From an uncultured delta proteobacterium (lineage in GTDB: Bacteria > Desulfobacterota > Desulfarculia > JACQYL01 > CAWGVV01): a stretch of 64,000 nt of DNA. The stretch is from positions 873,964-937,963 of the forward strand of contig CAWGVV010000002.1 of NCBI GenBank assembly GCA_963826125.1, in the 5' to 3' direction. A model generated the notes under the pieces. It was not told the DNA's origin, did no database searches, and saw only the letters and a program-made list of their open reading frames with translations. How positions within the stretch are numbered: position 1 is the stretch's first letter; every line of letters begins with the position of its first letter. The position numbers and the translations under genes were made by a program. Shown here one piece after another: positions 1 through 64,000 of this stretch.

Positions 1-156
1 CTGAATGAGGCCGTCCCGGCACAGGAGGGCGCCCGGAAACCACTGGGCGATTTCCCCCTGGCCTTTGCCGCCGTGGGAATTCCCACGGTCACGGGGTGTA
101 AAGATGCGCGCGTTGTGGAAAAGTTTGACGGCCATGGCCGGCCTTTCGGCCCATAA
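1..156 (+). CDS. 3' end of an unidentified gene entering from the left edge (51 codons then TAA)
   Basis: frame-1 reading from base 1 is stop-free to TAA at 154-156 with GC-rich third codon positions; no recognisable motif; the track ORF 5..211 in another frame looks like Arg/Pro/Trp-rich noise. Confidence 0.25.
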   Translation: MNEAVPAQEGARKPLGDFPLAFAAVGIPTVTGCKDARVVEKFDGHGRPFGP

Positions 157-410
157 AATTCGGGCTGGCTCCGATCCGCCCGCCATCAAGCCGGCGCGAA
201 GCAATGTGTAACGTTTCACTGGAAGGGTCCGGGCGAAATCCCCCCGCTTCTCCTCCTTTGAGGTGTCTATAAAAGCAGGGAAAAGGGATAAGTGTGGGGG
301 AATCTCTTCCCCCGCGCCCCCTGCGGAGATTTCTCGCTGTGCTCGAAATGACATCTACTTGCATATTTTTATAGTTATACCAATAGCTTAATGTTTTTGA
401 GGGAGAGTGT

Positions 411-440
411 GGAGGGAACTTTTTTCAAAAAGTTCCCTCC
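411..440. repeat. perfect inverted repeat GGAGGGAACTTTTT-tc-AAAAAGTTCCCTCC (14-bp arms) 7 nt past the hutU stop; hairpin/terminator-like or protein-binding palindrome
   Basis: read directly; arms are exact reverse complements; no clean U-tract on either side. Confidence 0.55.
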
Positions 441-446
441 CACAAA

Positions 447-2162
447 CTACTTCCCGAACATGTTGATCATGGGCAGTTTGATGCCTCGTTCTCCGGCCAC
501 TTCCATGGCCCGTTCGTATCCCGCGTCCGCGTGCCGGATGATGCCGGTGGCCGGATCGTTGCGGAGCACCGTGGTGAGGCGCAGTTCGGCCTGGTCCGTG
601 CCGTCGGCCACGGTCACCTGCCCGGCGTGCAGGGCGTAGCCGATCCCCACGCCGCCGCCGTCATGGAACGACACCCACGCCGCGCCGGAGGTCACGTTGA
701 CCATGCAGTTGAGGAGCGCCCAGTCGGCCACGGCGTCGGAACCGTCCTTCATGGCTTCGGTTTCCCGGTAGGGGGAAGCCACCGAACCGGTGTCCAGATG
801 GTCCCTGCCGATGACGATGGGAGCTTTCACCTTGCCCGTGCGCACCAGGTCGTTGAAGAGTTTTCCCGCCTTGTCCCGTTCGCCGTAGCCCAGCCAGCAG
901 ATGCGGGAAGGCAACCCCATGTGAGCCACTCGTTCTTCGGCCATCTTCAGCCAGTGTACCATACGCGTCTTGTGGGGGAATGTTTCCATGAGCGCATGAT
1001 CGGTGACTTCGATGTCGTGGGGATCGCCGGAAAGGGCGGCCCAGCGGAACGGCCCTTCGCCTTCGCAGAAGAGGTGGCGGATGTAGGCCGGGGTGAATCC
1101 CGGATAGCTCATAGCGTCGGCCACGCCCTTGCGCATGGCCTGGGCGCGGAGGTTGTTGCCGTAGTCAAAGGCCACCGCCCCCTTGGCTTTCATAGCCAGG
1201 ATGGCCCGGCAGTGGACGGCCATGGAATCGAGCGCCATGTCCATGTACCGTTTGGAGTCGGTTTTGCGCAGCGAAAGAGCTTCCTCGTAGGGAATTCCCG
1301 CCGGAACGTATCCGTTCAGTTCGTCGTGGGCGCTCGTCTGGTCGGTGACCACGTCGGGGATGAAGCCGGTTTCGACCATCTTGGGGAGCACGTCCGCGGC
1401 GTTGCCCAGCAGGCCGATGGAAAGCGGTTTCTTTTCCTGCGCCGCTTTCCGGGCCATACCGATTGCCTCGTCCATGCTTTCGGTCATGCAGTCCAGGTAG
1501 CGGGTGTCGAGGCGTCGCTGAATGCGGGCGCGATCCACTTCCACGCAGACGATGACGCCCCCGTTCATGGTCACGGACAACGGCTGGGCTCCGCCCATAC
1601 CGCCGAGTCCGCCGGTGAGGACGATCTTTCCGGAAAGGTCGGCGCCATAGTGCTGTTCGGCCAGCGCGGCGAACGTTTCGTACGTTCCCTGCAGGATACC
1701 CTGGGTCCCGATGTAGATCCACGAACCGGCGGTCATCTGGCCGTACATGATGAGCCCCTTCTTGTCCAGTTCGTGGAAGTACTCCCAGTTGGCCCAATGG
1801 GGGACGATGTTGGCGTTGGCGATGAGCACGCGCGGGGAATGGGGGTGCGTTTTCACGATGCCCACCGGCTTGCCCGACTGGACCAGCAGCGTTTCGTCGT
1901 TTTCCAGTTCCATCAAGGAGAGCACCAGGGCGTCGAAGCACGGCCAGTTGCGGGCGGCTTTGCCCATGCCGCCGTAGACGATGAGTTCGTCCGGCTTCTC
2001 GCCGTTGGCGGGGTCGAGGTTGTTGCACAGCATGCGCAGGGCCGCTTCCTGATACCACCCCTTGCAGTGCAGTTCAGTTCCGTGCGGCGCTTTGACGGGG
2101 CGCGGTTTGCCGCATCCGATCTGCAGGTCTTTTATCAATCGTTCTCGAGCTGTTGGGGCCAT
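447..2162 (-). CDS. hutU: urocanate hydratase (urocanase)
   Basis: ~570 aa; motifs typical of urocanase ([60 protein letters not shown]); start set at MAPTARER (ATG) rather than the upstream track start, which overlaps hutC. Confidence 0.9.
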
Positions 2163-2241
2163 GGAAAGACCTCCCGAATTATGACGAGCCCCGGGTGAGG
2201 GGCTGTTTGGTGAAGGAATCACTGCTTGACGACTTTTGGCA

Positions 2242-2261
2242 TATACATGTATATACAAGTG
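2242..2261. promoter_or_regulatory. HutC-operator-like palindrome (catATACATGTATATACAAGtg; core TGTATATACA) in the hutU/hutC divergent intergenic region
   Basis: palindromic GT-N-AC type site read in sequence; resembles the TTGTAT-TACAAG type operators reported for HutC-family GntR repressors; coordinates approximate (+/-1). Confidence 0.45.
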
Positions 2262-2404
2262 CGAAAAGGCAAGTCAATACTTTTCCTTTCGCGGCCATCG
2301 AATGCGGACGTGGGGAAGCTCGCGGAAACGGGCTCCTCCGAAAAAAGGCACAGCGTGTGGAATCAAAAAAGCAGGCGGGAAAGAGGAACGGGGAACATAT
2401 CAAC

Positions 2405-3166
2405 GTGAATACGAACGGAAGCGACCTCGACAACGGACAGCCCCTCCCCCTTTTTCAGCAGGTAAAGAACTACATCGCCGAGAACATCGAGTCGGGAAAC
2501 TGGGCTCCCCGGAGCCGGATTCCGTCCGAGAACGACATCGTGAACGAACTCGGCGTGTCCCGCATGACCGTACACCGCGCCATGCGCGAACTCACCGCGG
2601 AAGGTCTGCTGGTGCGGTTGCAGGGGGTGGGCACGTTCGTGGCGGAGCGCAAACCCCAGTCGGCGCTCCTGGAGATACGCTCCATCTCGGACGACATCGC
2701 CCGACGGGGAGGCGTCCACAGCAGCAAGGTGCTTCTGCTGCGTGAAGAAGCCGCCACGCGGGAACTTGCCGACGCACTGCACATCCCGCGCGGTTCCGCG
2801 GTGTTCCATTCCACCGTGGTTCATCGGGATAACGGCCGGCCGGTGCAACTCGCGGACCGTTACGTCAACCCCGCCGTCGCGCCGGATTACCTCAGACAGG
2901 ATTTCACCGTAATAACGCCCAGCGAGTACCTTTTCAGTCTCTGCCCGCTCACCGAGGCCGAACACATTGTCGAGGCCATTCTGCCCGACCCGAAGATGCA
3001 GGCGCTGCTCGAACTGGGACCGAAGGAAGCCTGCCTGGTGGTCCATCGCCGCACGTGGTCCAACGGCCTCGTGGTCACCAAGGCTCGTCTGGTGCATCCC
3101 GGCGCGGGGTTCCGGCTGGCCGGGCGGTTCAAACCGGCCTCGTCGGCCAGTCCCTTGGTGGGGTGA
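2405..3166 (+). CDS. hutC: histidine utilization repressor, GntR family with UTRA effector domain
   Basis: N-terminal wHTH (PLFQQVKNYIAENIESGNWAPRSRIPSENDIVNELGVSRMTVHRAMRELTAEGLL) plus UTRA-like C-terminus; GTG start chosen at VNTNGS because the longer track ORF overlaps hutU on the other strand. Confidence 0.75.
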   Translation: MNTNGSDLDNGQPLPLFQQVKNYIAENIESGNWAPRSRIPSENDIVNELGVSRMTVHRAMRELTAEGLLVRLQGVGTFVAERKPQSALLEIRSISDDIARRGGVHSSKVLLLREEAATRELADALHIPRGSAVFHSTVVHRDNGRPVQLADRYVNPAVAPDYLRQDFTVITPSEYLFSLCPLTEAEHIVEAILPDPKMQALLELGPKEACLVVHRRTWSNGLVVTKARLVHPGAGFRLAGRFKPASSASPLVG

Positions 3167-3490
3167 ACGTCCCCGACATCGAAGCTCTCCGGATTTCCCG
3201 GAACAACGCGCCGGCCCGTCAACGGTACAAAGAACCTGTCGAAACACCACTGCAAGCGTTGCGCCCGCCTGAAACAACCATCTCGGCATGCGATCGAGAT
3301 TTATCGGCCTGTTCGCACCCTTTCCGCTCCTGAAAACGAAAATGTCGGGTTCCGTAGCATCGTCCCGCATCCACTCCTCAAGCCATCCCGTGAGCTTCTT
3401 CCCATAAAAGATGGTCGATGGATGGTTTCACGGTGTTTTATGTTTTTCGGGTCGATTATGGCGGTTGAGGTGTGTCGGGCCTATCTTGGC

Positions 3491-3799
3491 ATGAGAGAGG
3501 GAACGAAATTCGATGATGAGAGCGCGGTAGGGATGCAGCCGATAAAGGAGTTTCTTAACAAAATCATTTGGGATAGGCGCGAAAACGTCTCCCTGTACGA
3601 GGTCGGCGTGTTCGACAGGTTCACGAAGGAAATCTCTTTCATTCCTCTCTCCAGTGTCAGGATCGAGGGCATGTCCATGCATATGGATGGCTCTGAGCCT
3701 GCCGAAATTCCCCTGCACAGAATCAGGAGCGTAAGGAAAGAAGGAAAAATCGTTTGGGAACGAAAAATCAAAAATGAAATGAATCGGGAGTGTCCGTAG
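3491..3799 (+). CDS. small DUF504/MJ1316-like protein (family mostly archaeal) in a low-GC islet
   Basis: motifs PIKEFLNKIIWD, YEVGVFDRF and IPLHRIRSVRKEGKIVWER recalled as characteristic of the MJ1316/DUF504 domain; local GC ~47% vs ~62% surroundings; start uncertain (ATG at 3491 or 3533). Confidence 0.45.
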   Translation: MREGTKFDDESAVGMQPIKEFLNKIIWDRRENVSLYEVGVFDRFTKEISFIPLSSVRIEGMSMHMDGSEPAEIPLHRIRSVRKEGKIVWERKIKNEMNRECP

Positions 3800-4117
3800 G
3801 AAACATGGACGGAAGAAAAGCCTTGGTTTGAGCCCATCACTTGTTTTCACGTGGTTGTCGGCCTGAAAATATCTTTGGGCTCGGTACCGACGGGGACCGT
3901 CACGACGAGGTATCGAAGCTTGAAAGTCGGGGGCAATTCAGCGGCAAGATAGTTTCCGCGACGGACCTCGGCAAACAGGCCGGAGGAATTTCCCGCCGAC
4001 GATGCGCACCATGTCTTTTGGTGCGGGTTCTCACGACGGCGGGCGACAAAAAAGCCGTTCATGCCGGTATCGAGGCATGAACGGCCCATGTTTCAATACG
4101 CTGAAAAAGGCTCCGGG

Positions 4118-5497
4118 TTACCCGTACGCAATGGACGGAAGCCACAGCACCAGCCTAGGCAGCAGCGCCACCAGCGTCAAGCCGATAATCTGCAGGATCA
4201 CGAAGGGGACCACGCCCTTGTAGGTGTCCCAGAGAGTGACTTCCGGCGGCGTGACCCCCATGAGGAAGAAGATGGCGAAGCCCACGGGCGGCGTGAGGAA
4301 GGACGTCTGCAGGGCCACGGCCACCAGGATGGTGAACCAGACCAGCTCCGGGTTGTCGACTCCCGGATAGACGGGCAGCTTCAGTCCCAGGGAACTGATC
4401 ACCGGCGCCAGCAGGGGCAGCACGATGAGGCATATCTCGATCCAGTCGAGGAAGAACCCCAGGATGAACACCACGCCGAGGATGACCGCGATGATGCCGT
4501 AGGGGCCGAAGGGCAACCCGGTGAGGGAACTCGCGATCACCTCGTCGCCACCCAGCAGCCGCAGCACCAGGGCGAAACAGGTGGCGCCCACGAAGATGCC
4601 GAAAATATAGCCGGTGGTCTTGAAGGTTTCGAGCGTGACGTCCCTGAGGACCTTCAAGTTGAATTTGCGGTTCTGCATGGCCAGGAGGGAAGCTCCCACG
4701 GCCCCGATGCCGCTCGCTTCGGTGGGGGTGGCGATACCGACGAAAATGGACCCCAGAACCATCAGGATGAGCCCGAAGGACGGGAGGATGGTCTTCAACA
4801 CATCCAGGAGTACGCCCGGAGTGATGGGGCGCCGGTCCTTGGCCAGAGGCGCGCCCGCCGGATGGACAAGACCGAAAATGATGATGTAGGCCACGTAGAG
4901 TGCGCCGAGCAACAATCCCGGCAACAGGGCGCCCATGAACAGATCGCCCACGGAAAGGCTCATCTGGTCGGCCATGACCACCAGCATGATGCTGGGGGGG
5001 ATGAGGATGCCGAGGGTGCCCGAGGCGGCGATGGTTCCCAGGGCCAGCGGCTTGGAATAGCCCTGATGTAGCATGGCCGGCAGCGACAGGAGGCCCAGCA
5101 GCACCACGGATGCGCCGATGATTCCGGTGGAGGCGGCCAGGATGACTCCGATGAGGGTCACCGTTACGGCCAATCCGCCCCGGATCCTTCCGAACAGGTC
5201 CTGCATGCTTTTCATCATCCGTTCGGCCACGCCGGAACGGTCGAGCATCAGTCCCATGAACACGAACATGGGGATGGCCACCAGCACCCAGTTGTCCATG
5301 AGCTTGAACACCCGGTTCACCGCCATCCCGATGATGTTGAAGTCGAGTCCCGTGGCGGTGCCCAGATACAGATCGGACAGATAGCCCACCAGGGTGAAGA
5401 TCATGGCTACGCCCCCGAGCACGAAGGCGATGGGAAATCCCGTGAACAGGAGGGCGATGAAGGTCAGGAACATCAGTATGACGAGGACGTCGCTCAA
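4118..5497 (-). CDS. TRAP transporter large permease (DctM family)
   Basis: 459-aa polytopic membrane protein with DctM-family conserved regions; directly downstream of DctQ- and DctP-type genes. Confidence 0.9.
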   Translation of the reverse strand: MSDVLVILMFLTFIALLFTGFPIAFVLGGVAMIFTLVGYLSDLYLGTATGLDFNIIGMAVNRVFKLMDNWVLVAIPMFVFMGLMLDRSGVAERMMKSMQDLFGRIRGGLAVTVTLIGVILAASTGIIGASVVLLGLLSLPAMLHQGYSKPLALGTIAASGTLGILIPPSIMLVVMADQMSLSVGDLFMGALLPGLLLGALYVAYIIIFGLVHPAGAPLAKDRRPITPGVLLDVLKTILPSFGLILMVLGSIFVGIATPTEASGIGAVGASLLAMQNRKFNLKVLRDVTLETFKTTGYIFGIFVGATCFALVLRLLGGDEVIASSLTGLPFGPYGIIAVILGVVFILGFFLDWIEICLIVLPLLAPVISSLGLKLPVYPGVDNPELVWFTILVAVALQTSFLTPPVGFAIFFLMGVTPPEVTLWDTYKGVVPFVILQIIGLTLVALLPRLVLWLPSIAYG

Positions 5498-5513
5498 GGG
5501 TAAAAACTCCTCT

Positions 5514-6038
5514 TCAGGCTTTCTTGAACAGCAGGGCCGCCGCCCGGATCATACGCGACACGGCCGCCACTCCCACCAGAGCCATGCTGACGGGAATCAC
5601 GGATTTTATGATCCAGCGGTAGGGGAGCCCCAGCGGGGAATCCGAACTTTCGTTCAGATGGTAGGAACTCTGTACGAAATCCAGACCGTGGATGAAAAGG
5701 ACGACGACAAGCGGCAGGAGCAGAAAAAGGATTCCCAGGAATTCGACCCATTCCTTCCCTCGGGGCGAAAACTTCCGGTGGGCCAGATCCAGCCGGATGT
5801 GGGAATCCGTCACGATTCCGTACGATATGCCGAACATCACGCACACGGCGTACAGGTGCCATTGGAGTTCTTCCAGGGACACCATGCCTTTTCCGAATAC
5901 ATAGCGCAAAATCACCTGGATCACGATGACGAGGACCGTGGCCACGTTCAGCCAGGCGATGGTCTGACCGATGCGGAGCACGAACCGGTCGAGGGACACA
6001 CAGACGGCGGGGGGTGCTTTGGGTTCCATAGTATTCAA
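5514..6038 (-). CDS. TRAP transporter small permease (DctQ family)
   Basis: 174 aa, four hydrophobic helices, position between DctP and DctM genes. Confidence 0.8.
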   Translation of the reverse strand: MNTMEPKAPPAVCVSLDRFVLRIGQTIAWLNVATVLVIVIQVILRYVFGKGMVSLEELQWHLYAVCVMFGISYGIVTDSHIRLDLAHRKFSPRGKEWVEFLGILFLLLPLVVVLFIHGLDFVQSSYHLNESSDSPLGLPYRWIIKSVIPVSMALVGVAAVSRMIRAAALLFKKA

Positions 6039-6132
6039 TCGTTTCGGATGCTGTTGGTTTTATCACACGGCGGGATAAAGTGGCGGGACCCGAATGGGTC
6101 CCGCCGTCTTTCGTATCTGGCCGTACGTTTCG

Positions 6133-7209
6133 TTACTTTTTCGCGGGGCCCAGGTCGCGCGGCAGGAAGCCGAGCCGGGACCAGTCTTTGTATTGGGCGC
6201 GGAAACCGTTCAGATCGTCCATTACCTTTTTGAAGAAGGGGTCTTTGGCGGACTGTTCCGTGGCTACCTCTTCCCACGCTCCCCGGAAGGCCTTCAGGAA
6301 CTCGGGGGACCAGTACATGTTGTGCACGCCGTGCTTTTCCGCGTTCTCCTCGATCACCGGGGCCTGAGTGGCCTCGCCGCGGGCGATGGACCAGGTGATG
6401 GTGGCCATGGTGGTCATTTCGATGATCTTCTGCTGGGCCGGCTTCATCTTGTTCCAGACGTCCTTGTTGATGAGCAGTTCGGTGAACGTGGACAACTGGT
6501 GCCAGCCGGGGAAGTAGTTGTATTTGGCGATCTTGTAGAAACCGAGGTTCTTGTCCATTGAGGGCAGGGAGAATTCCGTGGCGTCGATGGCGCCCTTCTC
6601 CAGGGCCGGGAAGATTTCCGCGGGCGGAAGCATGGTCACGGACACGCCCAGCTTCTGCATGGCTTCGCCGCCCAGGCCGTAGAAGCGCATCTTGAGGCCC
6701 TTGAGGTCGTCGAGGGACTTGATTTCCTTGGTGTACCAGCCGGACGATTCCGGGGGAATCAGCGCCAGGGGCAATACCTTCACGTTCATGCCCGCCTGGT
6801 CGTACATTTCCTGATAGAGCTTCAACCCGTTGCCGTTGAGCATCCAGGCCAGGTATTCGGGAGCTTCGGGACCGAAGGGAATGCTGGAAAAGATGGGCGC
6901 GGACGGAATTTTACCCGCCCAGAAGCCGGCCGCCGTGGAACCGGCGTCGATTCTGCCCTTGGAAACGGATTCCAGGATTTCGGCCGGAGAGACGAGCTTG
7001 CCGGGATCGAAAAGCTTGAACTCGACTTCGTCGCCGCTGGCGATTTTGATCTGCTCCGCCAGCCAGGGCGTGGATTCTCCCAGGATGGGCAGCGTGGGAG
7101 CGTAGAGCAACTGGCACTTGAGCACCGTCTTGGCTTGCACCGCACCCGACAACGCGACGAGCAAACAGAACACAACGGCCAAACCGAGAAGCATTCGCGT
7201 TTTCTTCAT
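6133..7209 (-). CDS. TRAP transporter substrate-binding protein (DctP family), secreted
   Basis: signal peptide MKKTRMLLGLAVVFCLLVALSGAVQA followed by DctP-type periplasmic binding fold; operon with Q and M. Confidence 0.9.
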   Translation of the reverse strand: MKKTRMLLGLAVVFCLLVALSGAVQAKTVLKCQLLYAPTLPILGESTPWLAEQIKIASGDEVEFKLFDPGKLVSPAEILESVSKGRIDAGSTAAGFWAGKIPSAPIFSSIPFGPEAPEYLAWMLNGNGLKLYQEMYDQAGMNVKVLPLALIPPESSGWYTKEIKSLDDLKGLKMRFYGLGGEAMQKLGVSVTMLPPAEIFPALEKGAIDATEFSLPSMDKNLGFYKIAKYNYFPGWHQLSTFTELLINKDVWNKMKPAQQKIIEMTTMATITWSIARGEATQAPVIEENAEKHGVHNMYWSPEFLKAFRGAWEEVATEQSAKDPFFKKVMDDLNGFRAQYKDWSRLGFLPRDLGPAKK

Positions 7210-7331
7210 AACAAAACTCCTTCTTATACGGGGAAATTGTGCGGACCCTACACCATCCGCTCGCTATCGGAAAAAAGCTCCTCAGGCCGAAAAAACAACC
7301 GATCGATCGGAGTGCTCGAAGGTAAACGCTG

Positions 7332-8624
7332 TCAACCCTTCCGATGAGACGCGCCGTTCAGGAACGTTTCCAGCCGCGGCAGGGAACCGTCGGCCTGGAA
7401 GGGCAGGCTGAACCGTTCCTTCCGGACCTGAACATCCTTCCGGCCGGCGCACGATTCGAGGAGCGCGGTCGAAGCGGCCAGCCATTCGAGATGCTTGGTG
7501 TTCTCGATCCAGGCCACTTTCACCGTTTCCGGCTTCCATACGCCGATGGTGCGGAAGGCGGTCTCAAGGGCGGCCAGGTCGGTGGGAAGGGCGATGGGTA
7601 TGCGACCCTTTTCCGGCGTGCCGCCGGTGATGCTGTTGAGGGCTGTTTTTTCGAAGTCGATCTTCTGAAACACCTTCTTGGTGATGTAATCGGCCAGTCC
7701 GATGCCGATGGCGTTGCCGCCCGTATCTTCCGTCAGGTCCCGGATGATGATCCTAAGAATTTTCGGCGAGGTGCATTCTTTTTCGTAGATGTTCATGATG
7801 CGGCCCACCACCTTGGTGTCCGCTCCGGTGCCCGAAATCTCCTTGCCGATCTCGTCGATGATGAGCACGTCGAGTTCTTCGAAGGGCAGCTTCGGCTTGG
7901 TGGCGCGCGATTCTTCCAGCAGCGCCGGTTCCCGGTCGAAGATTTCCGCCGCGGGGATCACTTCCAGCCTGCGCAGGGTGTTGCGGTGGTCTTCTATCAG
8001 GGCAACTCCGGCCAGGATGTTGAGCCGGTCGAACAGGGCCGTTGCCACGGCGTGAATGGCCTTGTAATAGGAGATGTTGACCGCCAGGTGATGCATGGCT
8101 TCCGCGCCCTGCTGCCGACCCAGCCCCACCACCGCCATTTTCAGCAGTCCGGATTCCGTGTCGCCCATGTACTCCGTGTGTTCCTTGACCCGGTTGACCA
8201 GGATGATGTGGTCGGCTTCCGCCGCGGCTTTGTCCGCATACAGGGGAATGGGCGATATGGGGTGGTTGATTTCCACGTATCCCAGATCGTTGTAAATGGG
8301 CGCGCCCACGGTTTTCTCGGTGATGCCCAGGTGCTGGAGCACCTCCACCTGCCCGGCGGCCGTTCCCCCGCCGTGGCTGCCCATGCCCGGGTAGATCACG
8401 GGATTGCCCCCGGCGGCCTTCACTTCCTGCACGAGGCAGCGCAGCACTTCGGGTTTGGAATCGATCCCCCGGCTGCCGGCGGTGATGAGCACGCGGTCGC
8501 CCGGTTTGATCTTGGAAAAGACGTTGGTCCGCTTTAGTTCGTCGGCCAGCCATTTGCCGATCTGCGGCTCCGTCGATTCGGGATAGTTCTGCCGGACAAG
8601 TCCGAATTGCGGAAACTGCATCAT
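7332..8624 (-). CDS. LarA-like (DUF2088, lactate-racemase-type) protein, putative 2-hydroxyacid racemase/epimerase
   Basis: 430 aa; N-terminal block KPGDRVLITAGSRGID and GMGSHGGGTAAG mirror the LarA blocks (VAIVISDITRP / IATGTHRP); family assignment from memory, not searched. Confidence 0.55.
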   Translation of the reverse strand: MMQFPQFGLVRQNYPESTEPQIGKWLADELKRTNVFSKIKPGDRVLITAGSRGIDSKPEVLRCLVQEVKAAGGNPVIYPGMGSHGGGTAAGQVEVLQHLGITEKTVGAPIYNDLGYVEINHPISPIPLYADKAAAEADHIILVNRVKEHTEYMGDTESGLLKMAVVGLGRQQGAEAMHHLAVNISYYKAIHAVATALFDRLNILAGVALIEDHRNTLRRLEVIPAAEIFDREPALLEESRATKPKLPFEELDVLIIDEIGKEISGTGADTKVVGRIMNIYEKECTSPKILRIIIRDLTEDTGGNAIGIGLADYITKKVFQKIDFEKTALNSITGGTPEKGRIPIALPTDLAALETAFRTIGVWKPETVKVAWIENTKHLEWLAASTALLESCAGRKDVQVRKERFSLPFQADGSLPRLETFLNGASHRKG

Positions 8625-8715
8625 GTTCGTTCTCCATCTTGGACCGAAACGGTCGATTTATCTCTCGGAAGGGAAAAAGGCCGCTTCGAGCCCGCCGATT
8701 CCCTCCGGCGCTTCT

Positions 8716-10239
8716 TCACATCACCGGACCCAGGTGCCACGGTACGAATTCGTTGTCGCCGAATCCCAGCAGTTCGCTCTTGGTCTTTTTCCCGGAAGCG
8801 GTGTCCACGATGAGGCGGAACACCTCTTCCCCCAGCGCTTCCAGGCCGGTGTCGCCGTCCAGGACCGCTCCGCAGTTCACGTCCATGTCCCGGCTCATGC
8901 GCCGGTAGGTGGCGGTGTTGGAACAGAGCTTAATGGTCGGGACCGGTTTGAAACCGCAGACGCTCCCCCTGCCGGTGGTGAATACGGCTACGTTGGCGCC
9001 TCCTGCTATCATTCCGGTTACCGATACCACATCATACCCCGGAGTGTCCATGAAGATCAGCCCTTTGGCGGTGACGGGTTCCGCATACCGGTACACTTCC
9101 ACCAGGTCGGTGGTGCCCCCCTTGGCCGCCGCTCCCAGCGATTTTTCCAGGATGGTGGTGAGCCCTCCCGCTTTGTTGCCCGGCGAGGGGTTATTGTTGA
9201 TTTCCGCTCCGTGGAGGCGGGTATATTCCTCCCACCAGCGGATGCGCTCGATGAGCTTTTCGGCCGTTCGGGGAGACGCGGCCCGTCGGGTGAGGAGGTG
9301 TTCCGCGCCGTAGATTTCCGGCGTTTCGGCCAGGATCGACGTCCCGCCGCTCCGAACCACCCAATCGGCGGCCGCCCCCAGGACCGGGTTGGCGGTGATG
9401 CCCGAATAGCCGTCGGACCCCCCGCACTCGAGGGCCACCACCAGTTCGCCCGCCGGCACCGGGGTCCGGTGCGCTTCGTCGGCACGGGGGAGCATCTCCC
9501 GAACGATTTCCACGCCCAGCCGGACGGTTTCCTCGGTACCCCCTTCGTCCTGGATGTTGAGCATGCGCAACGTTTCGCTTTCCTTGAGGTTCATGTTGCA
9601 CGACAGACATTCCAGGTGGTTTCCCTCGCACCCAAGCCCCACCAGGATGACGGCGGCGAAATTGGGGTGGCGTATCCAGCCGGCCAGGGTGCGCTGCAGC
9701 AGGTCGAACCCTTCCCCCGCCATGGCGCACCCGGCTCCGTGTTTGATCGCCACCACGCCGTCGATGTTGGGATAGCGGGAAAGCTCCTCGGAGGTGAAAC
9801 GGTCGGCGATGAACTGCACCACGCTGGCGGAGCAGCTCACCGTGGCGATCACTCCGATGAAGTTGCGGGTACCCGTTCGGCCGTCGGGCCGGACGAACCC
9901 CTGAAAGGTCGGCACGTCCTTCAGCGGAAGATATTCCGTGGGGCGCGCGTCGCGGCCGATGCCGTAGTCGCGGGCGAAGTCGTGCAGGACGACGTTGTGC
10001 ACGTGCACGTGGTCGCCCGGTTCGATGGGCCGGGAGGCGAACCCGATGGTCTGGCCGTATTTCACCACGGGATCGCCCAGCGGGATCCGTTTGACTGCCA
10101 CTTTGTGCCCTGCCGGAACGGCCGACCGGCAGGTGATGTTTTCAGCGGTAACGGCCGTTCCGGACGGGATTTCGGCGATGGCCACGGCCACGTTGTCGGT
10201 GGGGTGGAGCCGAATGACGAGAGGATGGATTTCATTCAT
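8716..10239 (-). CDS. UxaA/GarD-family dehydratase (altronate / galactarate dehydratase-like) with N-terminal SAF domain
   Basis: N-terminal SAF-like region (LHPTDNVAVAIAEIPSGTAV), then UxaA-family core; 508 aa from the ATG at MNEIHP. Confidence 0.8.
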   Translation of the reverse strand: MNEIHPLVIRLHPTDNVAVAIAEIPSGTAVTAENITCRSAVPAGHKVAVKRIPLGDPVVKYGQTIGFASRPIEPGDHVHVHNVVLHDFARDYGIGRDARPTEYLPLKDVPTFQGFVRPDGRTGTRNFIGVIATVSCSASVVQFIADRFTSEELSRYPNIDGVVAIKHGAGCAMAGEGFDLLQRTLAGWIRHPNFAAVILVGLGCEGNHLECLSCNMNLKESETLRMLNIQDEGGTEETVRLGVEIVREMLPRADEAHRTPVPAGELVVALECGGSDGYSGITANPVLGAAADWVVRSGGTSILAETPEIYGAEHLLTRRAASPRTAEKLIERIRWWEEYTRLHGAEINNNPSPGNKAGGLTTILEKSLGAAAKGGTTDLVEVYRYAEPVTAKGLIFMDTPGYDVVSVTGMIAGGANVAVFTTGRGSVCGFKPVPTIKLCSNTATYRRMSRDMDVNCGAVLDGDTGLEALGEEVFRLIVDTASGKKTKSELLGFGDNEFVPWHLGPVM

Positions 10240-10303
10240 GGAGTACACCCGTGTTTGAAAGTTTCCGCAACACGGTCTTTCCGCTCCATGGGGCGGTGTT
10301 TCC

Positions 10304-11788
10304 TCAGACCCAACGGGCGGTGACCGTCTTTTCGTCCATGAACAACCGCATGGACGCCAGACGCGATTTGGCGGTTCCCATGAAGGAATCCCGCCGCGAA
10401 CCGAGGGGGAAGAACGCGTACGGCTGGGCCACTCCCACGTTTACCCCGACGTTGCCGACATTCACTTCCCGCGTGAACCTGCGGGCGTTCTTCATGTTGC
10501 CGGTCATGATGCAGGCCGAGTGGCCCAAATTCGTTTTGGTATTGATCCACTCGATAGCCTGTTCCAGGCTGTCCCCCCGAATGAGCGCCGCCGTCGCGCC
10601 GAAGGCCTCTTCCTTGGCCATCGGCATGTCCACGGTGACGTTCTCGAGAATCGTGGGAGCCATGAAATGTCCGTGCGGGTAATCATCCGGCATGGCGGAC
10701 CTGCCGTCAAGGACCATTGTGGCGCCGTCCCGGAGCGACTTCTCGATCCACAGCAGGACTTTTTCCTTCCCGTCTTCCGTGGTGTACGGTCCCATTTCCG
10801 TTTTTTCGTCGAGGCCGTAGCCGAGGCGCATGGATTTCGCCGCGGCCGTCAGCTTGGCTTTCATCTCGTCGTAAATGTTTCCTATCACGACGACGTTGTC
10901 AACGCCCAGGCATCTCTGGCCGGTCATGCCGAAGCAGGCCCGCTGCAGCCAGGGGATGCAGGCGTCGATGTCCGCATCCGGCATGATGACCACGTGGTTC
11001 TTGCCGTTGCCGTTGATCGAGGAGGTTTTTCCCAGCTTCCCGCAGGTTTCGAAAAGCTCGTGCCCGGCGCGGTTGGAACCGATGAATCCCACCCCCTTGA
11101 TTTCCGGTTGTTCCAGAATGGTCTTGTTGATTTTCCGGCCACCATGCACCAGGTTCAGCACTCCGGGAGGGAACCCGACTTCCTGGGCGACGCGCATGAT
11201 CGCGTCGGCCGCGATGGGGTCCTGCCGGCTCGGACTCACGACCACGGTGCACCCGGCGGCCAGGGCATAGGGGACGAAGGAAGACCACGCGTGCATGGGG
11301 ACGTTGCCGGGGGTGACAATCAGGAAGGCTCCCAGCGGTTCCCACATCAGGTATTCGTCGATGCCGTTGGCCAGCTGATCCTGATACTCGTTTTGTTTCA
11401 CCAGCCCGTAGGCGGCGGAGCAGGCGGATTCGATGTTTTCGATCACCCGGCTGACCGAACCTCTGGATTCGCCGATGGTCCTTCCGTGGTCCTGGGTGAG
11501 AATACGGCAGAGGTGCTCATGGTTGTCTTCAAACGCGTGGTGCAGTTTGAACAGGAGTCTGGCCCGTTCCCGCAGGGGAAAATCCTTCCATGACTGAAAC
11601 GCCCGGTGGGCGCTGTGAACTGCTGCCAGCGCCTCATCCGTCGTGGCCTGGGGAAACTCCGCGATCGGTTGGCCGGTGGCGGGATTCGTGCTGACCTCGA
11701 CGTCGGTGGATGCGGAATCCACCCACGCTCCATCGACGAGAAATTGCAGCTTTCCATAATGTGCTCGTACTTCCGACAAAACGGCCAT
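10304..11788 (-). CDS. aldehyde dehydrogenase, methylmalonate-semialdehyde dehydrogenase (CoA-acylating)-like
   Basis: ALDH fold with catalytic Cys region FGMTGQRCLGVDNVVV and the MMSDH-type C-terminal signature GNVGVNVGVAQPYAFFPLGSRRDSFMG. Confidence 0.8.
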   Translation of the reverse strand: MAVLSEVRAHYGKLQFLVDGAWVDSASTDVEVSTNPATGQPIAEFPQATTDEALAAVHSAHRAFQSWKDFPLRERARLLFKLHHAFEDNHEHLCRILTQDHGRTIGESRGSVSRVIENIESACSAAYGLVKQNEYQDQLANGIDEYLMWEPLGAFLIVTPGNVPMHAWSSFVPYALAAGCTVVVSPSRQDPIAADAIMRVAQEVGFPPGVLNLVHGGRKINKTILEQPEIKGVGFIGSNRAGHELFETCGKLGKTSSINGNGKNHVVIMPDADIDACIPWLQRACFGMTGQRCLGVDNVVVIGNIYDEMKAKLTAAAKSMRLGYGLDEKTEMGPYTTEDGKEKVLLWIEKSLRDGATMVLDGRSAMPDDYPHGHFMAPTILENVTVDMPMAKEEAFGATAALIRGDSLEQAIEWINTKTNLGHSACIMTGNMKNARRFTREVNVGNVGVNVGVAQPYAFFPLGSRRDSFMGTAKSRLASMRLFMDEKTVTARWV

Positions 11789-12133
11789 GGGGTAAATCTC
11801 CTCTCTTTCGGGGGTTGTTGATCCTGCGTAACCGCTCGTCGATTCTTCGACGGGGAAACGACGTTGTTTTCAAAGTGCGGTTTTCCCGCTTCCCTTTCCG
11901 GTGGAACGGACGGGTGTCACCTTCCGCCGGCTGTGCCGTCCATTGGGCGAAACACGATGCTCGACCGAAAGAAGTACCGGTCCTTCCCGAAAAAGACTCT
12001 TCATCCTGCACCTCTACCGGTCCGGAGACGAGCCTTTGGGGGATAGGGGGGAGGTGTTCAATTCGACGCCGCGGAAGCGGCGGCGACGGGAGAAATTCTG
12101 TTGTGGCTTTGCCATAGGGAGCCTGCGGAACAT

Positions 12134-13477
12134 TTACATTTTTGACGGTAGATAGGAAACGAGGCCGGGAAACAGGACGAGGAACATCAGCGCGGCAAAC
12201 AGAATAAAAATAAACGGGATCGTGCCGCTGATGATGGTTTTGATCGGCACGTCCGTTACCGCTTTTATGACGAACAGATTCAACCCCACCGGGGGCGTGA
12301 TCATGCCGATTTCCACCGACAGGGTGGAAACGACGCCGATCCACAGGGGATCGAAGCCAAGGGCGGTAAACGTGGGAAAGAGAAACGGGATTGTCATGAC
12401 GATCATGCTGGTGGGATCGAGGATGCATCCCAGGACGAGCCACAACACCCAGGTCAAAATGAAAAACACCCAGCGGTTGACGCCGAACCCGACGATCAGA
12501 TTGGCCAGTCCGTGTGCGATTCCCAGGAACGTCACGACGTAACTCAACGAGAGTCCGGCGAAAATGAGGAACACGATCATGACGCTGATTCTGGCGCTGC
12601 CCGCGCAGATGTCGAAAAACGTGGAAAGGCGCAGCCTGCCCAATAGGATGATTATCAGGAAGGCGCCCGTAGCCCCCACTCCGGATGCCTCCGTCGCCGT
12701 GGCCATGCCGGTGTACAAGGTACCCAGCACAAGAACGATCAGCACCATCGGCGGAACGATGGTTTTCAGATCGGCCCAAAATTCTCCGGAAGCACTCTTG
12801 CCCGAATCGGCCGTTTCACGAACGGCTCGTTCGGCCGTCCGCTTCGGCGCCTTTTCCACGCCGACGAGGCTAGGATTGAAAGTCGCCCGGAGAACGATGA
12901 AGACACACAACAGGAAGCTTATCAGCAACCCGGGAAGTATTCCGGCGATGAAAAGCTTGGCGATGGACGTTTCCGTGATGATCCCGTACACGACGAACGC
13001 CATGCTGGGCGGTATCATGATGCCGAGCGTGCCGCCGGCGGCGATCACGCCGGTGGAAAAGCCGGGATCGTAGCCCCGGTCCACCATCTCGTTCACCGAT
13101 ATCCGGCCGATCGCCGCCGCGGTAGCCGGACTCGACCCGCATAACGCCGCGAATATGGTGCAGGCCATGGTCGCACTTACGGCGAGTCCGCCCTTCAGCC
13201 GGCTCATCCATTTGCTCAATACCGTGAAGATATCGGTGGCGATACCGCCCTTGGCCAGAATTTCGGCCATCAGAATGAAGAGCGGAGCAATCAGCATCGT
13301 CTGGCTGGTGGCCATGCTGAAGGCAATGGTGCCGATGGGATACAACTGATCGGGTGAAAGAAAGATCACCGTACACAACACCGCCACGAATCCCAAGCCG
13401 AAAGCAACGGGAGTTCCCATTGAAAGAACGATTAACAGGATGAGCACTATGACAAAAACCAGCATTCCGATACCCAT
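12134..13477 (-). CDS. TRAP transporter large permease (DctM family), second system
   Basis: 447-aa polytopic DctM-type protein following DctQ/DctP genes. Confidence 0.9.
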   Translation of the reverse strand: MGIGMLVFVIVLILLIVLSMGTPVAFGLGFVAVLCTVIFLSPDQLYPIGTIAFSMATSQTMLIAPLFILMAEILAKGGIATDIFTVLSKWMSRLKGGLAVSATMACTIFAALCGSSPATAAAIGRISVNEMVDRGYDPGFSTGVIAAGGTLGIMIPPSMAFVVYGIITETSIAKLFIAGILPGLLISFLLCVFIVLRATFNPSLVGVEKAPKRTAERAVRETADSGKSASGEFWADLKTIVPPMVLIVLVLGTLYTGMATATEASGVGATGAFLIIILLGRLRLSTFFDICAGSARISVMIVFLIFAGLSLSYVVTFLGIAHGLANLIVGFGVNRWVFFILTWVLWLVLGCILDPTSMIVMTIPFLFPTFTALGFDPLWIGVVSTLSVEIGMITPPVGLNLFVIKAVTDVPIKTIISGTIPFIFILFAALMFLVLFPGLVSYLPSKM

Positions 13478-13498
13478 AATGGAATCTCCCCAAGCCGA

Positions 13499-14002
13499 TC
13501 ACAGATATTCTTCACCTTTTTGCAGCAGATCACGTATGATGAACACTACGATTGCGGTCATCAGAACGCATCCCACAAGCATACCGGCGTAGAGATAAAC
13601 GACGGGTATCTGAATAACCGCCAGCGTCAGCTTGTTGAGGTGCAGGGCGTCCTTGATAAAGGATAAGGTCGTGCCCAGAAGAACGAGAATGTATACCAAG
13701 GAGAACGCGTAGCCCGCGACGGCCAGAAAGCAGCCGTACGACTTTCCGCATTTGCTTGAGATTACGTTTCTGATGAAATCGACCGACACGTGCGTTTTTT
13801 CCTGGATCGCCGAAGCAGTGCCCAGGAAGAAGGCCCAGATGAGCAGGTACGTGGATACGTCCAGGGTCCAGGAAGTCGGGTGGGAGAAAACGTTCCGGGC
13901 GATCGTTTCGAATGCACAGAGAAAGCTGATGAGGAAGATGATGATTCCTCCGATGACCGCCGCCACGTGGTTGACCTTGCGAACGAATGAGAAAGACGTC
14001 AT
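13499..14002 (-). CDS. TRAP transporter small permease (DctQ family)
   Basis: 167 aa, four TM helices, between DctP and DctM. Confidence 0.85.
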   Translation of the reverse strand: MTSFSFVRKVNHVAAVIGGIIIFLISFLCAFETIARNVFSHPTSWTLDVSTYLLIWAFFLGTASAIQEKTHVSVDFIRNVISSKCGKSYGCFLAVAGYAFSLVYILVLLGTTLSFIKDALHLNKLTLAVIQIPVVYLYAGMLVGCVLMTAIVVFIIRDLLQKGEEYL

Positions 14003-14073
14003 GTTGCGCTTCCTTCCTCATAAAGGCGAAGCGGCCGGTGGAAGAGAACGTTCGCACCGGCCACTCCCCGGAA

Positions 14074-15096
14074 TCACTTCACCGCTCTGAGCGCCTCCAT
14101 CAATGCAACGCCTTCAGGGCCGGCAATGGGCGTGATCTTTTCCCACAACGGTTCCCTCACCTTCCTGAACTGTTCGTTCTGTTCCTTTGTCAGGTGATAC
14201 AGTTTGCAACCCGAGTCCTGTACCGCCTTTTCAAACTGCTGCTCCATCTCCGACGCGTTCTGTATGTTGAAGTTCATCCACTTCTTGACTGACCGTTGCA
14301 CCGCTTCCTGCTGGCTCGCATTCAGGCTTTTCCATGCCTTGTCGCTCATCATCATGCCCCGGAACATCTCCGGGATTTCGGTGACCGTGACGAAGGGAGC
14401 CGATTCATACAGCTTCAGGGCTCCGGCCAGCTGCCAGCCGATGTACCCGACGTCCAGGGTGCCCCTGCCGAGGGCGGTGGGAAGATCGCGCAAGGGGACC
14501 GTAATGGGGCTTCCTCCCCACATCATGATCGCTTCCCCGCCCCATTTGCCAGGGGTACGCACGGTGGCGCCCTTGAAATCCTCGGGGCAGGTAACGAGTT
14601 TTCCGAACCGTTTTATCCCCAGAAAGGTCATGGTGCCCGCATCGTCCAGGCCGAGGTATTTGATGCCGTATTTTGCGAAAATTTTTTCAACGACGGGACG
14701 GGTGACTTTATCCACTTCCAGGTAGTGATTTCCGGGATAAGCGCCGGGTACTTCAAAGGGGGTTAATTCCTTCATGGTGGGACTGAGATAGGCTACGAAA
14801 AAGTGCCCGATATCGACGGTACCCCGTGTGACGGCCTCAAGGATGTCGTGGTCCGAAATGAGCGATCCGGCGGGAAAGGTTTCCACCTTCACCTGCCCTT
14901 GGGTTTCCTCACTCACCGTTTTGGCGAAAAACTCGTATCCTCGTCCCTGTATCCCGGTTGCCGGCGGTGCGTAGCTGAATTTCAGAACCAGAGGTTTTTG
15001 CGCCATGCCTGTCGATGCGCATACCAGCAGAATGAATGAAAAGCACATCAGTACCGTTATGAATCCTCGCGCCCGCTTTTTGCCCTCGATGCCCAT
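14074..15096 (-). CDS. TRAP transporter substrate-binding protein (DctP family), secreted
   Basis: N-terminal hydrophobic signal (FITVLMCFSFILLVCASTGMA) then DctP-type binding protein; first gene of the P-Q-M triplet. Confidence 0.85.
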   Translation of the reverse strand: MGIEGKKRARGFITVLMCFSFILLVCASTGMAQKPLVLKFSYAPPATGIQGRGYEFFAKTVSEETQGQVKVETFPAGSLISDHDILEAVTRGTVDIGHFFVAYLSPTMKELTPFEVPGAYPGNHYLEVDKVTRPVVEKIFAKYGIKYLGLDDAGTMTFLGIKRFGKLVTCPEDFKGATVRTPGKWGGEAIMMWGGSPITVPLRDLPTALGRGTLDVGYIGWQLAGALKLYESAPFVTVTEIPEMFRGMMMSDKAWKSLNASQQEAVQRSVKKWMNFNIQNASEMEQQFEKAVQDSGCKLYHLTKEQNEQFRKVREPLWEKITPIAGPEGVALMEALRAVK

Positions 15097-15309
15097 GTTT
15101 CCCCTCCTCGAAAGTTTCGTGCTGCGGAAAAATCAGTTGAGTCGAATCAGGAGCTTGGAACGAAACTTCTCGACCGATACCTCCTTTCTTTTTCACGGAT
15201 TCACCCCCCTTTTCGCGTTCGCCGGGAGACGATCGACGGGGGATGAATCCTAAGGCCGGAACAGCCGTTGATTTGCATGCAAACCGTTTTAAGCGCTTTT
15301 TTTCGTGCA

Positions 15310-15879
15310 CTAGGGTCTTTTCAGTACTTCTTCCAGCGTGAGTCCGCCGACGCGGGGCAAAGGCCTGCCCGAATCGGAAAAAGCGACGGCCACCATAATC
15401 TCGTCGCCCCTCGGAGCGTCGTGGATTCTGACTTCCATGGTGTCGAAATGGGACCGGACCCGCGCTTCATCCTTATAGTGGAGCGGCACGTCGATCGGTG
15501 TCCCTGCGGGGCCTATTTTCTTGGCCTGGGGGATGAGGGCCTTTCCCGCGCCCAAAACGTCGCGCATCGTGAGCCCCAGTTTGGGATGCAGTATGGCTCC
15601 CGTATGTTCATATTCCCCGTCGAGGCCGACGATGGCCCCTTTCCCGAAGTTGTGTATGTCCTTGGGCTCGACTTGCAGCGTATCCAGGGCGCGCTGCGTC
15701 AGTATGGTGCCCAGCTCCGCGCCCATTTCAATGAGTTCGCCGAGGTCCTCCACGTACCGCCCCGCAAAGGGGTTTTTCAGCACGGCCACGACGGCGATTT
15801 TTCGGTGACCCGGAGTGATTTCCCTGTCCATCTCCATGCAGACTTCTTCGATCATCGTGGCGAATTTCCGAATCTTCAT
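15310..15879 (-). CDS. amino-acid-synthesis family protein (PF06684-like), function unknown
   Basis: ~190 aa from ATG MKIRKFATMIEEV, with AAGGAGAA RBS 8 nt upstream; matches my recollection of the AA_synth family (…NPFAGRYVEDL…GLDGEYEH…MEVRIHDAPRGDEI…); the longer track ORF adds a Lys/Arg-rich leader with no RBS. Confidence 0.65.
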   Translation of the reverse strand: MKIRKFATMIEEVCMEMDREITPGHRKIAVVAVLKNPFAGRYVEDLGELIEMGAELGTILTQRALDTLQVEPKDIHNFGKGAIVGLDGEYEHTGAILHPKLGLTMRDVLGAGKALIPQAKKIGPAGTPIDVPLHYKDEARVRSHFDTMEVRIHDAPRGDEIMVAVAFSDSGRPLPRVGGLTLEEVLKRP

Positions 15880-15940
15880 GATTGATTTATTCTCCTTTTT
15901 TCCGGCTGATGGGAGTTGAAAACGAATATCCGTTCCGGAG

Positions 15941-17503
15941 TTATTCCCGATGCTTTTCCTTTTCCGCCGCGACTTCCTCAATCACCTCGGACAGCGGCCG
16001 GATACTATCAACGTGTCCTCCGATTGCCGCGTAGTCTTTCAAGGTCATGGTGTATTCCATGGGGACCACGATGGCGGGCGTCGGGACCCAATGATAGAAG
16101 CCCGTTTGCACGTGCTCCACGTCCACCACGAACGTGATTCCTCCGCCCGGCATGATAAAAGTCGGCGCACCGCCGATCGTTAGCCGCGCCTTGCGCTCCT
16201 TGATGGCTTCGGTCAGTTTCAGGGGCTTACCGGTGATGCCGGAACGGGACGCGCCTCCCCCGCCGCCCACGAACATGGCCGACACCCGCGATTTCTCGCA
16301 TACCGACTGCAGTTCGTTCACCGCCGCGAGTACCCGGGGAGTGGGATCCATGGGGACGAATTCGCCGTTTTCGAACCGGAGCAGGGCATGGTATCCTCCG
16401 GTGGGCTCGGTCACGAGCAGCGTCGTTCCGGGCCGGATCGTGCTCCTGCCCATGTCGATGACGTCCACGGGATTCATGGTGTCGGTTCCCCCGATGCCGT
16501 TCCCCTTGACGCCGAAATACCGCCCCGGGGTGGATTCCCGATACTTCAAAACAATGCCCGAGGGCGGAACCTTGAAATAACGGCCCGTGGCGTGGGCGGA
16601 AAACACGCCGGTGAGCTGGTGGTCCAGAATGATGACTTCGTCGGCGATGCCGTTGAACAGCGGCGAGAAAACGCCGACGGTGGCGCTGCCGCATCCCGCG
16701 GCGATTTTTTCACGTACGGCTCCGTTGATGACCGGCGGCTTCGCCACTTCAAGCACCAGCCGCGCCCCGCCCTCGACGTTCAACGAGACTTTTTTCCGGT
16801 TCGCGATGTCCGTGATGGCCTTGACGGAGAACATTCCGTTCTCACCGCCCGTAAGATGCAGTCCTCCAAGGGAAAGCACCGGGGCATTGTATTCTTCCGT
16901 GGTCACCATCCCAATGCGCCGCTTGAGGTAGGTAACCGCGGCGCCTTCTTCCCCGATGGGCAGATCGGTGTCGATCTTCACCTTTAGTCCGTTGACCGTC
17001 AGCGGGCATTCCGTCACGCACGTAACGCAATCCACGCCGTCCACTTTGTCCTGGACGATGTACGGTGCGGGCCGGAAATCGGGCGAAGTGGTCCCGGCCC
17101 CCATTCCCGTGATGAGGGGCTTTTGGATCGCGGGGTGGTATTCGGGGGGAAGAAGATCGTGGATGGGACTCTGCAGGACCAACGGAATCTTCCTCGTGAC
17201 GGTTCCCCCGTCGTTCGTATAGCGCAGACAGGCTCCGGTTTTTCCCGGTTGGATCGCGCAGCCCACGGGACAGGATGTGCAGATTACGGCGTTCGGATCG
17301 GGGAAAATCTCCCTGACCAGAGCATGTTCCGGGCAGACTTTGACGCACGCGCCGCAGTTGACGCAGTTTTCGTTCGTTCGAGCTTTCCTGTTCACCACCT
17401 CGATTGCATGAACCTGACAGATCAGCTCGCAGATTTTGCAACCGGCACATTTTTCCGAATCGATTTTGATCACAGCCAGCTCCTCATTAGCGGAACGGAT
17501 CAC
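15941..17503 (-). CDS. iron-sulfur protein: N-terminal 2x[4Fe-4S] ferredoxin domain plus large C-terminal domain; architecture resembles 6-hydroxynicotinate-reductase-type enzymes as I recall them
   Basis: CxxCxxCxxxCP twice (CAGCKICELICQ, CVNCGACVKVCP) plus further Cys clusters (CTSCPVGC, CVTCVTECP); 520 aa; specific enzyme assignment is a guess. Confidence 0.6.
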   Translation of the reverse strand: MIRSANEELAVIKIDSEKCAGCKICELICQVHAIEVVNRKARTNENCVNCGACVKVCPEHALVREIFPDPNAVICTSCPVGCAIQPGKTGACLRYTNDGGTVTRKIPLVLQSPIHDLLPPEYHPAIQKPLITGMGAGTTSPDFRPAPYIVQDKVDGVDCVTCVTECPLTVNGLKVKIDTDLPIGEEGAAVTYLKRRIGMVTTEEYNAPVLSLGGLHLTGGENGMFSVKAITDIANRKKVSLNVEGGARLVLEVAKPPVINGAVREKIAAGCGSATVGVFSPLFNGIADEVIILDHQLTGVFSAHATGRYFKVPPSGIVLKYRESTPGRYFGVKGNGIGGTDTMNPVDVIDMGRSTIRPGTTLLVTEPTGGYHALLRFENGEFVPMDPTPRVLAAVNELQSVCEKSRVSAMFVGGGGGASRSGITGKPLKLTEAIKERKARLTIGGAPTFIMPGGGITFVVDVEHVQTGFYHWVPTPAIVVPMEYTMTLKDYAAIGGHVDSIRPLSEVIEEVAAEKEKHRE

Positions 17504-17527
17504 TCGCCGGGTGGTTCGATCATCCGA

Positions 17528-18193
17528 TCAACACCCACATGTGCGCAGCGCGATGACGCGGGCGGGAGCGGCTTCACAGTCGGCAATCTTCAGGGGCAGG
17601 CACACGAAGAACATCCTGCCCTGCACGGCGTCCAGATTGACGAGGCACTCGACCAGGGGAATACCCGCCCCCAGAATGATGTGATGGGAAGGATGGGTCC
17701 GGTCCGAAGCCCTTCCGCCCGCCCGGTTGAGCGGATCGAGAGAAGGCATGTCGACGCCCAGACATTTGATTCCGCGGGCCACGAGCAGATGGGCGGCTTC
17801 CGGGGCAATGGTGCAGAAGCCCGCCGGGTCCGGGCACTTTTCAAATCCGGTGTTCAGGATCGCCACGTCGTTCTTCCGGACGTCCCCGGCCGCCTTTTCC
17901 AGGTCTTCCACCGTGATGACGCTGCCCGGCGCCTTATACTTCAGGTCCACCACCACGCCTTCCCCGACCAGCCGGTCGAGGCCCGTTTCGTGAATGTTTC
18001 CCCCGCCGTCGATTACGTGCCGGGGGGCATCCACATGGGTTCCCGCGTGCACGACCGTTTCATACTTCGTGACTTGGATGCCGTTCTCGTCGTGGTTCCG
18101 AATTCTCGTCAACGTCGGTTGGGGAATACCCGGGAAAAGACGCATTCCCTGTTCAATACGCATGCTGAGGTCGATAATTCCGTCATGTTTCAT
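17528..18193 (-). CDS. cyclase-family metal-dependent hydrolase (kynurenine-formamidase/KynB-like)
   Basis: HxGTHxDxPxH metal-binding motif (VVHAGTHVDAPRH), ~220 aa. Confidence 0.8.
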   Translation of the reverse strand: MKHDGIIDLSMRIEQGMRLFPGIPQPTLTRIRNHDENGIQVTKYETVVHAGTHVDAPRHVIDGGGNIHETGLDRLVGEGVVVDLKYKAPGSVITVEDLEKAAGDVRKNDVAILNTGFEKCPDPAGFCTIAPEAAHLLVARGIKCLGVDMPSLDPLNRAGGRASDRTHPSHHIILGAGIPLVECLVNLDAVQGRMFFVCLPLKIADCEAAPARVIALRTCGC

Positions 18194-18277
18194 TGGACAC
18201 TCTCCCTTATGGTTTCACCGATGGCATTTCGGTTAAAGGCAGTGGAGGAAAGACGGGTCCCGCCTCCCCGCGAGTCG

Positions 18278-18982
18278 CTATTTTTCCTTGGAACCGTTCG
18301 CCAGCCGAACCGATGCACTATCCGCTTTCTCTCGCGAATTGCGGAGGTTCACCATGAATCTGTTCATGGATTCGAGAATATGGCGTTCGAAATGTTCCTT
18401 TATGTTGTTTTTGTCTCGTTCCACCAGGGCATCCACCAGGACGTCATGTTCCGTAATGATGTCCGAAACCTTCTTTCTGGAGCCGGCGTTCGTTGCGGCG
18501 AGCATGCGGGTGTGCGCGGAAATGGTTTTCCAACTGAGGTGAAGTCTCTGGTGATCGGCGAGCACGAAAATTTCTTCGTGGAATTGCATGTGCAGTTCGA
18601 AGGTGTCCGCAACGTCGGCGCTGTCGTTCATTCCATGGATAATGCTTCTCAACCTGTCGACGTCGTACGGTTGAAGAATATCCGACGCCAGAGCCGCCGC
18701 ATGGCATTCCAGGAGAGCCCGCAAGGTATAGATTTCCTCAATGTCCTTTTCGGTGAAGCTCTTTACGTAGGTTCCCCGCCTCGGATAGGTGACGGTCAGA
18801 CCTTCTCGTTCCAGTTCCACGAGGGCTTCCCTTACCGGGGCGCGGCTTATCCCAAGCGATTGGGCTATTTCGGATTCGAGAACTCTTTCGTCGGGCTTGA
18901 GTTCACCGGAAAGAATTTGGTGCCTCAGAACCCGCACCACCTGTTTTGAAAGGTTCGCGCTGTCGAGCTTCAGCAGTTTCAT
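18278..18982 (-). CDS. GntR/FadR-family transcriptional regulator (wHTH + FCD domain)
   Basis: wHTH region LKPDERVLESEIAQSLGISRAPVREALVELEREGL then FCD-type helical domain; ATG at MKLLKL with GGAGG upstream preferred over the TTG track start. Confidence 0.75.
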   Translation of the reverse strand: MKLLKLDSANLSKQVVRVLRHQILSGELKPDERVLESEIAQSLGISRAPVREALVELEREGLTVTYPRRGTYVKSFTEKDIEEIYTLRALLECHAAALASDILQPYDVDRLRSIIHGMNDSADVADTFELHMQFHEEIFVLADHQRLHLSWKTISAHTRMLAATNAGSRKKVSDIITEHDVLVDALVERDKNNIKEHFERHILESMNRFMVNLRNSREKADSASVRLANGSKEK

Positions 18983-19348
18983 CTGAAGACGGAGGCCTCC
19001 TGTTGTGGTTATTTCGTCGAATGTCGACAATCGACAAATAGCCGCCCGAACCTGTTCGTGTCAAGAAAAATCGGGAAACATTCCCCATAAATCGGAGCAA
19101 GTGAAAATTTGCGCAAGCATGCGGAACGAAATCCGCCCATTCCCGGACGTTCGTCCCTCATTCAGGGTGAGGAATCATGACGTCCTGCAAACGCCCGCGG
19201 AGATCGGGGATGCGAAGGGGGACGCGCCGTTTCTTGCCACGGGTCTCTTTTGCCGGAATGACGAAACGGAGGCGCGAGGAGGATGCTCCGACCCCCTCCG
19301 GGGGGCACGGTGGATTACGCGCGACAGCCGGGCGTCCTGACGGCAACC

Positions 19349-19390
19349 AAAAAAACAGTCGTGGGGAACCGATTGCCCGTTCCCCACGAC
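19349..19390 (-). terminator. rho-independent terminator downstream of the TauE gene (12-bp stem GTCGTGGGGAAC/GTTCCCCACGAC, then UGUUUUUUU on the minus strand)
   Basis: read directly from sequence. Confidence 0.7.
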
Positions 19391-19445
19391 CGTCGTGGTT
19401 TCACCTTTTTGTTTTTCCGATCGCGGAAGGCGATCTGCCGCCGTG

Positions 19446-20525
19446 TTACTCCGCCTGGAACGCCTCCTGTCCTCCGGACTGGAGTTGGGCCTCCAGTCGC
19501 CTGCCCACCACCATGCCCTTGAGGATAATATATGCGCCGAGGATCAGGGCGAAGGCCATCAGGCCGAAACTCACCTTGTTCAGGATATTCGCCGTCCCCT
19601 CGCCCAGGGTGAAGAACTGGAGCTTGCTCAGGTACACGGGGATGGCGATGCCTCTGCTCACGGCCACGATGAGCATGATGGTGGCCATGACGAATTTGAT
19701 GACGTAACCCTTCACGTAGGTGGTGCCGATGGCTCCGAGCTGTACGCCGAAGAGGGAGCCGGCCAGAATGATCAGGGTGAGCCGGATGTCCACCATTCCG
19801 TACCAGGCCCAGATGAGCGTGCCGCCCATGCCCATGACGAAGGCGACGACCAGTTCGCTGGCCGAGGCCATGAGGCTGGAAAGTCCGAGGAGATAGATCA
19901 TGCCGGGCACGCCGATGAAGCCGCCCACGGCGATGGTGGCCGCCAGCATGCCGGTAGCCAGTCCCAGGGGAATGGTGAACCACAGGGAGATGCGGATGCC
20001 GCTGCGCTTGAAGGTGATCATGGGCCACAGTTCGATCGATTGCAGCCACTTGGCCAGCTTGGTGACCTTCTCCTCACCGCCCGACTTCTTCAGGTTCAAG
20101 GCGTCCCGGAGAATGAAGTAGCCCACGATGCTCAACACGGCCACGAAGGCGAGGCTGACGTACAGGTTGGACCCCGCCTGTCCCCATTTCTGCAAGATCC
20201 AGCGCTGAAACTGAATCCCGATCTGCACGCCGATTTCCGCCGAAGCACCGATGATGACACCGAGCTTGATATCAACTTGTCCGTAGCGGAACCGCTTGAT
20301 GGCTCCCACCAGGGCCTTGGGGAACTTGTGGCACATGTTGCTGGCCACGGCCACCGTGCCGGGGACACCGAGGCTCATCATACCGGGGGTGAGCACGAAT
20401 GCGCCGCCCGACCCGATGAAACCGCTCACCAAACCACCGACAAAGCCCACGAAAAGAAGGAAGATAAAATTCGCCGCGTTGAGATCGATGAAGCGTACGG
20501 CTTCCGTAATCGCGCTATGATCCAT
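19446..20525 (-). CDS. TauE/SafE (TSUP) family sulfite/anion exporter-type permease
   Basis: 359-aa polytopic membrane protein with the duplicated TSUP glycine-rich helices (GGLVSGFIGSGGAFVLTPGMM … IAVGGFIGVPGMIYLLG). Confidence 0.8.
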   Translation of the reverse strand: MDHSAITEAVRFIDLNAANFIFLLFVGFVGGLVSGFIGSGGAFVLTPGMMSLGVPGTVAVASNMCHKFPKALVGAIKRFRYGQVDIKLGVIIGASAEIGVQIGIQFQRWILQKWGQAGSNLYVSLAFVAVLSIVGYFILRDALNLKKSGGEEKVTKLAKWLQSIELWPMITFKRSGIRISLWFTIPLGLATGMLAATIAVGGFIGVPGMIYLLGLSSLMASASELVVAFVMGMGGTLIWAWYGMVDIRLTLIILAGSLFGVQLGAIGTTYVKGYVIKFVMATIMLIVAVSRGIAIPVYLSKLQFFTLGEGTANILNKVSFGLMAFALILGAYIILKGMVVGRRLEAQLQSGGQEAFQAE

Positions 20526-20636
20526 TTTGTACTGCTCCTTTCTCCATTACGGCCCTCTTCACCTACCGAAGAGGGCGGGACATACGATTGAAACGTTGAA
20601 AGTCGTATGGATGATGCAAACCGTCGGTTTCGCCTG

Positions 20637-21086
20637 TTACGCCCTGAGGGTCGGACGGGGGCGAACTCTCTTTTTCTCGACCCTTTTTTCGGCCTGAACC
20701 GGTTTCTCCGCCGTTTTCGTCGCGCTATGGGAAGCTTCTATGCCCAGAGCGGTCCACACGTTGCTGGCGAACGAACCGTGAACGTAGGAAAAGAGAAACA
20801 CGGTCAGCACGGGCAGGACCGCGTAGAATCCTCCCTTGGTGAAATAGCTCATTATGGGCTGAGTGAAACTGAACACCGCCAGGTAGAGGCTGACGGAAAC
20901 GACTCCGAAAACAACCGCTCTCTGCGCGGCTTTTTTCCTCTTTTTGCTCGCCACGGAAGTCGTCGTTCTATCGTTCTTGTTCATCCGATTCTCCGTTCCC
21001 CGCATAATTTCCTCCGCCATTGTAAATTCGCCGCTTTCGGCAAACGCTACCGCCGCTCCCATTGCTTCAAGCTTTTCTCGTAACAT
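20637..21086 (-). CDS. small two-TM membrane protein, unknown function; shares an N-terminal ~28-aa module with the gene upstream
   Basis: MLREKLEAMGAAVAFAESGEFTMAEEIMRG module then Lys-rich linker and two hydrophobic helices. Confidence 0.5.
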   Translation of the reverse strand: MLREKLEAMGAAVAFAESGEFTMAEEIMRGTENRMNKNDRTTTSVASKKRKKAAQRAVVFGVVSVSLYLAVFSFTQPIMSYFTKGGFYAVLPVLTVFLFSYVHGSFASNVWTALGIEASHSATKTAEKPVQAEKRVEKKRVRPRPTLRA

Positions 21087-21110
21087 TGGAAGTCCTCCTC
21101 CCTGTTAATC

Positions 21111-21617
21111 TCATTGCTCAGCCTCGATGAAGAACACCGGTAGGCTGAGATCGATACCCCATTGTTGGTTGCTGTTTTTTTGCACCAGAACGAATTCGAT
21201 TCCCTTCACCAGATGCACCAGTTTCACGACAAGCGACTGGACGGACGTCCTGCATTCGATAAACGCACCGCCGATTTCCAGTTGCGAAAACCGTTTTTTC
21301 GTCTCGCGCGTAAAAGAAGCGTCTTCCTTTCCACGAGACAGGATCCGCTTCATTCCGGTTCTCTTCTTTCCCGCTTCTTCGGATTCCCGCTGGGGATGGA
21401 GAACGAACACCACGTCGTACGTGAGCCTCTTCGACAAATTCGCGACGTATTGGTACACGGAATCGTTCAGTGACGTGCCGTTGGTGAGAAAGAGGAACTT
21501 TCGGTTTTTGCTCTTCGAGAGTTGACGGACTTCCTTCATGATCGATTCGGCCACGTCCCATTGGCCCGCTTCGGCGAATGCGGCGGCGGCGGCGATGTCT
21601 TCGAGATATTTTTTCAT
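21111..21617 (-). CDS. hypothetical protein with the N-terminal module MKKYLEDIAAAAAFAEAGQWDVAESIMKE
   Basis: ATG at 21617 has an AGGGAGGAGG RBS 8 nt upstream and a sigma-54-like promoter just beyond; the longer track ORF start lacks these. Confidence 0.5.
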   Translation of the reverse strand: MKKYLEDIAAAAAFAEAGQWDVAESIMKEVRQLSKSKNRKFLFLTNGTSLNDSVYQYVANLSKRLTYDVVFVLHPQRESEEAGKKRTGMKRILSRGKEDASFTRETKKRFSQLEIGGAFIECRTSVQSLVVKLVHLVKGIEFVLVQKNSNQQWGIDLSLPVFFIEAEQ

Positions 21618-21649
21618 CGTGCAGTCCTCCTCCCTTGGTTGTTCTAATA

Positions 21650-21664
21650 TCAATTTGCGTGCCA
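21650..21664 (-). promoter_or_regulatory. sigma-54-like promoter (TGGCACG-caaa-TTGAt on the minus strand) ~35 nt upstream of the 21617 start
   Basis: -24 element is consensus; -12 element is TTGA rather than TTGC, so moderate. Confidence 0.45.
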
Positions 21665-21953
21665 CGGGCTATTTCGTTGTTAAGCTATTGAAAATAATAT
21701 TATATTTTCTCTACTCATGCCGATTCGCCATTGCCGGCTGTTGCATTTTTCAACACCGGCCGTGCCGTGGCGGGCGGGGAAAAGGAAGAAAAGCCCCATT
21801 CCTCCCGACAAAATGGTCGTTGCAGATGGCAACAGAGGCCATGTTGCAAAAAGCAACGCATTGACAGAAGGAGAAAAGACGTGGAAAATTCAAATGCTTC
21901 GCGGTCCGGACAAGAAAAAGGAAAACGCCGCGGGCGGAGAGGGGGACAGGCGC

Positions 21954-23963
21954 ATGTTCTTCAAGAAAACGTCCGAGACCGGCACCGAGAAGGAAGAGGA
22001 GAGCCAGGAAATACAGGACCTCCGTAAGTCGGTGGAACAGGCGCGCATGCCCGACCGGGTGAAGACGATCGCCGGGAAGGAACTGGAGCGGTTGGCCAAG
22101 ACCGACCCCTCCCTGGCCGAGTACGGCATAGGACTGAACTACCTGGAATTCATCCTCTCCCTGCCCTGGGAGAAGTCGTCCAAGGACAACCTGGACTTGT
22201 CCCGCGCCGAACGGATCCTCGACGAGGAACACTACGCGCTGGCTCCGGTCAAGGAGCGGGTGCTCGAATACCTGGCGTCCAACATAAAGATCGGGTTGAA
22301 ACCCACCCGCATGATGGTGGTCGACGACGAAAAGATCGCCCTGGAGAACGTGGCCTACGCCCTACGCAAGGAAGGCCATGAGGTGCATACGGCGGAAAAC
22401 GGCCAGGAGGCACTGGACATTCTCCGGCAGTTCGATTTCGACCTGGTGGTGACCGACCTCAAAATGCGGAACGTGGACGGTATGCAGCTGCTGGAGCGGG
22501 TCAAGGCGGAATCGCCCGAGACGGAACTCATTCTGGTCACCGGGTACGCCACCGTGGACACCGCCGTCGACGCTCTAAAGAAAGGCGCGGCCCAGTATCT
22601 GCCCAAACCGTTGAACCTGGATACCCTGCGGCAGTCGGTGAACGAGATCCTCGAACAGCGGCGGAAGGTTCACGTATCCCAGGGGCCAGTGCTCTGCTTT
22701 GCCGGACCTCCGGGCACGGGCAAAACGTCCATCGGCCGATCCATCGCCAAGGCCCTGGAACGGAGTTTCATCCGCGTGTCGGTGGCGGGACTCCGGGACG
22801 AAGCGGAAATGCGGGGACACCGCCGCACCTACGTGGGGGCCATGCCGGGAAGGATTCTTTCCGAAGTCCGGCGCATAGGGGTAAACAATCCGGTGTTCAT
22901 GCTGGACGAACTGGACAAAATCGGTCAGGACTTCCGGGGAGACCCCGCGTCGGTCCTACTCGAGGTGCTGGACCCCGAACAGAACAAACGCTTCCTGGAC
23001 CATTACGTGGACATTCCCTTCGATCTGTCCCGCGTGATGTTCATCACCACGGCCAATGCCATCGAACGGCTGTCCCGACCTCTTCTGGACCGGATGGAGG
23101 TCATCCACTTTTCCAGCTACACCTTGCGGGAAAAGTCGTCCATCGCTTCGCATTATCTGGTTCCGCGCCAGCTCAAGGCCAACGGGTTGTCTCCCCGTGA
23201 GGTGGAGTTTTCAAGGGAGGCGCTGGACAAGATCATCGGCGACTACACGGACGAAGCGGGCCTCCGGAACCTGGAGCGGGAAGTGGGGAGTGTCTGCCGC
23301 AAGGTGAACCGCCTCCTGTTGCAGGACCGCCTCAGCCTTCCGAAAAAGGTGGAAGCGGCCGACGTGGAAGCGCTCCTGGGACCGCCGCGGTTTTCCCGGC
23401 TGTCCGCTTCCGATGCACGCGTTGCGGGCGTCACCACGGGGCTGGTATGGACGGAACACGGCGGCCACGTCATTTATGTTGAAACGGCCCGGATGAAGGG
23501 CCAGGGAAAGCTCATCATGACCGGTTCCCTGGGGGAGGTGTTGAAAGAGTCCGCCCAGACCGCCCTCAGCCACATTCGCAGCAACGCAGCCGAATTCGGC
23601 ATCGATCCCGAATTTTTCGAAACGAGCGACGTCCACGTCCACATTCCGGCCGGCTCGATCCCCAAGGACGGTCCCTCCGCGGGGGTCACCATCGCCATGG
23701 CCCTGGTTTCGTTGCTCACCGGCAAGCCGGTGCGCAAGGGGGTCGCCATGTCCGGGGAGCTCACCCTGAGCGGCCGGGTGCTGCCCGTGAGCGGCTTGAG
23801 GGAAAAACTGCTGGCGGCGCAGCGTGCGGGTATCTCCACGGTGATCCTGCCCGCGGCCAACGCCACGGAGATCGCCGCTTTGGAACCCGACGTGCGTACC
23901 GCAACGAACATTGTCCAGGTGGAAAACTTCCGGGGAGCGGTACAAAACGCTTTGTCGGAATAG
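21954..23963 (+). CDS. lon: ATP-dependent Lon protease lacking the Lon N-domain, with a response-regulator receiver (REC) domain inserted between the conserved pre-AAA helix and the Walker A motif
   Basis: …PVKERVLEYLA | REC (MMVVDDEKIA … DLVVTDLKMRNVDG … LVTGYAT … KKGAAQYLPKP) | GPVLCFAGPPGTGKTS … MLDELDK … Lon_C with KDGPSAG Ser and downstream Lys; start at ATG MFFKK (GGGGGA RBS), alternative ATG at 21894. Confidence 0.8.
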   Translation: MFFKKTSETGTEKEEESQEIQDLRKSVEQARMPDRVKTIAGKELERLAKTDPSLAEYGIGLNYLEFILSLPWEKSSKDNLDLSRAERILDEEHYALAPVKERVLEYLASNIKIGLKPTRMMVVDDEKIALENVAYALRKEGHEVHTAENGQEALDILRQFDFDLVVTDLKMRNVDGMQLLERVKAESPETELILVTGYATVDTAVDALKKGAAQYLPKPLNLDTLRQSVNEILEQRRKVHVSQGPVLCFAGPPGTGKTSIGRSIAKALERSFIRVSVAGLRDEAEMRGHRRTYVGAMPGRILSEVRRIGVNNPVFMLDELDKIGQDFRGDPASVLLEVLDPEQNKRFLDHYVDIPFDLSRVMFITTANAIERLSRPLLDRMEVIHFSSYTLREKSSIASHYLVPRQLKANGLSPREVEFSREALDKIIGDYTDEAGLRNLEREVGSVCRKVNRLLLQDRLSLPKKVEAADVEALLGPPRFSRLSASDARVAGVTTGLVWTEHGGHVIYVETARMKGQGKLIMTGSLGEVLKESAQTALSHIRSNAAEFGIDPEFFETSDVHVHIPAGSIPKDGPSAGVTIAMALVSLLTGKPVRKGVAMSGELTLSGRVLPVSGLREKLLAAQRAGISTVILPAANATEIAALEPDVRTATNIVQVENFRGAVQNALSE

Positions 23964-24018
23964 GGGGTTCCTATCCCCAATAATTCATGAGAGGGTCTTG
24001 AAAAAGGAAGCGTTACGA

Positions 24019-24235
24019 GTGACGGATGCCATGGCGGCCGTCCTTCACGATCCGCGCGATCCGGAAAGAACGGTCCATGCTCTTTCCACTCCGGTGATGC
24101 AGCGTATCTTTTCCATCGCGTTGGGGCACGAGGAGACCAACGACGCCGATACGCCGAAGGGCGACCCTGCGTTCAAGATCATGTCGGGGAGGCCCGCTAA
24201 ACCAGCAATACAGGCTTGCCGCTTCCGGAGGTTTT
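24019..24235 (+). pseudogene. relic of an IS1380-family (IS4-superfamily) transposase N-terminal region, truncated at both ends
   Basis: …LHDPRDPERTVHALSTPVMQRIFSIALGHEETNDADTPKGDPAFKIMSGRPA… matches the conserved DPRDP…IALGYEDxNDAD…LRxDPxFK block of IS1380-type transposases; overlaps the 3' end of the convergent carboxyltransferase gene, so not an intact gene. Confidence 0.55.
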
Positions 24236-25588
24236 TTCAGAGACGTTATTTAGAAAAGCGTCGATTGTTGACCGTAAGGCGCCAACTTCAACCACCTCGT
24301 CGAGCAGTCCCATCTCCAGCAATTTGTGTGGATCTTCAGCACCGCTCATCATTTCATGCATCGAATCGTTTTCCTTGTCATCAAAGCCGCGTGCGGCAAG
24401 TTTTTCAGCGACCCCTTTGCCGTAGATGGATATGACGGCTCCGGGCAGCGCAATGAAACCTTCCGGATCGAAGCCGGGGCCGGCCATGGCGTAAACACCG
24501 GCGGTATAGTTGCGGCGCATCACGACCGAGAGTCTGGGGACTGCTGCGTTGGCAATGGTTGAAAAAAGAAGGGATGCTTCCCTGATTACACCGGCCTGCT
24601 CAACCTGCGGCCCCACCATGAAACCTGCGTTATCGGCAAGGAAAACCATGGGGATTCCGAAAGCATCGCAGATGGATACAAAACGGGCCGATTTTCTACA
24701 GGATTCCGGAAAGAAAAGGCCACCGCGCACGGCCGAATTATTGGCGACAATACCGGTTACCCGCCCTTCTACTCTAATGAAACCGGTAATGAGCTCACGG
24801 GCAATCCCGGCTCTCGTTTCGATCAATGATCCGGCGTCTGCTATGCCCCGGATAACCGTATGAGCATCAAAAGCTTTATAAGGGGTTGCCGGAATGACCC
24901 TTTCGAGCGCTGCATTATCAAGCGCGGGCGGCACGGTTCCCGATTTCTTGTCCTGTGTCATGCAACCCAGATAATCTTTGACCCACGCAAAAGCCCCCTC
25001 CTCGTCCGATGCAACATGGTCGATTGAACCGGCTATGGAATAATGCATCCCAGAGCCGCCGAGTTCGGCGTAATTAACCGCTTTATCACAAATCTTTTCA
25101 ACTACATCCGGTCTCCCGATACTCATTCCGGCCGACTCGACCATGACTGCCGCATCGCATAACGTTACCGGAAAGGTCAGCGTTGCACCGAGCCTGTTCA
25201 GGACCACGACAACCTGGGGAACTTTACCGGAAAGCCTGGCGTGGGTGGAATACATCCGGCCAACACCGTTCTTTCCAGCCAGAAGCCGTATCGGGTCTTT
25301 GGGAAAAGGGGTCTTGCCCGGCGTTTTATGCATGGCGGGAATATCCATGACAAAGACCACCGGAAATTTTTTCTCCAACGCTTTTTCAAGCAGCGCCAGA
25401 TGGTCCTGAAGCACTTTGCAAGAGCTTTCGGGCGCTTCATCGGGCTCAATGAAAGAGGCCATGACATCGCAGCCATCCACTTTTCCGCACCCGGTGACGA
25501 AACCGTTGTTTTGGCCCGGATTGAATGGAATGAACGTATTTTTATCAAAACATTTTTCTATTCGTGCAGCTACAGTTCGGCCGATCAT
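24197..25588 (-). CDS. acyl-CoA carboxylase carboxyltransferase subunit (propionyl-CoA carboxylase beta / methylmalonyl-CoA carboxyltransferase family)
   Basis: two carboxyltransferase half-domains; C-terminal half GRVTGIVANN…ARFVSICDAFGIPMVFLADNAGFMVGP…AVPRLSVVMRRNYTAGVYAM; lower GC than flanks; no biotin carboxylase/BCCP partner in the window. Confidence 0.8.
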   Translation of the reverse strand: MIGRTVAARIEKCFDKNTFIPFNPGQNNGFVTGCGKVDGCDVMASFIEPDEAPESSCKVLQDHLALLEKALEKKFPVVFVMDIPAMHKTPGKTPFPKDPIRLLAGKNGVGRMYSTHARLSGKVPQVVVVLNRLGATLTFPVTLCDAAVMVESAGMSIGRPDVVEKICDKAVNYAELGGSGMHYSIAGSIDHVASDEEGAFAWVKDYLGCMTQDKKSGTVPPALDNAALERVIPATPYKAFDAHTVIRGIADAGSLIETRAGIARELITGFIRVEGRVTGIVANNSAVRGGLFFPESCRKSARFVSICDAFGIPMVFLADNAGFMVGPQVEQAGVIREASLLFSTIANAAVPRLSVVMRRNYTAGVYAMAGPGFDPEGFIALPGAVISIYGKGVAEKLAARGFDDKENDSMHEMMSGAEDPHKLLEMGLLDEVVEVGALRSTIDAFLNNVSEKTSGSGKPVLLV

Positions 25589-25794
25589 TGATATTCACCT
25601 CTCTTGCGCTCGGTGGTTATAGGTCGAGTAACTGCGGTCGAAAATATCCACATAGCTGGTTTCAGGAACAACGACAAGATCGGCTTATTTTTCTTTTCCC
25701 GGTTAGCATAAATGCCGCTTCGAGACCTGCAAGGGCACCGGAAAATTGCGCGGAAGCATCGTTGATGCCTCCTTTCATTATTTCCGGGTTTATC

Positions 25795-27291
25795 TCAACG
25801 CGCTCCGTTAGGGTCGCACGATCTTACATACCGCAAAATATCCTTCGCCCTCTCGGAGTACGGATTGATAACATCATAGTTTATTTCAAGATTATTCATG
25901 TATTGCAGAATAAATTCATGCCTGTTGTTGAGACCGAACGGAAGCACGCCGGAAAAGAAAAACCCCACCTTTTCGCACTGCTGTACGACAAACGGGGTGT
26001 GGGAGTCCTCCATGTCAAGGTGGAGAAAGATAGCGTCCACGCGTCGCAGGCAGAGAGCATGAACGACCGATTCCAGTTCATGCCCGATATCCTTTCCGAT
26101 GACGGCAACCTCCACATCGGCAACATTAAGAACAGGGACTATCGCCGTATGAATCCGGCTTTGCCCGTCAATAGGCGAGGCGATCTTCTCATCGCAGTGC
26201 ACGGATATTTTAAATGACCCGAACAAATCCAGTATGGTGTTCTTATGCCTCGAGGATGGATAGATAATACGTTCGGTTTCATCCGAAAGAGGCCGGTATA
26301 ACAAAAGCCCGGTTTCCTTCTGCCCGACTTTCCCGGTGAGTGCTTTAAAATCAACATCATCGGGGAAAAGTCCGAGAAACAGACCGCATGCCACATACCC
26401 CATTGCATCCGACACCTTCTGCGAGCCGATGTGGCTTGTCACGGCCCTGCCCATGATACCATTCAGATTAAATTCCACTGCTTTCTGATAACAAAACTGC
26501 GTCAAAGCATTAAAAACACCTGACCTTCGATACTCCGGTTTCACAAAGGCGACGCCAATTTCGGCGATACGGTCCGTGCTGTTTTTGTATTTCAACGCTA
26601 TGTGACCCAGGATTTCGCCCGAATCCTTACCGGTAGCGACAAAAGAGCGCAAGGTGCCGGCGTCGTTCAGTTCAATGATCTGTTCGGGATAATAAATATA
26701 CGGCTCATAGGTGTAGCCGTAAGCCTTATAGGCGCACTTTGAGATTTCCAGCGCATCTTCGGACTTGAAAGCCCGAATCTCATATGCACTATTTCCCGTG
26801 GCGATAGCCCGGCCGCTTTTGATCAGCAGATCGTTCCCACTGCCTTCCAGGACGGCTTTTGTCCGGCTATCCTCGATCTGTTTGACCAGTGTGAGGGATT
26901 TACCCTCGCGGCCCAGGTTTTCAAACACAACATCGTCCATCATCTTTTTCATCAGAAAGACGCCCAGGCCATCAGCCGCCAGTTTTTCTTCAAGCTTCCC
27001 GGGATCATAGCCCTTAACTCTGTCCGGGCTGAAGGGCATCCCCTTTTCATGGATGGTGATAAAAAACTCCGTCTCGGTGAAATGGACCGACAGCTTGAAC
27101 GTTGCATCAGCATCGCCTTCAAAGGCATGCTTGATCACATTCGTCAGCGCCTCTTCAGTCGCGACCTCAATGTCGTTGAGCGCCGGATCGGAAAATCCGC
27201 AGGAGGCTGCTATGGCGCGTATGAATGCAAGCGCAGGGCCCACAAACCGAACTTGGGAGGGAAGGGTAATAATGGATTCAACGGGTTTCAT
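25795..27291 (-). CDS. fusion protein: RsbW/SpoIIAB-like anti-sigma-factor-type HATPase domain + GNAT acetyltransferase domain + ~170-aa uncharacterised C-terminal domain
   Basis: N-box EALTNVIKHAF and G-box DGLGVFLM in first 130 aa; GNAT core ILGHIALKY…IAEIGVAFVKPEYRRSGVFNALTQFCYQKAV; low GC. Confidence 0.7.
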   Translation of the reverse strand: MKPVESIITLPSQVRFVGPALAFIRAIAASCGFSDPALNDIEVATEEALTNVIKHAFEGDADATFKLSVHFTETEFFITIHEKGMPFSPDRVKGYDPGKLEEKLAADGLGVFLMKKMMDDVVFENLGREGKSLTLVKQIEDSRTKAVLEGSGNDLLIKSGRAIATGNSAYEIRAFKSEDALEISKCAYKAYGYTYEPYIYYPEQIIELNDAGTLRSFVATGKDSGEILGHIALKYKNSTDRIAEIGVAFVKPEYRRSGVFNALTQFCYQKAVEFNLNGIMGRAVTSHIGSQKVSDAMGYVACGLFLGLFPDDVDFKALTGKVGQKETGLLLYRPLSDETERIIYPSSRHKNTILDLFGSFKISVHCDEKIASPIDGQSRIHTAIVPVLNVADVEVAVIGKDIGHELESVVHALCLRRVDAIFLHLDMEDSHTPFVVQQCEKVGFFFSGVLPFGLNNRHEFILQYMNNLEINYDVINPYSERAKDILRYVRSCDPNGAR

Positions 27292-27590
27292 TATCTGTCC
27301 CCGAACACCGATGCCTTTTCCGGTGTTCCGTCATGCCGATATTACGCTCATATGAGGCCTGAGTGATAATTTTATGTCATTTCATCGGCGATAATGAAAA
27401 TACCTTGAGGGAATTAAAGGCGTGCGGATGGAGGGTGCAATTTTTTACGAACCCGCAAGACTGGTGCCGGCGTGAGCTGTCTGTATCCGACTAATCTCCT
27501 TGTCTTTCCCCTCTTGCCGGATCCTGCGTGCCCTAAAAGCGGCAAAGCTGTCGGCGCCCCGCGGGCGGAACGGTTGGCCAGCCTTGCGGA

Positions 27591-28505
27591 TCACTTGTCT
27601 CGGGGAACCACCGCTACGATCGCCGGCAGTTTGATGCGGATTCCCGGCACGGAAATACCTGCCATGGAATTCTGGGGGACCCATTTGCCATAGGCCAGAT
27701 AGGAGAGCGAAGGGAACCGGACGGCGATCTGGGACTGATAGCCTCCATCGAGTACAATGGCTTGTTCGACGCCCAAATCGAGGTCCCGGATGAACAAAGC
27801 GTATTCCCACAGCGTATACCCGCCTTCGGAATAGAACACGAAGACGGAACCGTCCTTCCCGGTGGCCAGAATGGTCCTGTTCGCCACCAGATCGCTCCTG
27901 CGTACGCGCAGGTCACCTTTCCGGTCGAACAGCATCAGGGACTGCAGGGCGAACCGATAGCTCTGGCCGGTGAGGTCGGCGGTATCGTACTTCAGGTCGA
28001 GCAGCGCCACGCAAGGCGAGCCGTCGGGAGACTCCTTTTCCACGAACAGCCCCTTCCAGTTGGGAATGAAGGGTGTGCCCAGGTTGAGGCCGTCTTTTAT
28101 CAGCAACCCCATGGGGTTGAGGCTTTCGTAGTATTGCCCCGCGTTGAACACCACCGGGGCCCCGGTTTTCCCGCTCCATTCCTCCACCGTCAGCGGATCG
28201 GAAGTATCCCCCTCGCCGAAACGAAACGCCTCGAACCGGTATTTTGTCGAGTCGATCTTGAGCACCACGCTGGTCTTGCTTCCGTTGCGGACGTAGGTGG
28301 TGTCCTCAATTCGTCCGAACCGGACACCGTCGGCCGCTTCACTCCAGGCAATGGAAGGGGCCGCGGACGAAACCGGTGCGATGAGCAGGGGGATCAGCAC
28401 GGAGCAGAGGCCAATCACCGCCGTCGGCAAGGAACGGCGAATGCGGAGGAGAAATGTTCGCCGGTCGATCAGGGAATTGGGAATGCGGGATGATGATGAC
28501 ATCAT
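27591..28505 (-). CDS. secreted phosphodiester glycosidase family protein (NAGPA/DUF2233-like)
   Basis: signal peptide then PF09992-like core as recalled; start at MMSSSS. Confidence 0.65.
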   Translation of the reverse strand: MMSSSSRIPNSLIDRRTFLLRIRRSLPTAVIGLCSVLIPLLIAPVSSAAPSIAWSEAADGVRFGRIEDTTYVRNGSKTSVVLKIDSTKYRFEAFRFGEGDTSDPLTVEEWSGKTGAPVVFNAGQYYESLNPMGLLIKDGLNLGTPFIPNWKGLFVEKESPDGSPCVALLDLKYDTADLTGQSYRFALQSLMLFDRKGDLRVRRSDLVANRTILATGKDGSVFVFYSEGGYTLWEYALFIRDLDLGVEQAIVLDGGYQSQIAVRFPSLSYLAYGKWVPQNSMAGISVPGIRIKLPAIVAVVPRDK

Positions 28506-28610
28506 GGTATTCGAGCGAATCCGGAGATCGTCACCCCAAGTCAAGGCAGTGTACCCGGGGCGGGTTTCCTCCGTGTCGGCGCTGGGGGAGAATTGTGCGG
28601 AGCGTAAGCG

Positions 28611-29036
28611 TCAGTCCGCATGGAGGAATTTGATGAGCACGGAATTGATGCTGCGATAGATATCTTCGTCAGTGCCGTAGACGTCTTCGACATCGGGATG
28701 GTCCACGAGTTTTTCGACCACGAACGCGGTAAGAAACAGAGCGATGAAGTTCGGGTTCTGGACGAGATTCCGAAAGGGCGCTATCCGGTAGTTTATATCG
28801 AAATCTTCCGATTTTATCAGTTCTTCACAACACATGGTAATCTGACGGACCAATTCTTTCCTATTGCCGGTGACCACTATTTTTTCATCGGTGAGTTTCT
28901 GAACCATCAGGTTCACGATCTCATCGAGGAACTTTCGCAAGTCCTGAAGCTGTCGATCGCGGTGGTAGTCCTTAGAAGAATCGAGCTTGCTCAACATCCG
29001 CTCCTCTCGGTAGTTAGTGGAAAAGTCCTTTGCCAT
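28611..29036 (-). CDS. hypothetical protein (141 aa), low GC
   Basis: clean ORF with charged/helical composition; no family recognised. Confidence 0.45.
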   Translation of the reverse strand: MAKDFSTNYREERMLSKLDSSKDYHRDRQLQDLRKFLDEIVNLMVQKLTDEKIVVTGNRKELVRQITMCCEELIKSEDFDINYRIAPFRNLVQNPNFIALFLTAFVVEKLVDHPDVEDVYGTDEDIYRSINSVLIKFLHAD

Positions 29037-29280
29037 CGCGGACCTCCTTTTCGTCGATCTGGCGTCGCCTCATGGAACTCCAAACAGGCTTCCCGGAACA
29101 AGTATATCCCTTCCGGTCGGGGAAGAGGCATAAAAAAACCAACGCTAAACAATTGTACGGGGAATCGGCCGGGATTGCAATGAAACTTTTCAATTCGATT
29201 CATATTTTTCGCGTCATTGTCCCAATGGACCTCCCTCGGGATATTTCTCTCTCAAGCGAGGAGAACGGCGCTCGCCGCTT

Positions 29281-29970
29281 TCAGCGGGCCAGGGATTCGC
29301 ACACCAGAAGGGCGGTGTTCCCGGAGACGTGCAGAAGGATCGGCGTAACGATGCTACGGGAACGTTCGTAGCTCATGCAGAACAGTACCCCTCCCGCCAG
29401 CGCCGGCACGAAGGAAGCCGTATGAAATCCATGAAGAGCCGCGAACAGCAGTGCATTCAACGGAACCGCCGCCAGGGCCGGACAACGATTGCGCAAAGCT
29501 CCGTACAACCATCCCCTGAAAACCAGTTCCTCCACCAAGGGACCGTAGAGCAGAGCCATGAAAGCCGGGAAAGGGGCCATCGGAAACGGCAAGGCGGGGC
29601 AGTCGCCGGCCGAGCATCGGGCGACGAGAGGGGGGAGGTATATCGCGCACGCAGCAGCGCCGCACGCTGCGCCCCAATAGACCGCATGCCGTACGCCTCT
29701 CGTCCATGTGCCCGGATGCAGACCCAGCGCGTGCCCTCCCAGACCCCGTCCCCGCAGAAAGACCATCAGCAGTACTCCGTCCGAGGTTCGGGCAAGGAAG
29801 GTGACGAGCACAATTCCGCGTTCCCCGATACCGGGAAAAAGACCGGCGGCGAACGCCAGCGCTGCTTCCAGCAGGGCCAGTACGAGAAAACAACCGATTC
29901 CGTATCGAAAGGGAATGGGCCAGGGGGGGAGCGGCTCGGCGCGCGCGGTTACCGGTTCCATGATATCCAC
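29281..29970 (-). CDS. CPBP-family intramembrane metalloprotease (CAAX protease / Abi-like)
   Basis: EELVFRG motif and FAALH…H motif on TM helices. Confidence 0.75.
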   Translation of the reverse strand: MDIMEPVTARAEPLPPWPIPFRYGIGCFLVLALLEAALAFAAGLFPGIGERGIVLVTFLARTSDGVLLMVFLRGRGLGGHALGLHPGTWTRGVRHAVYWGAACGAAACAIYLPPLVARCSAGDCPALPFPMAPFPAFMALLYGPLVEELVFRGWLYGALRNRCPALAAVPLNALLFAALHGFHTASFVPALAGGVLFCMSYERSRSIVTPILLHVSGNTALLVCESLAR

Positions 29971-31493
29971 CCGTGGGCGATCAGCGCCCGGAGCGCCTTG
30001 TCACATATATAAGGATGGGGATGGCCGGTGCACAGCGCGGCCAGACGCTTCCCGGCCGCCGGTTCCGATCGTCGGGATAGCCCGTACACAGCGGCCGAGA
30101 CAACGACCGTGGCCGGGTCCCGGCTCAATTCGAGCAGCGCATCCAGAGCGTCGGGACGGTCGACCGCCCCCAACGCCCCAGCCGCATGAACGCGGGTGCG
30201 GAGATCGCCGCTTCGCGCGAGGACGGCCGGGGAAGGAGTATCTTTCGCCGTGATTCGTCCGGGTTCCCCGCTTCCCGACAGCGGCCCGTCCCGGCCATCG
30301 GGAATGAACAGCGCCGCCGCAACGGCAATTCCCACTATCGCAGCCGCCAGAACCGCACGCGAACGAAAACCGAGCGGCCGCAGGAGAAAACGGAACGTGT
30401 ACCCCACGATCATCAGGAAAAACAGGGGAAGGAGCGCCACCAGGCTGAAGAGTACAAGCCGCTTTACTCCTCCCGAAGGGTCCCCCGCATGGTCGAAAAC
30501 GTCACGAACGTGAGGATCGGACGGGGAAAACGGAATCCCGGTCCCGCCGCCTCGGACCGCGAACGAGAAGGAATCATCCGGGTTTTTCCTGAAAAACACG
30601 TCGGCGGCGCTATCCATTCCACTTCCGGCGGCGAACAGTATTCCGTAGGGGAGAAGTATGCGTTTGAATCGTTCCCGGTCCGGGGAGGTGAATGAATCGC
30701 CGTCGAATCCCGCGAGCAGAAAAGGTTTCTGACCTGCCGACTCCAGCGGGCGGGCCGCATCCACGGTCCCTCGATAGTAGGCTTCCGTAATGAGGCGACC
30801 GGGCCCGTTGGACAGCAGCACAATGTCCCGGAAGGAGGTGAAGTCCCGTACTCCCGCGCACCAGCCGACCCACGCCACAAGCAGCACGACCGAGAACGCG
30901 ACTATCCGGGAGACGTCGCGACCGAAGACTCCCCGCAGAAGTGTCGGGAAACGGGCCGGTTTCTCCGTCTCCGTGTTGCGGGCCAAACCGGTGTCGGTAG
31001 ACTTTACACTTTTTTTACTCCCGTTGTTCGCCGAGTCGATGTGCCGAAGAAAGTTTGCTCCGGGCTCATGGCCGGGGAGCCACGCTCCCCACTGAGTAAG
31101 CAGGGCGGCCAAGAGGGGGGAAACAACGATGCCGGCGGTGAAGAGAAGGTCGATCCGCCCGAAATGCACTACAAGCAGCAGCAATCCGGCGGACAAAACG
31201 GTGAGAAGCACCATCGCGGCGGATCTTGGGCGTGGAAAGTGCATGGCCGTCATGCAGAGGAGCAGTTCCAGCATGGTGATGCCGATGCCGAGGGTGACCG
31301 TATAGAAGCTCCCGCTGAGGAGGCAGGAAGCCGTTGTCGGGTCGGACAAGGACGGAAGCGGAAAGTAGCCGGCTCCGGCGGCGAGCCTCAGACGCACGTG
31401 CTCCCTTTCGGCGAATATCCGCACCAGACGCGTTCCCAGCACGGTAAAGAGGGTGACGTTCAAAATGAGGAATGAAAAAAAGGGCCGCCGCAC
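29949..31493 (-). CDS. polytopic membrane protein with C-terminal HEAT/PBS-lyase-type repeats; overlaps the CPBP gene by 22 nt
   Basis: several TM segments; C-terminal repeated helical pairs with …AAGALGAVDRPDALDALLELSRD…VVSAAVYGL…; function unknown. Confidence 0.55.
   Translation of the reverse strand: MRRPFFSFLILNVTLFTVLGTRLVRIFAEREHVRLRLAAGAGYFPLPSLSDPTTASCLLSGSFYTVTLGIGITMLELLLCMTAMHFPRPRSAAMVLLTVLSAGLLLLVVHFGRIDLLFTAGIVVSPLLAALLTQWGAWLPGHEPGANFLRHIDSANNGSKKSVKSTDTGLARNTETEKPARFPTLLRGVFGRDVSRIVAFSVVLLVAWVGWCAGVRDFTSFRDIVLLSNGPGRLITEAYYRGTVDAARPLESAGQKPFLLAGFDGDSFTSPDRERFKRILLPYGILFAAGSGMDSAADVFFRKNPDDSFSFAVRGGGTGIPFSPSDPHVRDVFDHAGDPSGGVKRLVLFSLVALLPLFFLMIVGYTFRFLLRPLGFRSRAVLAAAIVGIAVAAALFIPDGRDGPLSGSGEPGRITAKDTPSPAVLARSGDLRTRVHAAGALGAVDRPDALDALLELSRDPATVVVSAAVYGLSRRSEPAAGKRLAALCTGHPHPYICDKALRALIAHGWISWNR
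30992..31008. repeat. copy 1 of an exact 17-nt repeat TGTCGGTAGACTTTACA (inside the HEAT-repeat protein gene)
   Basis: identical 17-mer also at 34442..34458; both followed by N-TTT. Confidence 0.7.
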
Positions 31494-31534
31494 ACGGATT
31501 CCTTTGCCAATTCTGCACGTGTGGTATTAGAGTA

Positions 31535-32242
31535 ATGATCCGTTCTCACCAGCCCCTTATCATGGTCCGCGGCCGACTGCAACGAATCGCCGGTCTGCTG
31601 ACGGATGCAGGGATCGGGAGTTTCGTCGTGGAGGAAAGCAAAGCCCCCCTGGACAATCTCAGGTATTTTGTCGAGTGGGGGGGCCGGAATTGGGAGATGC
31701 TCCTGCGCCACGCACTGTCGAACGGTGTCGGTGGGGACCTCCGGGGCAAGCGGGTGCTGGAAATCGGTTTTCGTTCCGGGAAAATGTCCAGCCTGTTCGC
31801 GCTCATGGGGGCTGACGTGGTGGGGCTCGAGGTGCGTCCCAAGCCCACGCGAAAAGCTCGGAAAGAGGCGGAAACCTGGGGCGTCGGCGACCACACCCTT
31901 TTTGTCCGCTACGACGGGAACCTGGACGCGATCCGCGACGAAAGTTTCGATCTGATTTTCACCAAGAGCGTTCTGGTCGTACTTCCGGATATGGAGTCGT
32001 TTCTTGCGAAACTGCGGGAAAAGCTCAAACCCGGAGGCAGGTGCCTGTTTCTGGAAAACGGCCTCGGTCCGTGGCCCGTGCGCGTTTGGCGGAGATTATG
32101 CGGGCCGCGATGGGAAAACGTCACTCCGCACTATTTCACTTCCTCCGACGTCGAAATGGTCTCCCGCTATATTCCCATCGAAAAAGTTCGTCGAACGTTC
32201 CTTCCTCCCGTCTGCATGATAATGGCCCGCAAGGAGCAGTAA
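31535..32242 (+). CDS. class I SAM-dependent methyltransferase
   Basis: motif I VLEIGFRSGKMSSLFALMGADVVGLE and downstream acidic motif; start among ATGs at 31535/31562 uncertain. Confidence 0.65.
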   Translation: MIRSHQPLIMVRGRLQRIAGLLTDAGIGSFVVEESKAPLDNLRYFVEWGGRNWEMLLRHALSNGVGGDLRGKRVLEIGFRSGKMSSLFALMGADVVGLEVRPKPTRKARKEAETWGVGDHTLFVRYDGNLDAIRDESFDLIFTKSVLVVLPDMESFLAKLREKLKPGGRCLFLENGLGPWPVRVWRRLCGPRWENVTPHYFTSSDVEMVSRYIPIEKVRRTFLPPVCMIMARKEQ

Positions 32243-32293
32243 CGGCCCAGCCGACGGGCCGCCCTTCCCCGGCAGCGCCTCCCCGACCGGCCC

Positions 32294-32890
32294 TTACTTC
32301 CCGAGAATGCCGCGGACCGTTCCTATAATGACCTTCAGATCGCTTCCCACCGAGCTTGTTCGCGCATATCGCAGCGATATGGCGATTTTCTCCCCCATGA
32401 TTCTTTCGGTATAAAGACGTTCGGGGCGCGGAGTGGCGGCCAGCATCTCGCTTTCGCGGCGATACGCCAGGGATGCCGGATCGGTAATGCCCGGGCGAAA
32501 CGCCAGAATCGCCCGCTGCTCCTCGGTATAGAGCCGTACGTACCGGCCGACTTCCGGACGCGGCCCCACGATGGTCATGTCCCCGGTTATCACATTGAAA
32601 AACTGGGGGAGTTCATCGATCTTGAAAAGTCTCAGCATCCGTCCGATTCGCGTGATTCTGGAATCTCCGCCCACGGTGATGAGCGACCCCGAACCGTCTG
32701 CGTTGCTGCGCATGCTCCGGAATTTGACCATGCGAAACAGCCTCCCATCTCTTCCCACGCGCTCCTGCCGGAAAAAAGGAGCGCCGGGGGTTTCGAGCCT
32801 TACGGCCAGGGCCGTGAGGAGGAAAAGGGGGCTGAGGAGAAAGAATGCGGGGAAAGCGACGGCCAGATCGAACAGACGTTTTTTTTCCAT
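32294..32890 (-). CDS. undecaprenyl-phosphate sugar-phosphotransferase, short PglC/WbaP-C-terminal type (Bac_transf)
   Basis: single N-terminal TM then FRMVKFRSM…DELPQFFNVITGDMTIVGPRP signature. Confidence 0.8.
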   Translation of the reverse strand: MEKKRLFDLAVAFPAFFLLSPLFLLTALAVRLETPGAPFFRQERVGRDGRLFRMVKFRSMRSNADGSGSLITVGGDSRITRIGRMLRLFKIDELPQFFNVITGDMTIVGPRPEVGRYVRLYTEEQRAILAFRPGITDPASLAYRRESEMLAATPRPERLYTERIMGEKIAISLRYARTSSVGSDLKVIIGTVRGILGK

Positions 32891-32914
32891 GGCGGATACC
32901 GGACGCTCCTCCAT

Positions 32915-34102
32915 TCAGGCGGACGCCGACCGGCCTCCCCCGCGCGAATGGCGTTTGAGGATACCGGTAACCGCCGCGATCACCCGTTCCACGTCTTCGT
33001 CCGTCATGCCGGGGTAAATGGGGAGACTCACCACCCTGCGATAGCAGTCGAGGGATACCGGAAAGTCTTCCGGTTTGTATCCCAACCGGTCCCGCCAGTA
33101 CGGATGAAGGTGAAGGGGAATGAAATGAACGCTGGTACCGATCCCCTCCTCCGCCATCTTCTCGATGAAACCGTTTCGATCGATGGTGAGCCGGTCGAGG
33201 TCCAGTTGTATGACGTAGAGATGGTAGGAATGCACGTCCCGCGGACGGACCGCGCGGGGAACCTTCAGGGGGAGGTCGACGAAGGCCCGGTGGTAACGTT
33301 CGGCGATGGACGTTCTGACGCGGTGAAATTGTTCGGTTTTACGCAGCTGGTGGATGCCGATGGCAGCGTTGATGTCCGCCATGTTGTATTTGAATCCCGC
33401 TTCGACCACCTCATAGTACCACTTGGGACGGGATGAGGTGTAGCGGTCGAAAGCGTCCCGGTCGATTCCGTGCAGCCGCATGGTCTTTATGCGGGCGGCC
33501 ATGCTGTCGGAGACCGTTGTGACCATTCCCCCCTCGGCCGTCGCCAGCGGTTTGGTGGCGTAGAAGCTGAACGCCGCCGCGTCCCCCAGCCTTCCGGCCG
33601 GAACGCCTTTATAGGTACAGGGCAGGGAGTGGGCCGCGTCTTCTATGACGGCGATTCCCTTCCCGGCGCACACTTCCCTGATGGGGTCCATGTCGCAGGC
33701 CTGCCCGCCGAAGTGGACGGGGATGACCGCTTTGGTCTTCGGGCCGACGGCCTTTTCCACTTCACGGGGAAGAAGAGTGAAGGTGTCGGCGTCGATGTCG
33801 ACGAATACCGGACGTGCTCCTAGATAGGCCGCGGCTTCGGCCGTGGCCGTGAAGGTGTATGCGGGAACGATCACCTCGTCCCCGGCCTTCACGCCGGCGG
33901 CTTCCAGTGCCAGGTGCAGGGCGGCCGTGCCCGAACAGACCGCGAGAGCGTAGGGGACTCCGATATAACGGGCGAACTCCGTTTCAAACGTCCGGACCTT
34001 CGGCCCCGTGGTGATCCAGCCGGATCTGAGCGCATCGGTCACCTCATCGATTTCCTCCCGACCGATGCTGGGGAGCGCGAACGGCAGGGTGCGGGCCGAC
34101 AT
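32915..34102 (-). CDS. DegT/DnrJ/EryC1/StrS-family PLP-dependent sugar aminotransferase (PglE-like)
   Basis: family signature regions incl. PLP Lys region FSFYATKPLATAEGGMV; start at MSARTLPF. Confidence 0.85.
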   Translation of the reverse strand: MSARTLPFALPSIGREEIDEVTDALRSGWITTGPKVRTFETEFARYIGVPYALAVCSGTAALHLALEAAGVKAGDEVIVPAYTFTATAEAAAYLGARPVFVDIDADTFTLLPREVEKAVGPKTKAVIPVHFGGQACDMDPIREVCAGKGIAVIEDAAHSLPCTYKGVPAGRLGDAAAFSFYATKPLATAEGGMVTTVSDSMAARIKTMRLHGIDRDAFDRYTSSRPKWYYEVVEAGFKYNMADINAAIGIHQLRKTEQFHRVRTSIAERYHRAFVDLPLKVPRAVRPRDVHSYHLYVIQLDLDRLTIDRNGFIEKMAEEGIGTSVHFIPLHLHPYWRDRLGYKPEDFPVSLDCYRRVVSLPIYPGMTDEDVERVIAAVTGILKRHSRGGGRSASA

Positions 34103-34441
34103 GATGGTAATCCTCACAGTTTCCTGTTGTTGGTTCGAAAAGAGCGAGTGGGTCGCTCGGGTATTTCCTCATAGAGTCTTTTCTCTCCTGATTTGTACCG
34201 TTTCCGTTCCCGATTTGCAACCGACGAAAACGGGGGAAGGGCGTTTTTGAAAACCGGGCCGCGGAATCCGGAAGCGCGGAAAGCTTCTCCTGAAGAGCCT
34301 TGTTGATTTATTCGCTTATTTTTCTTTACAGCTCCCCATGGAAGACTGCAATTTCCTGTTGCTTTGGAAATAAATCCATTTTATTGGGTAAATAACGGAA
34401 GCAATTCGGGGAGAGAGGAAGCGGGGAAGAGGAATGTGCGA

Positions 34442-34458
34442 TGTCGGTAGACTTTACA
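34442..34458. repeat. copy 2 of the 17-nt repeat TGTCGGTAGACTTTACA, in the intergenic region upstream of the PEP-CTERM gene
   Basis: exact match to 30992..31008. Confidence 0.7.
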
Positions 34459-34562
34459 ACTTTGTCTGTATGGTTTCCCGCATTTCGACTGACACTGGAG
34501 ACAGTTTGTTTAAGTGTTCGATATATTTAAATAATATTCCGATGAAGTGGTTGCACGTTTTC

Positions 34563-34578
34563 TGGCATTCAAGTTGCA
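34563..34578 (+). promoter_or_regulatory. near-consensus sigma-54 promoter TGGCAT-tcaag-TTGCA, ~60 nt upstream of the PEP-CTERM gene start
   Basis: -24 GG / -12 GC elements with correct spacing read directly from sequence. Confidence 0.65.
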
Positions 34579-34637
34579 AACATTAACTACAAAAACATTG
34601 AGACGTAAAACCGTCGGTTGAAAGAAGGGAGAACGCC

Positions 34638-35474
34638 ATGAATAGAAAATTGAACGTTGTATTAGGTGTGTTTCTCGCCCTGCTGTTGGTTCATACGGTG
34701 GCCATGGCGGACATGATAACTTTCGAGGATGGGACGTATGCCAGCGGCGATGTCATCTCCACTATAGGAATCCCAGGAAGCAACGATGTGACGATTTCTA
34801 CGAGTTCCGGGAGCGCTACCATCGCTCAGGTGGGGGGGGCGACGATCGAATCGTTCTCCACAAGCAAACCGAACACCACGATAGATACGCCGATAGGAAC
34901 GGGTTCCGCGCCGGTGGGTAATTACTTCCTGAACGATGAGCACTTTGTTTCCGGAGAGACCACGCACACCTGGGTGGCGGCGAACTATGTGTTCGACTTC
35001 GCTAACCCGATCACGAGCATCGGCCTCGATGTTTATGACTATGCCGACAACCATGCCTACGGACAGAAAGCGGCAGTGACGCTGACGCTCTATGACGACC
35101 ACGACGGTACGGGCAACGTTCTGGGCACCGACGAGTGGATCTTCGACTGGACCGGTATTTACAACATGTCCGTGCCCGTGCAGATCTATCATAACGGTTC
35201 GCTTACCTCGACCTACTTTATCGACGGTGGCATCCAGTCCTTGCTCGTCAACGGCGGATTGGACGTCCTCGGTTACAGCGCTACACTGGTGTTCGGAGTC
35301 CCGGACATTGGAGTCGGCGTGGACAACATCGCTTTTGAAAATTATATCGGGAATACCCCGGTCGATCCCGAGGACCCCGTTGATCCGGTAAATCCCGTTC
35401 CCGAACCGGCCACCGTGCTCCTTATTGGAGCGGGTCTCCTGGGGTTGGGGTTGATGAGGAAGTACATTCACTGA
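34638..35474 (+). CDS. secreted PEP-CTERM sorting-signal protein (putative exosortase substrate)
   Basis: signal peptide; C-terminal VPEPATVLLIGAGLLGLGLMRKYIH = PEP motif + TM helix + basic tail. Confidence 0.8.
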   Translation: MNRKLNVVLGVFLALLLVHTVAMADMITFEDGTYASGDVISTIGIPGSNDVTISTSSGSATIAQVGGATIESFSTSKPNTTIDTPIGTGSAPVGNYFLNDEHFVSGETTHTWVAANYVFDFANPITSIGLDVYDYADNHAYGQKAAVTLTLYDDHDGTGNVLGTDEWIFDWTGIYNMSVPVQIYHNGSLTSTYFIDGGIQSLLVNGGLDVLGYSATLVFGVPDIGVGVDNIAFENYIGNTPVDPEDPVDPVNPVPEPATVLLIGAGLLGLGLMRKYIH

Positions 35475-35507
35475 GCTAGCCGCTGGAACCGACAGAAAAC
35501 CACGAAA

Positions 35508-35545
35508 GCAGAGTGGGGCCGAAAGGCCCCACTCTGCTTTTTGCT
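35508..35545 (+). terminator. rho-independent terminator (13-bp stem GCAGAGTGGGGCC/GGCCCCACTCTGC, GAAA loop, then TTTTTGCTTTC)
   Basis: read directly; 34 nt after the PEP-CTERM stop. Confidence 0.85.
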
Positions 35546-35630
35546 TTCGTCGAAACAAACTCAAGTGAACGGGTACGGCAGCCGATATAGGCAAAAACGG
35601 ACCGCTCGCCGCGGTGATGGAGAACTATTT

Positions 35631-36863
35631 GTGAAGGGCGATGAAGCAATACAAGTCTGCCACATCGTGAAACGATTCGGCGACCAATCCATACTCGAAG
35701 ATGTCACGTTCTCTGTCCGCAGAGGCAGCATCACTTCCCTTATCGGGAAAAGCGGCTCGGGCAAGAGTCTGATCCTCAAACACATCATCTCCCTGCTGAA
35801 GCCGGATTCCGGAACTGTGCTGGTCAACGGAGTGGACGTCGCCAGTGCGAGTCGAAAGACGTTGTCGGAACTCCGATCGCAAATCGGATTTCTCTTCCAG
35901 GGGAGCGCTCTTTTCGACGGAATGACGGTGTTCGAAAACATCGCGCTTCCTCTGCGCGAACGGAAAAATGCCGACGAGGAAGAGATCGCCCGGCGAGTCC
36001 GAGAGCAGGCGCGGCAGCTGGGAGTGGAGAAATCGCTGGACCTCCATCCGCCGGAACTGAGCGGCGGCATGAAAAAGCGGGTGGGATTGGCCAGGGCTCT
36101 CGTTACCGGGCCCGACATCGTGTTGTTCGACGAACCCACCACCGGCCTCGATCCCCTGCGGAGGAACGACGTCCACAGCCTTATCGCGGAGAGCCACCGG
36201 CTTTTCGGCTTCACCGCCCTTGTCGTGAGCCACGACATCCCGGAAGTGTTCGACATCTCCGACTCCGTGGTCATGATCGATCAGGGGCGGGTGGCGATGT
36301 CGGGTTCCCCTTTGGATTTCCTGAGGAGCCCCCTTCCCGTGGTGTCGAATTTTCTGGAGGGCACCAGGGGTGACCGGGACACATCAGCCGGTCTCATGGT
36401 CCGGTCGGAATTCGAGAAAAGGCTTCGTGAGGAGTACGCCCGCGCAATCCGGTACGGGAAACGGTTCTGTCTGGTCACTCTGGGTATGGGCGCTCATGAC
36501 GGGGAGGTTCATTCCAGGGACCAAGGGGCCGTGGATGCCGCCGCGATGGCGGGGATGCTGAAGGAATGCACTCGATCGAGCGATCTGCTGGCTCGCTACG
36601 ACGAAGAAAGCTTCATCCTTCTCCTTCCGCATACCTCCCTGGAGGGCGCGGACATTATGGGGCGCAGGCTGCGCTCCGTGCTCGGCAGCGGCCTCAAGCA
36701 TCCGGACGGGACCGGTCCGGAGATTTTTTTCGGGATGAGCGAATTCGACGGCGAGAAAAGCTGGGAAGACATGGTTCGCCAATCGTTCTCGGACATGACG
36801 AATCCGCCGCACGTCTTCGCTTCCGTCACGGAATCGAAGAGGATGCCCCTCCGGCCGATGTGA
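35631..36863 (+). CDS. ABC-transporter-type ATPase (MlaF/MetN-like) fused to a C-terminal degenerate GGDEF domain (YDEESF in place of GGEEF)
   Basis: Walker A GKSGSGKS, signature LSGGMKKRVGLARAL, Walker B IVLFDEPT; C-terminal region aligns to GGDEF fold (…RYGKRFCLVTLGMG…DLLARYDEESFILLLPHTSLEGA…); GTG start with GGAG RBS chosen because the upstream TTG lies inside the terminator. Confidence 0.75.
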   Translation: MKGDEAIQVCHIVKRFGDQSILEDVTFSVRRGSITSLIGKSGSGKSLILKHIISLLKPDSGTVLVNGVDVASASRKTLSELRSQIGFLFQGSALFDGMTVFENIALPLRERKNADEEEIARRVREQARQLGVEKSLDLHPPELSGGMKKRVGLARALVTGPDIVLFDEPTTGLDPLRRNDVHSLIAESHRLFGFTALVVSHDIPEVFDISDSVVMIDQGRVAMSGSPLDFLRSPLPVVSNFLEGTRGDRDTSAGLMVRSEFEKRLREEYARAIRYGKRFCLVTLGMGAHDGEVHSRDQGAVDAAAMAGMLKECTRSSDLLARYDEESFILLLPHTSLEGADIMGRRLRSVLGSGLKHPDGTGPEIFFGMSEFDGEKSWEDMVRQSFSDMTNPPHVFASVTESKRMPLRPM

Positions 36864-36940
36864 CGAGGGAGCAGCCGGCGCTCGCATGGTTCATCACGGT
36901 TCCGGGAGAATCCCGGAATTCCCGCCAATACGAATCCCGA

Positions 36941-36978
36941 AATAAAAAAAGCGCCGCCGCAAACCATGCGGCGACGCC
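36941..36978 (-). terminator. rho-independent terminator for hdrA (stem GGCGUCGCCGCA/UGCGGCGGCGC then U7 on the minus strand)
   Basis: read directly; sits between the convergent ABC-GGDEF and hdrA genes. Confidence 0.75.
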
Positions 36979-37000
36979 TTGAAAAGCACGTTCTTTGGTT

Positions 37001-38536
37001 TCAGGCCACGCGTTTTTCCCGCGTTGCGATAACCACTTCGGCCGCCCGCGCTGCGGCGCTCGAAGCCTGCGCCACCGACTCCGGAATGTCCATGGGGGCT
37101 TGGGCGCATCCGCACACGAAGATTCCTTCCCGGCTCGTGTTCAGCGGGTCCACCGAACTGGTCCGGATGAAACGGTACTCATCGAGTTCCACATCGAGGA
37201 CCTCGGCGAGTTTTTCGATTCCGGCGGGGGGCACGCAGGCGGTGGCCAGCACCACCATGTCGACCTCCATGGATTTCACCTGCCGCTCGCGGGTATCTTC
37301 GTACCAGACGAGAGGATTATGGTTTTCGCCCTCGGTAATTTCGGCCACCCGGCCCCGGATGTAGGTAATGCCGCTGTCGCGGCCGCCGCGCACCTTGTAC
37401 TCCTCAAATCCCTTGCCCACGGCGCGGATGTCCATGCCGAAGACGAAGGATTGCGTGCGATGCTCGTGCTCGCGGGCGATGATGGCTTCCTTGACCGAAT
37501 GCATGCAGCAGTAGCCGGAGCAGAAAGAATTGAAGCGAAAGTCGCGGCTGCCCACGCACTGGATGAACGCCAGCCGAGTGGCCACGTCGAAGTGAGCCGC
37601 CACCGCTTCCAGTTCATGGAGCCGTTTCTCCGAAGCCGTGTGTTCCCGTGAAGCGTTGAGCAATTCCTGCTCGTCCGGCGAAAGGCCGCCCTCCCCGCCC
37701 TCGGCCTTCTTCTCCAGGTCCGCGGCCGGTACTTGAGCCTTCTTTTCCAGCCGCTCGACATTCTTGGTCGATTTGGAAACCTTTTTCTTGAGTTCCTCGA
37801 TTTCCACCTCGGCCTTCATGTCCGAAGGCCGGTCCAGGTGTCCGCCCGTGGGACCGCTGGCGCTCAGCAGCCGCTCGAATTCCATGGCGGTGACCACGTT
37901 GTCGATTCTTCCGTAGCCGTACTCGGGAATAATGGAGGGATCGAACACGTCGTAGCCCGTGGAGACGACGATGGCGCCCACCTCAAGGGTGACGATGGTG
38001 TCGGTCTGTTCGAAATCAACCGCCCCGGCCTGGCAGACCTTGGCGCACACGCCGCACTTTTTCCCCTGGCCCAGTTGGCGGCAGTGTTCGGCATCGATGG
38101 TGAAGACGGAAGGGATTCCCTGAGCGAAGTACTTGTAAATGGCCTTGCGCTCTCCAAATCCTTCGTTGTAGGCATCCACGACCGACGTAGGGCACTTTTC
38201 GGCGCACGATCCGCATCCCGTGCAGCGGCTGTCGTTTACGTAGCGTGCCTTTCTGCGTACGGTGACCGTGAAGTTCCCGGCGCTGCCCTCGATCTTCTCC
38301 ACCTCGCTGTAGGCCATCAACTCAATGTTGGGATGCCGACCGGCATCCAGCAGCTTCGGCGAGAGAATTCAGATGGCGCAGTCGTTGGTGGGGAAGGTCT
38401 TGTCCAGTTGAGCCATCTTCCCGCCGATGCTGGGAAGCTTCTCCACCAGTTTCACCTTGAGTCCCATTTCCGCCAGATCCAGAGAACTCTGAATGCCGGC
38501 GATGCCTCCGCCTATTACCAGAACATCCTGACTCAC
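37001..38536 (-). CDS. hdrA: heterodisulfide reductase subunit A (HdrA), selenocysteine-containing: in-frame UGA at 38369..38371
   Basis: N-terminus [16 protein letters not shown] (FAD fold), then [33 protein letters not shown] continuous through the UGA at the position where Sec-type HdrA carries selenocysteine; GTG start with GGAGG RBS; the track splits the gene at the UGA. Confidence 0.85.
38331..38348 (-). promoter_or_regulatory. SECIS-like hairpin GGAUGCC-GGUC-GGCAUCC starting 20 nt 3' of the hdrA UGA
   Basis: perfect 7-bp stem with GGUC apical loop, like the E. coli fdhF SECIS apical loop. Confidence 0.6.
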
Positions 38537-38539
38537 GTC

Positions 38540-39661
38540 TTATGCCTCCAAAAGATTTTCCGCCAAAAGGTCCGTCAGTTCCTTCACCTCGATACCGAGA
38601 TCGAAGGACTTGTTGGAACAGCTGAAATGAATGGCGCACTTGGGGCAGGCCGTGACGATGGTTTCCGCTCCCGTGCTCTTTGCTTCCTCCAGCCGTTCCA
38701 CCTGGATGGACTTCGAACAGCTCGTGCAATTCATCCAGGCCGAGGTGCCGCAGCACACGCCGTTTTCCCGGTTGCGTTCCATTTCCACCAGTTCCACGCC
38801 GGGAATTTTGCGGATCAGCTCCCTCGGCTGCTCATAGATGTGGCTCATGCGGCCCAACCGGCATGGATCGTGATAGGTGACCTTCTTCCGGGCCGGCTTC
38901 AGCTTCAGTTCTCCGTCGGCGCTGGAAAGCAAATCGTTGATTTGTACGATTTCCACTCCCAGGTCCCCCACATAGCGTGGGTAGTATTCCCTGAACGTGT
39001 GGTAGCCCTCCGGACAGCTGAAGACCACCCGTTTGACTCCCGATTTCCGGATCGTGTCCGCGTTGCGCTGCGCGAGTTTCTTGAACGTCTCTTCGTCGCC
39101 GTTCCACAGGGCATCGTGCCCGCAGCACCGTTCGTCCGGGCTGACCAGCGGTTCTATCCCCATGGCATTGAGGAGCTTTACCACGTTGCGCGCACCATTG
39201 ACGGCCCCGGCCTCGATGTCCCGGAACACGATGTCGAAATAGGGACGGCAGCCCACGAAGTACATCGTGTCGCCGGCGGGATTGACCCGAACGGACCCGT
39301 CGATCCAACCGATTCGGTTCTGCCTTTGATCGCTGCAGTGCAGGGCCATGATGGACTGCATGATGCCGTGATGGGCGGGCGTGCCGGTGATCCCCCGCAG
39401 CGTGGCTTCGTCGCGGATAAGGCGGATGAACTCGGGAAAGTTGATGTTGGCCGGGCATCGTTCGAAACACCGGGAGCAGGTGAGGCAGCTCCAGATGGTT
39501 TCGTCGGAGATGTCTTCCAGATCGTAGAGGCTGCGCTCCACGATGAGTCGGGGGGAGAAATCGGGAAATACCCTGCTCACCGGACAGCTGCCGGTGCATA
39601 CGCCGCAATCCAGACAATAATACGTCTGGGTCTGTTCGATCAGTCGTTCGATGACGCTCAT
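38540..39661 (-). CDS. heterodisulfide-reductase-related Fe-S protein (HdrD-like / fused HdrC-HdrB type): 2x[4Fe-4S] plus two CCG cysteine-rich domains
   Basis: CLDCGVCTGSCP and CLTCSRCFERCP ferredoxin motifs; CCG-type motifs (CCGHD…, PCRLGR…, CCGTS…); ATG at MSVIERL is 1 nt after the mvhD stop. Confidence 0.8.
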   Translation of the reverse strand: MSVIERLIEQTQTYYCLDCGVCTGSCPVSRVFPDFSPRLIVERSLYDLEDISDETIWSCLTCSRCFERCPANINFPEFIRLIRDEATLRGITGTPAHHGIMQSIMALHCSDQRQNRIGWIDGSVRVNPAGDTMYFVGCRPYFDIVFRDIEAGAVNGARNVVKLLNAMGIEPLVSPDERCCGHDALWNGDEETFKKLAQRNADTIRKSGVKRVVFSCPEGYHTFREYYPRYVGDLGVEIVQINDLLSSADGELKLKPARKKVTYHDPCRLGRMSHIYEQPRELIRKIPGVELVEMERNRENGVCCGTSAWMNCTSCSKSIQVERLEEAKSTGAETIVTACPKCAIHFSCSNKSFDLGIEVKELTDLLAENLLEA

Positions 39662-39662
39662 A

Positions 39663-40127
39663 TCAAGCCGCCTTGGCATGGGACGGCCCGAGGGAGCGCA
39701 CCTGATCGGTGAACTGGCGAGCCGTTTCGGCAAATTTAGGACCTTCCGCGGAGGAGATCCATTCCAGTTTCACCCGGCCTTCTTCGATTCCCAGCACGCT
39801 CAACAGGTCTTTGACCTGTTCCATGGTGGCCTTGCACTTAACATTACCATCCAGGTAATGACAGTCGCCGATGTGTCAGCCGGCCACCAGCACGCCGTCC
39901 GCCCCCTTGGCGAACGAACGCAGGATGAAGTTGGGGTTGATCCGCCCTGTGCACATGACCCGGATGATCCGCATGGAGGCGGGATACTGCAGCCGGCTCA
40001 CGCCCGCCAGATCCGCGCCGGCGTATGCACACCAGTTGCAGCAGAACGCCAGGATTTTGGGAGCAAATTCATCAGACATATTCAATTCCGTATATGAGGA
40101 ATGGTTCGTTTCGCCGCGAGTCGTCAT
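39663..40127 (-). CDS. mvhD: methyl-viologen-reducing hydrogenase delta-subunit-like protein (MvhD), selenocysteine-containing: in-frame UGA at 39876..39878
   Basis: …[18 protein letters not shown]…MCTGRINP…[20 protein letters not shown]… = the GCHxGDCHY motif with the first Cys replaced by UGA; ORF continues 70 codons to TGA at 39663..39665; start ATG at 40127 or 40079. Confidence 0.75.
39842..39860 (-). promoter_or_regulatory. SECIS-like hairpin CAUUACC-UGGAU-GGUAAUG starting 15 nt 3' of the mvhD UGA
   Basis: perfect 7-bp stem read directly. Confidence 0.5.
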
Positions 40128-40382
40128 CCTCGACAAGAGTTAGACCGAAGATATCATTCACAGGTTGAGTTTTCTGTTTTTTTTATGAACAGAATAAGCG
40201 CAGAGAGTACACTATACGGAGGCGGGGGGAATCTGTCAAGCAAGGTTTAATTAAGTGATATCGCGTGTTTTATCGGTAAGTATTCCACTCCGACGCCGGA
40301 TGTTTCGCCACGGTTCACGATTGATTTACCGTTCTTGCAGGGGCAAATGGCCGTTTGTCCCATCGTTAAGCAGCATACGACG

Positions 40383-41183
40383 TCACCCGTTCAGCTCCCG
40401 CTCCAGCAGGGAAAAAAAGGGCGTCCGACCCAACCGCTCCCGCCACGGACGATGGCCGCACCGGTCCAGCAGATGGAAGCGGAACGTTTTTACCACGCGG
40501 CTCAACGGTTCCTTCACGCCTTCCGGCGGGTGCGGATCATACGCACCATGGATCGCAACCACCGGACAATCGATCCGTTTCGCCCGGTCCAGCAAGGCTC
40601 CGCTCCTGCGTAGTTCGGCAGCCTCCGTCCATACCCCGGCGAAGACGTCCGGGCTCGCAACGACGGCGACGGATTCGTCCGGTTCGTCCGGCAGTGGATC
40701 GAAGGAATCGGTTTTGGCCGCCAATGCTCCCAACCGATCCAGGGCTGCCTGTTTTCCCTGCGTCCCCTGCGTGCCCAGGATTTCCACGGCTCGATTGAAT
40801 TCGAGCCGCTCCGATTCGTCGAGGCGGGACAGCCTGTTCGCCTGAACCTTTGCGGCATATTTTTCCTCGAACGGCCCACTCGACACCAGAACAAGCTGTT
40901 TCACCAGTGCGGGATACCGAGCCGTAAGGAGAACGCAGAGCCAGGCCCCCCAGGAATACCCGATAAGCGACATTGGAATATCGCCGTTCTCTTCCAGGAC
41001 CGATCGTAGTTCCTCAATCTGTCCGTTGACGGACGCCGCCGTCTGCAACGGTTCCAGAACCCCCCGGCGGGAACCGAGCCGGCGGGCCACTTCGGCCATC
41101 TCGCCTGCGGCACCGGGGCCTCCGTGCACGACCGCAACCGAAAACGGCGCAGCCCCATACTTCCGCTTGTTCGATCGTTCCAT
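40383..41183 (-). CDS. alpha/beta-fold hydrolase
   Basis: nucleophile elbow GYSWG and HG…D/H arrangement typical of the fold. Confidence 0.7.
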   Translation of the reverse strand: MERSNKRKYGAAPFSVAVVHGGPGAAGEMAEVARRLGSRRGVLEPLQTAASVNGQIEELRSVLEENGDIPMSLIGYSWGAWLCVLLTARYPALVKQLVLVSSGPFEEKYAAKVQANRLSRLDESERLEFNRAVEILGTQGTQGKQAALDRLGALAAKTDSFDPLPDEPDESVAVVASPDVFAGVWTEAAELRRSGALLDRAKRIDCPVVAIHGAYDPHPPEGVKEPLSRVVKTFRFHLLDRCGHRPWRERLGRTPFFSLLERELNG

Positions 41184-41401
41184 TATTGTGTCGGTATTCT
41201 TTACAGTTTTTGTTTTTTCCGGAATGTCGCAGCCTTACCCGCAAAGCACAAAGTAATCATATGGCACGTTCGGTCCGGAAGCGCAACCGATCGAGCCCGT
41301 CTTTCTGCCGTCGGAATGGACTCGTTTCTTTTTGACAATGCTGGTATGGTTGGTTAGAAAGAATTTGTCGGCCAAAAACGGGGAAGAGGAGGAAATTCAT
41401 C

Positions 41402-41809
41402 GTGAAAATCAAACGCATTGCACATATCGGCGTGGCCTGCATGAACAATGAGTCCGTGAAGAAACTCTACGTGGACGGCCTCGATCTCAATCTGGACCGT
41501 GAAGAAGAGGTAGGGGAACTGAAAGTCTCCTTTGTCCCGGTGGGCGAAACGAACATCGAGCTGGTCCAGTCGACGCGGGAAGACGGCGTCATCGCCAAGT
41601 TCGTGGGAAAGAAGGGCGAAGGCATCCACCACATCGCCTTTGAAGTCGAGGACATCGAAGCAGCGCTTGCGGAACTGAAGGCCAAGGGCGTGCAACTCAT
41701 CGACGAAAAGCCCAAACCCGGCGCCCATAACGCGCGAGTGGCGTTCCTCCACCCCAAGGCGACGCACGGAGTGTTGCTGGAGCTGGTTGAATATCCCAAG
41801 GGTCATTAG
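41402..41809 (+). CDS. methylmalonyl-CoA epimerase (VOC/glyoxalase-family)
   Basis: 135 aa, IAHIGVA…GEGIHHIAFEVEDIEAA…HGVLLELVE pattern; GTG start with GGAGG RBS. Confidence 0.75.
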   Translation: MKIKRIAHIGVACMNNESVKKLYVDGLDLNLDREEEVGELKVSFVPVGETNIELVQSTREDGVIAKFVGKKGEGIHHIAFEVEDIEAALAELKAKGVQLIDEKPKPGAHNARVAFLHPKATHGVLLELVEYPKGH

Positions 41810-41890
41810 CATATTGTATATTGGGTAAGTATGAAGAGGAGAAAAGCCTCTTGGATACGTTTTTTCAAGACGAGGACGAGGATTGCCATC

Positions 41891-42736
41891 ATGTGGGAAT
41901 ACACCGAAAAGGTGAAGAATTATTTTGAAAATCCCAAGAACGTCGGGGAAGTGGACAATGCCGACGGGGTAGGGGAAGTCGGATCGCTGGCCTGCGGCGA
42001 TGCACTGCGGTTGACGTTCAAGCTGGACGACGGAGGGCGCATCGAGGACGCCAAGTTCCAGACCTTCGGCTGTGCCAGTGCCATCGCTTCCTCGTCGGCG
42101 CTGACCGAGATGATCGTGGGCAAGACGCTGGAAGAAGCCGCCAAGATCACCAACAAGGACATCGTGGATTACCTCGGTGGGCTGCCCAAGGAGAAGATGC
42201 ACTGCTCGGTCATGGGCATGGAAGCGCTCCAGGCGGCCATCGCCAATTACCGGGGCGAAAAGCCTCCCAAGGAGGAAGGGGAGGTCATCTGCAAGTGCTT
42301 CGGCATCACCGACAGGGAAATCGAACGGGTGGTGCGCGAAAACAAGCTGACTACCCGTGAGGAAGTGACCAACTATACCAAGGCGGGCGGCGGCTGCGAG
42401 TCGTGCCACGAGAAAATCCAGGCCATTATCGATCGTGTGCTGGAAGAGCAGAAGTCGGAAGATCTTCGCCGTCAGGTGAAGACCGGCCGCAGGCTCACCA
42501 ATATCCAGAAGATCAAGCTGATCGAGGAAACCCTGGAACGGGAAGTGCGGCCCGCCTTGGAATCCGACGGCGGCAGCATCGAACTGATCGACGTGGACGG
42601 CAATACGGTCTATGTGGCCCTGCGCGGAGCCTGCTCTTCCTGCAGCGCGGCACAGGTGACGCTCAAGGACTACGTCCAGGCCAAGCTGCGGGAACTCGTC
42701 ACCGACGATCTGGTGGTTGAGGAGGCACGATCATGA
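41891..42736 (+). CDS. nifU: NifU-type Fe-S cluster scaffold (IscU-like N-domain + BFD-like [2Fe-2S] + NifU C-domain)
   Basis: LACGDALRL, FQTFGCASAIASS, CKCFGITD…CESC, C-terminal CSSC; ATG at MWEYTEK. Confidence 0.85.
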   Translation: MWEYTEKVKNYFENPKNVGEVDNADGVGEVGSLACGDALRLTFKLDDGGRIEDAKFQTFGCASAIASSSALTEMIVGKTLEEAAKITNKDIVDYLGGLPKEKMHCSVMGMEALQAAIANYRGEKPPKEEGEVICKCFGITDREIERVVRENKLTTREEVTNYTKAGGGCESCHEKIQAIIDRVLEEQKSEDLRRQVKTGRRLTNIQKIKLIEETLEREVRPALESDGGSIELIDVDGNTVYVALRGACSSCSAAQVTLKDYVQAKLRELVTDDLVVEEARS

Positions 42737-43911
42737 AAACCGTCTATCTCGACAACAACGCCACCACGCGCACCGCTCCCGAAGTGGTGGAGGCCATGCT
42801 GCCCTACTTCCACGATCTGTACGGGAATCCGTCCAGCATGCATTCGTTCGGGGGCCAGGTGGCCAGGGAAGTGGAGAAAGCCCGGGAAAGCGTAGCGGCA
42901 CTCCTCGGCGCGCAGCCCGATGAGATCATCTTCACCAGCTGCGGCACGGAGAGTGACAACACATCCTTCTGGGCGGCGCTGGAGTCGTATCCCAATCGCC
43001 GCCACATCGTCACCACACGGGTGGAACACCCGGCGGTGCTCAACGTGGCCAAGTTCTGGGAAAAGAAGGGCTACCGGGTCACCTATCTGCCCGTGGACCG
43101 CGAAGGCAACCTGGACATGGCGGCGGCCGAGGCGGCCATCACCGAGGACACGGCCCTGGTAAGCATCATGTGGGCCAACAACGAGACGGGCGTGATTTTC
43201 GACGTCGAGCGGCTGGCCGAAAAAGCCAAGGCCAAGGGCGTGACGTTTCATACCGACGGCGTCCAGGCGGTGGGGAAAATCCCGATCGACATGGCGGGCA
43301 ACCACATCGACCTGCTCTCCCTTTCCGGACACAAGCTGCACACCCCCAAGGGCATCGGCGTGCTTTTCGTCCGCAAGGGAACCCGGTTCGCTCCGCTCAT
43401 GATGGGCGGGCACCAGGAGCACGGCCGCCGCGGCGGCACGGAGAACGTTCCTTACATCGTGGGCATGGGAGTCGCGAGCCGGCTCGCCGCCGCGCACATG
43501 AAAGAGGAAAACACCCGCGTCAAGGCGCTGCGCGACAGGCTGGCCGAGGGCATATTCGCGTCCATTCCCAACGTGTATCTGAACGGGAACAAGGAACACT
43601 CGCTGCCCAACACCGTGAACGTCTCCTTCGAATTCGTGGAGGGCGAATCCATCCTCCTGCTACTGAACAATCTGGGCATTTGCGCTTCTTCCGGATCGGC
43701 CTGCACGTCCGGGTCGCTGGAGCCTTCGCACGTCCTGCGGGCCATGGGGGTTCCCTTCACCGCGGCCCACGGGTCCATCCGTTTCAGCCTGAGCATCTAC
43801 AACACGGAAGAAGAGATCGATTTCGTGCTGGAACACCTGCCGGGCATCATCGAGCGTCTGCGCGCCATATCGCCTTTCTGGAGCGATCACCTCAAAAGGG
43901 CGGCTCGCTGA
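42733..43911 (+). CDS. nifS: cysteine desulfurase NifS/IscS type
   Basis: class-V aminotransferase with SGHKLHTPKG PLP-Lys region and SSGSACTS active Cys; overlaps nifU stop by 4 nt. Confidence 0.9.
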   Translation: MKTVYLDNNATTRTAPEVVEAMLPYFHDLYGNPSSMHSFGGQVAREVEKARESVAALLGAQPDEIIFTSCGTESDNTSFWAALESYPNRRHIVTTRVEHPAVLNVAKFWEKKGYRVTYLPVDREGNLDMAAAEAAITEDTALVSIMWANNETGVIFDVERLAEKAKAKGVTFHTDGVQAVGKIPIDMAGNHIDLLSLSGHKLHTPKGIGVLFVRKGTRFAPLMMGGHQEHGRRGGTENVPYIVGMGVASRLAAAHMKEENTRVKALRDRLAEGIFASIPNVYLNGNKEHSLPNTVNVSFEFVEGESILLLLNNLGICASSGSACTSGSLEPSHVLRAMGVPFTAAHGSIRFSLSIYNTEEEIDFVLEHLPGIIERLRAISPFWSDHLKRAAR

Positions 43912-43924
43912 TGGACGTGCGGGC

Positions 43925-44863
43925 ATGATAAGCGTTTCGACGAGCTGGTGTTCCGAGCAGGCACGGGACGGCGACGATTTGTTGCGCGCGTTGGAACAGG
44001 TCGGCGCCGACGCAGTGGAGCTGGAATACCGCATCACGAGTCCGTTGTGGAACGAAGCGTACCCCGCTTTCAAAGAGCGGCGCTTTACGGTGAGTTCCAT
44101 CCACAACTACTTTCCCCTGCCCACGGAATTCGGCCTGGAAAGGGCTTCCGGCGATTTGTTCAATCTCGCCTCGGAAGACGGTGACGTGCGGGACAGGGGA
44201 GTGGAACTGACCGTTCGTACCATGGAACAGGCCAACGATCTGGAAGTGGAACGTGTGGTGCTCCACTGCGGCTACCTCGAAAACATGGTCCCCTTGAGCA
44301 ACGAACTGCGGGCCGTGGTGGAAAAGGGGGATGCCAAGGCCAAGGGTGTTCTGGCGGAACTGCTGGAGGACCGGGCACGGAAAGGACGCCGGGGAATGGA
44401 CCGGCTCAAGTTCAGCCTGGAAAAGCTGCTGGGGAAAGCGGAGCGGCTGGGCGTGAGGCTGGGACTGGAAAACCGGGACTGGATTCGCCAATTGCCGGAC
44501 ATCGAGGAGATGGGGACGTTGCTCGACCTCTTCGACGGGGCGCCCGTCGGCTTCTGGTTCGACGTGGGCCACGGGGTCAAATTCGAACGCTACGGCATCT
44601 GTGCCGCCCGCGACTGGCTGGAACGCTTCGGCAAGCGGCTGCTCGGCGTACATGTCCACGACGTGGAACATTTCAAAGACCATCTGCCGCCGGGCAAGGG
44701 GGACGTCGATCTGGCGGCGCTGTTCGCCGGAGTGGACGGTTCCTTTACGCGAGTGGTGGAAATACTGCCGGGCACGAGCGCCGGGGACGTGCGCGAGGGG
44801 ATTGAAGTAACACGCGAATTATTCAGGGTAAAGGTTCCAACGGGCGGGAGTCGGAAGCAATGA
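43925..44863 (+). CDS. sugar phosphate isomerase/epimerase (xylose-isomerase-like TIM barrel) family protein
   Basis: AP_endonuc_2-type composition (VVLHCGY…LGLEN…FDVGH…HVHD). Confidence 0.65.
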   Translation: MISVSTSWCSEQARDGDDLLRALEQVGADAVELEYRITSPLWNEAYPAFKERRFTVSSIHNYFPLPTEFGLERASGDLFNLASEDGDVRDRGVELTVRTMEQANDLEVERVVLHCGYLENMVPLSNELRAVVEKGDAKAKGVLAELLEDRARKGRRGMDRLKFSLEKLLGKAERLGVRLGLENRDWIRQLPDIEEMGTLLDLFDGAPVGFWFDVGHGVKFERYGICAARDWLERFGKRLLGVHVHDVEHFKDHLPPGKGDVDLAALFAGVDGSFTRVVEILPGTSAGDVREGIEVTRELFRVKVPTGGSRKQ

Positions 44864-45462
44864 ACGTCCTGGTGGTCCTTGGACATCCGGACGAAAAGAG
44901 TTTCAATCACGCCATTGCCGGGAGGGTGGTCGAAGAATTGAAAAACCTCGGCCATGTCGTGCTGACGCATGACCTGTATCGAGAGCGCTTCGATCCCGCT
45001 CTTTCGGCCCATGAGATCCCCCGCAGTGCCGCACTTGAACCGACCGTTGCCCGGCACTGCGAAGAGCTTGCCGCGGCGGACGGCATTGTCGTGATACACC
45101 CCAACTGGTGGGGGCAACCCCCGGCGGTGCTCAAGGGGTGGGTGGACCGGGTGATCCGGCCCGGAGTGGCATATGAGTTCAGGGAAGGAGACCAGGGAGA
45201 GGGCGTACCCGTAGGATTGCTGAAAGCAAAGGCGGCCGTGATCTTCAACACGTCCAACACCCCCCGGAGTCGGGAAACGGCCGTATTCGGCGACCCCCTG
45301 GAAACGTTGTGGAAGAATTGCATCTTCGGATTGTGCGGGATATCCACCGTTCATCGCCGGACATTCGGAGTGATGGTCACCAGTACCGCACAGGAGCGGG
45401 CATGCTGGCTCGATGAAGCAGGGCGGATGATTTGGGACGTCTTCCCGAAGCACGGCGGATAA
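44860..45462 (+). CDS. NAD(P)H-dependent oxidoreductase, flavodoxin-like fold (NQO1/Flavodoxin_2 family)
   Basis: MNVLVVLGHPDEKSFNHA…GIVVIHPNWWGQPPAVLKGWVDRV pattern; 4-nt overlap with upstream gene. Confidence 0.7.
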   Translation: MNVLVVLGHPDEKSFNHAIAGRVVEELKNLGHVVLTHDLYRERFDPALSAHEIPRSAALEPTVARHCEELAAADGIVVIHPNWWGQPPAVLKGWVDRVIRPGVAYEFREGDQGEGVPVGLLKAKAAVIFNTSNTPRSRETAVFGDPLETLWKNCIFGLCGISTVHRRTFGVMVTSTAQERACWLDEAGRMIWDVFPKHGG

Positions 45463-45532
45463 ACTCCTTGCCTCATCACCGCATCCAAGCGGGAATACTG
45501 CTCCGGTGCGGGTGAGAGAGAAGGAAAGCGGA

Positions 45533-46135
45533 ATGGATCAGGGATTTACGCTGTGGCTTACCGGTCTTTCCGGCGCGGGCAAAACCACCATCGCCGGACT
45601 GGTCGAAGAGCGATTGCTGGAACTCGGCCTTCTGGCGGAAGTGCTCGACGGCCGGGAAGTTCGAAAGATGATGGGTCCGGACCCCGGCTTCGGCCCGGAA
45701 GCGCGCGAGCTGCAGGCGCGGCGGCTGACCTACGTATCGGCCCTGCTCAATCGCAACGGCGTGATTTCGATCGTAGCGGCCGTTTCCCCGATCAAATCCG
45801 TGCGCAACACGGTGCGCAGCCAGCTTCCGTTGTTTCTGGAAGTGTTCGTGGACTGCCCCATCGAAGTGTGCCGGCAGAGGGGTGCCGACGGCTTGTACGC
45901 AAGGGCCGGGAAAGGCGAAATCACTCAGGTGGCCGGGCTGGATTTTCCCTACGAACCGCCGGATAAACCTGAAGTGGTGGTTCACACCGATCGGGAAACG
46001 CCCCAGGAAAGCGCGGTGCACATTCTCCGCACGCTGGAGATTCTCTCGCTCATTCCCTCCTCCGGAGAAACGGATTACAGCGGTGAGGACGAAGAGATCA
46101 TCAAAAGGCACCTCACCGACCTCGGCTACCTTTGA
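45533..46135 (+). CDS. cysC: adenylyl-sulfate (APS) kinase
   Basis: P-loop GLSGAGKTT at N-terminus, ~200 aa, APS-kinase conserved core; ATG at MDQGFTLWLTG. Confidence 0.85.
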   Translation: MDQGFTLWLTGLSGAGKTTIAGLVEERLLELGLLAEVLDGREVRKMMGPDPGFGPEARELQARRLTYVSALLNRNGVISIVAAVSPIKSVRNTVRSQLPLFLEVFVDCPIEVCRQRGADGLYARAGKGEITQVAGLDFPYEPPDKPEVVVHTDRETPQESAVHILRTLEILSLIPSSGETDYSGEDEEIIKRHLTDLGYL

Positions 46136-47496
46136 GTTCCCCGCTCTACATTCCCGGAAAACCGCGTCCGCGCCGATTGGCGGTGCTGGGGCTGGACGGC
46201 GTGGCCTGCACGCTGCTGCGGCAACTCACGGCGCGGGGCGACATGCCCTGCCTCACCTCAATGCTGGCCGGACGGGACATCCTGCGCATCGACAGCACAC
46301 AGCCTCCCGTGTCAGCGGTGGCCTGGACCACCCTGTACACCGGGGCCAATCCCGGAACGCACAACGTTTTCGGTTTTTACGATCTCGCGGAGAATTCCTA
46401 CCGGGGATACTACGTGAGTTCCCGGGACGTGCGTGCGCCCTCTCTGTGGGAGCTTGCCGGTGAGCACGGCCTCCGTTCGCTGGTCCTCAACGTTCCCCAG
46501 ACCTATCCGGCCAAGCCTCTTCAAGGAACGCTCGTGGCGGGATTCCCCGTTCCGGACCTGAAGGAGGCGGTCTATCCTCCCCGCATGTACGATCTGCTGA
46601 TGCGCGAGGGGTACCGGGCCGACCCCGACACCAGGCACGCGGCCCGGCACCATGCCCGATTGCTGGAGGACCTCCGGCAAACCCTGGCCGCACGACGCAG
46701 GGTGGCGCTCGAACTGCTGAGGACCGAACCCTGGAACCTTTGTTTTTTCGTGATTACGGAAACGGACCGGCTGCACCACTTCCTGCACCACGTGCTGGAG
46801 GATGAAGGTCACCCGCTGCATGGGGACGCGCTGGGGCTCTACCGGGAGATAGACGGCCTGCTCGGCGAAGTGTTCGAGCTGCTGGGCGAGCATACCGACG
46901 TGGCGCTTCTGTCCGACCACGGGTTTTCCGGCTTGCACCGGGAATTTTCGATCAACCGCTGGCTCATGGAAAACGGCTACCTGTCGTATTCCCGTCCGGA
47001 CCCGGCGACCATCGAGGACATGAACCCGGCAAGCAGGGCCTTTGGGCTGGACCCTTCCCGTATCTACCTTCATTGGAAAGACCGCTATCCGCAGGGGTGT
47101 GTACTTCCCGGGAGTTCAGGCCTGGCGCTTCGGGAGGAGATCGCCGAACGGTTGGGCGAAGTGCGGGACCCGTGGAACGGCAAAAAAGTGGTGGAGAGGG
47201 TGTGGAGACGTGAAGAGCTTTTCGCCGGTCCGTACCTGGACCGCGCCCCGGACCTGGTGGTGAGCACCGCGCCCGGCTACGACCCCAAAGGGGCCGCCAT
47301 GCGGCCCGCGCTTTTGGGCCATTCTGGACTCACCGGCATGCACACGGCCGACGACGCCTTCCTCATCCTACCCGAACGGTGGGAAGGAGAGCGCCCGCGT
47401 ACCATTGAGGAAGCGGGCGTCATGCTCCGTAGCCGCTTCCTCGGCCGACCGCCTGCCCGCGGACCGGATTTCGGTACCGGAACCCGCTTACAGTGA
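46132..47496 (+). CDS. alkaline-phosphatase-superfamily protein (type I phosphodiesterase / nucleotide pyrophosphatase family)
   Basis: LGLDG…T…G near N-terminus and SDHGF metal-ligand block; start (TTG overlapping cysC stop, or GTG at AVLGLDG) uncertain. Confidence 0.65.
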   Translation: MSSPLYIPGKPRPRRLAVLGLDGVACTLLRQLTARGDMPCLTSMLAGRDILRIDSTQPPVSAVAWTTLYTGANPGTHNVFGFYDLAENSYRGYYVSSRDVRAPSLWELAGEHGLRSLVLNVPQTYPAKPLQGTLVAGFPVPDLKEAVYPPRMYDLLMREGYRADPDTRHAARHHARLLEDLRQTLAARRRVALELLRTEPWNLCFFVITETDRLHHFLHHVLEDEGHPLHGDALGLYREIDGLLGEVFELLGEHTDVALLSDHGFSGLHREFSINRWLMENGYLSYSRPDPATIEDMNPASRAFGLDPSRIYLHWKDRYPQGCVLPGSSGLALREEIAERLGEVRDPWNGKKVVERVWRREELFAGPYLDRAPDLVVSTAPGYDPKGAAMRPALLGHSGLTGMHTADDAFLILPERWEGERPRTIEEAGVMLRSRFLGRPPARGPDFGTGTRLQ

Positions 47497-48534
47497 AGAC
47501 ACCCAGCCGCCCTTGCCGAACGAACAATCGGGGAACCGGCATTCGGGGCAGCCGAGGCAGAGGCCTCCGTGGCCCATGGCGGCGATTTCCCGCCGGGTGA
47601 TTATTTCACCGGCCAATACCCGAGGCAGGAACAGGTCGAAAACAGTGGCCTTGTAGTGAAGTCCGCAGGCCGGAACTCCGACCACGGGGATGGCGCCGAT
47701 GTAGGCGCAGAGGAACATGGCGCCGGGGAGCACGGGGGCACCGTAGTGAATGGCGTCCGCGCCCGCCTTGGCGATCCCGGCTCGGGTGACGTCGTCCGGG
47801 TCCACCGACATGCCGCCCGTGGTGACGATCACTTCGGCGCCGTTCCGGATGAGGCTGGTGATGGCATCGGCGATGATGTCCGTGTCGTCGGGGGCGAAAC
47901 GGACCTCGATCACTTCCGATCCCAGGTCCGCGACCTTGTGGCGAATGATCGGTTCGAACCGGTCCTGTATGATGCCGTGGTAGACCTCATTGCCAGTAAT
48001 GACCACGCCCACGCGACGATGGACCAGCTCCCGCACGGCGATAATGCCGCCGGCCTCCCTGGCGATGCGCGCCGCTTCTTCCACCAGCGCCCGTTTGACG
48101 ATCAGCGGGATGGCCCGTGTGCCGCCCAGTTCCTGTCCGCGCTTCACCACCGTATCGGTGTGGCGGGTGGCGCACATGACCTCGGTCAGAAGGTTGAATT
48201 CCAGAAGCGCCTCGACGTTGATCTTCAGCAGCCCGTCGGTCTGGGCGAATATCTTGAGCTTTCCCTCCCGCGGTTCGCCTTCGGGCTGTGCATTGGGGCC
48301 GCACAGCGCCGGGGCCATGATGGCCACCGCTTGATCCTCGTGGAGGTCGTCTTCGCCAAGGTCCAGAACGAACAGGTGCTCCTTGCCCAACCGCCGGAGA
48401 TGGTCAAGGTCTTCCCGGCGCAAAATATAGCCTTTGCGGAAGGCGGGTCCCTTGAACTCGCCCGGGCGGACTTCCGTTATGTCATGGGCCAAAGGCAAAC
48501 CGACGGCTTCTTCAATGGGTACGCTTTTCGTCAT
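47488..48534 (-). CDS. molybdopterin-binding (MoeA/MogA-fold) domain protein with C-terminal Cys cluster
   Basis: VITTGGMSVD motif; C-terminal CLGCPECRFPDC. Confidence 0.55.
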   Translation of the reverse strand: MTKSVPIEEAVGLPLAHDITEVRPGEFKGPAFRKGYILRREDLDHLRRLGKEHLFVLDLGEDDLHEDQAVAIMAPALCGPNAQPEGEPREGKLKIFAQTDGLLKINVEALLEFNLLTEVMCATRHTDTVVKRGQELGGTRAIPLIVKRALVEEAARIAREAGGIIAVRELVHRRVGVVITGNEVYHGIIQDRFEPIIRHKVADLGSEVIEVRFAPDDTDIIADAITSLIRNGAEVIVTTGGMSVDPDDVTRAGIAKAGADAIHYGAPVLPGAMFLCAYIGAIPVVGVPACGLHYKATVFDLFLPRVLAGEIITRREIAAMGHGGLCLGCPECRFPDCSFGKGGWVSSL

Positions 48535-48860
48535 GGCACACTCGCAGTTGCATATTTCTCCGCATGCCGATCGGCCTGACCGGCAAAGAATGACACGGAC
48601 ACTGGGAATTCCATCCTTATAGCAGAAAAGGAATCACGATCTCAACCAGCATTGGACCCGGAGAGCGCACGGGCGGGAACAATCCCTCGGTTCTTCCGGG
48701 TCCGGGACCGACGCAGCGCGTTCGCATCCCGTCGAAACACATTCGAAAGGCGTGCATACACAAAAAAAATATGTCAGGGTAACTTTTCCCGAGGACCGGT
48801 GCTTTTACGCCATGCGAACCGCCGAATCCCAAACCACCGGATTCTCCCGCCCGGAAGGAT

Positions 48861-50075
48861 ATGGACAAACTTCAAATTCTCTGTTTCTTCATAAGCGGTT
48901 TTCTCGTATCGCGGCTCGTTGTGGCCGTGCGGCTCCCCGAACGAATCGTCGGCTATGCGGTGGGACGACGGCACATCACCATCGGCCGGGTGACGTTCTA
49001 CCTCATTGCTCTTTCAGCCTTTCTTTCCTGCTTCATTCCCAACGCCATCACCGCTCTCACCATGCTGCCGGTGCTCGAACTCTTCCGGCAGGCGTATGAA
49101 AAGAACGGCGAAAACGGGGATTCCATTCCCACGCTTCTGGCGCTCTCCGTCATTTACGGGTCCAACATCGGGGGGATGGGAACCATTACCGGAACGCCCG
49201 CCAACGGCATCTACATCACCTTCCTCGAAGCGCACAAGGTGCCGGGCGCGGCTTCCATCCAGTTTGCCTCGTGGCTGCTCTGGGCGATGCCGCTGGTCGT
49301 TTGCCTGGTGGTCATGGCCTGGTTGGTCATTATGGCGGTGCTCAGACCCTGGCGTTCGGTGAAGTGCACCGTGAACATTACCCTGAAGGAGGAGCACCAC
49401 GACAGGCACCGGCAGGCATGGGCGATCTTCCTCACCCTGGTCTACTTCGCCTCGTCGTTTCTCTTCTCCAGCTGGCTCATCGTTTCTCCGCACAGGATGA
49501 TCCCCATTCTGATCGTCACCGCCGCCTTCACGATGGGCTTTCTGTTGTTTCTTTTCTTTGTCCCCGTGCGCTGCGCCGGAACGGACCGGAAACGGCCGCT
49601 GCTCGCCGTGACCGACTGCTACAGCGGTTTGCCCCTACGCGGATTTCTGTTCGTGGGGGTGGCCTTCGGGTTGGGAATCACCGCGTATTTGCTCGGCCTG
49701 CACATCAAAATGGCCGAATGGCTCACCGCCATCGTTCCCGCTCGGATCACCCTTTTCGCCTTTTTTCTGAGCGTGGCGCTGATGACTTCCTTTGCCACCG
49801 AAATATTGAGCAATACCGCCGTGCAGATAGGAATGTTCGTATTCCTGCTGCCCCTCTCGCTCAAGATGGGCTTCCCGCCGATCACGGTGCTCCTGGTGGC
49901 CACGCTTTCGTGCAACTGCGCCTTCATGACGCCCATTGCCACGGGAGTGAACGGCCTGGTTTTCGGTGGAGTGAGGAAGGTTGCCCTCTGGCGCATGCTG
50001 GTCGTGGGGACGGTAATGAACATTACCGCTGCGCTGCTTATCTCTTTCTGGATGTACCGCGTGGTGCCTTGGTGA
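48861..50075 (+). CDS. anion permease of the SLC13/DASS or ArsB/NhaD (CitMHS) superfamily
   Basis: 404-aa polytopic protein with GGMGTITGTPAN and TPIATGVN hairpin-loop-like motifs. Confidence 0.55.
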   Translation: MDKLQILCFFISGFLVSRLVVAVRLPERIVGYAVGRRHITIGRVTFYLIALSAFLSCFIPNAITALTMLPVLELFRQAYEKNGENGDSIPTLLALSVIYGSNIGGMGTITGTPANGIYITFLEAHKVPGAASIQFASWLLWAMPLVVCLVVMAWLVIMAVLRPWRSVKCTVNITLKEEHHDRHRQAWAIFLTLVYFASSFLFSSWLIVSPHRMIPILIVTAAFTMGFLLFLFFVPVRCAGTDRKRPLLAVTDCYSGLPLRGFLFVGVAFGLGITAYLLGLHIKMAEWLTAIVPARITLFAFFLSVALMTSFATEILSNTAVQIGMFVFLLPLSLKMGFPPITVLLVATLSCNCAFMTPIATGVNGLVFGGVRKVALWRMLVVGTVMNITAALLISFWMYRVVPW

Positions 50076-50532
50076 TTTCCGGGGCGGGAACCGTAGGAGC
50101 TCTGTGTGCCCGTCGTGAGATTCTCAAAGGGCGGACGGTTATTTTTCTGTTCATGCTCTGATGCTCAGCGAACGGTACGTGAACCGATCCCCCACCCGGA
50201 CCATCCCCCGCTGGGAGGCGGGAGGGGCTGAGTTCGCCCCGATACCCGATCCGCTCGCCTGACGCCGATCCACTGTCCGACACCCCCCCGTTCGGGCTGA
50301 GCGATGAGAGCCCGGCCGTTGGCGTAAGGCGTGAAGAACAAACAGCGGTCCGCGTATCGGCGATTTGTCATCTCGAACGATAGCGGGAAATTGCACAGCC
50401 GGGGGCGGCGGCTGTGCTCCACAAGCGGATCGTTTCGCCAGGACAATTTATGCTGAGCACGGGCGCCTCGCCAGTGCGTCGGGGAAACCACTCTGAGCGT
50501 CGAAGGATTTCGCCGTTGATTGAGGGGGTTTT

Positions 50533-50572
50533 GAAAAAAGAGAGGCCGCCCGATGGGCGGCCTCTCTTTTTT
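50533..50572. terminator. bidirectional rho-independent terminator (AGAGAGGCCGCCC-GATG-GGCGGCCTCTCT flanked by A-run and T-run), ~30 nt after the hppA stop
   Basis: read directly. Confidence 0.8.
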
Positions 50573-50596
50573 TCATCGTGCTGCGGAGTGGATCGA

Positions 50597-52600
50597 TTAC
50601 TTCCAGTAGGCCACGAGCAGCGGAGCGATAACCAGGGACACGACCGAGATCAGCTTGATGAGGATGTTCATGGTCGGGCCCGACGTATCCTTGAAAGGAT
50701 CGCCGACGGTATCGCCCACAACGGCTGCCTTGTGGTTGGCCGAACCCTTGCCACCGTAATGGCCGGATTCGATGAGCTTCTTGGCGTTGTCCCATGCGCC
50801 GCCGGCATTGGCCATGAACAGGGCCAGCAGAACGCCGGTGAGGGTGGCGCCGACGAGCATTCCGCCCAGCGCGCCCTTACCGATGATAAAGCCGACTGCG
50901 ACCGGGGAAAGAACACCCACGAGGCCGGGAGCGATCATCATCTTCAAAGCGCCCTTGGTGCAGATGTCGACGCAGGTGGCCGGGTCGGGTTTGCCGGTTC
51001 CTTCCATGAGTCCGGGAATTTCGCGGAACTGGCGGCGGATTTCTTCCACCATCTGCCCGGCGGCCTTGCCCACGGCGGTCATGGTCATGGCGGCGACAAG
51101 GTAGGGAACGATGCCGCCGATGAACACACCGATGACCACATAAGGATCGGTGATGTCGATGGTGTCCATGTGGGCGGCCTGGGTGTAAGCCACGAACAGA
51201 GCCAGGGCGGTCAGAGCGGCGGAGCCGATGGCAAAGCCCTTGCCGATGGCGGCCGTGGTGTTCCCCAAGGCGTCCAGTTTATCGGTGATGGCTCGGGTCT
51301 CGGGGCCGAGTTCGGCCATTTCGGAAATACCGCCCGCATTGTCGGCGATGGGGCCGTACGCATCGACGGTCATGGTCACGCCCACCGTGGAAAGCATGCC
51401 GACGGCGGAGATGCCCACGCCGTACATGCCGCCCGTGATGTAGGCGACGTAGGTGGCCACGCAGATGCCCAGCAGCGGCAGTGCGGTACTTTCAAAGCCC
51501 ACCGCGATGCCGGTGATGATGACCGTGGCCGGGCCGGTAGCCGACTGCGCAGCGATCTTGTGCACCGGAGTGGACGAAGTGTAGTACTCGGCCAGAAGGC
51601 CGATGATGATACCCACCACCAGGCCGGAAATAACCGACCAGAAAACACCCAGGGGCAGACCGATGAGCGTCACGATGTAATAGGTTGCCACAATGAGGCC
51701 GGCTGCGCCGATGAACGTGGAGTAGCGCAGTGCCGCGGCAGGCTCGGCTCCCTGCAATACCTTGATGGAACCCACGCCGATGAACGATGCCAACAGACCG
51801 CCCATGACGACCAGAAGCGGTGCGGCCATGTAAGCCGAGCGCAGCGCTTCCTGATCCTGGGGCAGCACCATGGTGGCGGCGATGGCGATGGTGGCGATGA
51901 TGGCGCCGACGTAGGATTCAAAGATGTCCGCACCCATGCCCGCGATGTCGCCGACGTTGTCACCGACGTTATCGGCGATGACGCCGGGGTTGCGCGGGTC
52001 GTCTTCGGGAATGCCCGCTTCCACTTTGCCCACCAGGTCGGAGCCGACGTCCGCGGCCTTGGTGTAGATACCGCCGCCCATGCGGGCGAACAGGGCGATG
52101 GAGCTGGCGCCCATGGCGAAGCCGTTAATGATGCTGGCCGTTGCGGGGTCCTTCCCGTAGATATAGAAGAAGATACCCACGCCGATGAGGCCCAGGCTGG
52201 CCACCGAGAGGCCCATGACGGAACCGCTGAGGTAGCTGATGTTGAGTGCCCTGGCCTGTCCGTGCTTGTTGGCGGCTTCGGCGGTCCTCGAGTTGCCGCG
52301 AGTGGCGGCGCTCATGCCGAAGTAGCCCGCCAGGATCGAGCAAATTGCACCGGAACCGTAGGCGATGGACGTTTCCCAATTGATTCCAAAGCCGAGAAGC
52401 ACGAACACCGCGGCGGCAAAGAAAAAGAGAATACTGTATTCCCTCTTGAGGAATACCATGGCCCCTTCATGGATCATGGTCTCCAGCTCTTGCATGCGTT
52501 CGTTGCCGTTCGGCTGACTTTTCACATAGGAATAAATCAGGAAGGCAATGACGATGCCGAGCCCGCCCAAATAGGGAGCGTAAACCGTTAAGTGCAGCAT
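50597..52600 (-). CDS. hppA: membrane-bound proton/sodium-translocating pyrophosphatase
   Basis: [57 protein letters not shown] signatures; start at MLHLTV avoids overlap with pth. Confidence 0.9.
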
Positions 52601-52625
52601 CTTTTCTCCAACCTCCTTTTGGTAA

Positions 52626-53222
52626 TTAATTAAAAGCATTCATGGCTTTGGAAATCCCTTCCCGGATCCAGGTTTCCACCGCCATTACGGCTTTTTCCAC
52701 TGCTTCTCCGGCCTGGTCAGTCTCATCCGAATAAAAAGAATTGAGCACGAATTCCTCGACAGGTTCACTGTAACGGGGACGTCCGATCCCCACCTTGAGG
52801 CGGAGGAACGCCTTCGTTCCCAACTCCCTGATGATGGAATCAACCCCTTTGTGTCCTCCGGACCCTCCCCCGTGAGCAAACTTCATTCTGCCCAAGGGAA
52901 GATCGAGGTCGTCATGCACAATCAAAACGTGATCTAAAGGAATCTTGTAGTAGGCTATCCATTTTTGAACGGCTTGGCCGCTCAAGTTCATGTACGTCTG
53001 GGGTTTGACCGTCAGCACATGCGTCGCCCCCCAGCGGTGTTCCCGCCACAAACTCTGAAACTTCTCCCGTTCGGCACCGGCGGAGAGCGAACGGAGGAAG
53101 TGATGGGCCGCCGAAGAGTCGATATGATGACCGGGAAAACGATCGATCACCTGAAAGCCGACGTTATGCCGGGTCTTCTCGTATTGCCTTCCAGGATTTC
53201 CCAGTCCCACTAAGAGATGCAC
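52626..53222 (-). CDS. pth: peptidyl-tRNA hydrolase
   Basis: LLVGLGNPG…H N VGF N-terminus and GHKGVDS motif. Confidence 0.9.
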
Positions 53223-53267
53223 GCTGTCTCTCCGTTCTCTCGGCTGTCAGAACGGACGCAACGGCGG

Positions 53268-53891
53268 CTATTCCTCAGCGCCTTCTTCCTCGGCGCCCTC
53301 TTCCTCAGCACCGGCAGCTTTTTCGCCGGCGACGGTCGGTGCAGCCACGGTGGCGATGGTATAATTCACATCGGAAACGACTCTCATCTTATCGCCGAGG
53401 TCGATGTCCAGAATATGGAGCACGTCGCCGAGCTTCATTTTACTCACGTCCACTTCAACCGTCTCCGTCAGATCGCCCGGCAAGCCGGCCACGGTGATCT
53501 CTCGACGGATCTGTTCCAGCATGCCGCCGTCGGCCAGACCGATGGGAGTGCCGGTGAGATGCACGGGAATTTCAAGAGTGACTTCCTGGTCCATTCGGAC
53601 TTCCCAGAAGTCGACGTGCAGGGGGGTGCGCTTGAGGACGTCCCGCTGTATTTCCTTGATCAGAGTGAGTTTATCCGTGCTTCCGCCTTCTTCGTTGATG
53701 CGGAGTTTGATGAATTCGCCAGCGCCTTCTTTGAGCGCCGTATCGAACTTTCGAACATTCACCGTGAGGGAAATGGGTTCGGAATGAGAACTATAGAATA
53801 TGGCCGGGATGTTGCCCGTCACACGAAGTTTTCGTGCCACGCCTTTTCCCGTGCCCGTACGACGTTCTACTTCTATTTCCTGAAACTTCAT
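53268..53891 (-). CDS. rplY: 50S ribosomal protein L25 / general stress protein Ctc, with an acidic AGAEEEGAEEEGAEE tail
   Basis: L25/Ctc N-terminal and beta-barrel domains; tail encoded by three tandem 15-bp repeats. Confidence 0.85.
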   Translation of the reverse strand: MKFQEIEVERRTGTGKGVARKLRVTGNIPAIFYSSHSEPISLTVNVRKFDTALKEGAGEFIKLRINEEGGSTDKLTLIKEIQRDVLKRTPLHVDFWEVRMDQEVTLEIPVHLTGTPIGLADGGMLEQIRREITVAGLPGDLTETVEVDVSKMKLGDVLHILDIDLGDKMRVVSDVNYTIATVAAPTVAGEKAAGAEEEGAEEEGAEE

Positions 53892-53985
53892 GCTCTGTGT
53901 CCTCCGACAAAATAGGGTGCTCTTGGTTTACTCCAGGCACCCTTCAACGTCAAGTGTGTTCTAATGACATTTTTCACAAATTAAA

Positions 53986-54954
53986 TCAAACAAAAAGTGA
54001 ACTGACCGAATCGTCGTTGTGGACACTCAAAATGGCCTTGCCCAATAACTGCGCCACCGACAAACACTGGATTTTTTTCGAAGAACGAGCGGCCCGCGAA
54101 AGGCGGATGGTATTGGTGACCACCAGCTGTTCTATGGGCGAGGCTTCGATTCTCTCCAGGGACTTCCCCGACAGCACCGCGTGGGTCACGCAACCGAAAA
54201 TGCGGGACGCCCCATGCGCCTTGAGGGAATAGGCCGCCACGGAGAGGGTGGTTCCCGTGTCCACAATGTCGTCCACGATCACTACCGTCCTGTCGGACAC
54301 GTCGCCGATGACGTCGATCTTCTCCGGTGTCAGGGTGGGACCGTCGTCCCGTGTGTCCACAATGGCCAGGTCGACGTCCATGCGTTCGGCAAACTCTCTC
54401 ACCCGTGTGACTCCGCCGGTGTCGGGCGAAACCAGCACCACGTCCTGCCCCAAATGGGCTTTCAGATAGCCGATTTCAACGGGCATGGCAAAAAGATGAT
54501 CGACGGGAATGTCGAAGAAGCCCTGGATCTGGCCCCGGTGCAGGTCCATGGTGATTACCCGGTTCGCCCCGGCCGTGGTGATGAGGTCCGCAACCAGTTT
54601 TGCGCTGATGGGAACGCGCGGGGCCACCTTGCTGTCCTGGCGGGCATACCCGTAATAGGGCAGCACGGCGGTGATGCGGTTGGCGGAGGCCCTCTTGAGG
54701 GCATCGATCATAATGAGCAGTTCCATCAAATTCGAATTGACGGGGGACGCGGTGGGCTGGATGACGTAGGAATCCTTCCCCCGCACGTTCTGAAACAGCT
54801 CGACGAACAACTCCCCGTCGCTGAACTGTCGAATGAGGGCATCACCCAGCGGCAAGTCCAGAAATTGACCGATCTCCTGCGCCAATTCCGGGTTGGACGT
54901 TCCCGAAAAAATGACAAGGTCGCCGACTTCCTCGTAAAAAGGAGAATATGGCAC
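53986..54954 (-). CDS. prs: ribose-phosphate pyrophosphokinase
   Basis: PRPP-binding VIVDDIVDTGTT and N-terminal FSG-SNP-LA motifs. Confidence 0.9.
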   Translation of the reverse strand: MPYSPFYEEVGDLVIFSGTSNPELAQEIGQFLDLPLGDALIRQFSDGELFVELFQNVRGKDSYVIQPTASPVNSNLMELLIMIDALKRASANRITAVLPYYGYARQDSKVAPRVPISAKLVADLITTAGANRVITMDLHRGQIQGFFDIPVDHLFAMPVEIGYLKAHLGQDVVLVSPDTGGVTRVREFAERMDVDLAIVDTRDDGPTLTPEKIDVIGDVSDRTVVIVDDIVDTGTTLSVAAYSLKAHGASRIFGCVTHAVLSGKSLERIEASPIEQLVVTNTIRLSRAARSSKKIQCLSVAQLLGKAILSVHNDDSVSSLFV

Positions 54955-55115
54955 CGATTTTCGTCTCCCCGACGCAGTAACGGTCCCTACTTCCGCTCAA
55001 TACCGGAAGCGAAAGGCAACCAGACGCGTACAGATGAAGTATGACATCAAGCGGAATACACTTTCGTTCCGCCGATTCGAGGCGCTGACGGCGTGCTCGT
55101 GCCTACGTTCAATAT

Positions 55116-55190
55116 TGGCTGGGGCGGCAGGATTCGAACCTGCGAATGCGGGTTCCAAAGACCCGTGTCTTACCGCTTGACGACGCCCCA
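55116..55190 (-). tRNA. tRNA-Gln (anticodon UUG), 75 nt with encoded CCA
   Basis: cloverleaf folded by hand: 7-bp acceptor stem, T-arm GCAGG-UUCGAAU-CCUGC, anticodon stem CGGGU/ACCCG with loop CUUUGGA, discriminator G. Confidence 0.85.
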
Positions 55191-55231
55191 ATGCAATCTT
55201 TTTTCCGCTGGGACAGTGCCGGTTGCTTTCC

Positions 55232-56080
55232 TCAGAAGCCGCGAACCAGCGATGCCTTCCACCCGTGCCGGGCGACTGCTTCCCGATACGAGGCTTCAGC
55301 AGGTTCCCGCCGAGAGAACATCCCGAAAACGGTGGGGCCGCTCCCGCTCATAAGCGCCTGCTCGGCGCCGAGTGATACGAGGGTTTCGCGGATGGCCCGC
55401 AATTCAGGGTAGGCGGCCAGCGTTACGCTTTCCAGATCGTTGTGCAGGTTCTCAACCGCCCATGTGGCAATCCCAGGGCCATTTTTTATAGGACTGCGGG
55501 TAGTTATTGTCAACTCCATTTTCAGATTGCGGTACACCCACGCAGTGGGGACTTCAAGGGGGGGATGCACCAGCACGAACCATTTCCGCGGCAGCGTCAC
55601 TGGGGTGAGCCGCTCGCCGACACCCTCCCCCACGGCGGCGGAGACTTCCCGCAGGAAGAACGACACGTCGGCGCCGAGGGAGAGCCCCATCTCCTCCAAC
55701 CGTTCGTTCGAGAGGGGACGGCCGAAAAGGTGGTTCAGGCCGAGGAGCGCGGAGGCCGCATCGCTGCTGCCTCCGCCGAGTCCTGCGGCCAGCGGGATCG
55801 ACTTGCGGAGCGTCAGCTCGACGCCCGCTTCCGATCCCGTGGTCCGCAGGAAAAGATCGGCCGCCCGCCATACGAGATTCCGCTCGTCCTCCGGCAGGAC
55901 GCTGTCCGGGCAGGACAGCGCCACCGAAGGAGTGTTCGAACGGCCGACCCGCAGACGGTCGAACAGCGACACTCGTTGGAATACCGTTTCCAATTCGTGG
56001 TAGCCGTCGGGCCGCCTGCCCACCACCCGCAGGTGGAGGTTGATCTTGGCCGGACAGAGAATTTCAATGGCTGCGGCCAT
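55232..56080 (-). CDS. ispE: 4-diphosphocytidyl-2-C-methyl-D-erythritol kinase
   Basis: GHMP-kinase motifs (PAKINLHL, LAAGLGGGSSDA). Confidence 0.9.
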   Translation of the reverse strand: MAAAIEILCPAKINLHLRVVGRRPDGYHELETVFQRVSLFDRLRVGRSNTPSVALSCPDSVLPEDERNLVWRAADLFLRTTGSEAGVELTLRKSIPLAAGLGGGSSDAASALLGLNHLFGRPLSNERLEEMGLSLGADVSFFLREVSAAVGEGVGERLTPVTLPRKWFVLVHPPLEVPTAWVYRNLKMELTITTRSPIKNGPGIATWAVENLHNDLESVTLAAYPELRAIRETLVSLGAEQALMSGSGPTVFGMFSRREPAEASYREAVARHGWKASLVRGF

Positions 56081-56086
56081 CTGCGC

Positions 56087-57520
56087 CTACCCCAGCGACA
56101 GCGTGACAAAGAAGGTGTTGTTGCCCCGTCTGACCAGCAGCAGCACGTCCTCTTTGGCAGGAAGACTCTTCACCACGCGGGAGTAGTCGTCCATGCTCTT
56201 GATGGGCTGTCGGTTGATCTCCTCGATGACGTCTCCGGGCCGCAATCCCGCCTCAGCAGCGGTGCCTCCCTGTACCACGTCATTGATTACCACGCCGTTC
56301 TCCTGGTCGATTCCCAGCTGCTTGGCCAGTTCCGGCGTGAGTTCCTGCACGGTGAAGCCCAGTTTGTCCTCTTCGCCCGGCGTGGCGGTGGCAGCGCCCG
56401 TTTTCGTTTCCTTCATTTCACCCACGGTGACTTCGATCGCCTTTTCCTTGCCGTTTCGGATCACCTTGATGGGCACGGAGGTACCGACGGCCGTGGTAGC
56501 CACCATGGTGGGAAGGTCGGACCATTCTTCGATCTTCTTCCCGTTATATTCCACGATCACGTCGCCGCGCTTGATGCCTGCCTTCTCGGCGGGACTGCCG
56601 GCGGGAACGTCAGCCACCAGGGCGCCCTTGTCGTCCTTGAGCGAGAAAGACTTCATGAGTTCGGGGGTGATCTTCTGAATCATGACGCCGAGCCAGCCGC
56701 GGACCACTTTTCCGTGTTCCTTGAGCTGTGCCACGATGGTTTTGACCATGTTGGACGGAATGGCGAAGCCGATTCCCTGGCCGCTGGCCACGATGGCCGT
56801 GTTGACACCCACGACCTGTCCGTCCATGTTGATAAGCGGACCGCCGCTGTTGCCCGGATTGATGGAAGCGTCGGTCTGCAGAAAATCGTCATACGGGCCG
56901 GCACCGATGTTGCGCTGTTTGGCGCTGATGATCCCCTGGGTTACGGTGTTCTCCAGGCCGAAAGGATTCCCCACCGCCAGTACCCAGTCTCCAACCCTGA
57001 TGGCGTCGGAATCGCCCAACGGCAGATAGGGGAAAGGACCGTCCGAATCCAGCTTGATCAGGGCGATGTCCGTTTTGGGATCGCGCCCGACGATCTTGGC
57101 CGGATAGGTGTGTTTGTCGGAAAGGCGGACTTCGATTTTGTCCGCGTCGTCAACCACGTGGTTGTTGGTGATGATGTACCCCTTCGAATCGAAGACAAAT
57201 CCGCTCCCCAATGCGCGCTGCTTGTATTCGCGAGGGATCTGGTTGCCGAAGAATCGGCGCATAAAATCTTCGAACGGGTCCTCGCCCCGGTGAAATTGAC
57301 CGGGGGAAGGCTGAAGGCCCTGGGTCTTCACATCCTTGACCACGCTGATGTTGACCACGGCCGGTCCTACCTGTTTCGCCAGATCGGCAAAAGAAGGCAG
57401 CGTCGCCATCGCGGCCGGCGCCGGTGCTGGCATTGCCAGAAGCAGGAACAGGAGCATTGCCGCCAGCATATGAACGGGCCTCGTAAATCCCTTCGGTTCA
57501 AAGTTGATTCGTTTGTTCAT
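56087..57520 (-). CDS. degP: periplasmic serine endoprotease DegP/HtrA (Do family) with two PDZ domains
   Basis: signal peptide; trypsin-like catalytic GNSGGPL; two PDZ repeats. Confidence 0.9.
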   Translation of the reverse strand: MNKRINFEPKGFTRPVHMLAAMLLFLLLAMPAPAPAAMATLPSFADLAKQVGPAVVNISVVKDVKTQGLQPSPGQFHRGEDPFEDFMRRFFGNQIPREYKQRALGSGFVFDSKGYIITNNHVVDDADKIEVRLSDKHTYPAKIVGRDPKTDIALIKLDSDGPFPYLPLGDSDAIRVGDWVLAVGNPFGLENTVTQGIISAKQRNIGAGPYDDFLQTDASINPGNSGGPLINMDGQVVGVNTAIVASGQGIGFAIPSNMVKTIVAQLKEHGKVVRGWLGVMIQKITPELMKSFSLKDDKGALVADVPAGSPAEKAGIKRGDVIVEYNGKKIEEWSDLPTMVATTAVGTSVPIKVIRNGKEKAIEVTVGEMKETKTGAATATPGEEDKLGFTVQELTPELAKQLGIDQENGVVINDVVQGGTAAEAGLRPGDVIEEINRQPIKSMDDYSRVVKSLPAKEDVLLLVRRGNNTFFVTLSLG

Positions 57521-57540
57521 CTTGCGGTCTCCCTTCTTTG

Positions 57541-57981
57541 TTATACCCTTACATTGAGGTACTTCATCCTCATCTCGTAAAGGATGTAATCGATCATCTG
57601 TTGTTCGTCGCTACTGAGGTTTCCCTTGGTCTTGTCTTTCAGCATTGCGATCATGTCGATGGTGTGTTTGGCCAGGGCGAGGTCTTTTCTCGTCTGACCC
57701 GAACTCGGATCGGGGGCTTCTCCCATGTGCACCAGACTCGATGAGAAGAGGGACCAGATGAACGTGGAGAACGTCACTTCGGGAAGCTGAGCCGATTGCC
57801 GTTGTTCTCCCGCCTCGTCGTTGGCGGGACGGTCCATCTCCGGTCCGCTTTCCCGCTCCGGAGGCGACTCCTGCCCGGATGTTCCGGTTTGCGTCGGCTC
57901 CGTCGGTTTTTCGGCGACCTTCTCCTCTTCGCCCAGTTTTCGCCTGTCCTTGATCACGAACCCTCGATCGTCTTCACTCAT
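57541..57981 (-). CDS. DUF1844-family protein
   Basis: acidic N-terminal half then conserved LPEVTFSTFIWSL…GEAPDP…LALAKHTIDMIAML…KTKGNL block. Confidence 0.65.
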   Translation of the reverse strand: MSEDDRGFVIKDRRKLGEEEKVAEKPTEPTQTGTSGQESPPERESGPEMDRPANDEAGEQRQSAQLPEVTFSTFIWSLFSSSLVHMGEAPDPSSGQTRKDLALAKHTIDMIAMLKDKTKGNLSSDEQQMIDYILYEMRMKYLNVRV

Positions 57982-58021
57982 AGTCTACTCCCTTCTCGAT
58001 GTTCAGCGCTTGCCTTCGGTT

Positions 58022-59602
58022 TCACATGTCGAATTGGACGGCCTCGATCACCACGGGCAAGCCGTTCAGACCGTTCATGGCATCCTGGGGAACGGAAACG
58101 TCCGTATCGATCAGGATAACATTCAGCTTGTTCTCTATGTCCTGCCCCACGCTCATGCGGTTGATGTTCACCCCCCGCTTCCCCATGAAGGACCCGATTT
58201 CTCCGATGACCCCCGGGGCATCCTGGGATTTGATGAAGACAAGATGGCCCTTCGGAGCGGCTTCCAGGGGAAAGGCATCGATTTTGACGATGCGCGGCTC
58301 CTTCTTTCCGAATAATGTTCCGGCGATATACCACTCCCGCATGCTGGTTCGTACGAGAATCGTGACCAGGTTGAGGAAATCCTCGCCCGTGTCGCTTTTG
58401 CTTTCCAGTATTTTGATGCCGCGTTCCCGTGCGATGACCGGCGCGTTGACGAAATTGACCATGTCGCGCAGCCGGGGGGAGAGCAGACCGACGAGAGCGG
58501 CAATGGTCAACGGTTTGCAATCGTAGCCGGAAATTTCACCCGTGTAGGTGACGGTTATCTCTTCGACTCCGCCCTGCAACAGGTTCCCCACGAATTTGCC
58601 CATCCGTTCGCACAGGTCCAGGTAGGGTTTCAGAACCGTGAGCTGGTCTCCGTCGATGGAGGGCATGTTCACCGCGTTTTTCACGGTGGCGTTGATCAGG
58701 TAATCGGCGATTTGCAGCGCCACCTCCACGGCCACGTTGCGTTGGGCCTCTTCGGTGGACGCCCCGAGGTGGGGCGTGCAGATGACGTTGTCCAGCGTCA
58801 TGAGCGGGCTTTCCAGCGGGGGCTCCGTCTGGAACACGTCCAGGGCGGCGCCTCGCAGTTTGCCCCTCTTGAGGGCTTCGTAGAGCGCATCCTCGTCCAC
58901 AATGCCGCCCCGGGCGCAATTGATGACCATGGCGCCGTCTTTCATGCGGCCGATGGACTCTTTGTTGATGATGGCGGTGGTCTGTGCCGTTTTGGGCACA
59001 TGAACGGTTACATAGTCGGAACGGGCCAGAAGTTCTTCAAGGCCGACCAGCTCCACGCCCATTCGCTTGGCGGCGTCCTCTTTGAGGAAGGGGTCGTGGG
59101 CGATGACCTTCATTTTGAGTCCCAGGGCGCGATCGGCCACGATGCTGCCGATCTTTCCCAGACCGACGATCCCCAGGACCTTGTTGAAAACTTCCTTGCC
59201 CTGAAATCTTTTCTTTTCCCACTTGCCGGTTTTCATGGAGGCCGTGGCCTGCGGGATGTTGCGGGAGAGGGCGAGCATCATGGAGATCGTGTGCTCGGCC
59301 GTAGTTACCGTATTTCCCTCGGGCGTGTTCATGACCGCGATGCCGCGGGCGGTGGCTGCGGGAATGTCGACGTTGTCCAGGCCGATTCCGGCTCGCCCGA
59401 TCACCTTGAGCCGTTTTCCCTCACGGATCAGATCTTCGGTGACCCTGGTTGCGCTGCGTATGATGAGGCCGTCATACTCCCCGATGACTTCCAGCAATCC
59501 GGCCGGGGTAAGACCGGATTTTTCATCAACCTTTATTTTTCCTGTATTCCTGAGGATATCCGCTGCTTCCGCTGCCATGTTATCGCTTATGAGAACTTTC
59601 AC
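58022..59602 (-). CDS. serA: D-3-phosphoglycerate dehydrogenase with C-terminal ACT domain
   Basis: NAD-binding GLGKIGSIV, catalytic RGG…D…H set, ~526 aa with allosteric tail. Confidence 0.9.
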   Translation of the reverse strand: MKVLISDNMAAEAADILRNTGKIKVDEKSGLTPAGLLEVIGEYDGLIIRSATRVTEDLIREGKRLKVIGRAGIGLDNVDIPAATARGIAVMNTPEGNTVTTAEHTISMMLALSRNIPQATASMKTGKWEKKRFQGKEVFNKVLGIVGLGKIGSIVADRALGLKMKVIAHDPFLKEDAAKRMGVELVGLEELLARSDYVTVHVPKTAQTTAIINKESIGRMKDGAMVINCARGGIVDEDALYEALKRGKLRGAALDVFQTEPPLESPLMTLDNVICTPHLGASTEEAQRNVAVEVALQIADYLINATVKNAVNMPSIDGDQLTVLKPYLDLCERMGKFVGNLLQGGVEEITVTYTGEISGYDCKPLTIAALVGLLSPRLRDMVNFVNAPVIARERGIKILESKSDTGEDFLNLVTILVRTSMREWYIAGTLFGKKEPRIVKIDAFPLEAAPKGHLVFIKSQDAPGVIGEIGSFMGKRGVNINRMSVGQDIENKLNVILIDTDVSVPQDAMNGLNGLPVVIEAVQFDM

Positions 59603-59753
59603 CTCTATCCTCCATGTAGGTGCTCCGGGGAACGTCAGCCCGGCTTTCTGTTCTATTCTTGATTCGCATTCGGCTCAGCGCAAGTCCCCAAAGGGACTTT
59701 TTTTCGCATTTCCACGTAATGAAATTCACGGTCCCCGCCGGGGATTGAGTACG

Positions 59754-60350
59754 TCAGCCCTTGTGATTGAGATGGGGGATATAGAAGACATATTCGCTTC
59801 CCAGCAGCAGGAACTGCTCTTCGACCCCTTCCTCGATGCGGGTGAACAGTTCCTTCAGGGTTTCCGCTTGTCTCAGTTCCAGGAGGAAGCGGTTCAGGTC
59901 GTAGTGCATGGGCCAGAGGGGAAAAAGAAAATTCTGGGAGTTTCCGTGCCACTGAACCCCCAGCTTTTCCTTCAGTTCGATGATCTTCTGATAGAAGGTG
60001 CGTACCAGGGCGGTTCTGAGCACCGGCTGGGGAACCTTCATGAGGCACTCCATGAGACCCGCCAGAAAATAGACCTGGCGCATGGCCGGAGGGTCCTCCC
60101 GATAGCGGAGCAACCCCCGGAGCGTGAACTCGAGCCCGTTTCGGAGAGGGATGTGGTTGGGTACCTGGGAGATATGGGCATGTTCCGCCCCCAGTACTTC
60201 CTGTCGATGCCGTTCGAACTTTTCCGCTTCCGCATTGATGACCAGTATCGCGTGCCCTCCCTGCCAGTCGGCCCATCGGAACTTGAGGGGTTTTTCGATG
60301 ATGACATTGGAGGGCGGAGTTTCCGATTTGAACTGAATGACCTTGCCCAT
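59754..60350 (-). CDS. hypothetical protein (198 aa)
   Basis: clean ORF, plausible codon usage, no recognised family. Confidence 0.45.
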   Translation of the reverse strand: MGKVIQFKSETPPSNVIIEKPLKFRWADWQGGHAILVINAEAEKFERHRQEVLGAEHAHISQVPNHIPLRNGLEFTLRGLLRYREDPPAMRQVYFLAGLMECLMKVPQPVLRTALVRTFYQKIIELKEKLGVQWHGNSQNFLFPLWPMHYDLNRFLLELRQAETLKELFTRIEEGVEEQFLLLGSEYVFYIPHLNHKG

Positions 60351-60533
60351 ATGTGTACCCTAAGAAGAGTCGCGGGAGGCGGAAGTTTAATTAAATGTTG
60401 ACTTCTACTGCATGATACTTTATTGTTCCTTAAATAAAAAGAGTGCTCGGCGTTAATCTCCTGCGGGGTCGCCCCCGGCAGGTTTTTTCATTGGAAGTAC
60501 GGGTAAGAGAGAGGAGCCGAAAGAGATATTATC

Positions 60534-60698
60534 ATGAGCAGAAGGAAATCAGTCAAATCCATCCGCAAAGAGAACCGTCTCAAGGCCAGTATGAACAGCA
60601 AGAAACGGATCTGCCGTAAATGTGGCCAGGTAATCGAAGGTCCGAATTACTTTTTCTGTGATTCCTGCCATCGCACCGTTTCGAAAACCGTAGCGTAA
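60534..60698 (+). CDS. small (54-aa) basic zinc-ribbon protein (CxxC…CxxC), not in the supplied ORF track because it is under 60 aa
   Basis: ATG at 60534 to TAA 60696..60698; MSRRKSVKSIRKENRLKASMNSKKRICRKCGQVIEGPNYFFCDSCHRTVSKTVA; GAGAGGAG upstream; possible TTGACT -35 element at ~60405. Confidence 0.4.
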   Translation: MSRRKSVKSIRKENRLKASMNSKKRICRKCGQVIEGPNYFFCDSCHRTVSKTVA

Positions 60699-60752
60699 AG
60701 ATGACAGACCCTCCTCCTCTCTCGCGCAAACTCTAGACAGAAGCGTCGGACA

Positions 60753-61112
60753 TTACGAGAGGAGACCTCTTTCCTGCAGGTAGGTCATGGTTCTATGGCT
60801 TACGGTAGCCGCTTTGCTGACGGCCGCGGTGAGGTCGTGAATGGCTTCGGAGGCAATGCCCGAGTCAATCTTCACCTGGGCCTGTTCAAGGTGTCCGGCA
60901 ATGGCGGCCCACTCCTCACGCGGCGACACCCGGCCGGCGATCCCCAGCTCGGCTGCAAGGTAACCGATGTACACTGATACCACCCGTTCCGCGCCCCTCT
61001 TCTCCATGGAAGGCAGCCCCTCCACCACCGACAGCATGGAGCTTGCCGCGATCAGGCCCGACTTTATCCGTTCGCCCATCATGAATCCCAGAATGGCTTC
61101 TTTATCCGACAT
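60753..61112 (-). CDS. hypothetical protein (119 aa)
   Basis: ORF with coding-like composition; no family recognised. Confidence 0.4.
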   Translation of the reverse strand: MSDKEAILGFMMGERIKSGLIAASSMLSVVEGLPSMEKRGAERVVSVYIGYLAAELGIAGRVSPREEWAAIAGHLEQAQVKIDSGIASEAIHDLTAAVSKAATVSHRTMTYLQERGLLS

Positions 61113-61315
61113 GTTGTTGTCCTTTTGTCCGCTTCGATACGGATGCTGGAGAAGCAGCCGCTATTATTTTTTCGTAACATAGTTAACATACGATGCCCTT
61201 GCAAGCTCCGTTTCCGAAAACGTCGCCTGCGGGGGTGACGAGAGGGATACCGGCGCGCCGAGGCGGCCGGGGAAATCGAGCCGAAACGGGGATAACGAGC
61301 ACGGGAGATAACGTA

Positions 61316-62506
61316 ATGGCGATTTCTGACAAAATGCAAACTTTCATCGGAAGGTCTTCCTGGATCCGGAAAATGTTCGAAGAGGGGGCCATACTGAAAA
61401 ATCAGTACGGGTCCGACAACGTGTTCGATTTTTCGCTGGGTAACCCCAACCTGGACCCCCCGGACTCTTTCTACCGTATTCTCGACAAAACGGTGAAGGT
61501 GCATGGTATTTCGGCCCACGGTTACCCGCCCAACGCCGGTCTGCCCCAGACCAGGGCCGCTGTGGCGGACTACCTGAAAAAGGAGCACGGTCTGCCGTTC
61601 ACGGGCGACAACGTCATCATGACCTGCGGAGCGGCGGGGGCGCTCAACATCGCGTTGAAAGCCGTTCTCAATCCGGGCGACGAGGTGATCTGCCCGTCTC
61701 CGTACTTTGTGGAATACGATTTCTACGTGGACAATCATCAGGGAGTCCTCAAGGCGGTGCCCACCCGCGAGGATTTCTCCCTGGACATCGAGGCGGTGGA
61801 ACGGGCAATCAACGCCGGGACAGCGGCCATGATCATCAATTCGCCCAACAACCCCACGGGACGGGTGTACGACGAGGAACAGCTCCGGAACCTGGCCCGG
61901 GTACTGAACGAAGCCAAGGCCAAATTCGGACGTCCCGTTTACCTTATTTCGGACGAGCCCTACCGGAAGATCGTGTACGACGGAGTTTCCGTCCCCAGCC
62001 ATTTCCACCTCTATGAGCATTCCATCCTGGGGACCTCCTATTCCAAGGACCTGTCCCTGCCGGGAGAACGCATCGGCTACGTGGCGGTGAACCCCGAGAT
62101 GGAAGGCGCCGGCCAGCTGGTGAACGCCATGACCGTCGCCAACCGTATCCTGGGATTCGTGAGCGCGCCGGCCATGATGCAGCGGGTGGTTACGGAGCTG
62201 CAGGGCCATTGCGTGGACATCGCGCAGTACCGAAAGAAACGGGACATGATCTGCAAGGGGCTGGAAGAGGCGGGGTATCAATTCGCCAGGCCCGAGGGAG
62301 CGTTCTACCTGTTCCCCCGGACGCCGATCCCCGACGACGTGGAATTCGTGAACCTGCTCCGGGAGGAGAAAATCCTGGCCGTACCCGGAAAGGGCTTTGG
62401 CGGGCCCGGCTACATCCGGTTGGCCTACTGCGTGGAAGACCGAACGATCGAAAACTCCCTTCCGGGATTCCGCAGGGCCATGGAAAAGGCCGGGAACATG
62501 AAATGA
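61316..62506 (+). CDS. class I/II PLP-dependent aminotransferase (aspartate/alanine aminotransferase-like)
   Basis: NPTG, SYSKDLSLPGERIGY (PLP-Lys) motifs; ATG at MAISDK with GGGAGA RBS. Confidence 0.85.
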   Translation: MAISDKMQTFIGRSSWIRKMFEEGAILKNQYGSDNVFDFSLGNPNLDPPDSFYRILDKTVKVHGISAHGYPPNAGLPQTRAAVADYLKKEHGLPFTGDNVIMTCGAAGALNIALKAVLNPGDEVICPSPYFVEYDFYVDNHQGVLKAVPTREDFSLDIEAVERAINAGTAAMIINSPNNPTGRVYDEEQLRNLARVLNEAKAKFGRPVYLISDEPYRKIVYDGVSVPSHFHLYEHSILGTSYSKDLSLPGERIGYVAVNPEMEGAGQLVNAMTVANRILGFVSAPAMMQRVVTELQGHCVDIAQYRKKRDMICKGLEEAGYQFARPEGAFYLFPRTPIPDDVEFVNLLREEKILAVPGKGFGGPGYIRLAYCVEDRTIENSLPGFRRAMEKAGNMK

Positions 62507-62540
62507 TCAACGCGGTTGTTCCGGGGGAAGGTGTCAGCTG

Positions 62541-63611
62541 ATGGCGCGCGTGGCCGTGGCCATGAGCGGAGGGGTGGACAGCGCGGTGTCGGCCGCCCTG
62601 CTGCGCGAAGAGGGGCATGACGTCATCGGGGTGCACATGATCATCGGGGGGGCAGAGTCCGCCGCCGGCGTTTCGCACGTCCGCGCCGTGGCCGACGCCT
62701 TGGAAATCCCCCTCACGACGATCGATCTTTCCGCTTCCTTCCGGCGGGAAGTGGTGGACTATTTCGTCTGCGCCTATCGGCGGGGAAGGACCCCGAACCC
62801 CTGTGCGGTGTGCAACCCGCGCATCAAGTTCGGGTTGCTCAGGGATCGGGCGCTGGCGGCCGGCGCGGACGTTTTCGCCACCGGCCATTACGTTCGGACG
62901 CGCCGGGAGGGTCTTTCGGGCCGGACGTTGCTGCTCAAGGGAGCGGACGCCAAAAAGGACCAGAGCTACTTCCTGCACCGGCTGACGAGTGAGCAGCTTG
63001 CGGGAAGCCTCTTTCCCCTGGGCACGTTCACCAAGGACCGGGTCAGGGACATGGCGGCCGAACGATCCATCGGCGGCTTGACGACTCCCGAGAGCCAGGA
63101 ATTCTGTTTCATGGGCGACGAAAACTACAAGCGGTTCGTGGAGTCGGCCGGAGAACCCGAACCGGGGGACATTGTGGACATCCACGGGAACGTGCTGGGG
63201 CGCCACGGAGGAATTCACCGCTACACCGTGGGGCAGCGCAGGGGATTGAACCTGCCTTCCACCGAACCGTATTATGTCGTCGCCATCGACCCGGCCGAAC
63301 GCCGGGTGGTCATCGGGAGAAACAGCGATCTGTTTTCACGGAAGATGCTGGTGGGAGACGTACACTGGATCGTCGACGAACCGGTCGGCCCCTTCAGGGC
63401 CGCCGCGCGGGTGCGATTCCGCCACCGGGAAGCCCCCGCACTGCTGGAACCCGGCGCGCCGGGCGAAGTGCGGGTGACGTTCGACCAGCCGGTCCGCGCG
63501 GTGACTCCCGGCCAGGCGGCCGTCTTCTACGACGGCGATACGGTCCTGGGGGGCGGATGGATCGTCCGGGCGGATGGGGAGGGTGAAAGGGAACATGACG
63601 GCGGAACATAA
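62541..63611 (+). CDS. mnmA: tRNA-specific 2-thiouridylase
   Basis: PP-loop VAVAMSGGVDSAV, catalytic Cys regions, ~356 aa. Confidence 0.9.
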   Translation: MARVAVAMSGGVDSAVSAALLREEGHDVIGVHMIIGGAESAAGVSHVRAVADALEIPLTTIDLSASFRREVVDYFVCAYRRGRTPNPCAVCNPRIKFGLLRDRALAAGADVFATGHYVRTRREGLSGRTLLLKGADAKKDQSYFLHRLTSEQLAGSLFPLGTFTKDRVRDMAAERSIGGLTTPESQEFCFMGDENYKRFVESAGEPEPGDIVDIHGNVLGRHGGIHRYTVGQRRGLNLPSTEPYYVVAIDPAERRVVIGRNSDLFSRKMLVGDVHWIVDEPVGPFRAAARVRFRHREAPALLEPGAPGEVRVTFDQPVRAVTPGQAAVFYDGDTVLGGGWIVRADGEGEREHDGGT

Positions 63612-64000
63612 ACCCACGGCGCACATCCATACCCTGGGATGCAAGGTGAACCAGGTGGAATCGGCCCAGATCGCCGACTTCCTGCGGAAAGCGGGTTACT
63701 CGGTTCACACGGGACCGTCCGGAGCGGGTGCGGATCTGTGCATCGTGAACACCTGCGCGGTCACCCACAAGGCTGCGGCCGAATCCCGCAGGGCCGCCGC
63801 GCGCATGGCGCGCTCGGGAGCCGTTACCGTGGCCACCGGCTGCGCCGTACAACTTTCTCCCCACGAATACGAAGCCATTGAGGGGATCGGTTGTGTAGCC
63901 GGCAACGGGCACAAAACGGACCTCCTGGATCCGGAAAAATTATCCTGCCGCTCCGGCGGACCGCGGATGCTGATGAGCGACATACTGCGCCGGACCGGGT
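63595..64000 (+). CDS. 5' part of a MiaB/MtaB/RimO-family radical-SAM methylthiotransferase (continues past window end)
   Basis: MTAEHKPTAHIHTLGCKVNQVESAQIADFL… = UPF0004/MTTase N-domain with the three conserved Cys; overlaps the mnmA end by 17 nt; open to the edge. Confidence 0.7.
   Translation, partial: MTAEHKPTAHIHTLGCKVNQVESAQIADFLRKAGYSVHTGPSGAGADLCIVNTCAVTHKAAAESRRAAARMARSGAVTVATGCAVQLSPHEYEAIEGIGCVAGNGHKTDLLDPEKLSCRSGGPRMLMSDILRRTG

Follow-up and report, generated by a model that had tools for sequence, protein, structure and literature searches.

The UGA at codon 56 (38371..38369) of a gene encoding a 511-residue HdrA-type FAD/Fe-S protein in an uncultured delta proteobacterium is very probably translated as selenocysteine (Sec), a reading that draws on the DNA sequence and on its comparison with related genomes. 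The gene resides on the minus strand of a 64,000-nucleotide stretch of DNA (GCA_963826125.1 CAWGVV010000002.1:873964-937963), the whole of which was analyzed and is hereafter called the window. It is the last member of a three-gene operon, mvhD(Sec68)–hdrD-like–hdrA(Sec56), whose features are listed in Table 1.

Table 1. Features of the three-gene operon, in window coordinates.
Feature	Position	Strand	Details
Sigma-70-like promoter, TTGACA-17-TATAGT	40211..40239	minus	11 of 12 consensus positions match; assigned by consensus match only
MvhD/FlpD-like gene, first of the operon, with U68	39663..40079	minus	138 codons; ATG at 40079, TGA at 39665..39663
In-frame UGA of the MvhD-like gene (predicted Sec68), GVLVAG-U-HIGDCHY	39876..39878	minus	Sequence
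SECIS-like hairpin of the MvhD-like gene, CAUUACC-UGGAU-GGUAAUG	39842..39860	minus	Loop 22 nt past the UGA
HdrD/GlpC-like Fe-S protein, 373 amino acids	38540..39661	minus	4Fe-4S dicluster domain and two CCG domains
HdrA-like flavoprotein gene	37001..38536	minus	511 sense codons, including the UGA, plus stop
In-frame UGA of the HdrA-like gene (predicted Sec56), second residue of the C-A-I-U (CxxU) pair with Cys53	38369..38371	minus	Alignment and orthologues
Bacterial SECIS-like hairpin of the HdrA-like gene, GGAUGCC-GGUC-GGCAUCC	38331..38348	minus	Sequence, RNAalifold and orthologue conservation
Intrinsic terminator, 14-bp stem and T run	36948..36980	minus	Ends the operon

A preliminary description of this DNA had traced an HdrA reading frame from a minus-strand GTG at 38536 through the TGA and into the open reading frame at 37001..38320, and every coordinate proved to be correct. 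The frame begins with the GTG at 38536..38534, passes through the TGA at codon 56, and terminates at another TGA (37003..37001). A GGAGG ribosome-binding site is located 8 nt 5′ of the GTG, and 63 of the 73 orthologues described below carry a start codon at the same position (50 GTG, 13 ATG). The same description had predicted that naive annotation would report a truncated gene, and this is indeed what the databases hold. The mechanical list of open reading frames divides the gene into two pieces, 38369..38536 (55 amino acids) and 37001..38320 (439 amino acids, beginning with a TTG). The database entry for the same gene (P0001) is a protein of 438 amino acids that begins at M73, and the best 120 database relatives, which are 433 to 453 amino acids in length, begin after the UGA in every case (120/120) and lack the FAD-binding N terminus.

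We regard this consequence for annotation as the main value of the finding, in that the stored proteins have lost both the fold that binds FAD and the catalytic Cys/Sec pair. Gene callers shorten the Sec-HdrA family systematically, and the mvhD gene of the same operon is split in like manner. Those metabolic reconstructions of Desulfobacterota that are built on such gene calls will therefore under-count intact HdrA/MvhD electron-bifurcation modules as well as selenium dependence. A scan of the window for other split genes, defined by a TGA flanked by long open frames, was swamped by some 100 spurious candidates owing to the GC content of 59%, and the UGA of the mvhD-like gene instead came to light when the DNA 5′ of hdrA was read directly.

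Protein comparisons were run with Cys in place of the UGA. The product matches 5ODC_A, which is the HdrA protein of Methanothermococcus thermolithotrophicus in the HdrABC-MvhAGD structure, with E = 2.3e-126. Four additional HdrA chains of known structure give E values between 1e-104 and 1e-118. An alignment to HdrA had been proposed in advance as a check on the frame downstream of the UGA, and that frame does align, as do both halves of the protein that flank the UGA. Residues 1–240 correspond to residues 142–375 of 5ODC_A and residues 320–500 to residues 379–563, with the match as a whole covering residues 142–573 of 654. An insert of about 80 charged residues occupies positions 241–319. Because the alignment block is ungapped around the UGA, residue 56 equates to residue 197 of 5ODC_A, which is the second Cys of FPTNDC-S-I-C, and the motif there is nearly identical in the two proteins. 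This position is Sec197 in Methanococcus maripaludis, and thus the earlier proposal that the UGA occupies the Sec position of Sec-type HdrA proteins holds. In the 2026 cryo-EM study of M. maripaludis Hdr-Vhu-Fwd, HdrA Sec197 is paired with a cysteine, the map density fits a selenylsulfide with the flavin on one side and an Fe-S cluster on the other, and the role of Sec in HdrA is posed as an open question (PMC13518236).

Searches with Pfam placed an FAD/NAD Rossmann fold (Pyr_redox_2, FAD) at the extreme N terminus, 5′ of the UGA, and a 2×[4Fe-4S] ferredoxin insert (Fer4) at residues 99–172, downstream of the UGA. Since the Rossmann fold precedes the UGA and the ferredoxin insert follows it, a single domain architecture spans this codon. 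The FAD Rossmann motif, the Cys cluster motif of the thioredoxin reductase domain (CVGSRD...C...CC), and the 2×[4Fe-4S] insert that characterize the HdrA family are all present. Note that the highest score obtained with NCBIfam, 506 bits, compares to a cut-off of 1100 for the HdrA equivalog. Because the protein falls far under the NCBIfam HdrA cut-offs, we call it HdrA-like rather than CoB-CoM heterodisulfide reductase.

A perfect hairpin with the sequence GGAUGCC-GGUC-GGCAUCC had been reported 20 nt 3′ of the UGA at 38331..38348, and its presence there was confirmed in the sequence. The stem begins 20 nt and the loop 27 nt after the UGA (38368..38342). The likeness of its GGUC loop to that of the E. 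coli fdhF element was borne out when the K-12 sequence was checked. The fdhF element reads UGA-CACGGCCCAUCGGUUGCA-GGUC-UGCACC, and it likewise forms a GGUC-loop hairpin within the coding sequence 3′ of the UGA. The two elements differ in that the fdhF loop lies 18 nt after the UGA and its stem carries a bulged U, whereas the window element has its loop at 27 nt and a perfect 7-bp stem with no bulge. A consensus model for bacterial SECIS elements, quoted in a 2026 review on the selenoproteomes of prokaryotes, calls for a loop of 3 to 9 nt, an upper stem of 4 to 16 bp, a UGA-to-loop distance of 16 to 37 nt, a G in one or both of the first two loop positions, with G/U as the usual next base, and a minimum free energy (MFE) of −7.5 kcal/mol or lower (PMC13188914). 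The window hairpin falls within these bounds with its 4-nt loop, perfect 7-bp stem, 27-nt spacing, and GGUC sequence, which is invariant in 73 of 73 orthologues, and the centroid of the hairpin by itself has an energy of −12.3 kcal/mol.

Note that the single-sequence fold is not exceptional when compared with dinucleotide shuffles (z = −0.13). Because the hairpin thus performs no better than shuffled sequence, single-sequence thermodynamics was dropped as evidence either way. A perfect hairpin of at least 7 bp in SECIS geometry follows 12 of the 1845 TGA triplets in the window (0.65%), and two of these 12 are the in-frame UGAs of the hdrA-like and mvhD-like genes. The geometry rules are loose, such that the genuine stop TGA at 37003 together with the terminator also passes them. 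No SECIS family of Rfam was detected by a gathering-score scan of the whole window or by a permissive scan of positions 36900..40300. The only matches were to one tRNA-Gln and weak ones over the terminator, the latter solely to sRNAs that bear terminators. We consider the Rfam result uninformative because bacterial SECIS elements are evidently not captured by it.

By analogy with the established bacterial pathway, the mRNA hairpin (38348..38331) would act as a bacterial SECIS element, a role that its conserved structure and the frozen synonymous sites described below support indirectly. The GGUC at its apex, located 27 nt beyond the UGA, would recruit SelB·GTP·Sec-tRNA(Sec) to a ribosome paused at this codon, Sec would be inserted in place of termination, and translation would go on to the stop codon at 37003..37001. 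In the resulting protein, Cys53 and Sec56 are predicted to form a redox-active thiol/selenol pair beside the flavin of the thioredoxin-reductase-like domain, equivalent to the Cys194/Sec197 pair that forms the selenylsulfide in the M. maripaludis HdrA structure.

Comparative evidence was gathered by a single scan of species-representative genomes, which yielded 80 loci that are nearly all from metagenome-assembled genomes of Desulfobacterota; the isolates Desulfoferrobacter suflitae and Desulfospira joergensenii are also represented. The relatives recovered in this way are at most 69% identical over full-length matches. Within the 80 loci, the codon at the Sec position is TGA in 102 HdrA-like genes and TGY (TGT or TGC) in 21. 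An orthologue alignment was built from the window sequence and 72 further distinct orthologues (n = 73), and RNAalifold returned the 7-bp hairpin as its sole consensus structure, with 99.8% of the hairpin cells in the alignment paired. One pair varies, being U:A in 54 sequences, U:G in 15, and C:G in 4, and never C-A. In the C:G form, which is that of the window itself, GCC stands in place of GTC (Ala for Val), and this is accompanied by a synonymous change of CGA to CGG.

Because this covariation is thin, consisting of one pair and possibly of a single event, we place more weight on constraint at synonymous sites. The hairpin codons CTG, GAT, GTC, GGT, and CAT have a synonymous entropy of 0 across the 73 genomes, and the Ile, Leu, Pro, and Ala codons that flank the hairpin have synonymous entropies of 1.5 to 2.0 bits. 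Pairwise diversity at third positions is 0.10 in the hairpin, 0.41 just upstream of it, and 0.52 in the N-terminal 55 codons. Across these 55 codons 5′ of the UGA, pairwise differences at codon positions 1, 2, and 3 are 0.157, 0.066, and 0.517, respectively, and the segment is evidently under purifying selection. The locus offers a clean illustration of an RNA structure that imposes synonymous-site constraint within a coding region.

Cys-type homologues, which were found in Asgard archaea, in Clostridia, and as a Syntrophales paralogue, have no hairpin at the corresponding place, and their mean MFE is −5.2 kcal/mol versus −11.1 kcal/mol for the Sec orthologues. The occurrence of the hairpin in Sec-type genes and its absence from Cys-type genes reads as the classic Sec/Cys signature. 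Many of the loci also contain a separate Sec-type paralogue, in which another hairpin (CUGGUCG-AGGU-CGGCCGG) is found equally far from the UGA. Judged from these alignments, the comparative signal lies far beyond chance.

The first gene of the operon encodes a protein that matches the Pfam family FlpD (PF02662) over its full length (positions 1–123 of 123, E = 2.6e-55) and NCBIfam VhuD at 1.6e-39. This gene is also split by the track of open reading frames, and its in-frame UGA is located at the known Cys/Sec site of the family, in the motif G-(C/U)-H-x-G-x-C-H-Y. A Sec-type MvhD gene with the same TGA is present 5′ of the Sec-HdrA gene in 62 of the 73 orthologous loci, and in 41 of those 62 an HdrD-like gene lies between the two, as in the window. 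The stem of the MvhD-like hairpin is kept in 56 of the 62 loci, with loops that vary among UGGAU, UGGAC, UGGAA, UGGGA, and UGGUA. Since the operon thus contains another in-frame UGA that is followed by a hairpin, the Sec reading of the HdrA-like gene gains support. The middle gene encodes a Cys-type protein without an internal UGA that matches Pfam CCG (2.1e-31) and Fer4_8, as well as TfrB, LdhH, GlpC, and HdrC of NCBIfam. Its start is likelier the ATG at 39661 than the TTG at 39733 because this ATG overlaps the mvhD stop codon (TGATATG). The operon most likely encodes an HdrA-type module that is soluble and performs flavin-based electron bifurcation or confurcation, and whose subunits are presumed to form a complex.

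Several other explanations for the UGA were weighed. The codon might be a genuine stop, in which case the locus would be either a pseudogene or a pair of genes for a 55-residue peptide and a 438- or 439-residue protein restarted at TTG 38320 or ATG 38317. Gene callers give exactly such a model in the 438-residue database entry, and TGA is the usual stop codon here. However, the shortened product would have lost the GxGxxG fold that binds FAD as well as the CxxC/U redox pair. Neither 38320 nor 38317 is preceded by a Shine-Dalgarno sequence, in contrast to the GTG at 38536 with its GGAGG. Moreover, purifying selection across the 73 genomes acts both on the 55 codons 5′ of the UGA and on the 16 that separate it from the annotated start, and a pseudogene would not retain an invariant TGA and a covarying hairpin across orders of Desulfobacterota. 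We therefore judge a genuine stop to be very improbable. A sequencing or assembly error that turned TGC or TGT into TGA requires only that a single base be wrong, yet the identical TGA is present in an assembly of a separate read set (Logan ERR11523651, L001), and the TGA is invariant in 73 of 73 orthologues, which come from unrelated projects. This leaves an error with next to no probability.

It is similarly hard to credit that the UGA is read through with an amino acid other than Sec, either as Cys carried by tRNA-Sec or as Trp or Cys by near-cognate suppression, with the hairpin serving only as a stimulator of read-through. In keeping with that idea, the Sec machinery is not seen in the 64-kb window: NCBIfam scans of about 40 open reading frames found no selA, selB, or selD, and a search of the window with ARAGORN found no tRNA-Sec but only tRNA-Gln. 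It is also the case that homologues function with Cys at the Sec site. Nevertheless, if Cys were intended, TGY would be simpler, and the Cys lineages do use TGY. The hairpin fits the SECIS model for SelB-type recognition, including the G-G/U apical loop that it has in common with fdhF. In addition, the HdrA family is known to contain Sec from the structure of the M. maripaludis protein (PMC13518236), and Sec-HdrA is known genomically from Deltaproteobacteria that bear selABCD (PMC1794560, PMC2702500), among them D. autotrophicum, which has selA, selB, selC, and selD plus the same Sec-HdrA and Sec-MvhD families (PMC2702500). A global reassignment of UGA can be ruled out, since TGA is the commonest ordinary stop codon in the window and terminates 26 of its 43 genes. 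Insertion of Sec at codon 56 remains by far our preferred reading.

Comparison with the methanogen enzymes reveals both shared and divergent features. The window protein has in common with the M. maripaludis Sec-HdrA and the Cys form in 5ODC a thioredoxin-reductase-like FAD core, a 2×[4Fe-4S] insert, and a Cx11CxxxCC motif, and its Lys349 is by alignment the equivalent of Lys409. As in M. maripaludis HdrA, Sec would occupy the residue-197 position of the CxxU pair, and the partner protein (VhuD in M. maripaludis, MvhD-like in the window) is likewise a selenoprotein, predicted as such in the window. In contrast, methanogen HdrA has an N-terminal Fe-S domain (residues 1–141) and two C-terminal ferredoxin domains that the window protein lacks, and HdrB and HdrC are replaced in the window by one fused HdrD-like protein. 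Whereas hdrB/hdrC and mvhA/mvhG are adjacent in HdrABC-MvhAGD systems, the neighbors in the window are the HdrD-like and MvhD genes only. There are no hydrogenase subunits in the window, and no hydrogenase or formate dehydrogenase genes adjoin the operon. The SECIS element of M. maripaludis is an archaeal one located in the 3′-UTR, unlike the in-frame, bacterial SECIS-like hairpin of the window.

Sec-HdrA is already well known in sulfate-reducing and syntrophic bacteria, HdrA and FrhD/MvhD both being classic families of prokaryotic selenoproteins, and the window locus is one more example that reveals no new principles. Zhang et al. (2006) counted Sec-HdrA genes in bacteria and arrived at 16, of which seven belong to Syntrophobacter fumaroxidans; they also noted glpC-hdrA-frhD clustering in Deltaproteobacteria (PMC1794560). 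Strittmatter et al. (2009) described Sec-type hdrA, hdrL, hdrD, and mvhD in Desulfobacterium autotrophicum HRM2 (PMC2702500). The operons of S. fumaroxidans, Desulfotalea psychrophila, and D. autotrophicum HRM2 belong to the same phylum-level lineage as the window and contain the same two selenoprotein families, and they also share with it the GlpC/HdrD-like clustering and a bacterial SECIS within the coding sequence (PMC1794560, PMC2702500). The published deltaproteobacterial operons usually add mvhG/mvhA (frhG/frhA), flox or hdrL, and sometimes a Sec-type GlpC, whereas the window operon has only three genes and its HdrD-like protein is Cys-type. This minimal three-gene form is not obviously covered by these earlier descriptions, nor is a trimmed HdrA core with a conserved, charged insert.

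The same trio of protein types is present in BamDEF of Geobacter metallireducens, wherein BamD is HdrD-like, BamE is HdrA-like, and BamF is MvhD-like with Sec. The equivalent pair in BamE, Cys59–Cys62, lies beside the bifurcating FAD and is proposed to cycle through a disulfide state (bioRxiv 10.64898/2026.04.10.717634). However, BamE consists of two HdrA units fused into a protein of about 1000 amino acids, whereas the window protein is a single trimmed core. Membership in the BamDEF system, which belongs to class II benzoyl-CoA reductase, was considered and rejected, as neither bamB/bamC (tungsten AOR) nor bamGHI is present in the window, and nothing ties the operon to aromatic metabolism.

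We also entertain, with considerable doubt, the possibility that the trio MvhD(U68)–HdrD-like–HdrA(U56) represents a biochemically uncharacterized subfamily of HdrA-type bifurcating enzymes with a two-Sec selenol relay. Such a subfamily would be distinguished by a minimal HdrA core that is without the N- and C-terminal Fe-S domains and that carries the conserved, charged insert (241–319, about 80 residues). In the relay, one Sec would sit by the [2Fe-2S] cluster of MvhD and the other by the flavin. If this proves true, the operon would provide a simple bacterial system for probing the role of Sec in HdrA. In other genomes, as at locus L025, the trio is found amid further genes, namely those for a fused double HdrA of about 1100 amino acids that has a Sec of its own, another HdrA-like protein, another MvhD, and an NfnB/GltD-like flavoprotein. 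The window trio stands alone, with an alpha/beta-hydrolase gene on one side and an ABC-ATPase/GGDEF gene on the other.

All of the 120 best protein-database homologues of the HdrA-like flavoprotein (433–453 aa), including the NCBI-annotated entries among them, begin directly after the position of the in-frame UGA (e.g. MLDVGRHP…). Therefore, the Sec-HdrA subfamily is systematically stored in an N-terminally truncated form. The operon contains a second selenoprotein gene, encoding an MvhD/FlpD-like protein, which is broken up in the mechanical ORF list of the window. The pairing of Sec-type MvhD with Sec-HdrA is kept in 62 of 73 related loci.

Features of the Sec-type HdrA and MvhD genes (window coordinates unless a related locus is named)
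Feature	Position	Strand	Details
MvhD/FlpD-like second selenoprotein gene, HdrA operon	39663..40079	minus	138 codons
In-frame UGA of MvhD/FlpD-like gene	39878..39876	minus	motif VAG-U-HIGDCHY
Hairpin of MvhD/FlpD-like gene	39842..39860	minus	CAUUACC-UGGAU-GGUAAUG; loop 22 nt 3′ of UGA
Lys/Glu-rich, highly charged HdrA insertion	residues 241–319, approx. 37580..37816	minus	~80 residues
Paralogous Sec-type HdrA, related genomes	L025:1033-4401		similar positions in L007, L009–L011, L017, L019, L022–L032, L040–L044 and others

Note that the SECIS rules are not specific when applied to a single sequence, as is evident from the genuine stop codon of HdrA. The terminator hairpin lies 3′ of this TGA (37003..37001, minus strand), the spacing being 34 nt, and has a G at loop position 2 (36948..37003); thus, the stop and terminator also conform to simple bacterial SECIS geometry.

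In the mechanical ORF list, the HdrD/GlpC-like gene (38540..39733, minus strand) begins with TTG at 39733, which gives it an overlap of approximately 70 nt with the MvhD gene. The ATG at 39661, which overlaps the mvhD stop codon (TGATATG), is the likelier start and gives a product of 373 aa.

The charged insertion in HdrA is absent from the solved methanogen protein (5ODC_A, from Methanothermococcus thermolithotrophicus), in which the insertion point falls between residues 375 and 379. Both its length and its character are kept in the orthologues from loci L025, L042, L035 and L006, and the insertion may serve as a coiled-coil or docking arm.

Many related genomes carry a paralogous Sec-type HdrA 3–5 kb upstream, and none is present within the window. 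This paralogue has the motif CAM-U-II/VI and a SECIS element (CUGGUCG-AGGU-CGGCCGG) that is unlike that of the window HdrA. In L025, two HdrA units are fused into one protein of ~1100 aa that recalls BamE, the fused double HdrA of class II benzoyl-CoA reductase.

Elsewhere in the window, the ORF at 35541..36863 (plus strand) joins an ABC-transporter ATPase domain (residues 52–201) to a C-terminal GGDEF diguanylate-cyclase domain (residues 279–386), which is an uncommon fusion. The Lon protease at 21717..23963 (plus strand) carries an N-terminal response-regulator receiver domain (residues ~198–318) followed by the Lon ATPase/protease region (301–744). A GntR-family regulator gene (18278..19030, minus strand) and the next gene (19446..20525, minus strand) are separated by an intergenic region that contains a perfect 7-bp inverted repeat, GGGGAAC-N9-GTTCCCC (approximately 19370..19392); this repeat may be an operator or terminator. 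Finally, an isomerase of the nickel-pincer-cofactor-dependent type is predicted from the gene at 7332..8624 (minus strand; NCBIfam group 22, E = 1e-135). Around it (neighbours at 4118..15096) are two sets of TRAP transporter genes, a galactarate-dehydratase-like gene and an aldehyde dehydrogenase, a setting that suggests a cluster for the utilisation of acid sugars or organic acids.

Follow-up and report, generated by a model that had tools for sequence, protein, structure and literature searches.

Does the UGA codon that interrupts a short minus-strand reading frame upstream of an hdrD-like and an hdrA gene end that frame, or is it read as an amino acid, and if so as which one? The question is raised by a locus in the 64,000-nucleotide stretch of DNA analysed here (hereafter the window; GC content 59%), for which an earlier note had proposed a selenocysteine (Sec) form of MvhD with UGA in place of the first cysteine of the CHxGDCHY motif. 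The Pfam matches of the two halves, the Cys residues of homologues, a conserved TGA and frozen hairpin codons all bear that proposal out. We consider it very probable that the locus is an intact three-gene unit in which the UGA at codon 68 of mvhD would be decoded as selenocysteine, giving a product of 138 residues.

The mvhD gene model and family assignment

Mechanical ORF calling from the most upstream TTG (40136) yields an 86-aa product that ends at the TGA at 39878..39876 (Table 1). Past this codon the same minus-strand frame stays open for 70 more codons, ending in the residues SHAKAA, to a genuine TGA stop at 39665..39663, and a single nucleotide (39662) separates this stop from the ATG (39661) of the hdrD-like gene. 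The readthrough frame, its coordinates and the one-nucleotide gap are all as the earlier note had described them. The start of the 86-aa frame did not hold up, since in the alignment homologues begin at the ATG at 40079..40077, which is the most likely start of mvhD and leaves 67 residues before the UGA. The 86-codon ORF is a truncation artefact of the 138-codon gene.

Table 1. Features of the mvhD/hdrD-like/hdrA locus, in window coordinates.
Feature	Coordinates	Strand	Description
mvhD/FlpD-family gene	39663..40079	minus	138 codons including one in-frame UGA; PF02662 match and homologue-placed start
Proposed selenocysteine codon UGA, residue 68	39876..39878	minus	first Cys of GCHxGDCHY
SECIS-type hairpin of mvhD, CAUUACC-UGGAU-GGUAAUG	39842..39860	minus	7-bp stem, 5-nt loop
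Extended lower stem, GC.ACU ... AGUGC	39834..39868	minus	tentative prediction from the window sequence
hdrD-like (HdrC+HdrB-type) iron-sulfur protein gene	38540..39661	minus	373 aa, one 4Fe-4S dicluster domain, two CCG domains
hdrA-like flavoprotein gene	37001..38535	minus	GTG start, 511 codons
SECIS-type hairpin of hdrA, GGAUGCC-GGUC-GGCAUCC	38331..38348	minus	loop from 27 nt past UGA
Promoter-like TTGACA-17 nt-TATAGT	40211..40239	minus	11/12 consensus, ~130 nt upstream of mvhD start
Intrinsic-terminator-like hairpin	36948..36980	minus	14-bp stem, 9 G-C pairs, then TTTTTATTT

With Cys placed at the UGA, the 138-residue product matches PF02662 (FlpD/MvhD) over the entire profile (1-123/123) with 186.1 bits against a cut-off of 22.3. 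Each side of the UGA also matches by itself: the N-terminal 67 residues align to profile positions 1-59 (E=6.6e-29), and the C-terminal 70 residues, whose failure to align with MvhD C-termini the earlier note had held out as a sign against its reading, align to positions 61-123 (E=4.5e-18). The sole profile column absent between the two halves is the Cys column, the first Cys of GCHxGDCHY. The MvhD family has five conserved Cys positions. In the homologue alignment C14, C17, C43 and C73 are invariant, and at position 68, where the window has UGA, the non-TGA homologues have Cys. The window protein has the cysteine constellation of the MvhD/FlpD family (CNWC, Cys43, GCHxGDCHY), and its N-terminal CCNWC motif is Cys throughout.

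The best match to a solved structure is 5odc_D (E=5.3e-51, residues 4-136). Six solved MvhD/VhuD chains align across the UGA site, and all five of the alignments displayed have Cys at that column. Scores were below the cut-offs of two more specific NCBIfam models: the archaeal VhuD equivalog NF045873 (135.1 bits, cut-off 215) and the fused HdrA2-type HdrA-MvhD NF040770 (185.8 bits, cut-off 1100, profile 646-775 only). The window mvhD stands as a gene of its own, upstream of hdrA, and is not fused to the HdrA C-terminus. By its profile scores, the window protein is classed as a general member of the MvhD family, related to VhuD but no VhuD equivalog. Because it is homologous to 5odc_D, and from the literature on that system (PMC6019823), it is predicted to bind a [2Fe-2S] cluster and to transfer electrons to HdrA.

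The UGA and its downstream hairpin in relatives

We scanned one genome per species (GTDB representatives) and took the best 80 loci, mostly from Desulfobacteraceae, Syntrophobacteraceae and other Thermodesulfobacteriota MAGs. In approximately 70 of these 80 species-representative loci, the codon aligned with the UGA is likewise TGA in the best-matching mvhD; among these species are the cultured Desulfospira joergensenii DSM 10085 and Desulfoferrobacter suflitae DRH4. Where the locus comes from archaea, Sedimentisphaerales or Rikenellaceae, the site is TGC or TGT. A second MvhD-family gene was not found within the 64-kb window. Many Syntrophobacteraceae-type loci have a second mvhD approximately 5 kb downstream with Cys at the site (GCHFGDCHYI[TS]GN), and in several Desulfobacteraceae-type loci the second paralogue also uses TGA and its stem sequence is identical. 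This distribution indicates that Sec and Cys versions of mvhD coexist in the lineage, as in Desulfobacterium autotrophicum (PMC2702500).

The 7-bp hairpin that the earlier note had placed 15 nt past the UGA is present in the window. Its apical loop begins 22 nt past the UGA, and the second loop nucleotide is an invariant G. Conserved without change is a 6-bp core, AUUACC/GGUAAU (39859..39843, 17 nt), of the general form AUUACC-NGNAN-GGUAAU; the seventh pair, C39860-G39842, is found in the window yet is missing from some relatives. For the window sequence, minimum free energy (MFE) and centroid folds agree on an extended lower stem (centroid -12.8, up to -16.5 kcal/mol). This lower stem is not conserved, and RNAalifold across relatives keeps only the 6-bp stem and the 5-nt loop. 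The true mvhD stop UGA, unlike the internal UGA, has no SECIS-like hairpin.

To describe constraint on the hairpin we used 78 distinct TGA-type sequences and a control set of 21 Cys-type homologues. The 78 are made up of the window's own gene, the best-matching mvhD genes from the loci, and eight paralogues present as second copies. Codons +6, +7, +8, +10 and +11 are CAT, TAC, CTG/CAG, GGT and AAT in 78/78 TGA-type sequences, with a third-position entropy of zero; the third position of the loop codon +9 (NAY) varies between T and C. Flanking synonymous sites in the same sequences range from 0.5 to 1.9 bits, and third positions of equally conserved flanking residues are at 0.71 bit (His+1), 1.85 (Gly+3), 0.52 (Asp+4), 0.94 (Cys+5) and 1.47 (Gly-1). 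Shared ancestry cannot explain this freeze, because elsewhere approximately 55% of third positions differ between TGA-type genes. In the Cys-type controls the same codons are less frequent: CAT at +6 in 9/21 (Fisher p 3e-10), TAC at +7 in 17/21 (p 1.6e-3), GGT at +10 in 6/21 (p 2.5e-13) and AAT at +11 in 15/21 (p 5e-5). The hairpin lies within the MFE fold of 72/78 Sec-type sequences versus 2/21 of the Cys type. Classical covariation is impossible here because the stem pairs wobble bases with second-codon positions that are fixed by the amino acid; none of the stem pairs varies, which leaves no double-sided covariation, and the argument for RNA function is the freezing of synonymous sites. This pattern indicates that the mvhD hairpin is selected as RNA, and solely in UGA-type genes.

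The published bacterial SECIS (bSECIS) model allows a loop of 3-9 nt, a stem of 4-16 bp, a G in the first two loop positions, a UGA-to-loop distance of 16-37 nt and an MFE <= -7.5 kcal/mol (PMC13188914). The mvhD hairpin lies within these ranges with its 5-nt loop, 7-bp stem, G at position 2 and 22-nt spacing. As for energy, the extended structure passes at -12.8 kcal/mol and the bare 7-bp hairpin, at -7.3 kcal/mol, falls just short. Energy is not used as evidence here: the 69-nt fold is not thermodynamically exceptional against shuffles (z = -0.42), and in a 60-nt segment of the window sequence the MFE fold differs from the hairpin. No Rfam match for SECIS was obtained for the whole window at gathering thresholds or for 39700..39950 at E<=10.

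Alternative readings and the probable three-gene unit

A search of 5.8 billion proteins for full-length homologues returned matches of up to 80% identity. Distant homologues have Cys at the UGA site, and the seven nearest database proteins have 'W', as translated by the gene callers of their sources. Taken at face value, these seven would fit translation of the UGA into a standard amino acid (Trp, Gly or Cys), through either a reassigned code or SECIS-independent near-cognate readthrough. Two of the seven were traced to DNA, and both proved to be TGA on ~1-kb metagenome contigs that had been translated with a TGA=Trp table; the DNA of both fails to translate under table 11. True non-TGA homologues have Cys at the site, never Trp. 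Within the window, TGA ends NifS exactly at the end of its family profile (TIGR03402, 1-379/379), and NifU, SerA and PRPP synthase likewise end at TGA where their family profiles end. A code with TGA=Trp or TGA=Gly is excluded because TGA terminates these end-to-end family matches, mvhD included. Plain readthrough, for its part, leaves the frozen downstream hairpin unexplained. We regard decoding as an ordinary amino acid as very unlikely.

Even less probable is a nonsense mutation or a true premature stop at the UGA, leaving a pseudogene or only a 67-residue N-terminal fragment. The stop called by mechanical ORF prediction would agree with this, as would the content of the window, where essentially all credible ORFs on both strands were annotated: selA, selB and selD were not found in these 64 kb of a 2.67-Mb contig, and for tRNA-Sec (selC) ARAGORN and Rfam show tRNA-Gln only. 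A fragment of 67 residues would, however, be without the GDCHY half of the cysteine constellation, and the residues beyond the UGA match FlpD by themselves. The 64 codons past the UGA contain 0 stop codons across 74 TGA-type relatives, whose mean differences from the window over these codons are 22, 15 and 37 at codon positions 1, 2 and 3. The third-position excess implies selection on the encoded protein downstream of the UGA. A conserved TGA followed by an open and selected frame therefore disposes of the pseudogene, sequencing-error and early-stop readings.

It is scarcely credible that the gene is split, with residues 1-67 and a separately initiated C-terminal piece assembled after translation. 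An ATG-started 53-codon ORF (39824..39663) does lie in the same frame, but that start would lose the invariant Cys73 and the residues most conserved past the UGA; the UGA alone separates the halves, and the conserved element behind it is a SECIS-shaped hairpin and no ribosome-binding site. An error of sequencing or assembly, with TGC or TGT as the true codon and one base change restoring Cys, is just as improbable given the same TGA in approximately 70 independent genomes and in metagenome contigs, the Sec-specific pattern of hairpin codons in the window itself, and an independent Logan assembly from another run with an identical hdrD-like protein and, compared by length and spacing only, an upstream product of 68 residues whose end lies 1 nt short of the hdrD-like gene as in the window.

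The selenocysteine reading extends to hdrA in the same operon, which runs mvhD, hdrD-like, hdrA on the minus strand. The earlier note had counted two Sec codons in this operon; mvhD and hdrA each have an in-frame UGA, and the hdrD-like gene that it listed between them has no Sec codon, being an ORF free of in-frame UGA with a TAA stop. The hdrA UGA (38371..38369) lies in TNDCAI-U-ILSPK, which is the CxxU site given for HdrA of the Sec type. In most of the best 80 loci mvhD(TGA) is followed by hdrA(TGA; NDCAI*ILSP, with * for the UGA), with the hdrD-like gene between them or not. One pair of the hdrA hairpin stem joins a Val/Ala codon to an Arg codon; 44 loci have U-A there, 12 have U-G and 6, the window among them, have C-G, with 0 mismatched. 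These counts indicate that the change from U-A to C-G is compensatory, one base changing as Val is replaced by Ala and the other at the wobble position of Arg.

With a UGA at a Sec position in two genes and a selected SECIS-type hairpin behind each, there is strong though indirect evidence for the existence of the Sec machinery. A window-wide scan for in-frame TGA readthrough yielded 182 candidates, nearly all of them frames open by chance or neighbouring genes that share a frame; one of them, at 17528..17530, was judged to be two adjacent genes.

Upstream of mvhD, a consensus match points to a putative promoter, and a strong terminator-like hairpin begins 20 nt past the hdrA stop. By consensus, these elements bracket mvhD, the hdrD-like gene and hdrA as a probable three-gene unit. 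Unrelated genes lie on either side, upstream one for an alpha/beta hydrolase and downstream, in convergent orientation, one for an ABC-ATPase fusion. The operon has next to it neither a hydrogenase gene (mvhA/G, frhA) nor one for formate dehydrogenase, and no bamB/C or bamGHI genes are near it.

For the intact unit, we propose the following sequence of events. On the model of E. coli fdhF, the hairpin AUUACC-UGGAU-GGUAAU, 15-16 nt past the UGA, would be bound by SelB with its Sec-tRNA(Sec), which would deliver Sec to the ribosome for insertion at codon 68. The ribosome would then continue for 70 codons to the real UGA stop, producing the 138-residue MvhD-type protein. This protein would fold round a [2Fe-2S] cluster and relay single electrons to the HdrA flavin, as in methanogen complexes (PMC6019823; PMC13518236). 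Its place would be in a soluble MvhD/HdrD-like/HdrA module where HdrA, too, has Sec and the HdrD-like subunit is the probable high-potential output.

Known systems and a possible role of Sec68

MvhD/VhuD/FrhD (PF02662) is listed as an experimentally verified selenoprotein family, and frhD/mvhD-hdrA(-glpC) selenoprotein operons of Deltaproteobacteria have been described (PMC13188914). Desulfobacterium autotrophicum HRM2 has four Sec-type genes, mvhD1/2/3/5 (PMC2702500), which we liken to the window gene by family and operon, not by the position of the Sec residue. The window gene resembles Deltaproteobacterial Sec-MvhD in its PF02662 membership, the kind of host, the neighbouring Sec-type hdrA and HdrD/GlpC-like CCG protein, and a SECIS inside the coding region just past the UGA. 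It differs in having no adjacent hydrogenase or formate dehydrogenase, and the GlpC/HdrD-like gene of the window is a Cys form, making this a predicted two-selenoprotein operon compared with a four-selenoprotein operon described previously (PMC13188914).

Among archaeal systems, MvhD of the Methanothermococcus thermolithotrophicus MvhAGD-HdrABC complex (5odc chain D) has the same CCNWC ... C ... GCHxGDCHY pattern over 133 matched residues, and its [2Fe-2S] cluster feeds the HdrA flavin (PMC6019823). The solved MvhD/VhuD chains are archaeal with Cys at the site (five displayed), and their partner [NiFe] hydrogenase is missing at the window locus. Archaeal VhuD belongs to the same fold family, and in both it and the window protein Sec would replace a conserved Cys; a CxxU motif and two Sec residues are listed for VhuD (PMC13188914). 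In archaea, SECIS elements are found in the 3' UTR, whereas that of the window lies past the UGA.

The hairpins of the window resemble E. coli fdhF-type bSECIS elements in being small in-ORF structures past the UGA, with an early G in a short loop at a permitted distance. That of hdrA has a GGUC loop like the fdhF type. The mvhD hairpin differs from it in sequence, and SelB binding is predicted by analogy. A bulged U is a feature of the E. coli fdhF SECIS element; none was found in the mvhD hairpin.

BamF, of the class II benzoyl-CoA reductase of Geobacter metallireducens, is a bacterial Sec MvhD homologue whose partners BamE (HdrA-like) and BamD (HdrD-like) make up the same trio of protein types as the window operon (bioRxiv 10.64898/2026.04.10.717634). 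It is more than 100 residues longer than the window MvhD, has both a second Rossmann domain and a winged helix, and carries Sec at residue 19, within its N-terminal motif, compared with the GU-HxGDCHY site here. We rejected BamF as the identity of the window gene, which has 138 residues, an N-terminal motif that is all Cys, and neighbours that are not bam genes.

The BamF preprint places a non-ligand 'cysteine near the cluster' at the N-terminal site, Sec19 (bioRxiv 10.64898/2026.04.10.717634), and because of this, position 68 would fall among the four ligands by elimination. A residue-level assignment of the MvhD [2Fe-2S] ligands was not found in the accessible literature. The SECIS stem is invariant across more than 70 species and across paralogues, and the peptide HY(L/Q)(D/Y)GN sets Sec forms apart from Cys forms; from these sequences it seems that the SECIS dictates this motif. 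A joint reading, in which the Sec68 selenolate is a direct [2Fe-2S] ligand and the SECIS dictates HY(L/Q)(D/Y)GN, is plausible, although we hold it to be somewhat short of an even chance. If it is true, Sec68 would tune the entry cluster of the MvhD/HdrD-like/short-HdrA module as a ligand and not as a nearby redox-active residue.

Sec-type MvhD beside hdrA in Deltaproteobacteria has already been published, and the window gene is one more member. The selenocysteine reading of its UGA is almost certainly correct and is ordinary for sulfate-reducer-like bacteria; it leaves knowledge of selenoproteins unchanged and matters mainly for annotation. A corrected entry for the gene would give a selenoprotein of 138 residues (transl_except 39878..39876), and hdrA should likewise be annotated as a selenoprotein (38371..38369). 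Public protein sets err on such genes in two ways, giving either fragments or a false Trp from a TGA=Trp table applied to short contigs. The invariant hairpin, which freezes five codons, may serve as a search signature for Sec-type MvhD genes. For the organism, this reading marks it as a probable Sec user with a soluble MvhD/HdrD-like/HdrA redox module, which fits an anaerobic lifestyle of the Desulfobacterota type.

Tryptophan annotated at the proposed selenocysteine position of MvhD

Seven of the database homologues of the window MvhD, all public metagenome protein predictions (P0001-P0005, P0015 and P0022), have tryptophan at the position of the proposed selenocysteine (Sec). For the two of these seven that were followed to the DNA level, on contigs of approximately 1 kb (L082:457-873 and L083:98-517), the underlying codon is TGA, so a translation table in which TGA encodes tryptophan was evidently applied. 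Tryptophan at this position is a systematic mis-annotation of Sec-type MvhD.

The HdrA-like protein and other genes of the window

The HdrA-like protein of the window is short (511 aa). Its match to HdrA models is split by a highly charged insertion, and the first stretch matching NCBIfam HdrA2 covers profile positions 138-379 only. The region 15941..18193 (minus strand) was considered as a further TGA readthrough candidate, as the stop codon of a Cyclase-family gene is followed after 24 nt by a same-frame 520-aa protein with an N-terminal 4Fe-4S ferredoxin domain; two adjacent genes are the more likely explanation.

The neighbourhood of the nickel-pincer isomerase gene (with 4118..7209 and 12134..15096) holds two sets of TRAP transporter genes, along with an aldehyde dehydrogenase gene and the galactarate-dehydratase-like gene, and the whole may be an organic-acid utilisation cluster. 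The Lon protease homologue with its receiver domain is an unusual fusion. The longest plus-strand ORFs at 8623..10323, 17123..18949, 50414..52591 and 55442..57580 are spurious antisense frames. The genuine genes, marked by high GC3, are read from the minus strand and comprise the galactarate-dehydratase-like gene, the Na+-pyrophosphatase gene, ispE and degP.

Features annotated in the window
Feature	Position	Strand	Details
Nickel-pincer-cofactor-dependent isomerase gene	7332..8624	minus	NCBIfam 'group 22', 452 bits
Galactarate-dehydratase-like gene	8716..10248	minus	high GC3
Pfam Cyclase-family gene	17528..18193	minus	stop TGA at 17528..17530
Lon protease homologue	21717..23963	plus	response-regulator receiver domain, residues ~197-320, inserted or N-terminal
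Charged insertion inside hdrA	37530..37790	minus	~85 residues, highly charged
Na+-pyrophosphatase gene	50597..52639	minus	high GC3
ispE	55232..56080	minus	high GC3
degP	56087..57520	minus	high GC3

Sec-type and Cys-type genes in related loci

In many related loci, among them L001, L002, L004, L008-L010 and L013, there is a further Sec-type paralogue of hdrA (NDCAM*IISP or NDCSM*IISP) 3-4.6 kb upstream of mvhD. Some of them also have a second Sec-type mvhD (GVDGVFVGG*HLGDCHYLYGNYA) downstream, and such neighbourhoods therefore contain several Sec codons. The mvhD homologues of L071 and L076, from MAGs of Sedimentisphaerales and Rikenellaceae, have TGT or TGC at the Sec site and are of the Cys type, with the hairpin-forming codons CAT TAC CTN GAR GGT AAT kept (L071:6199-6240 and L076:2935-2976). 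These two genes may be recent Sec-to-Cys conversions, or may represent precursors of the Sec form.
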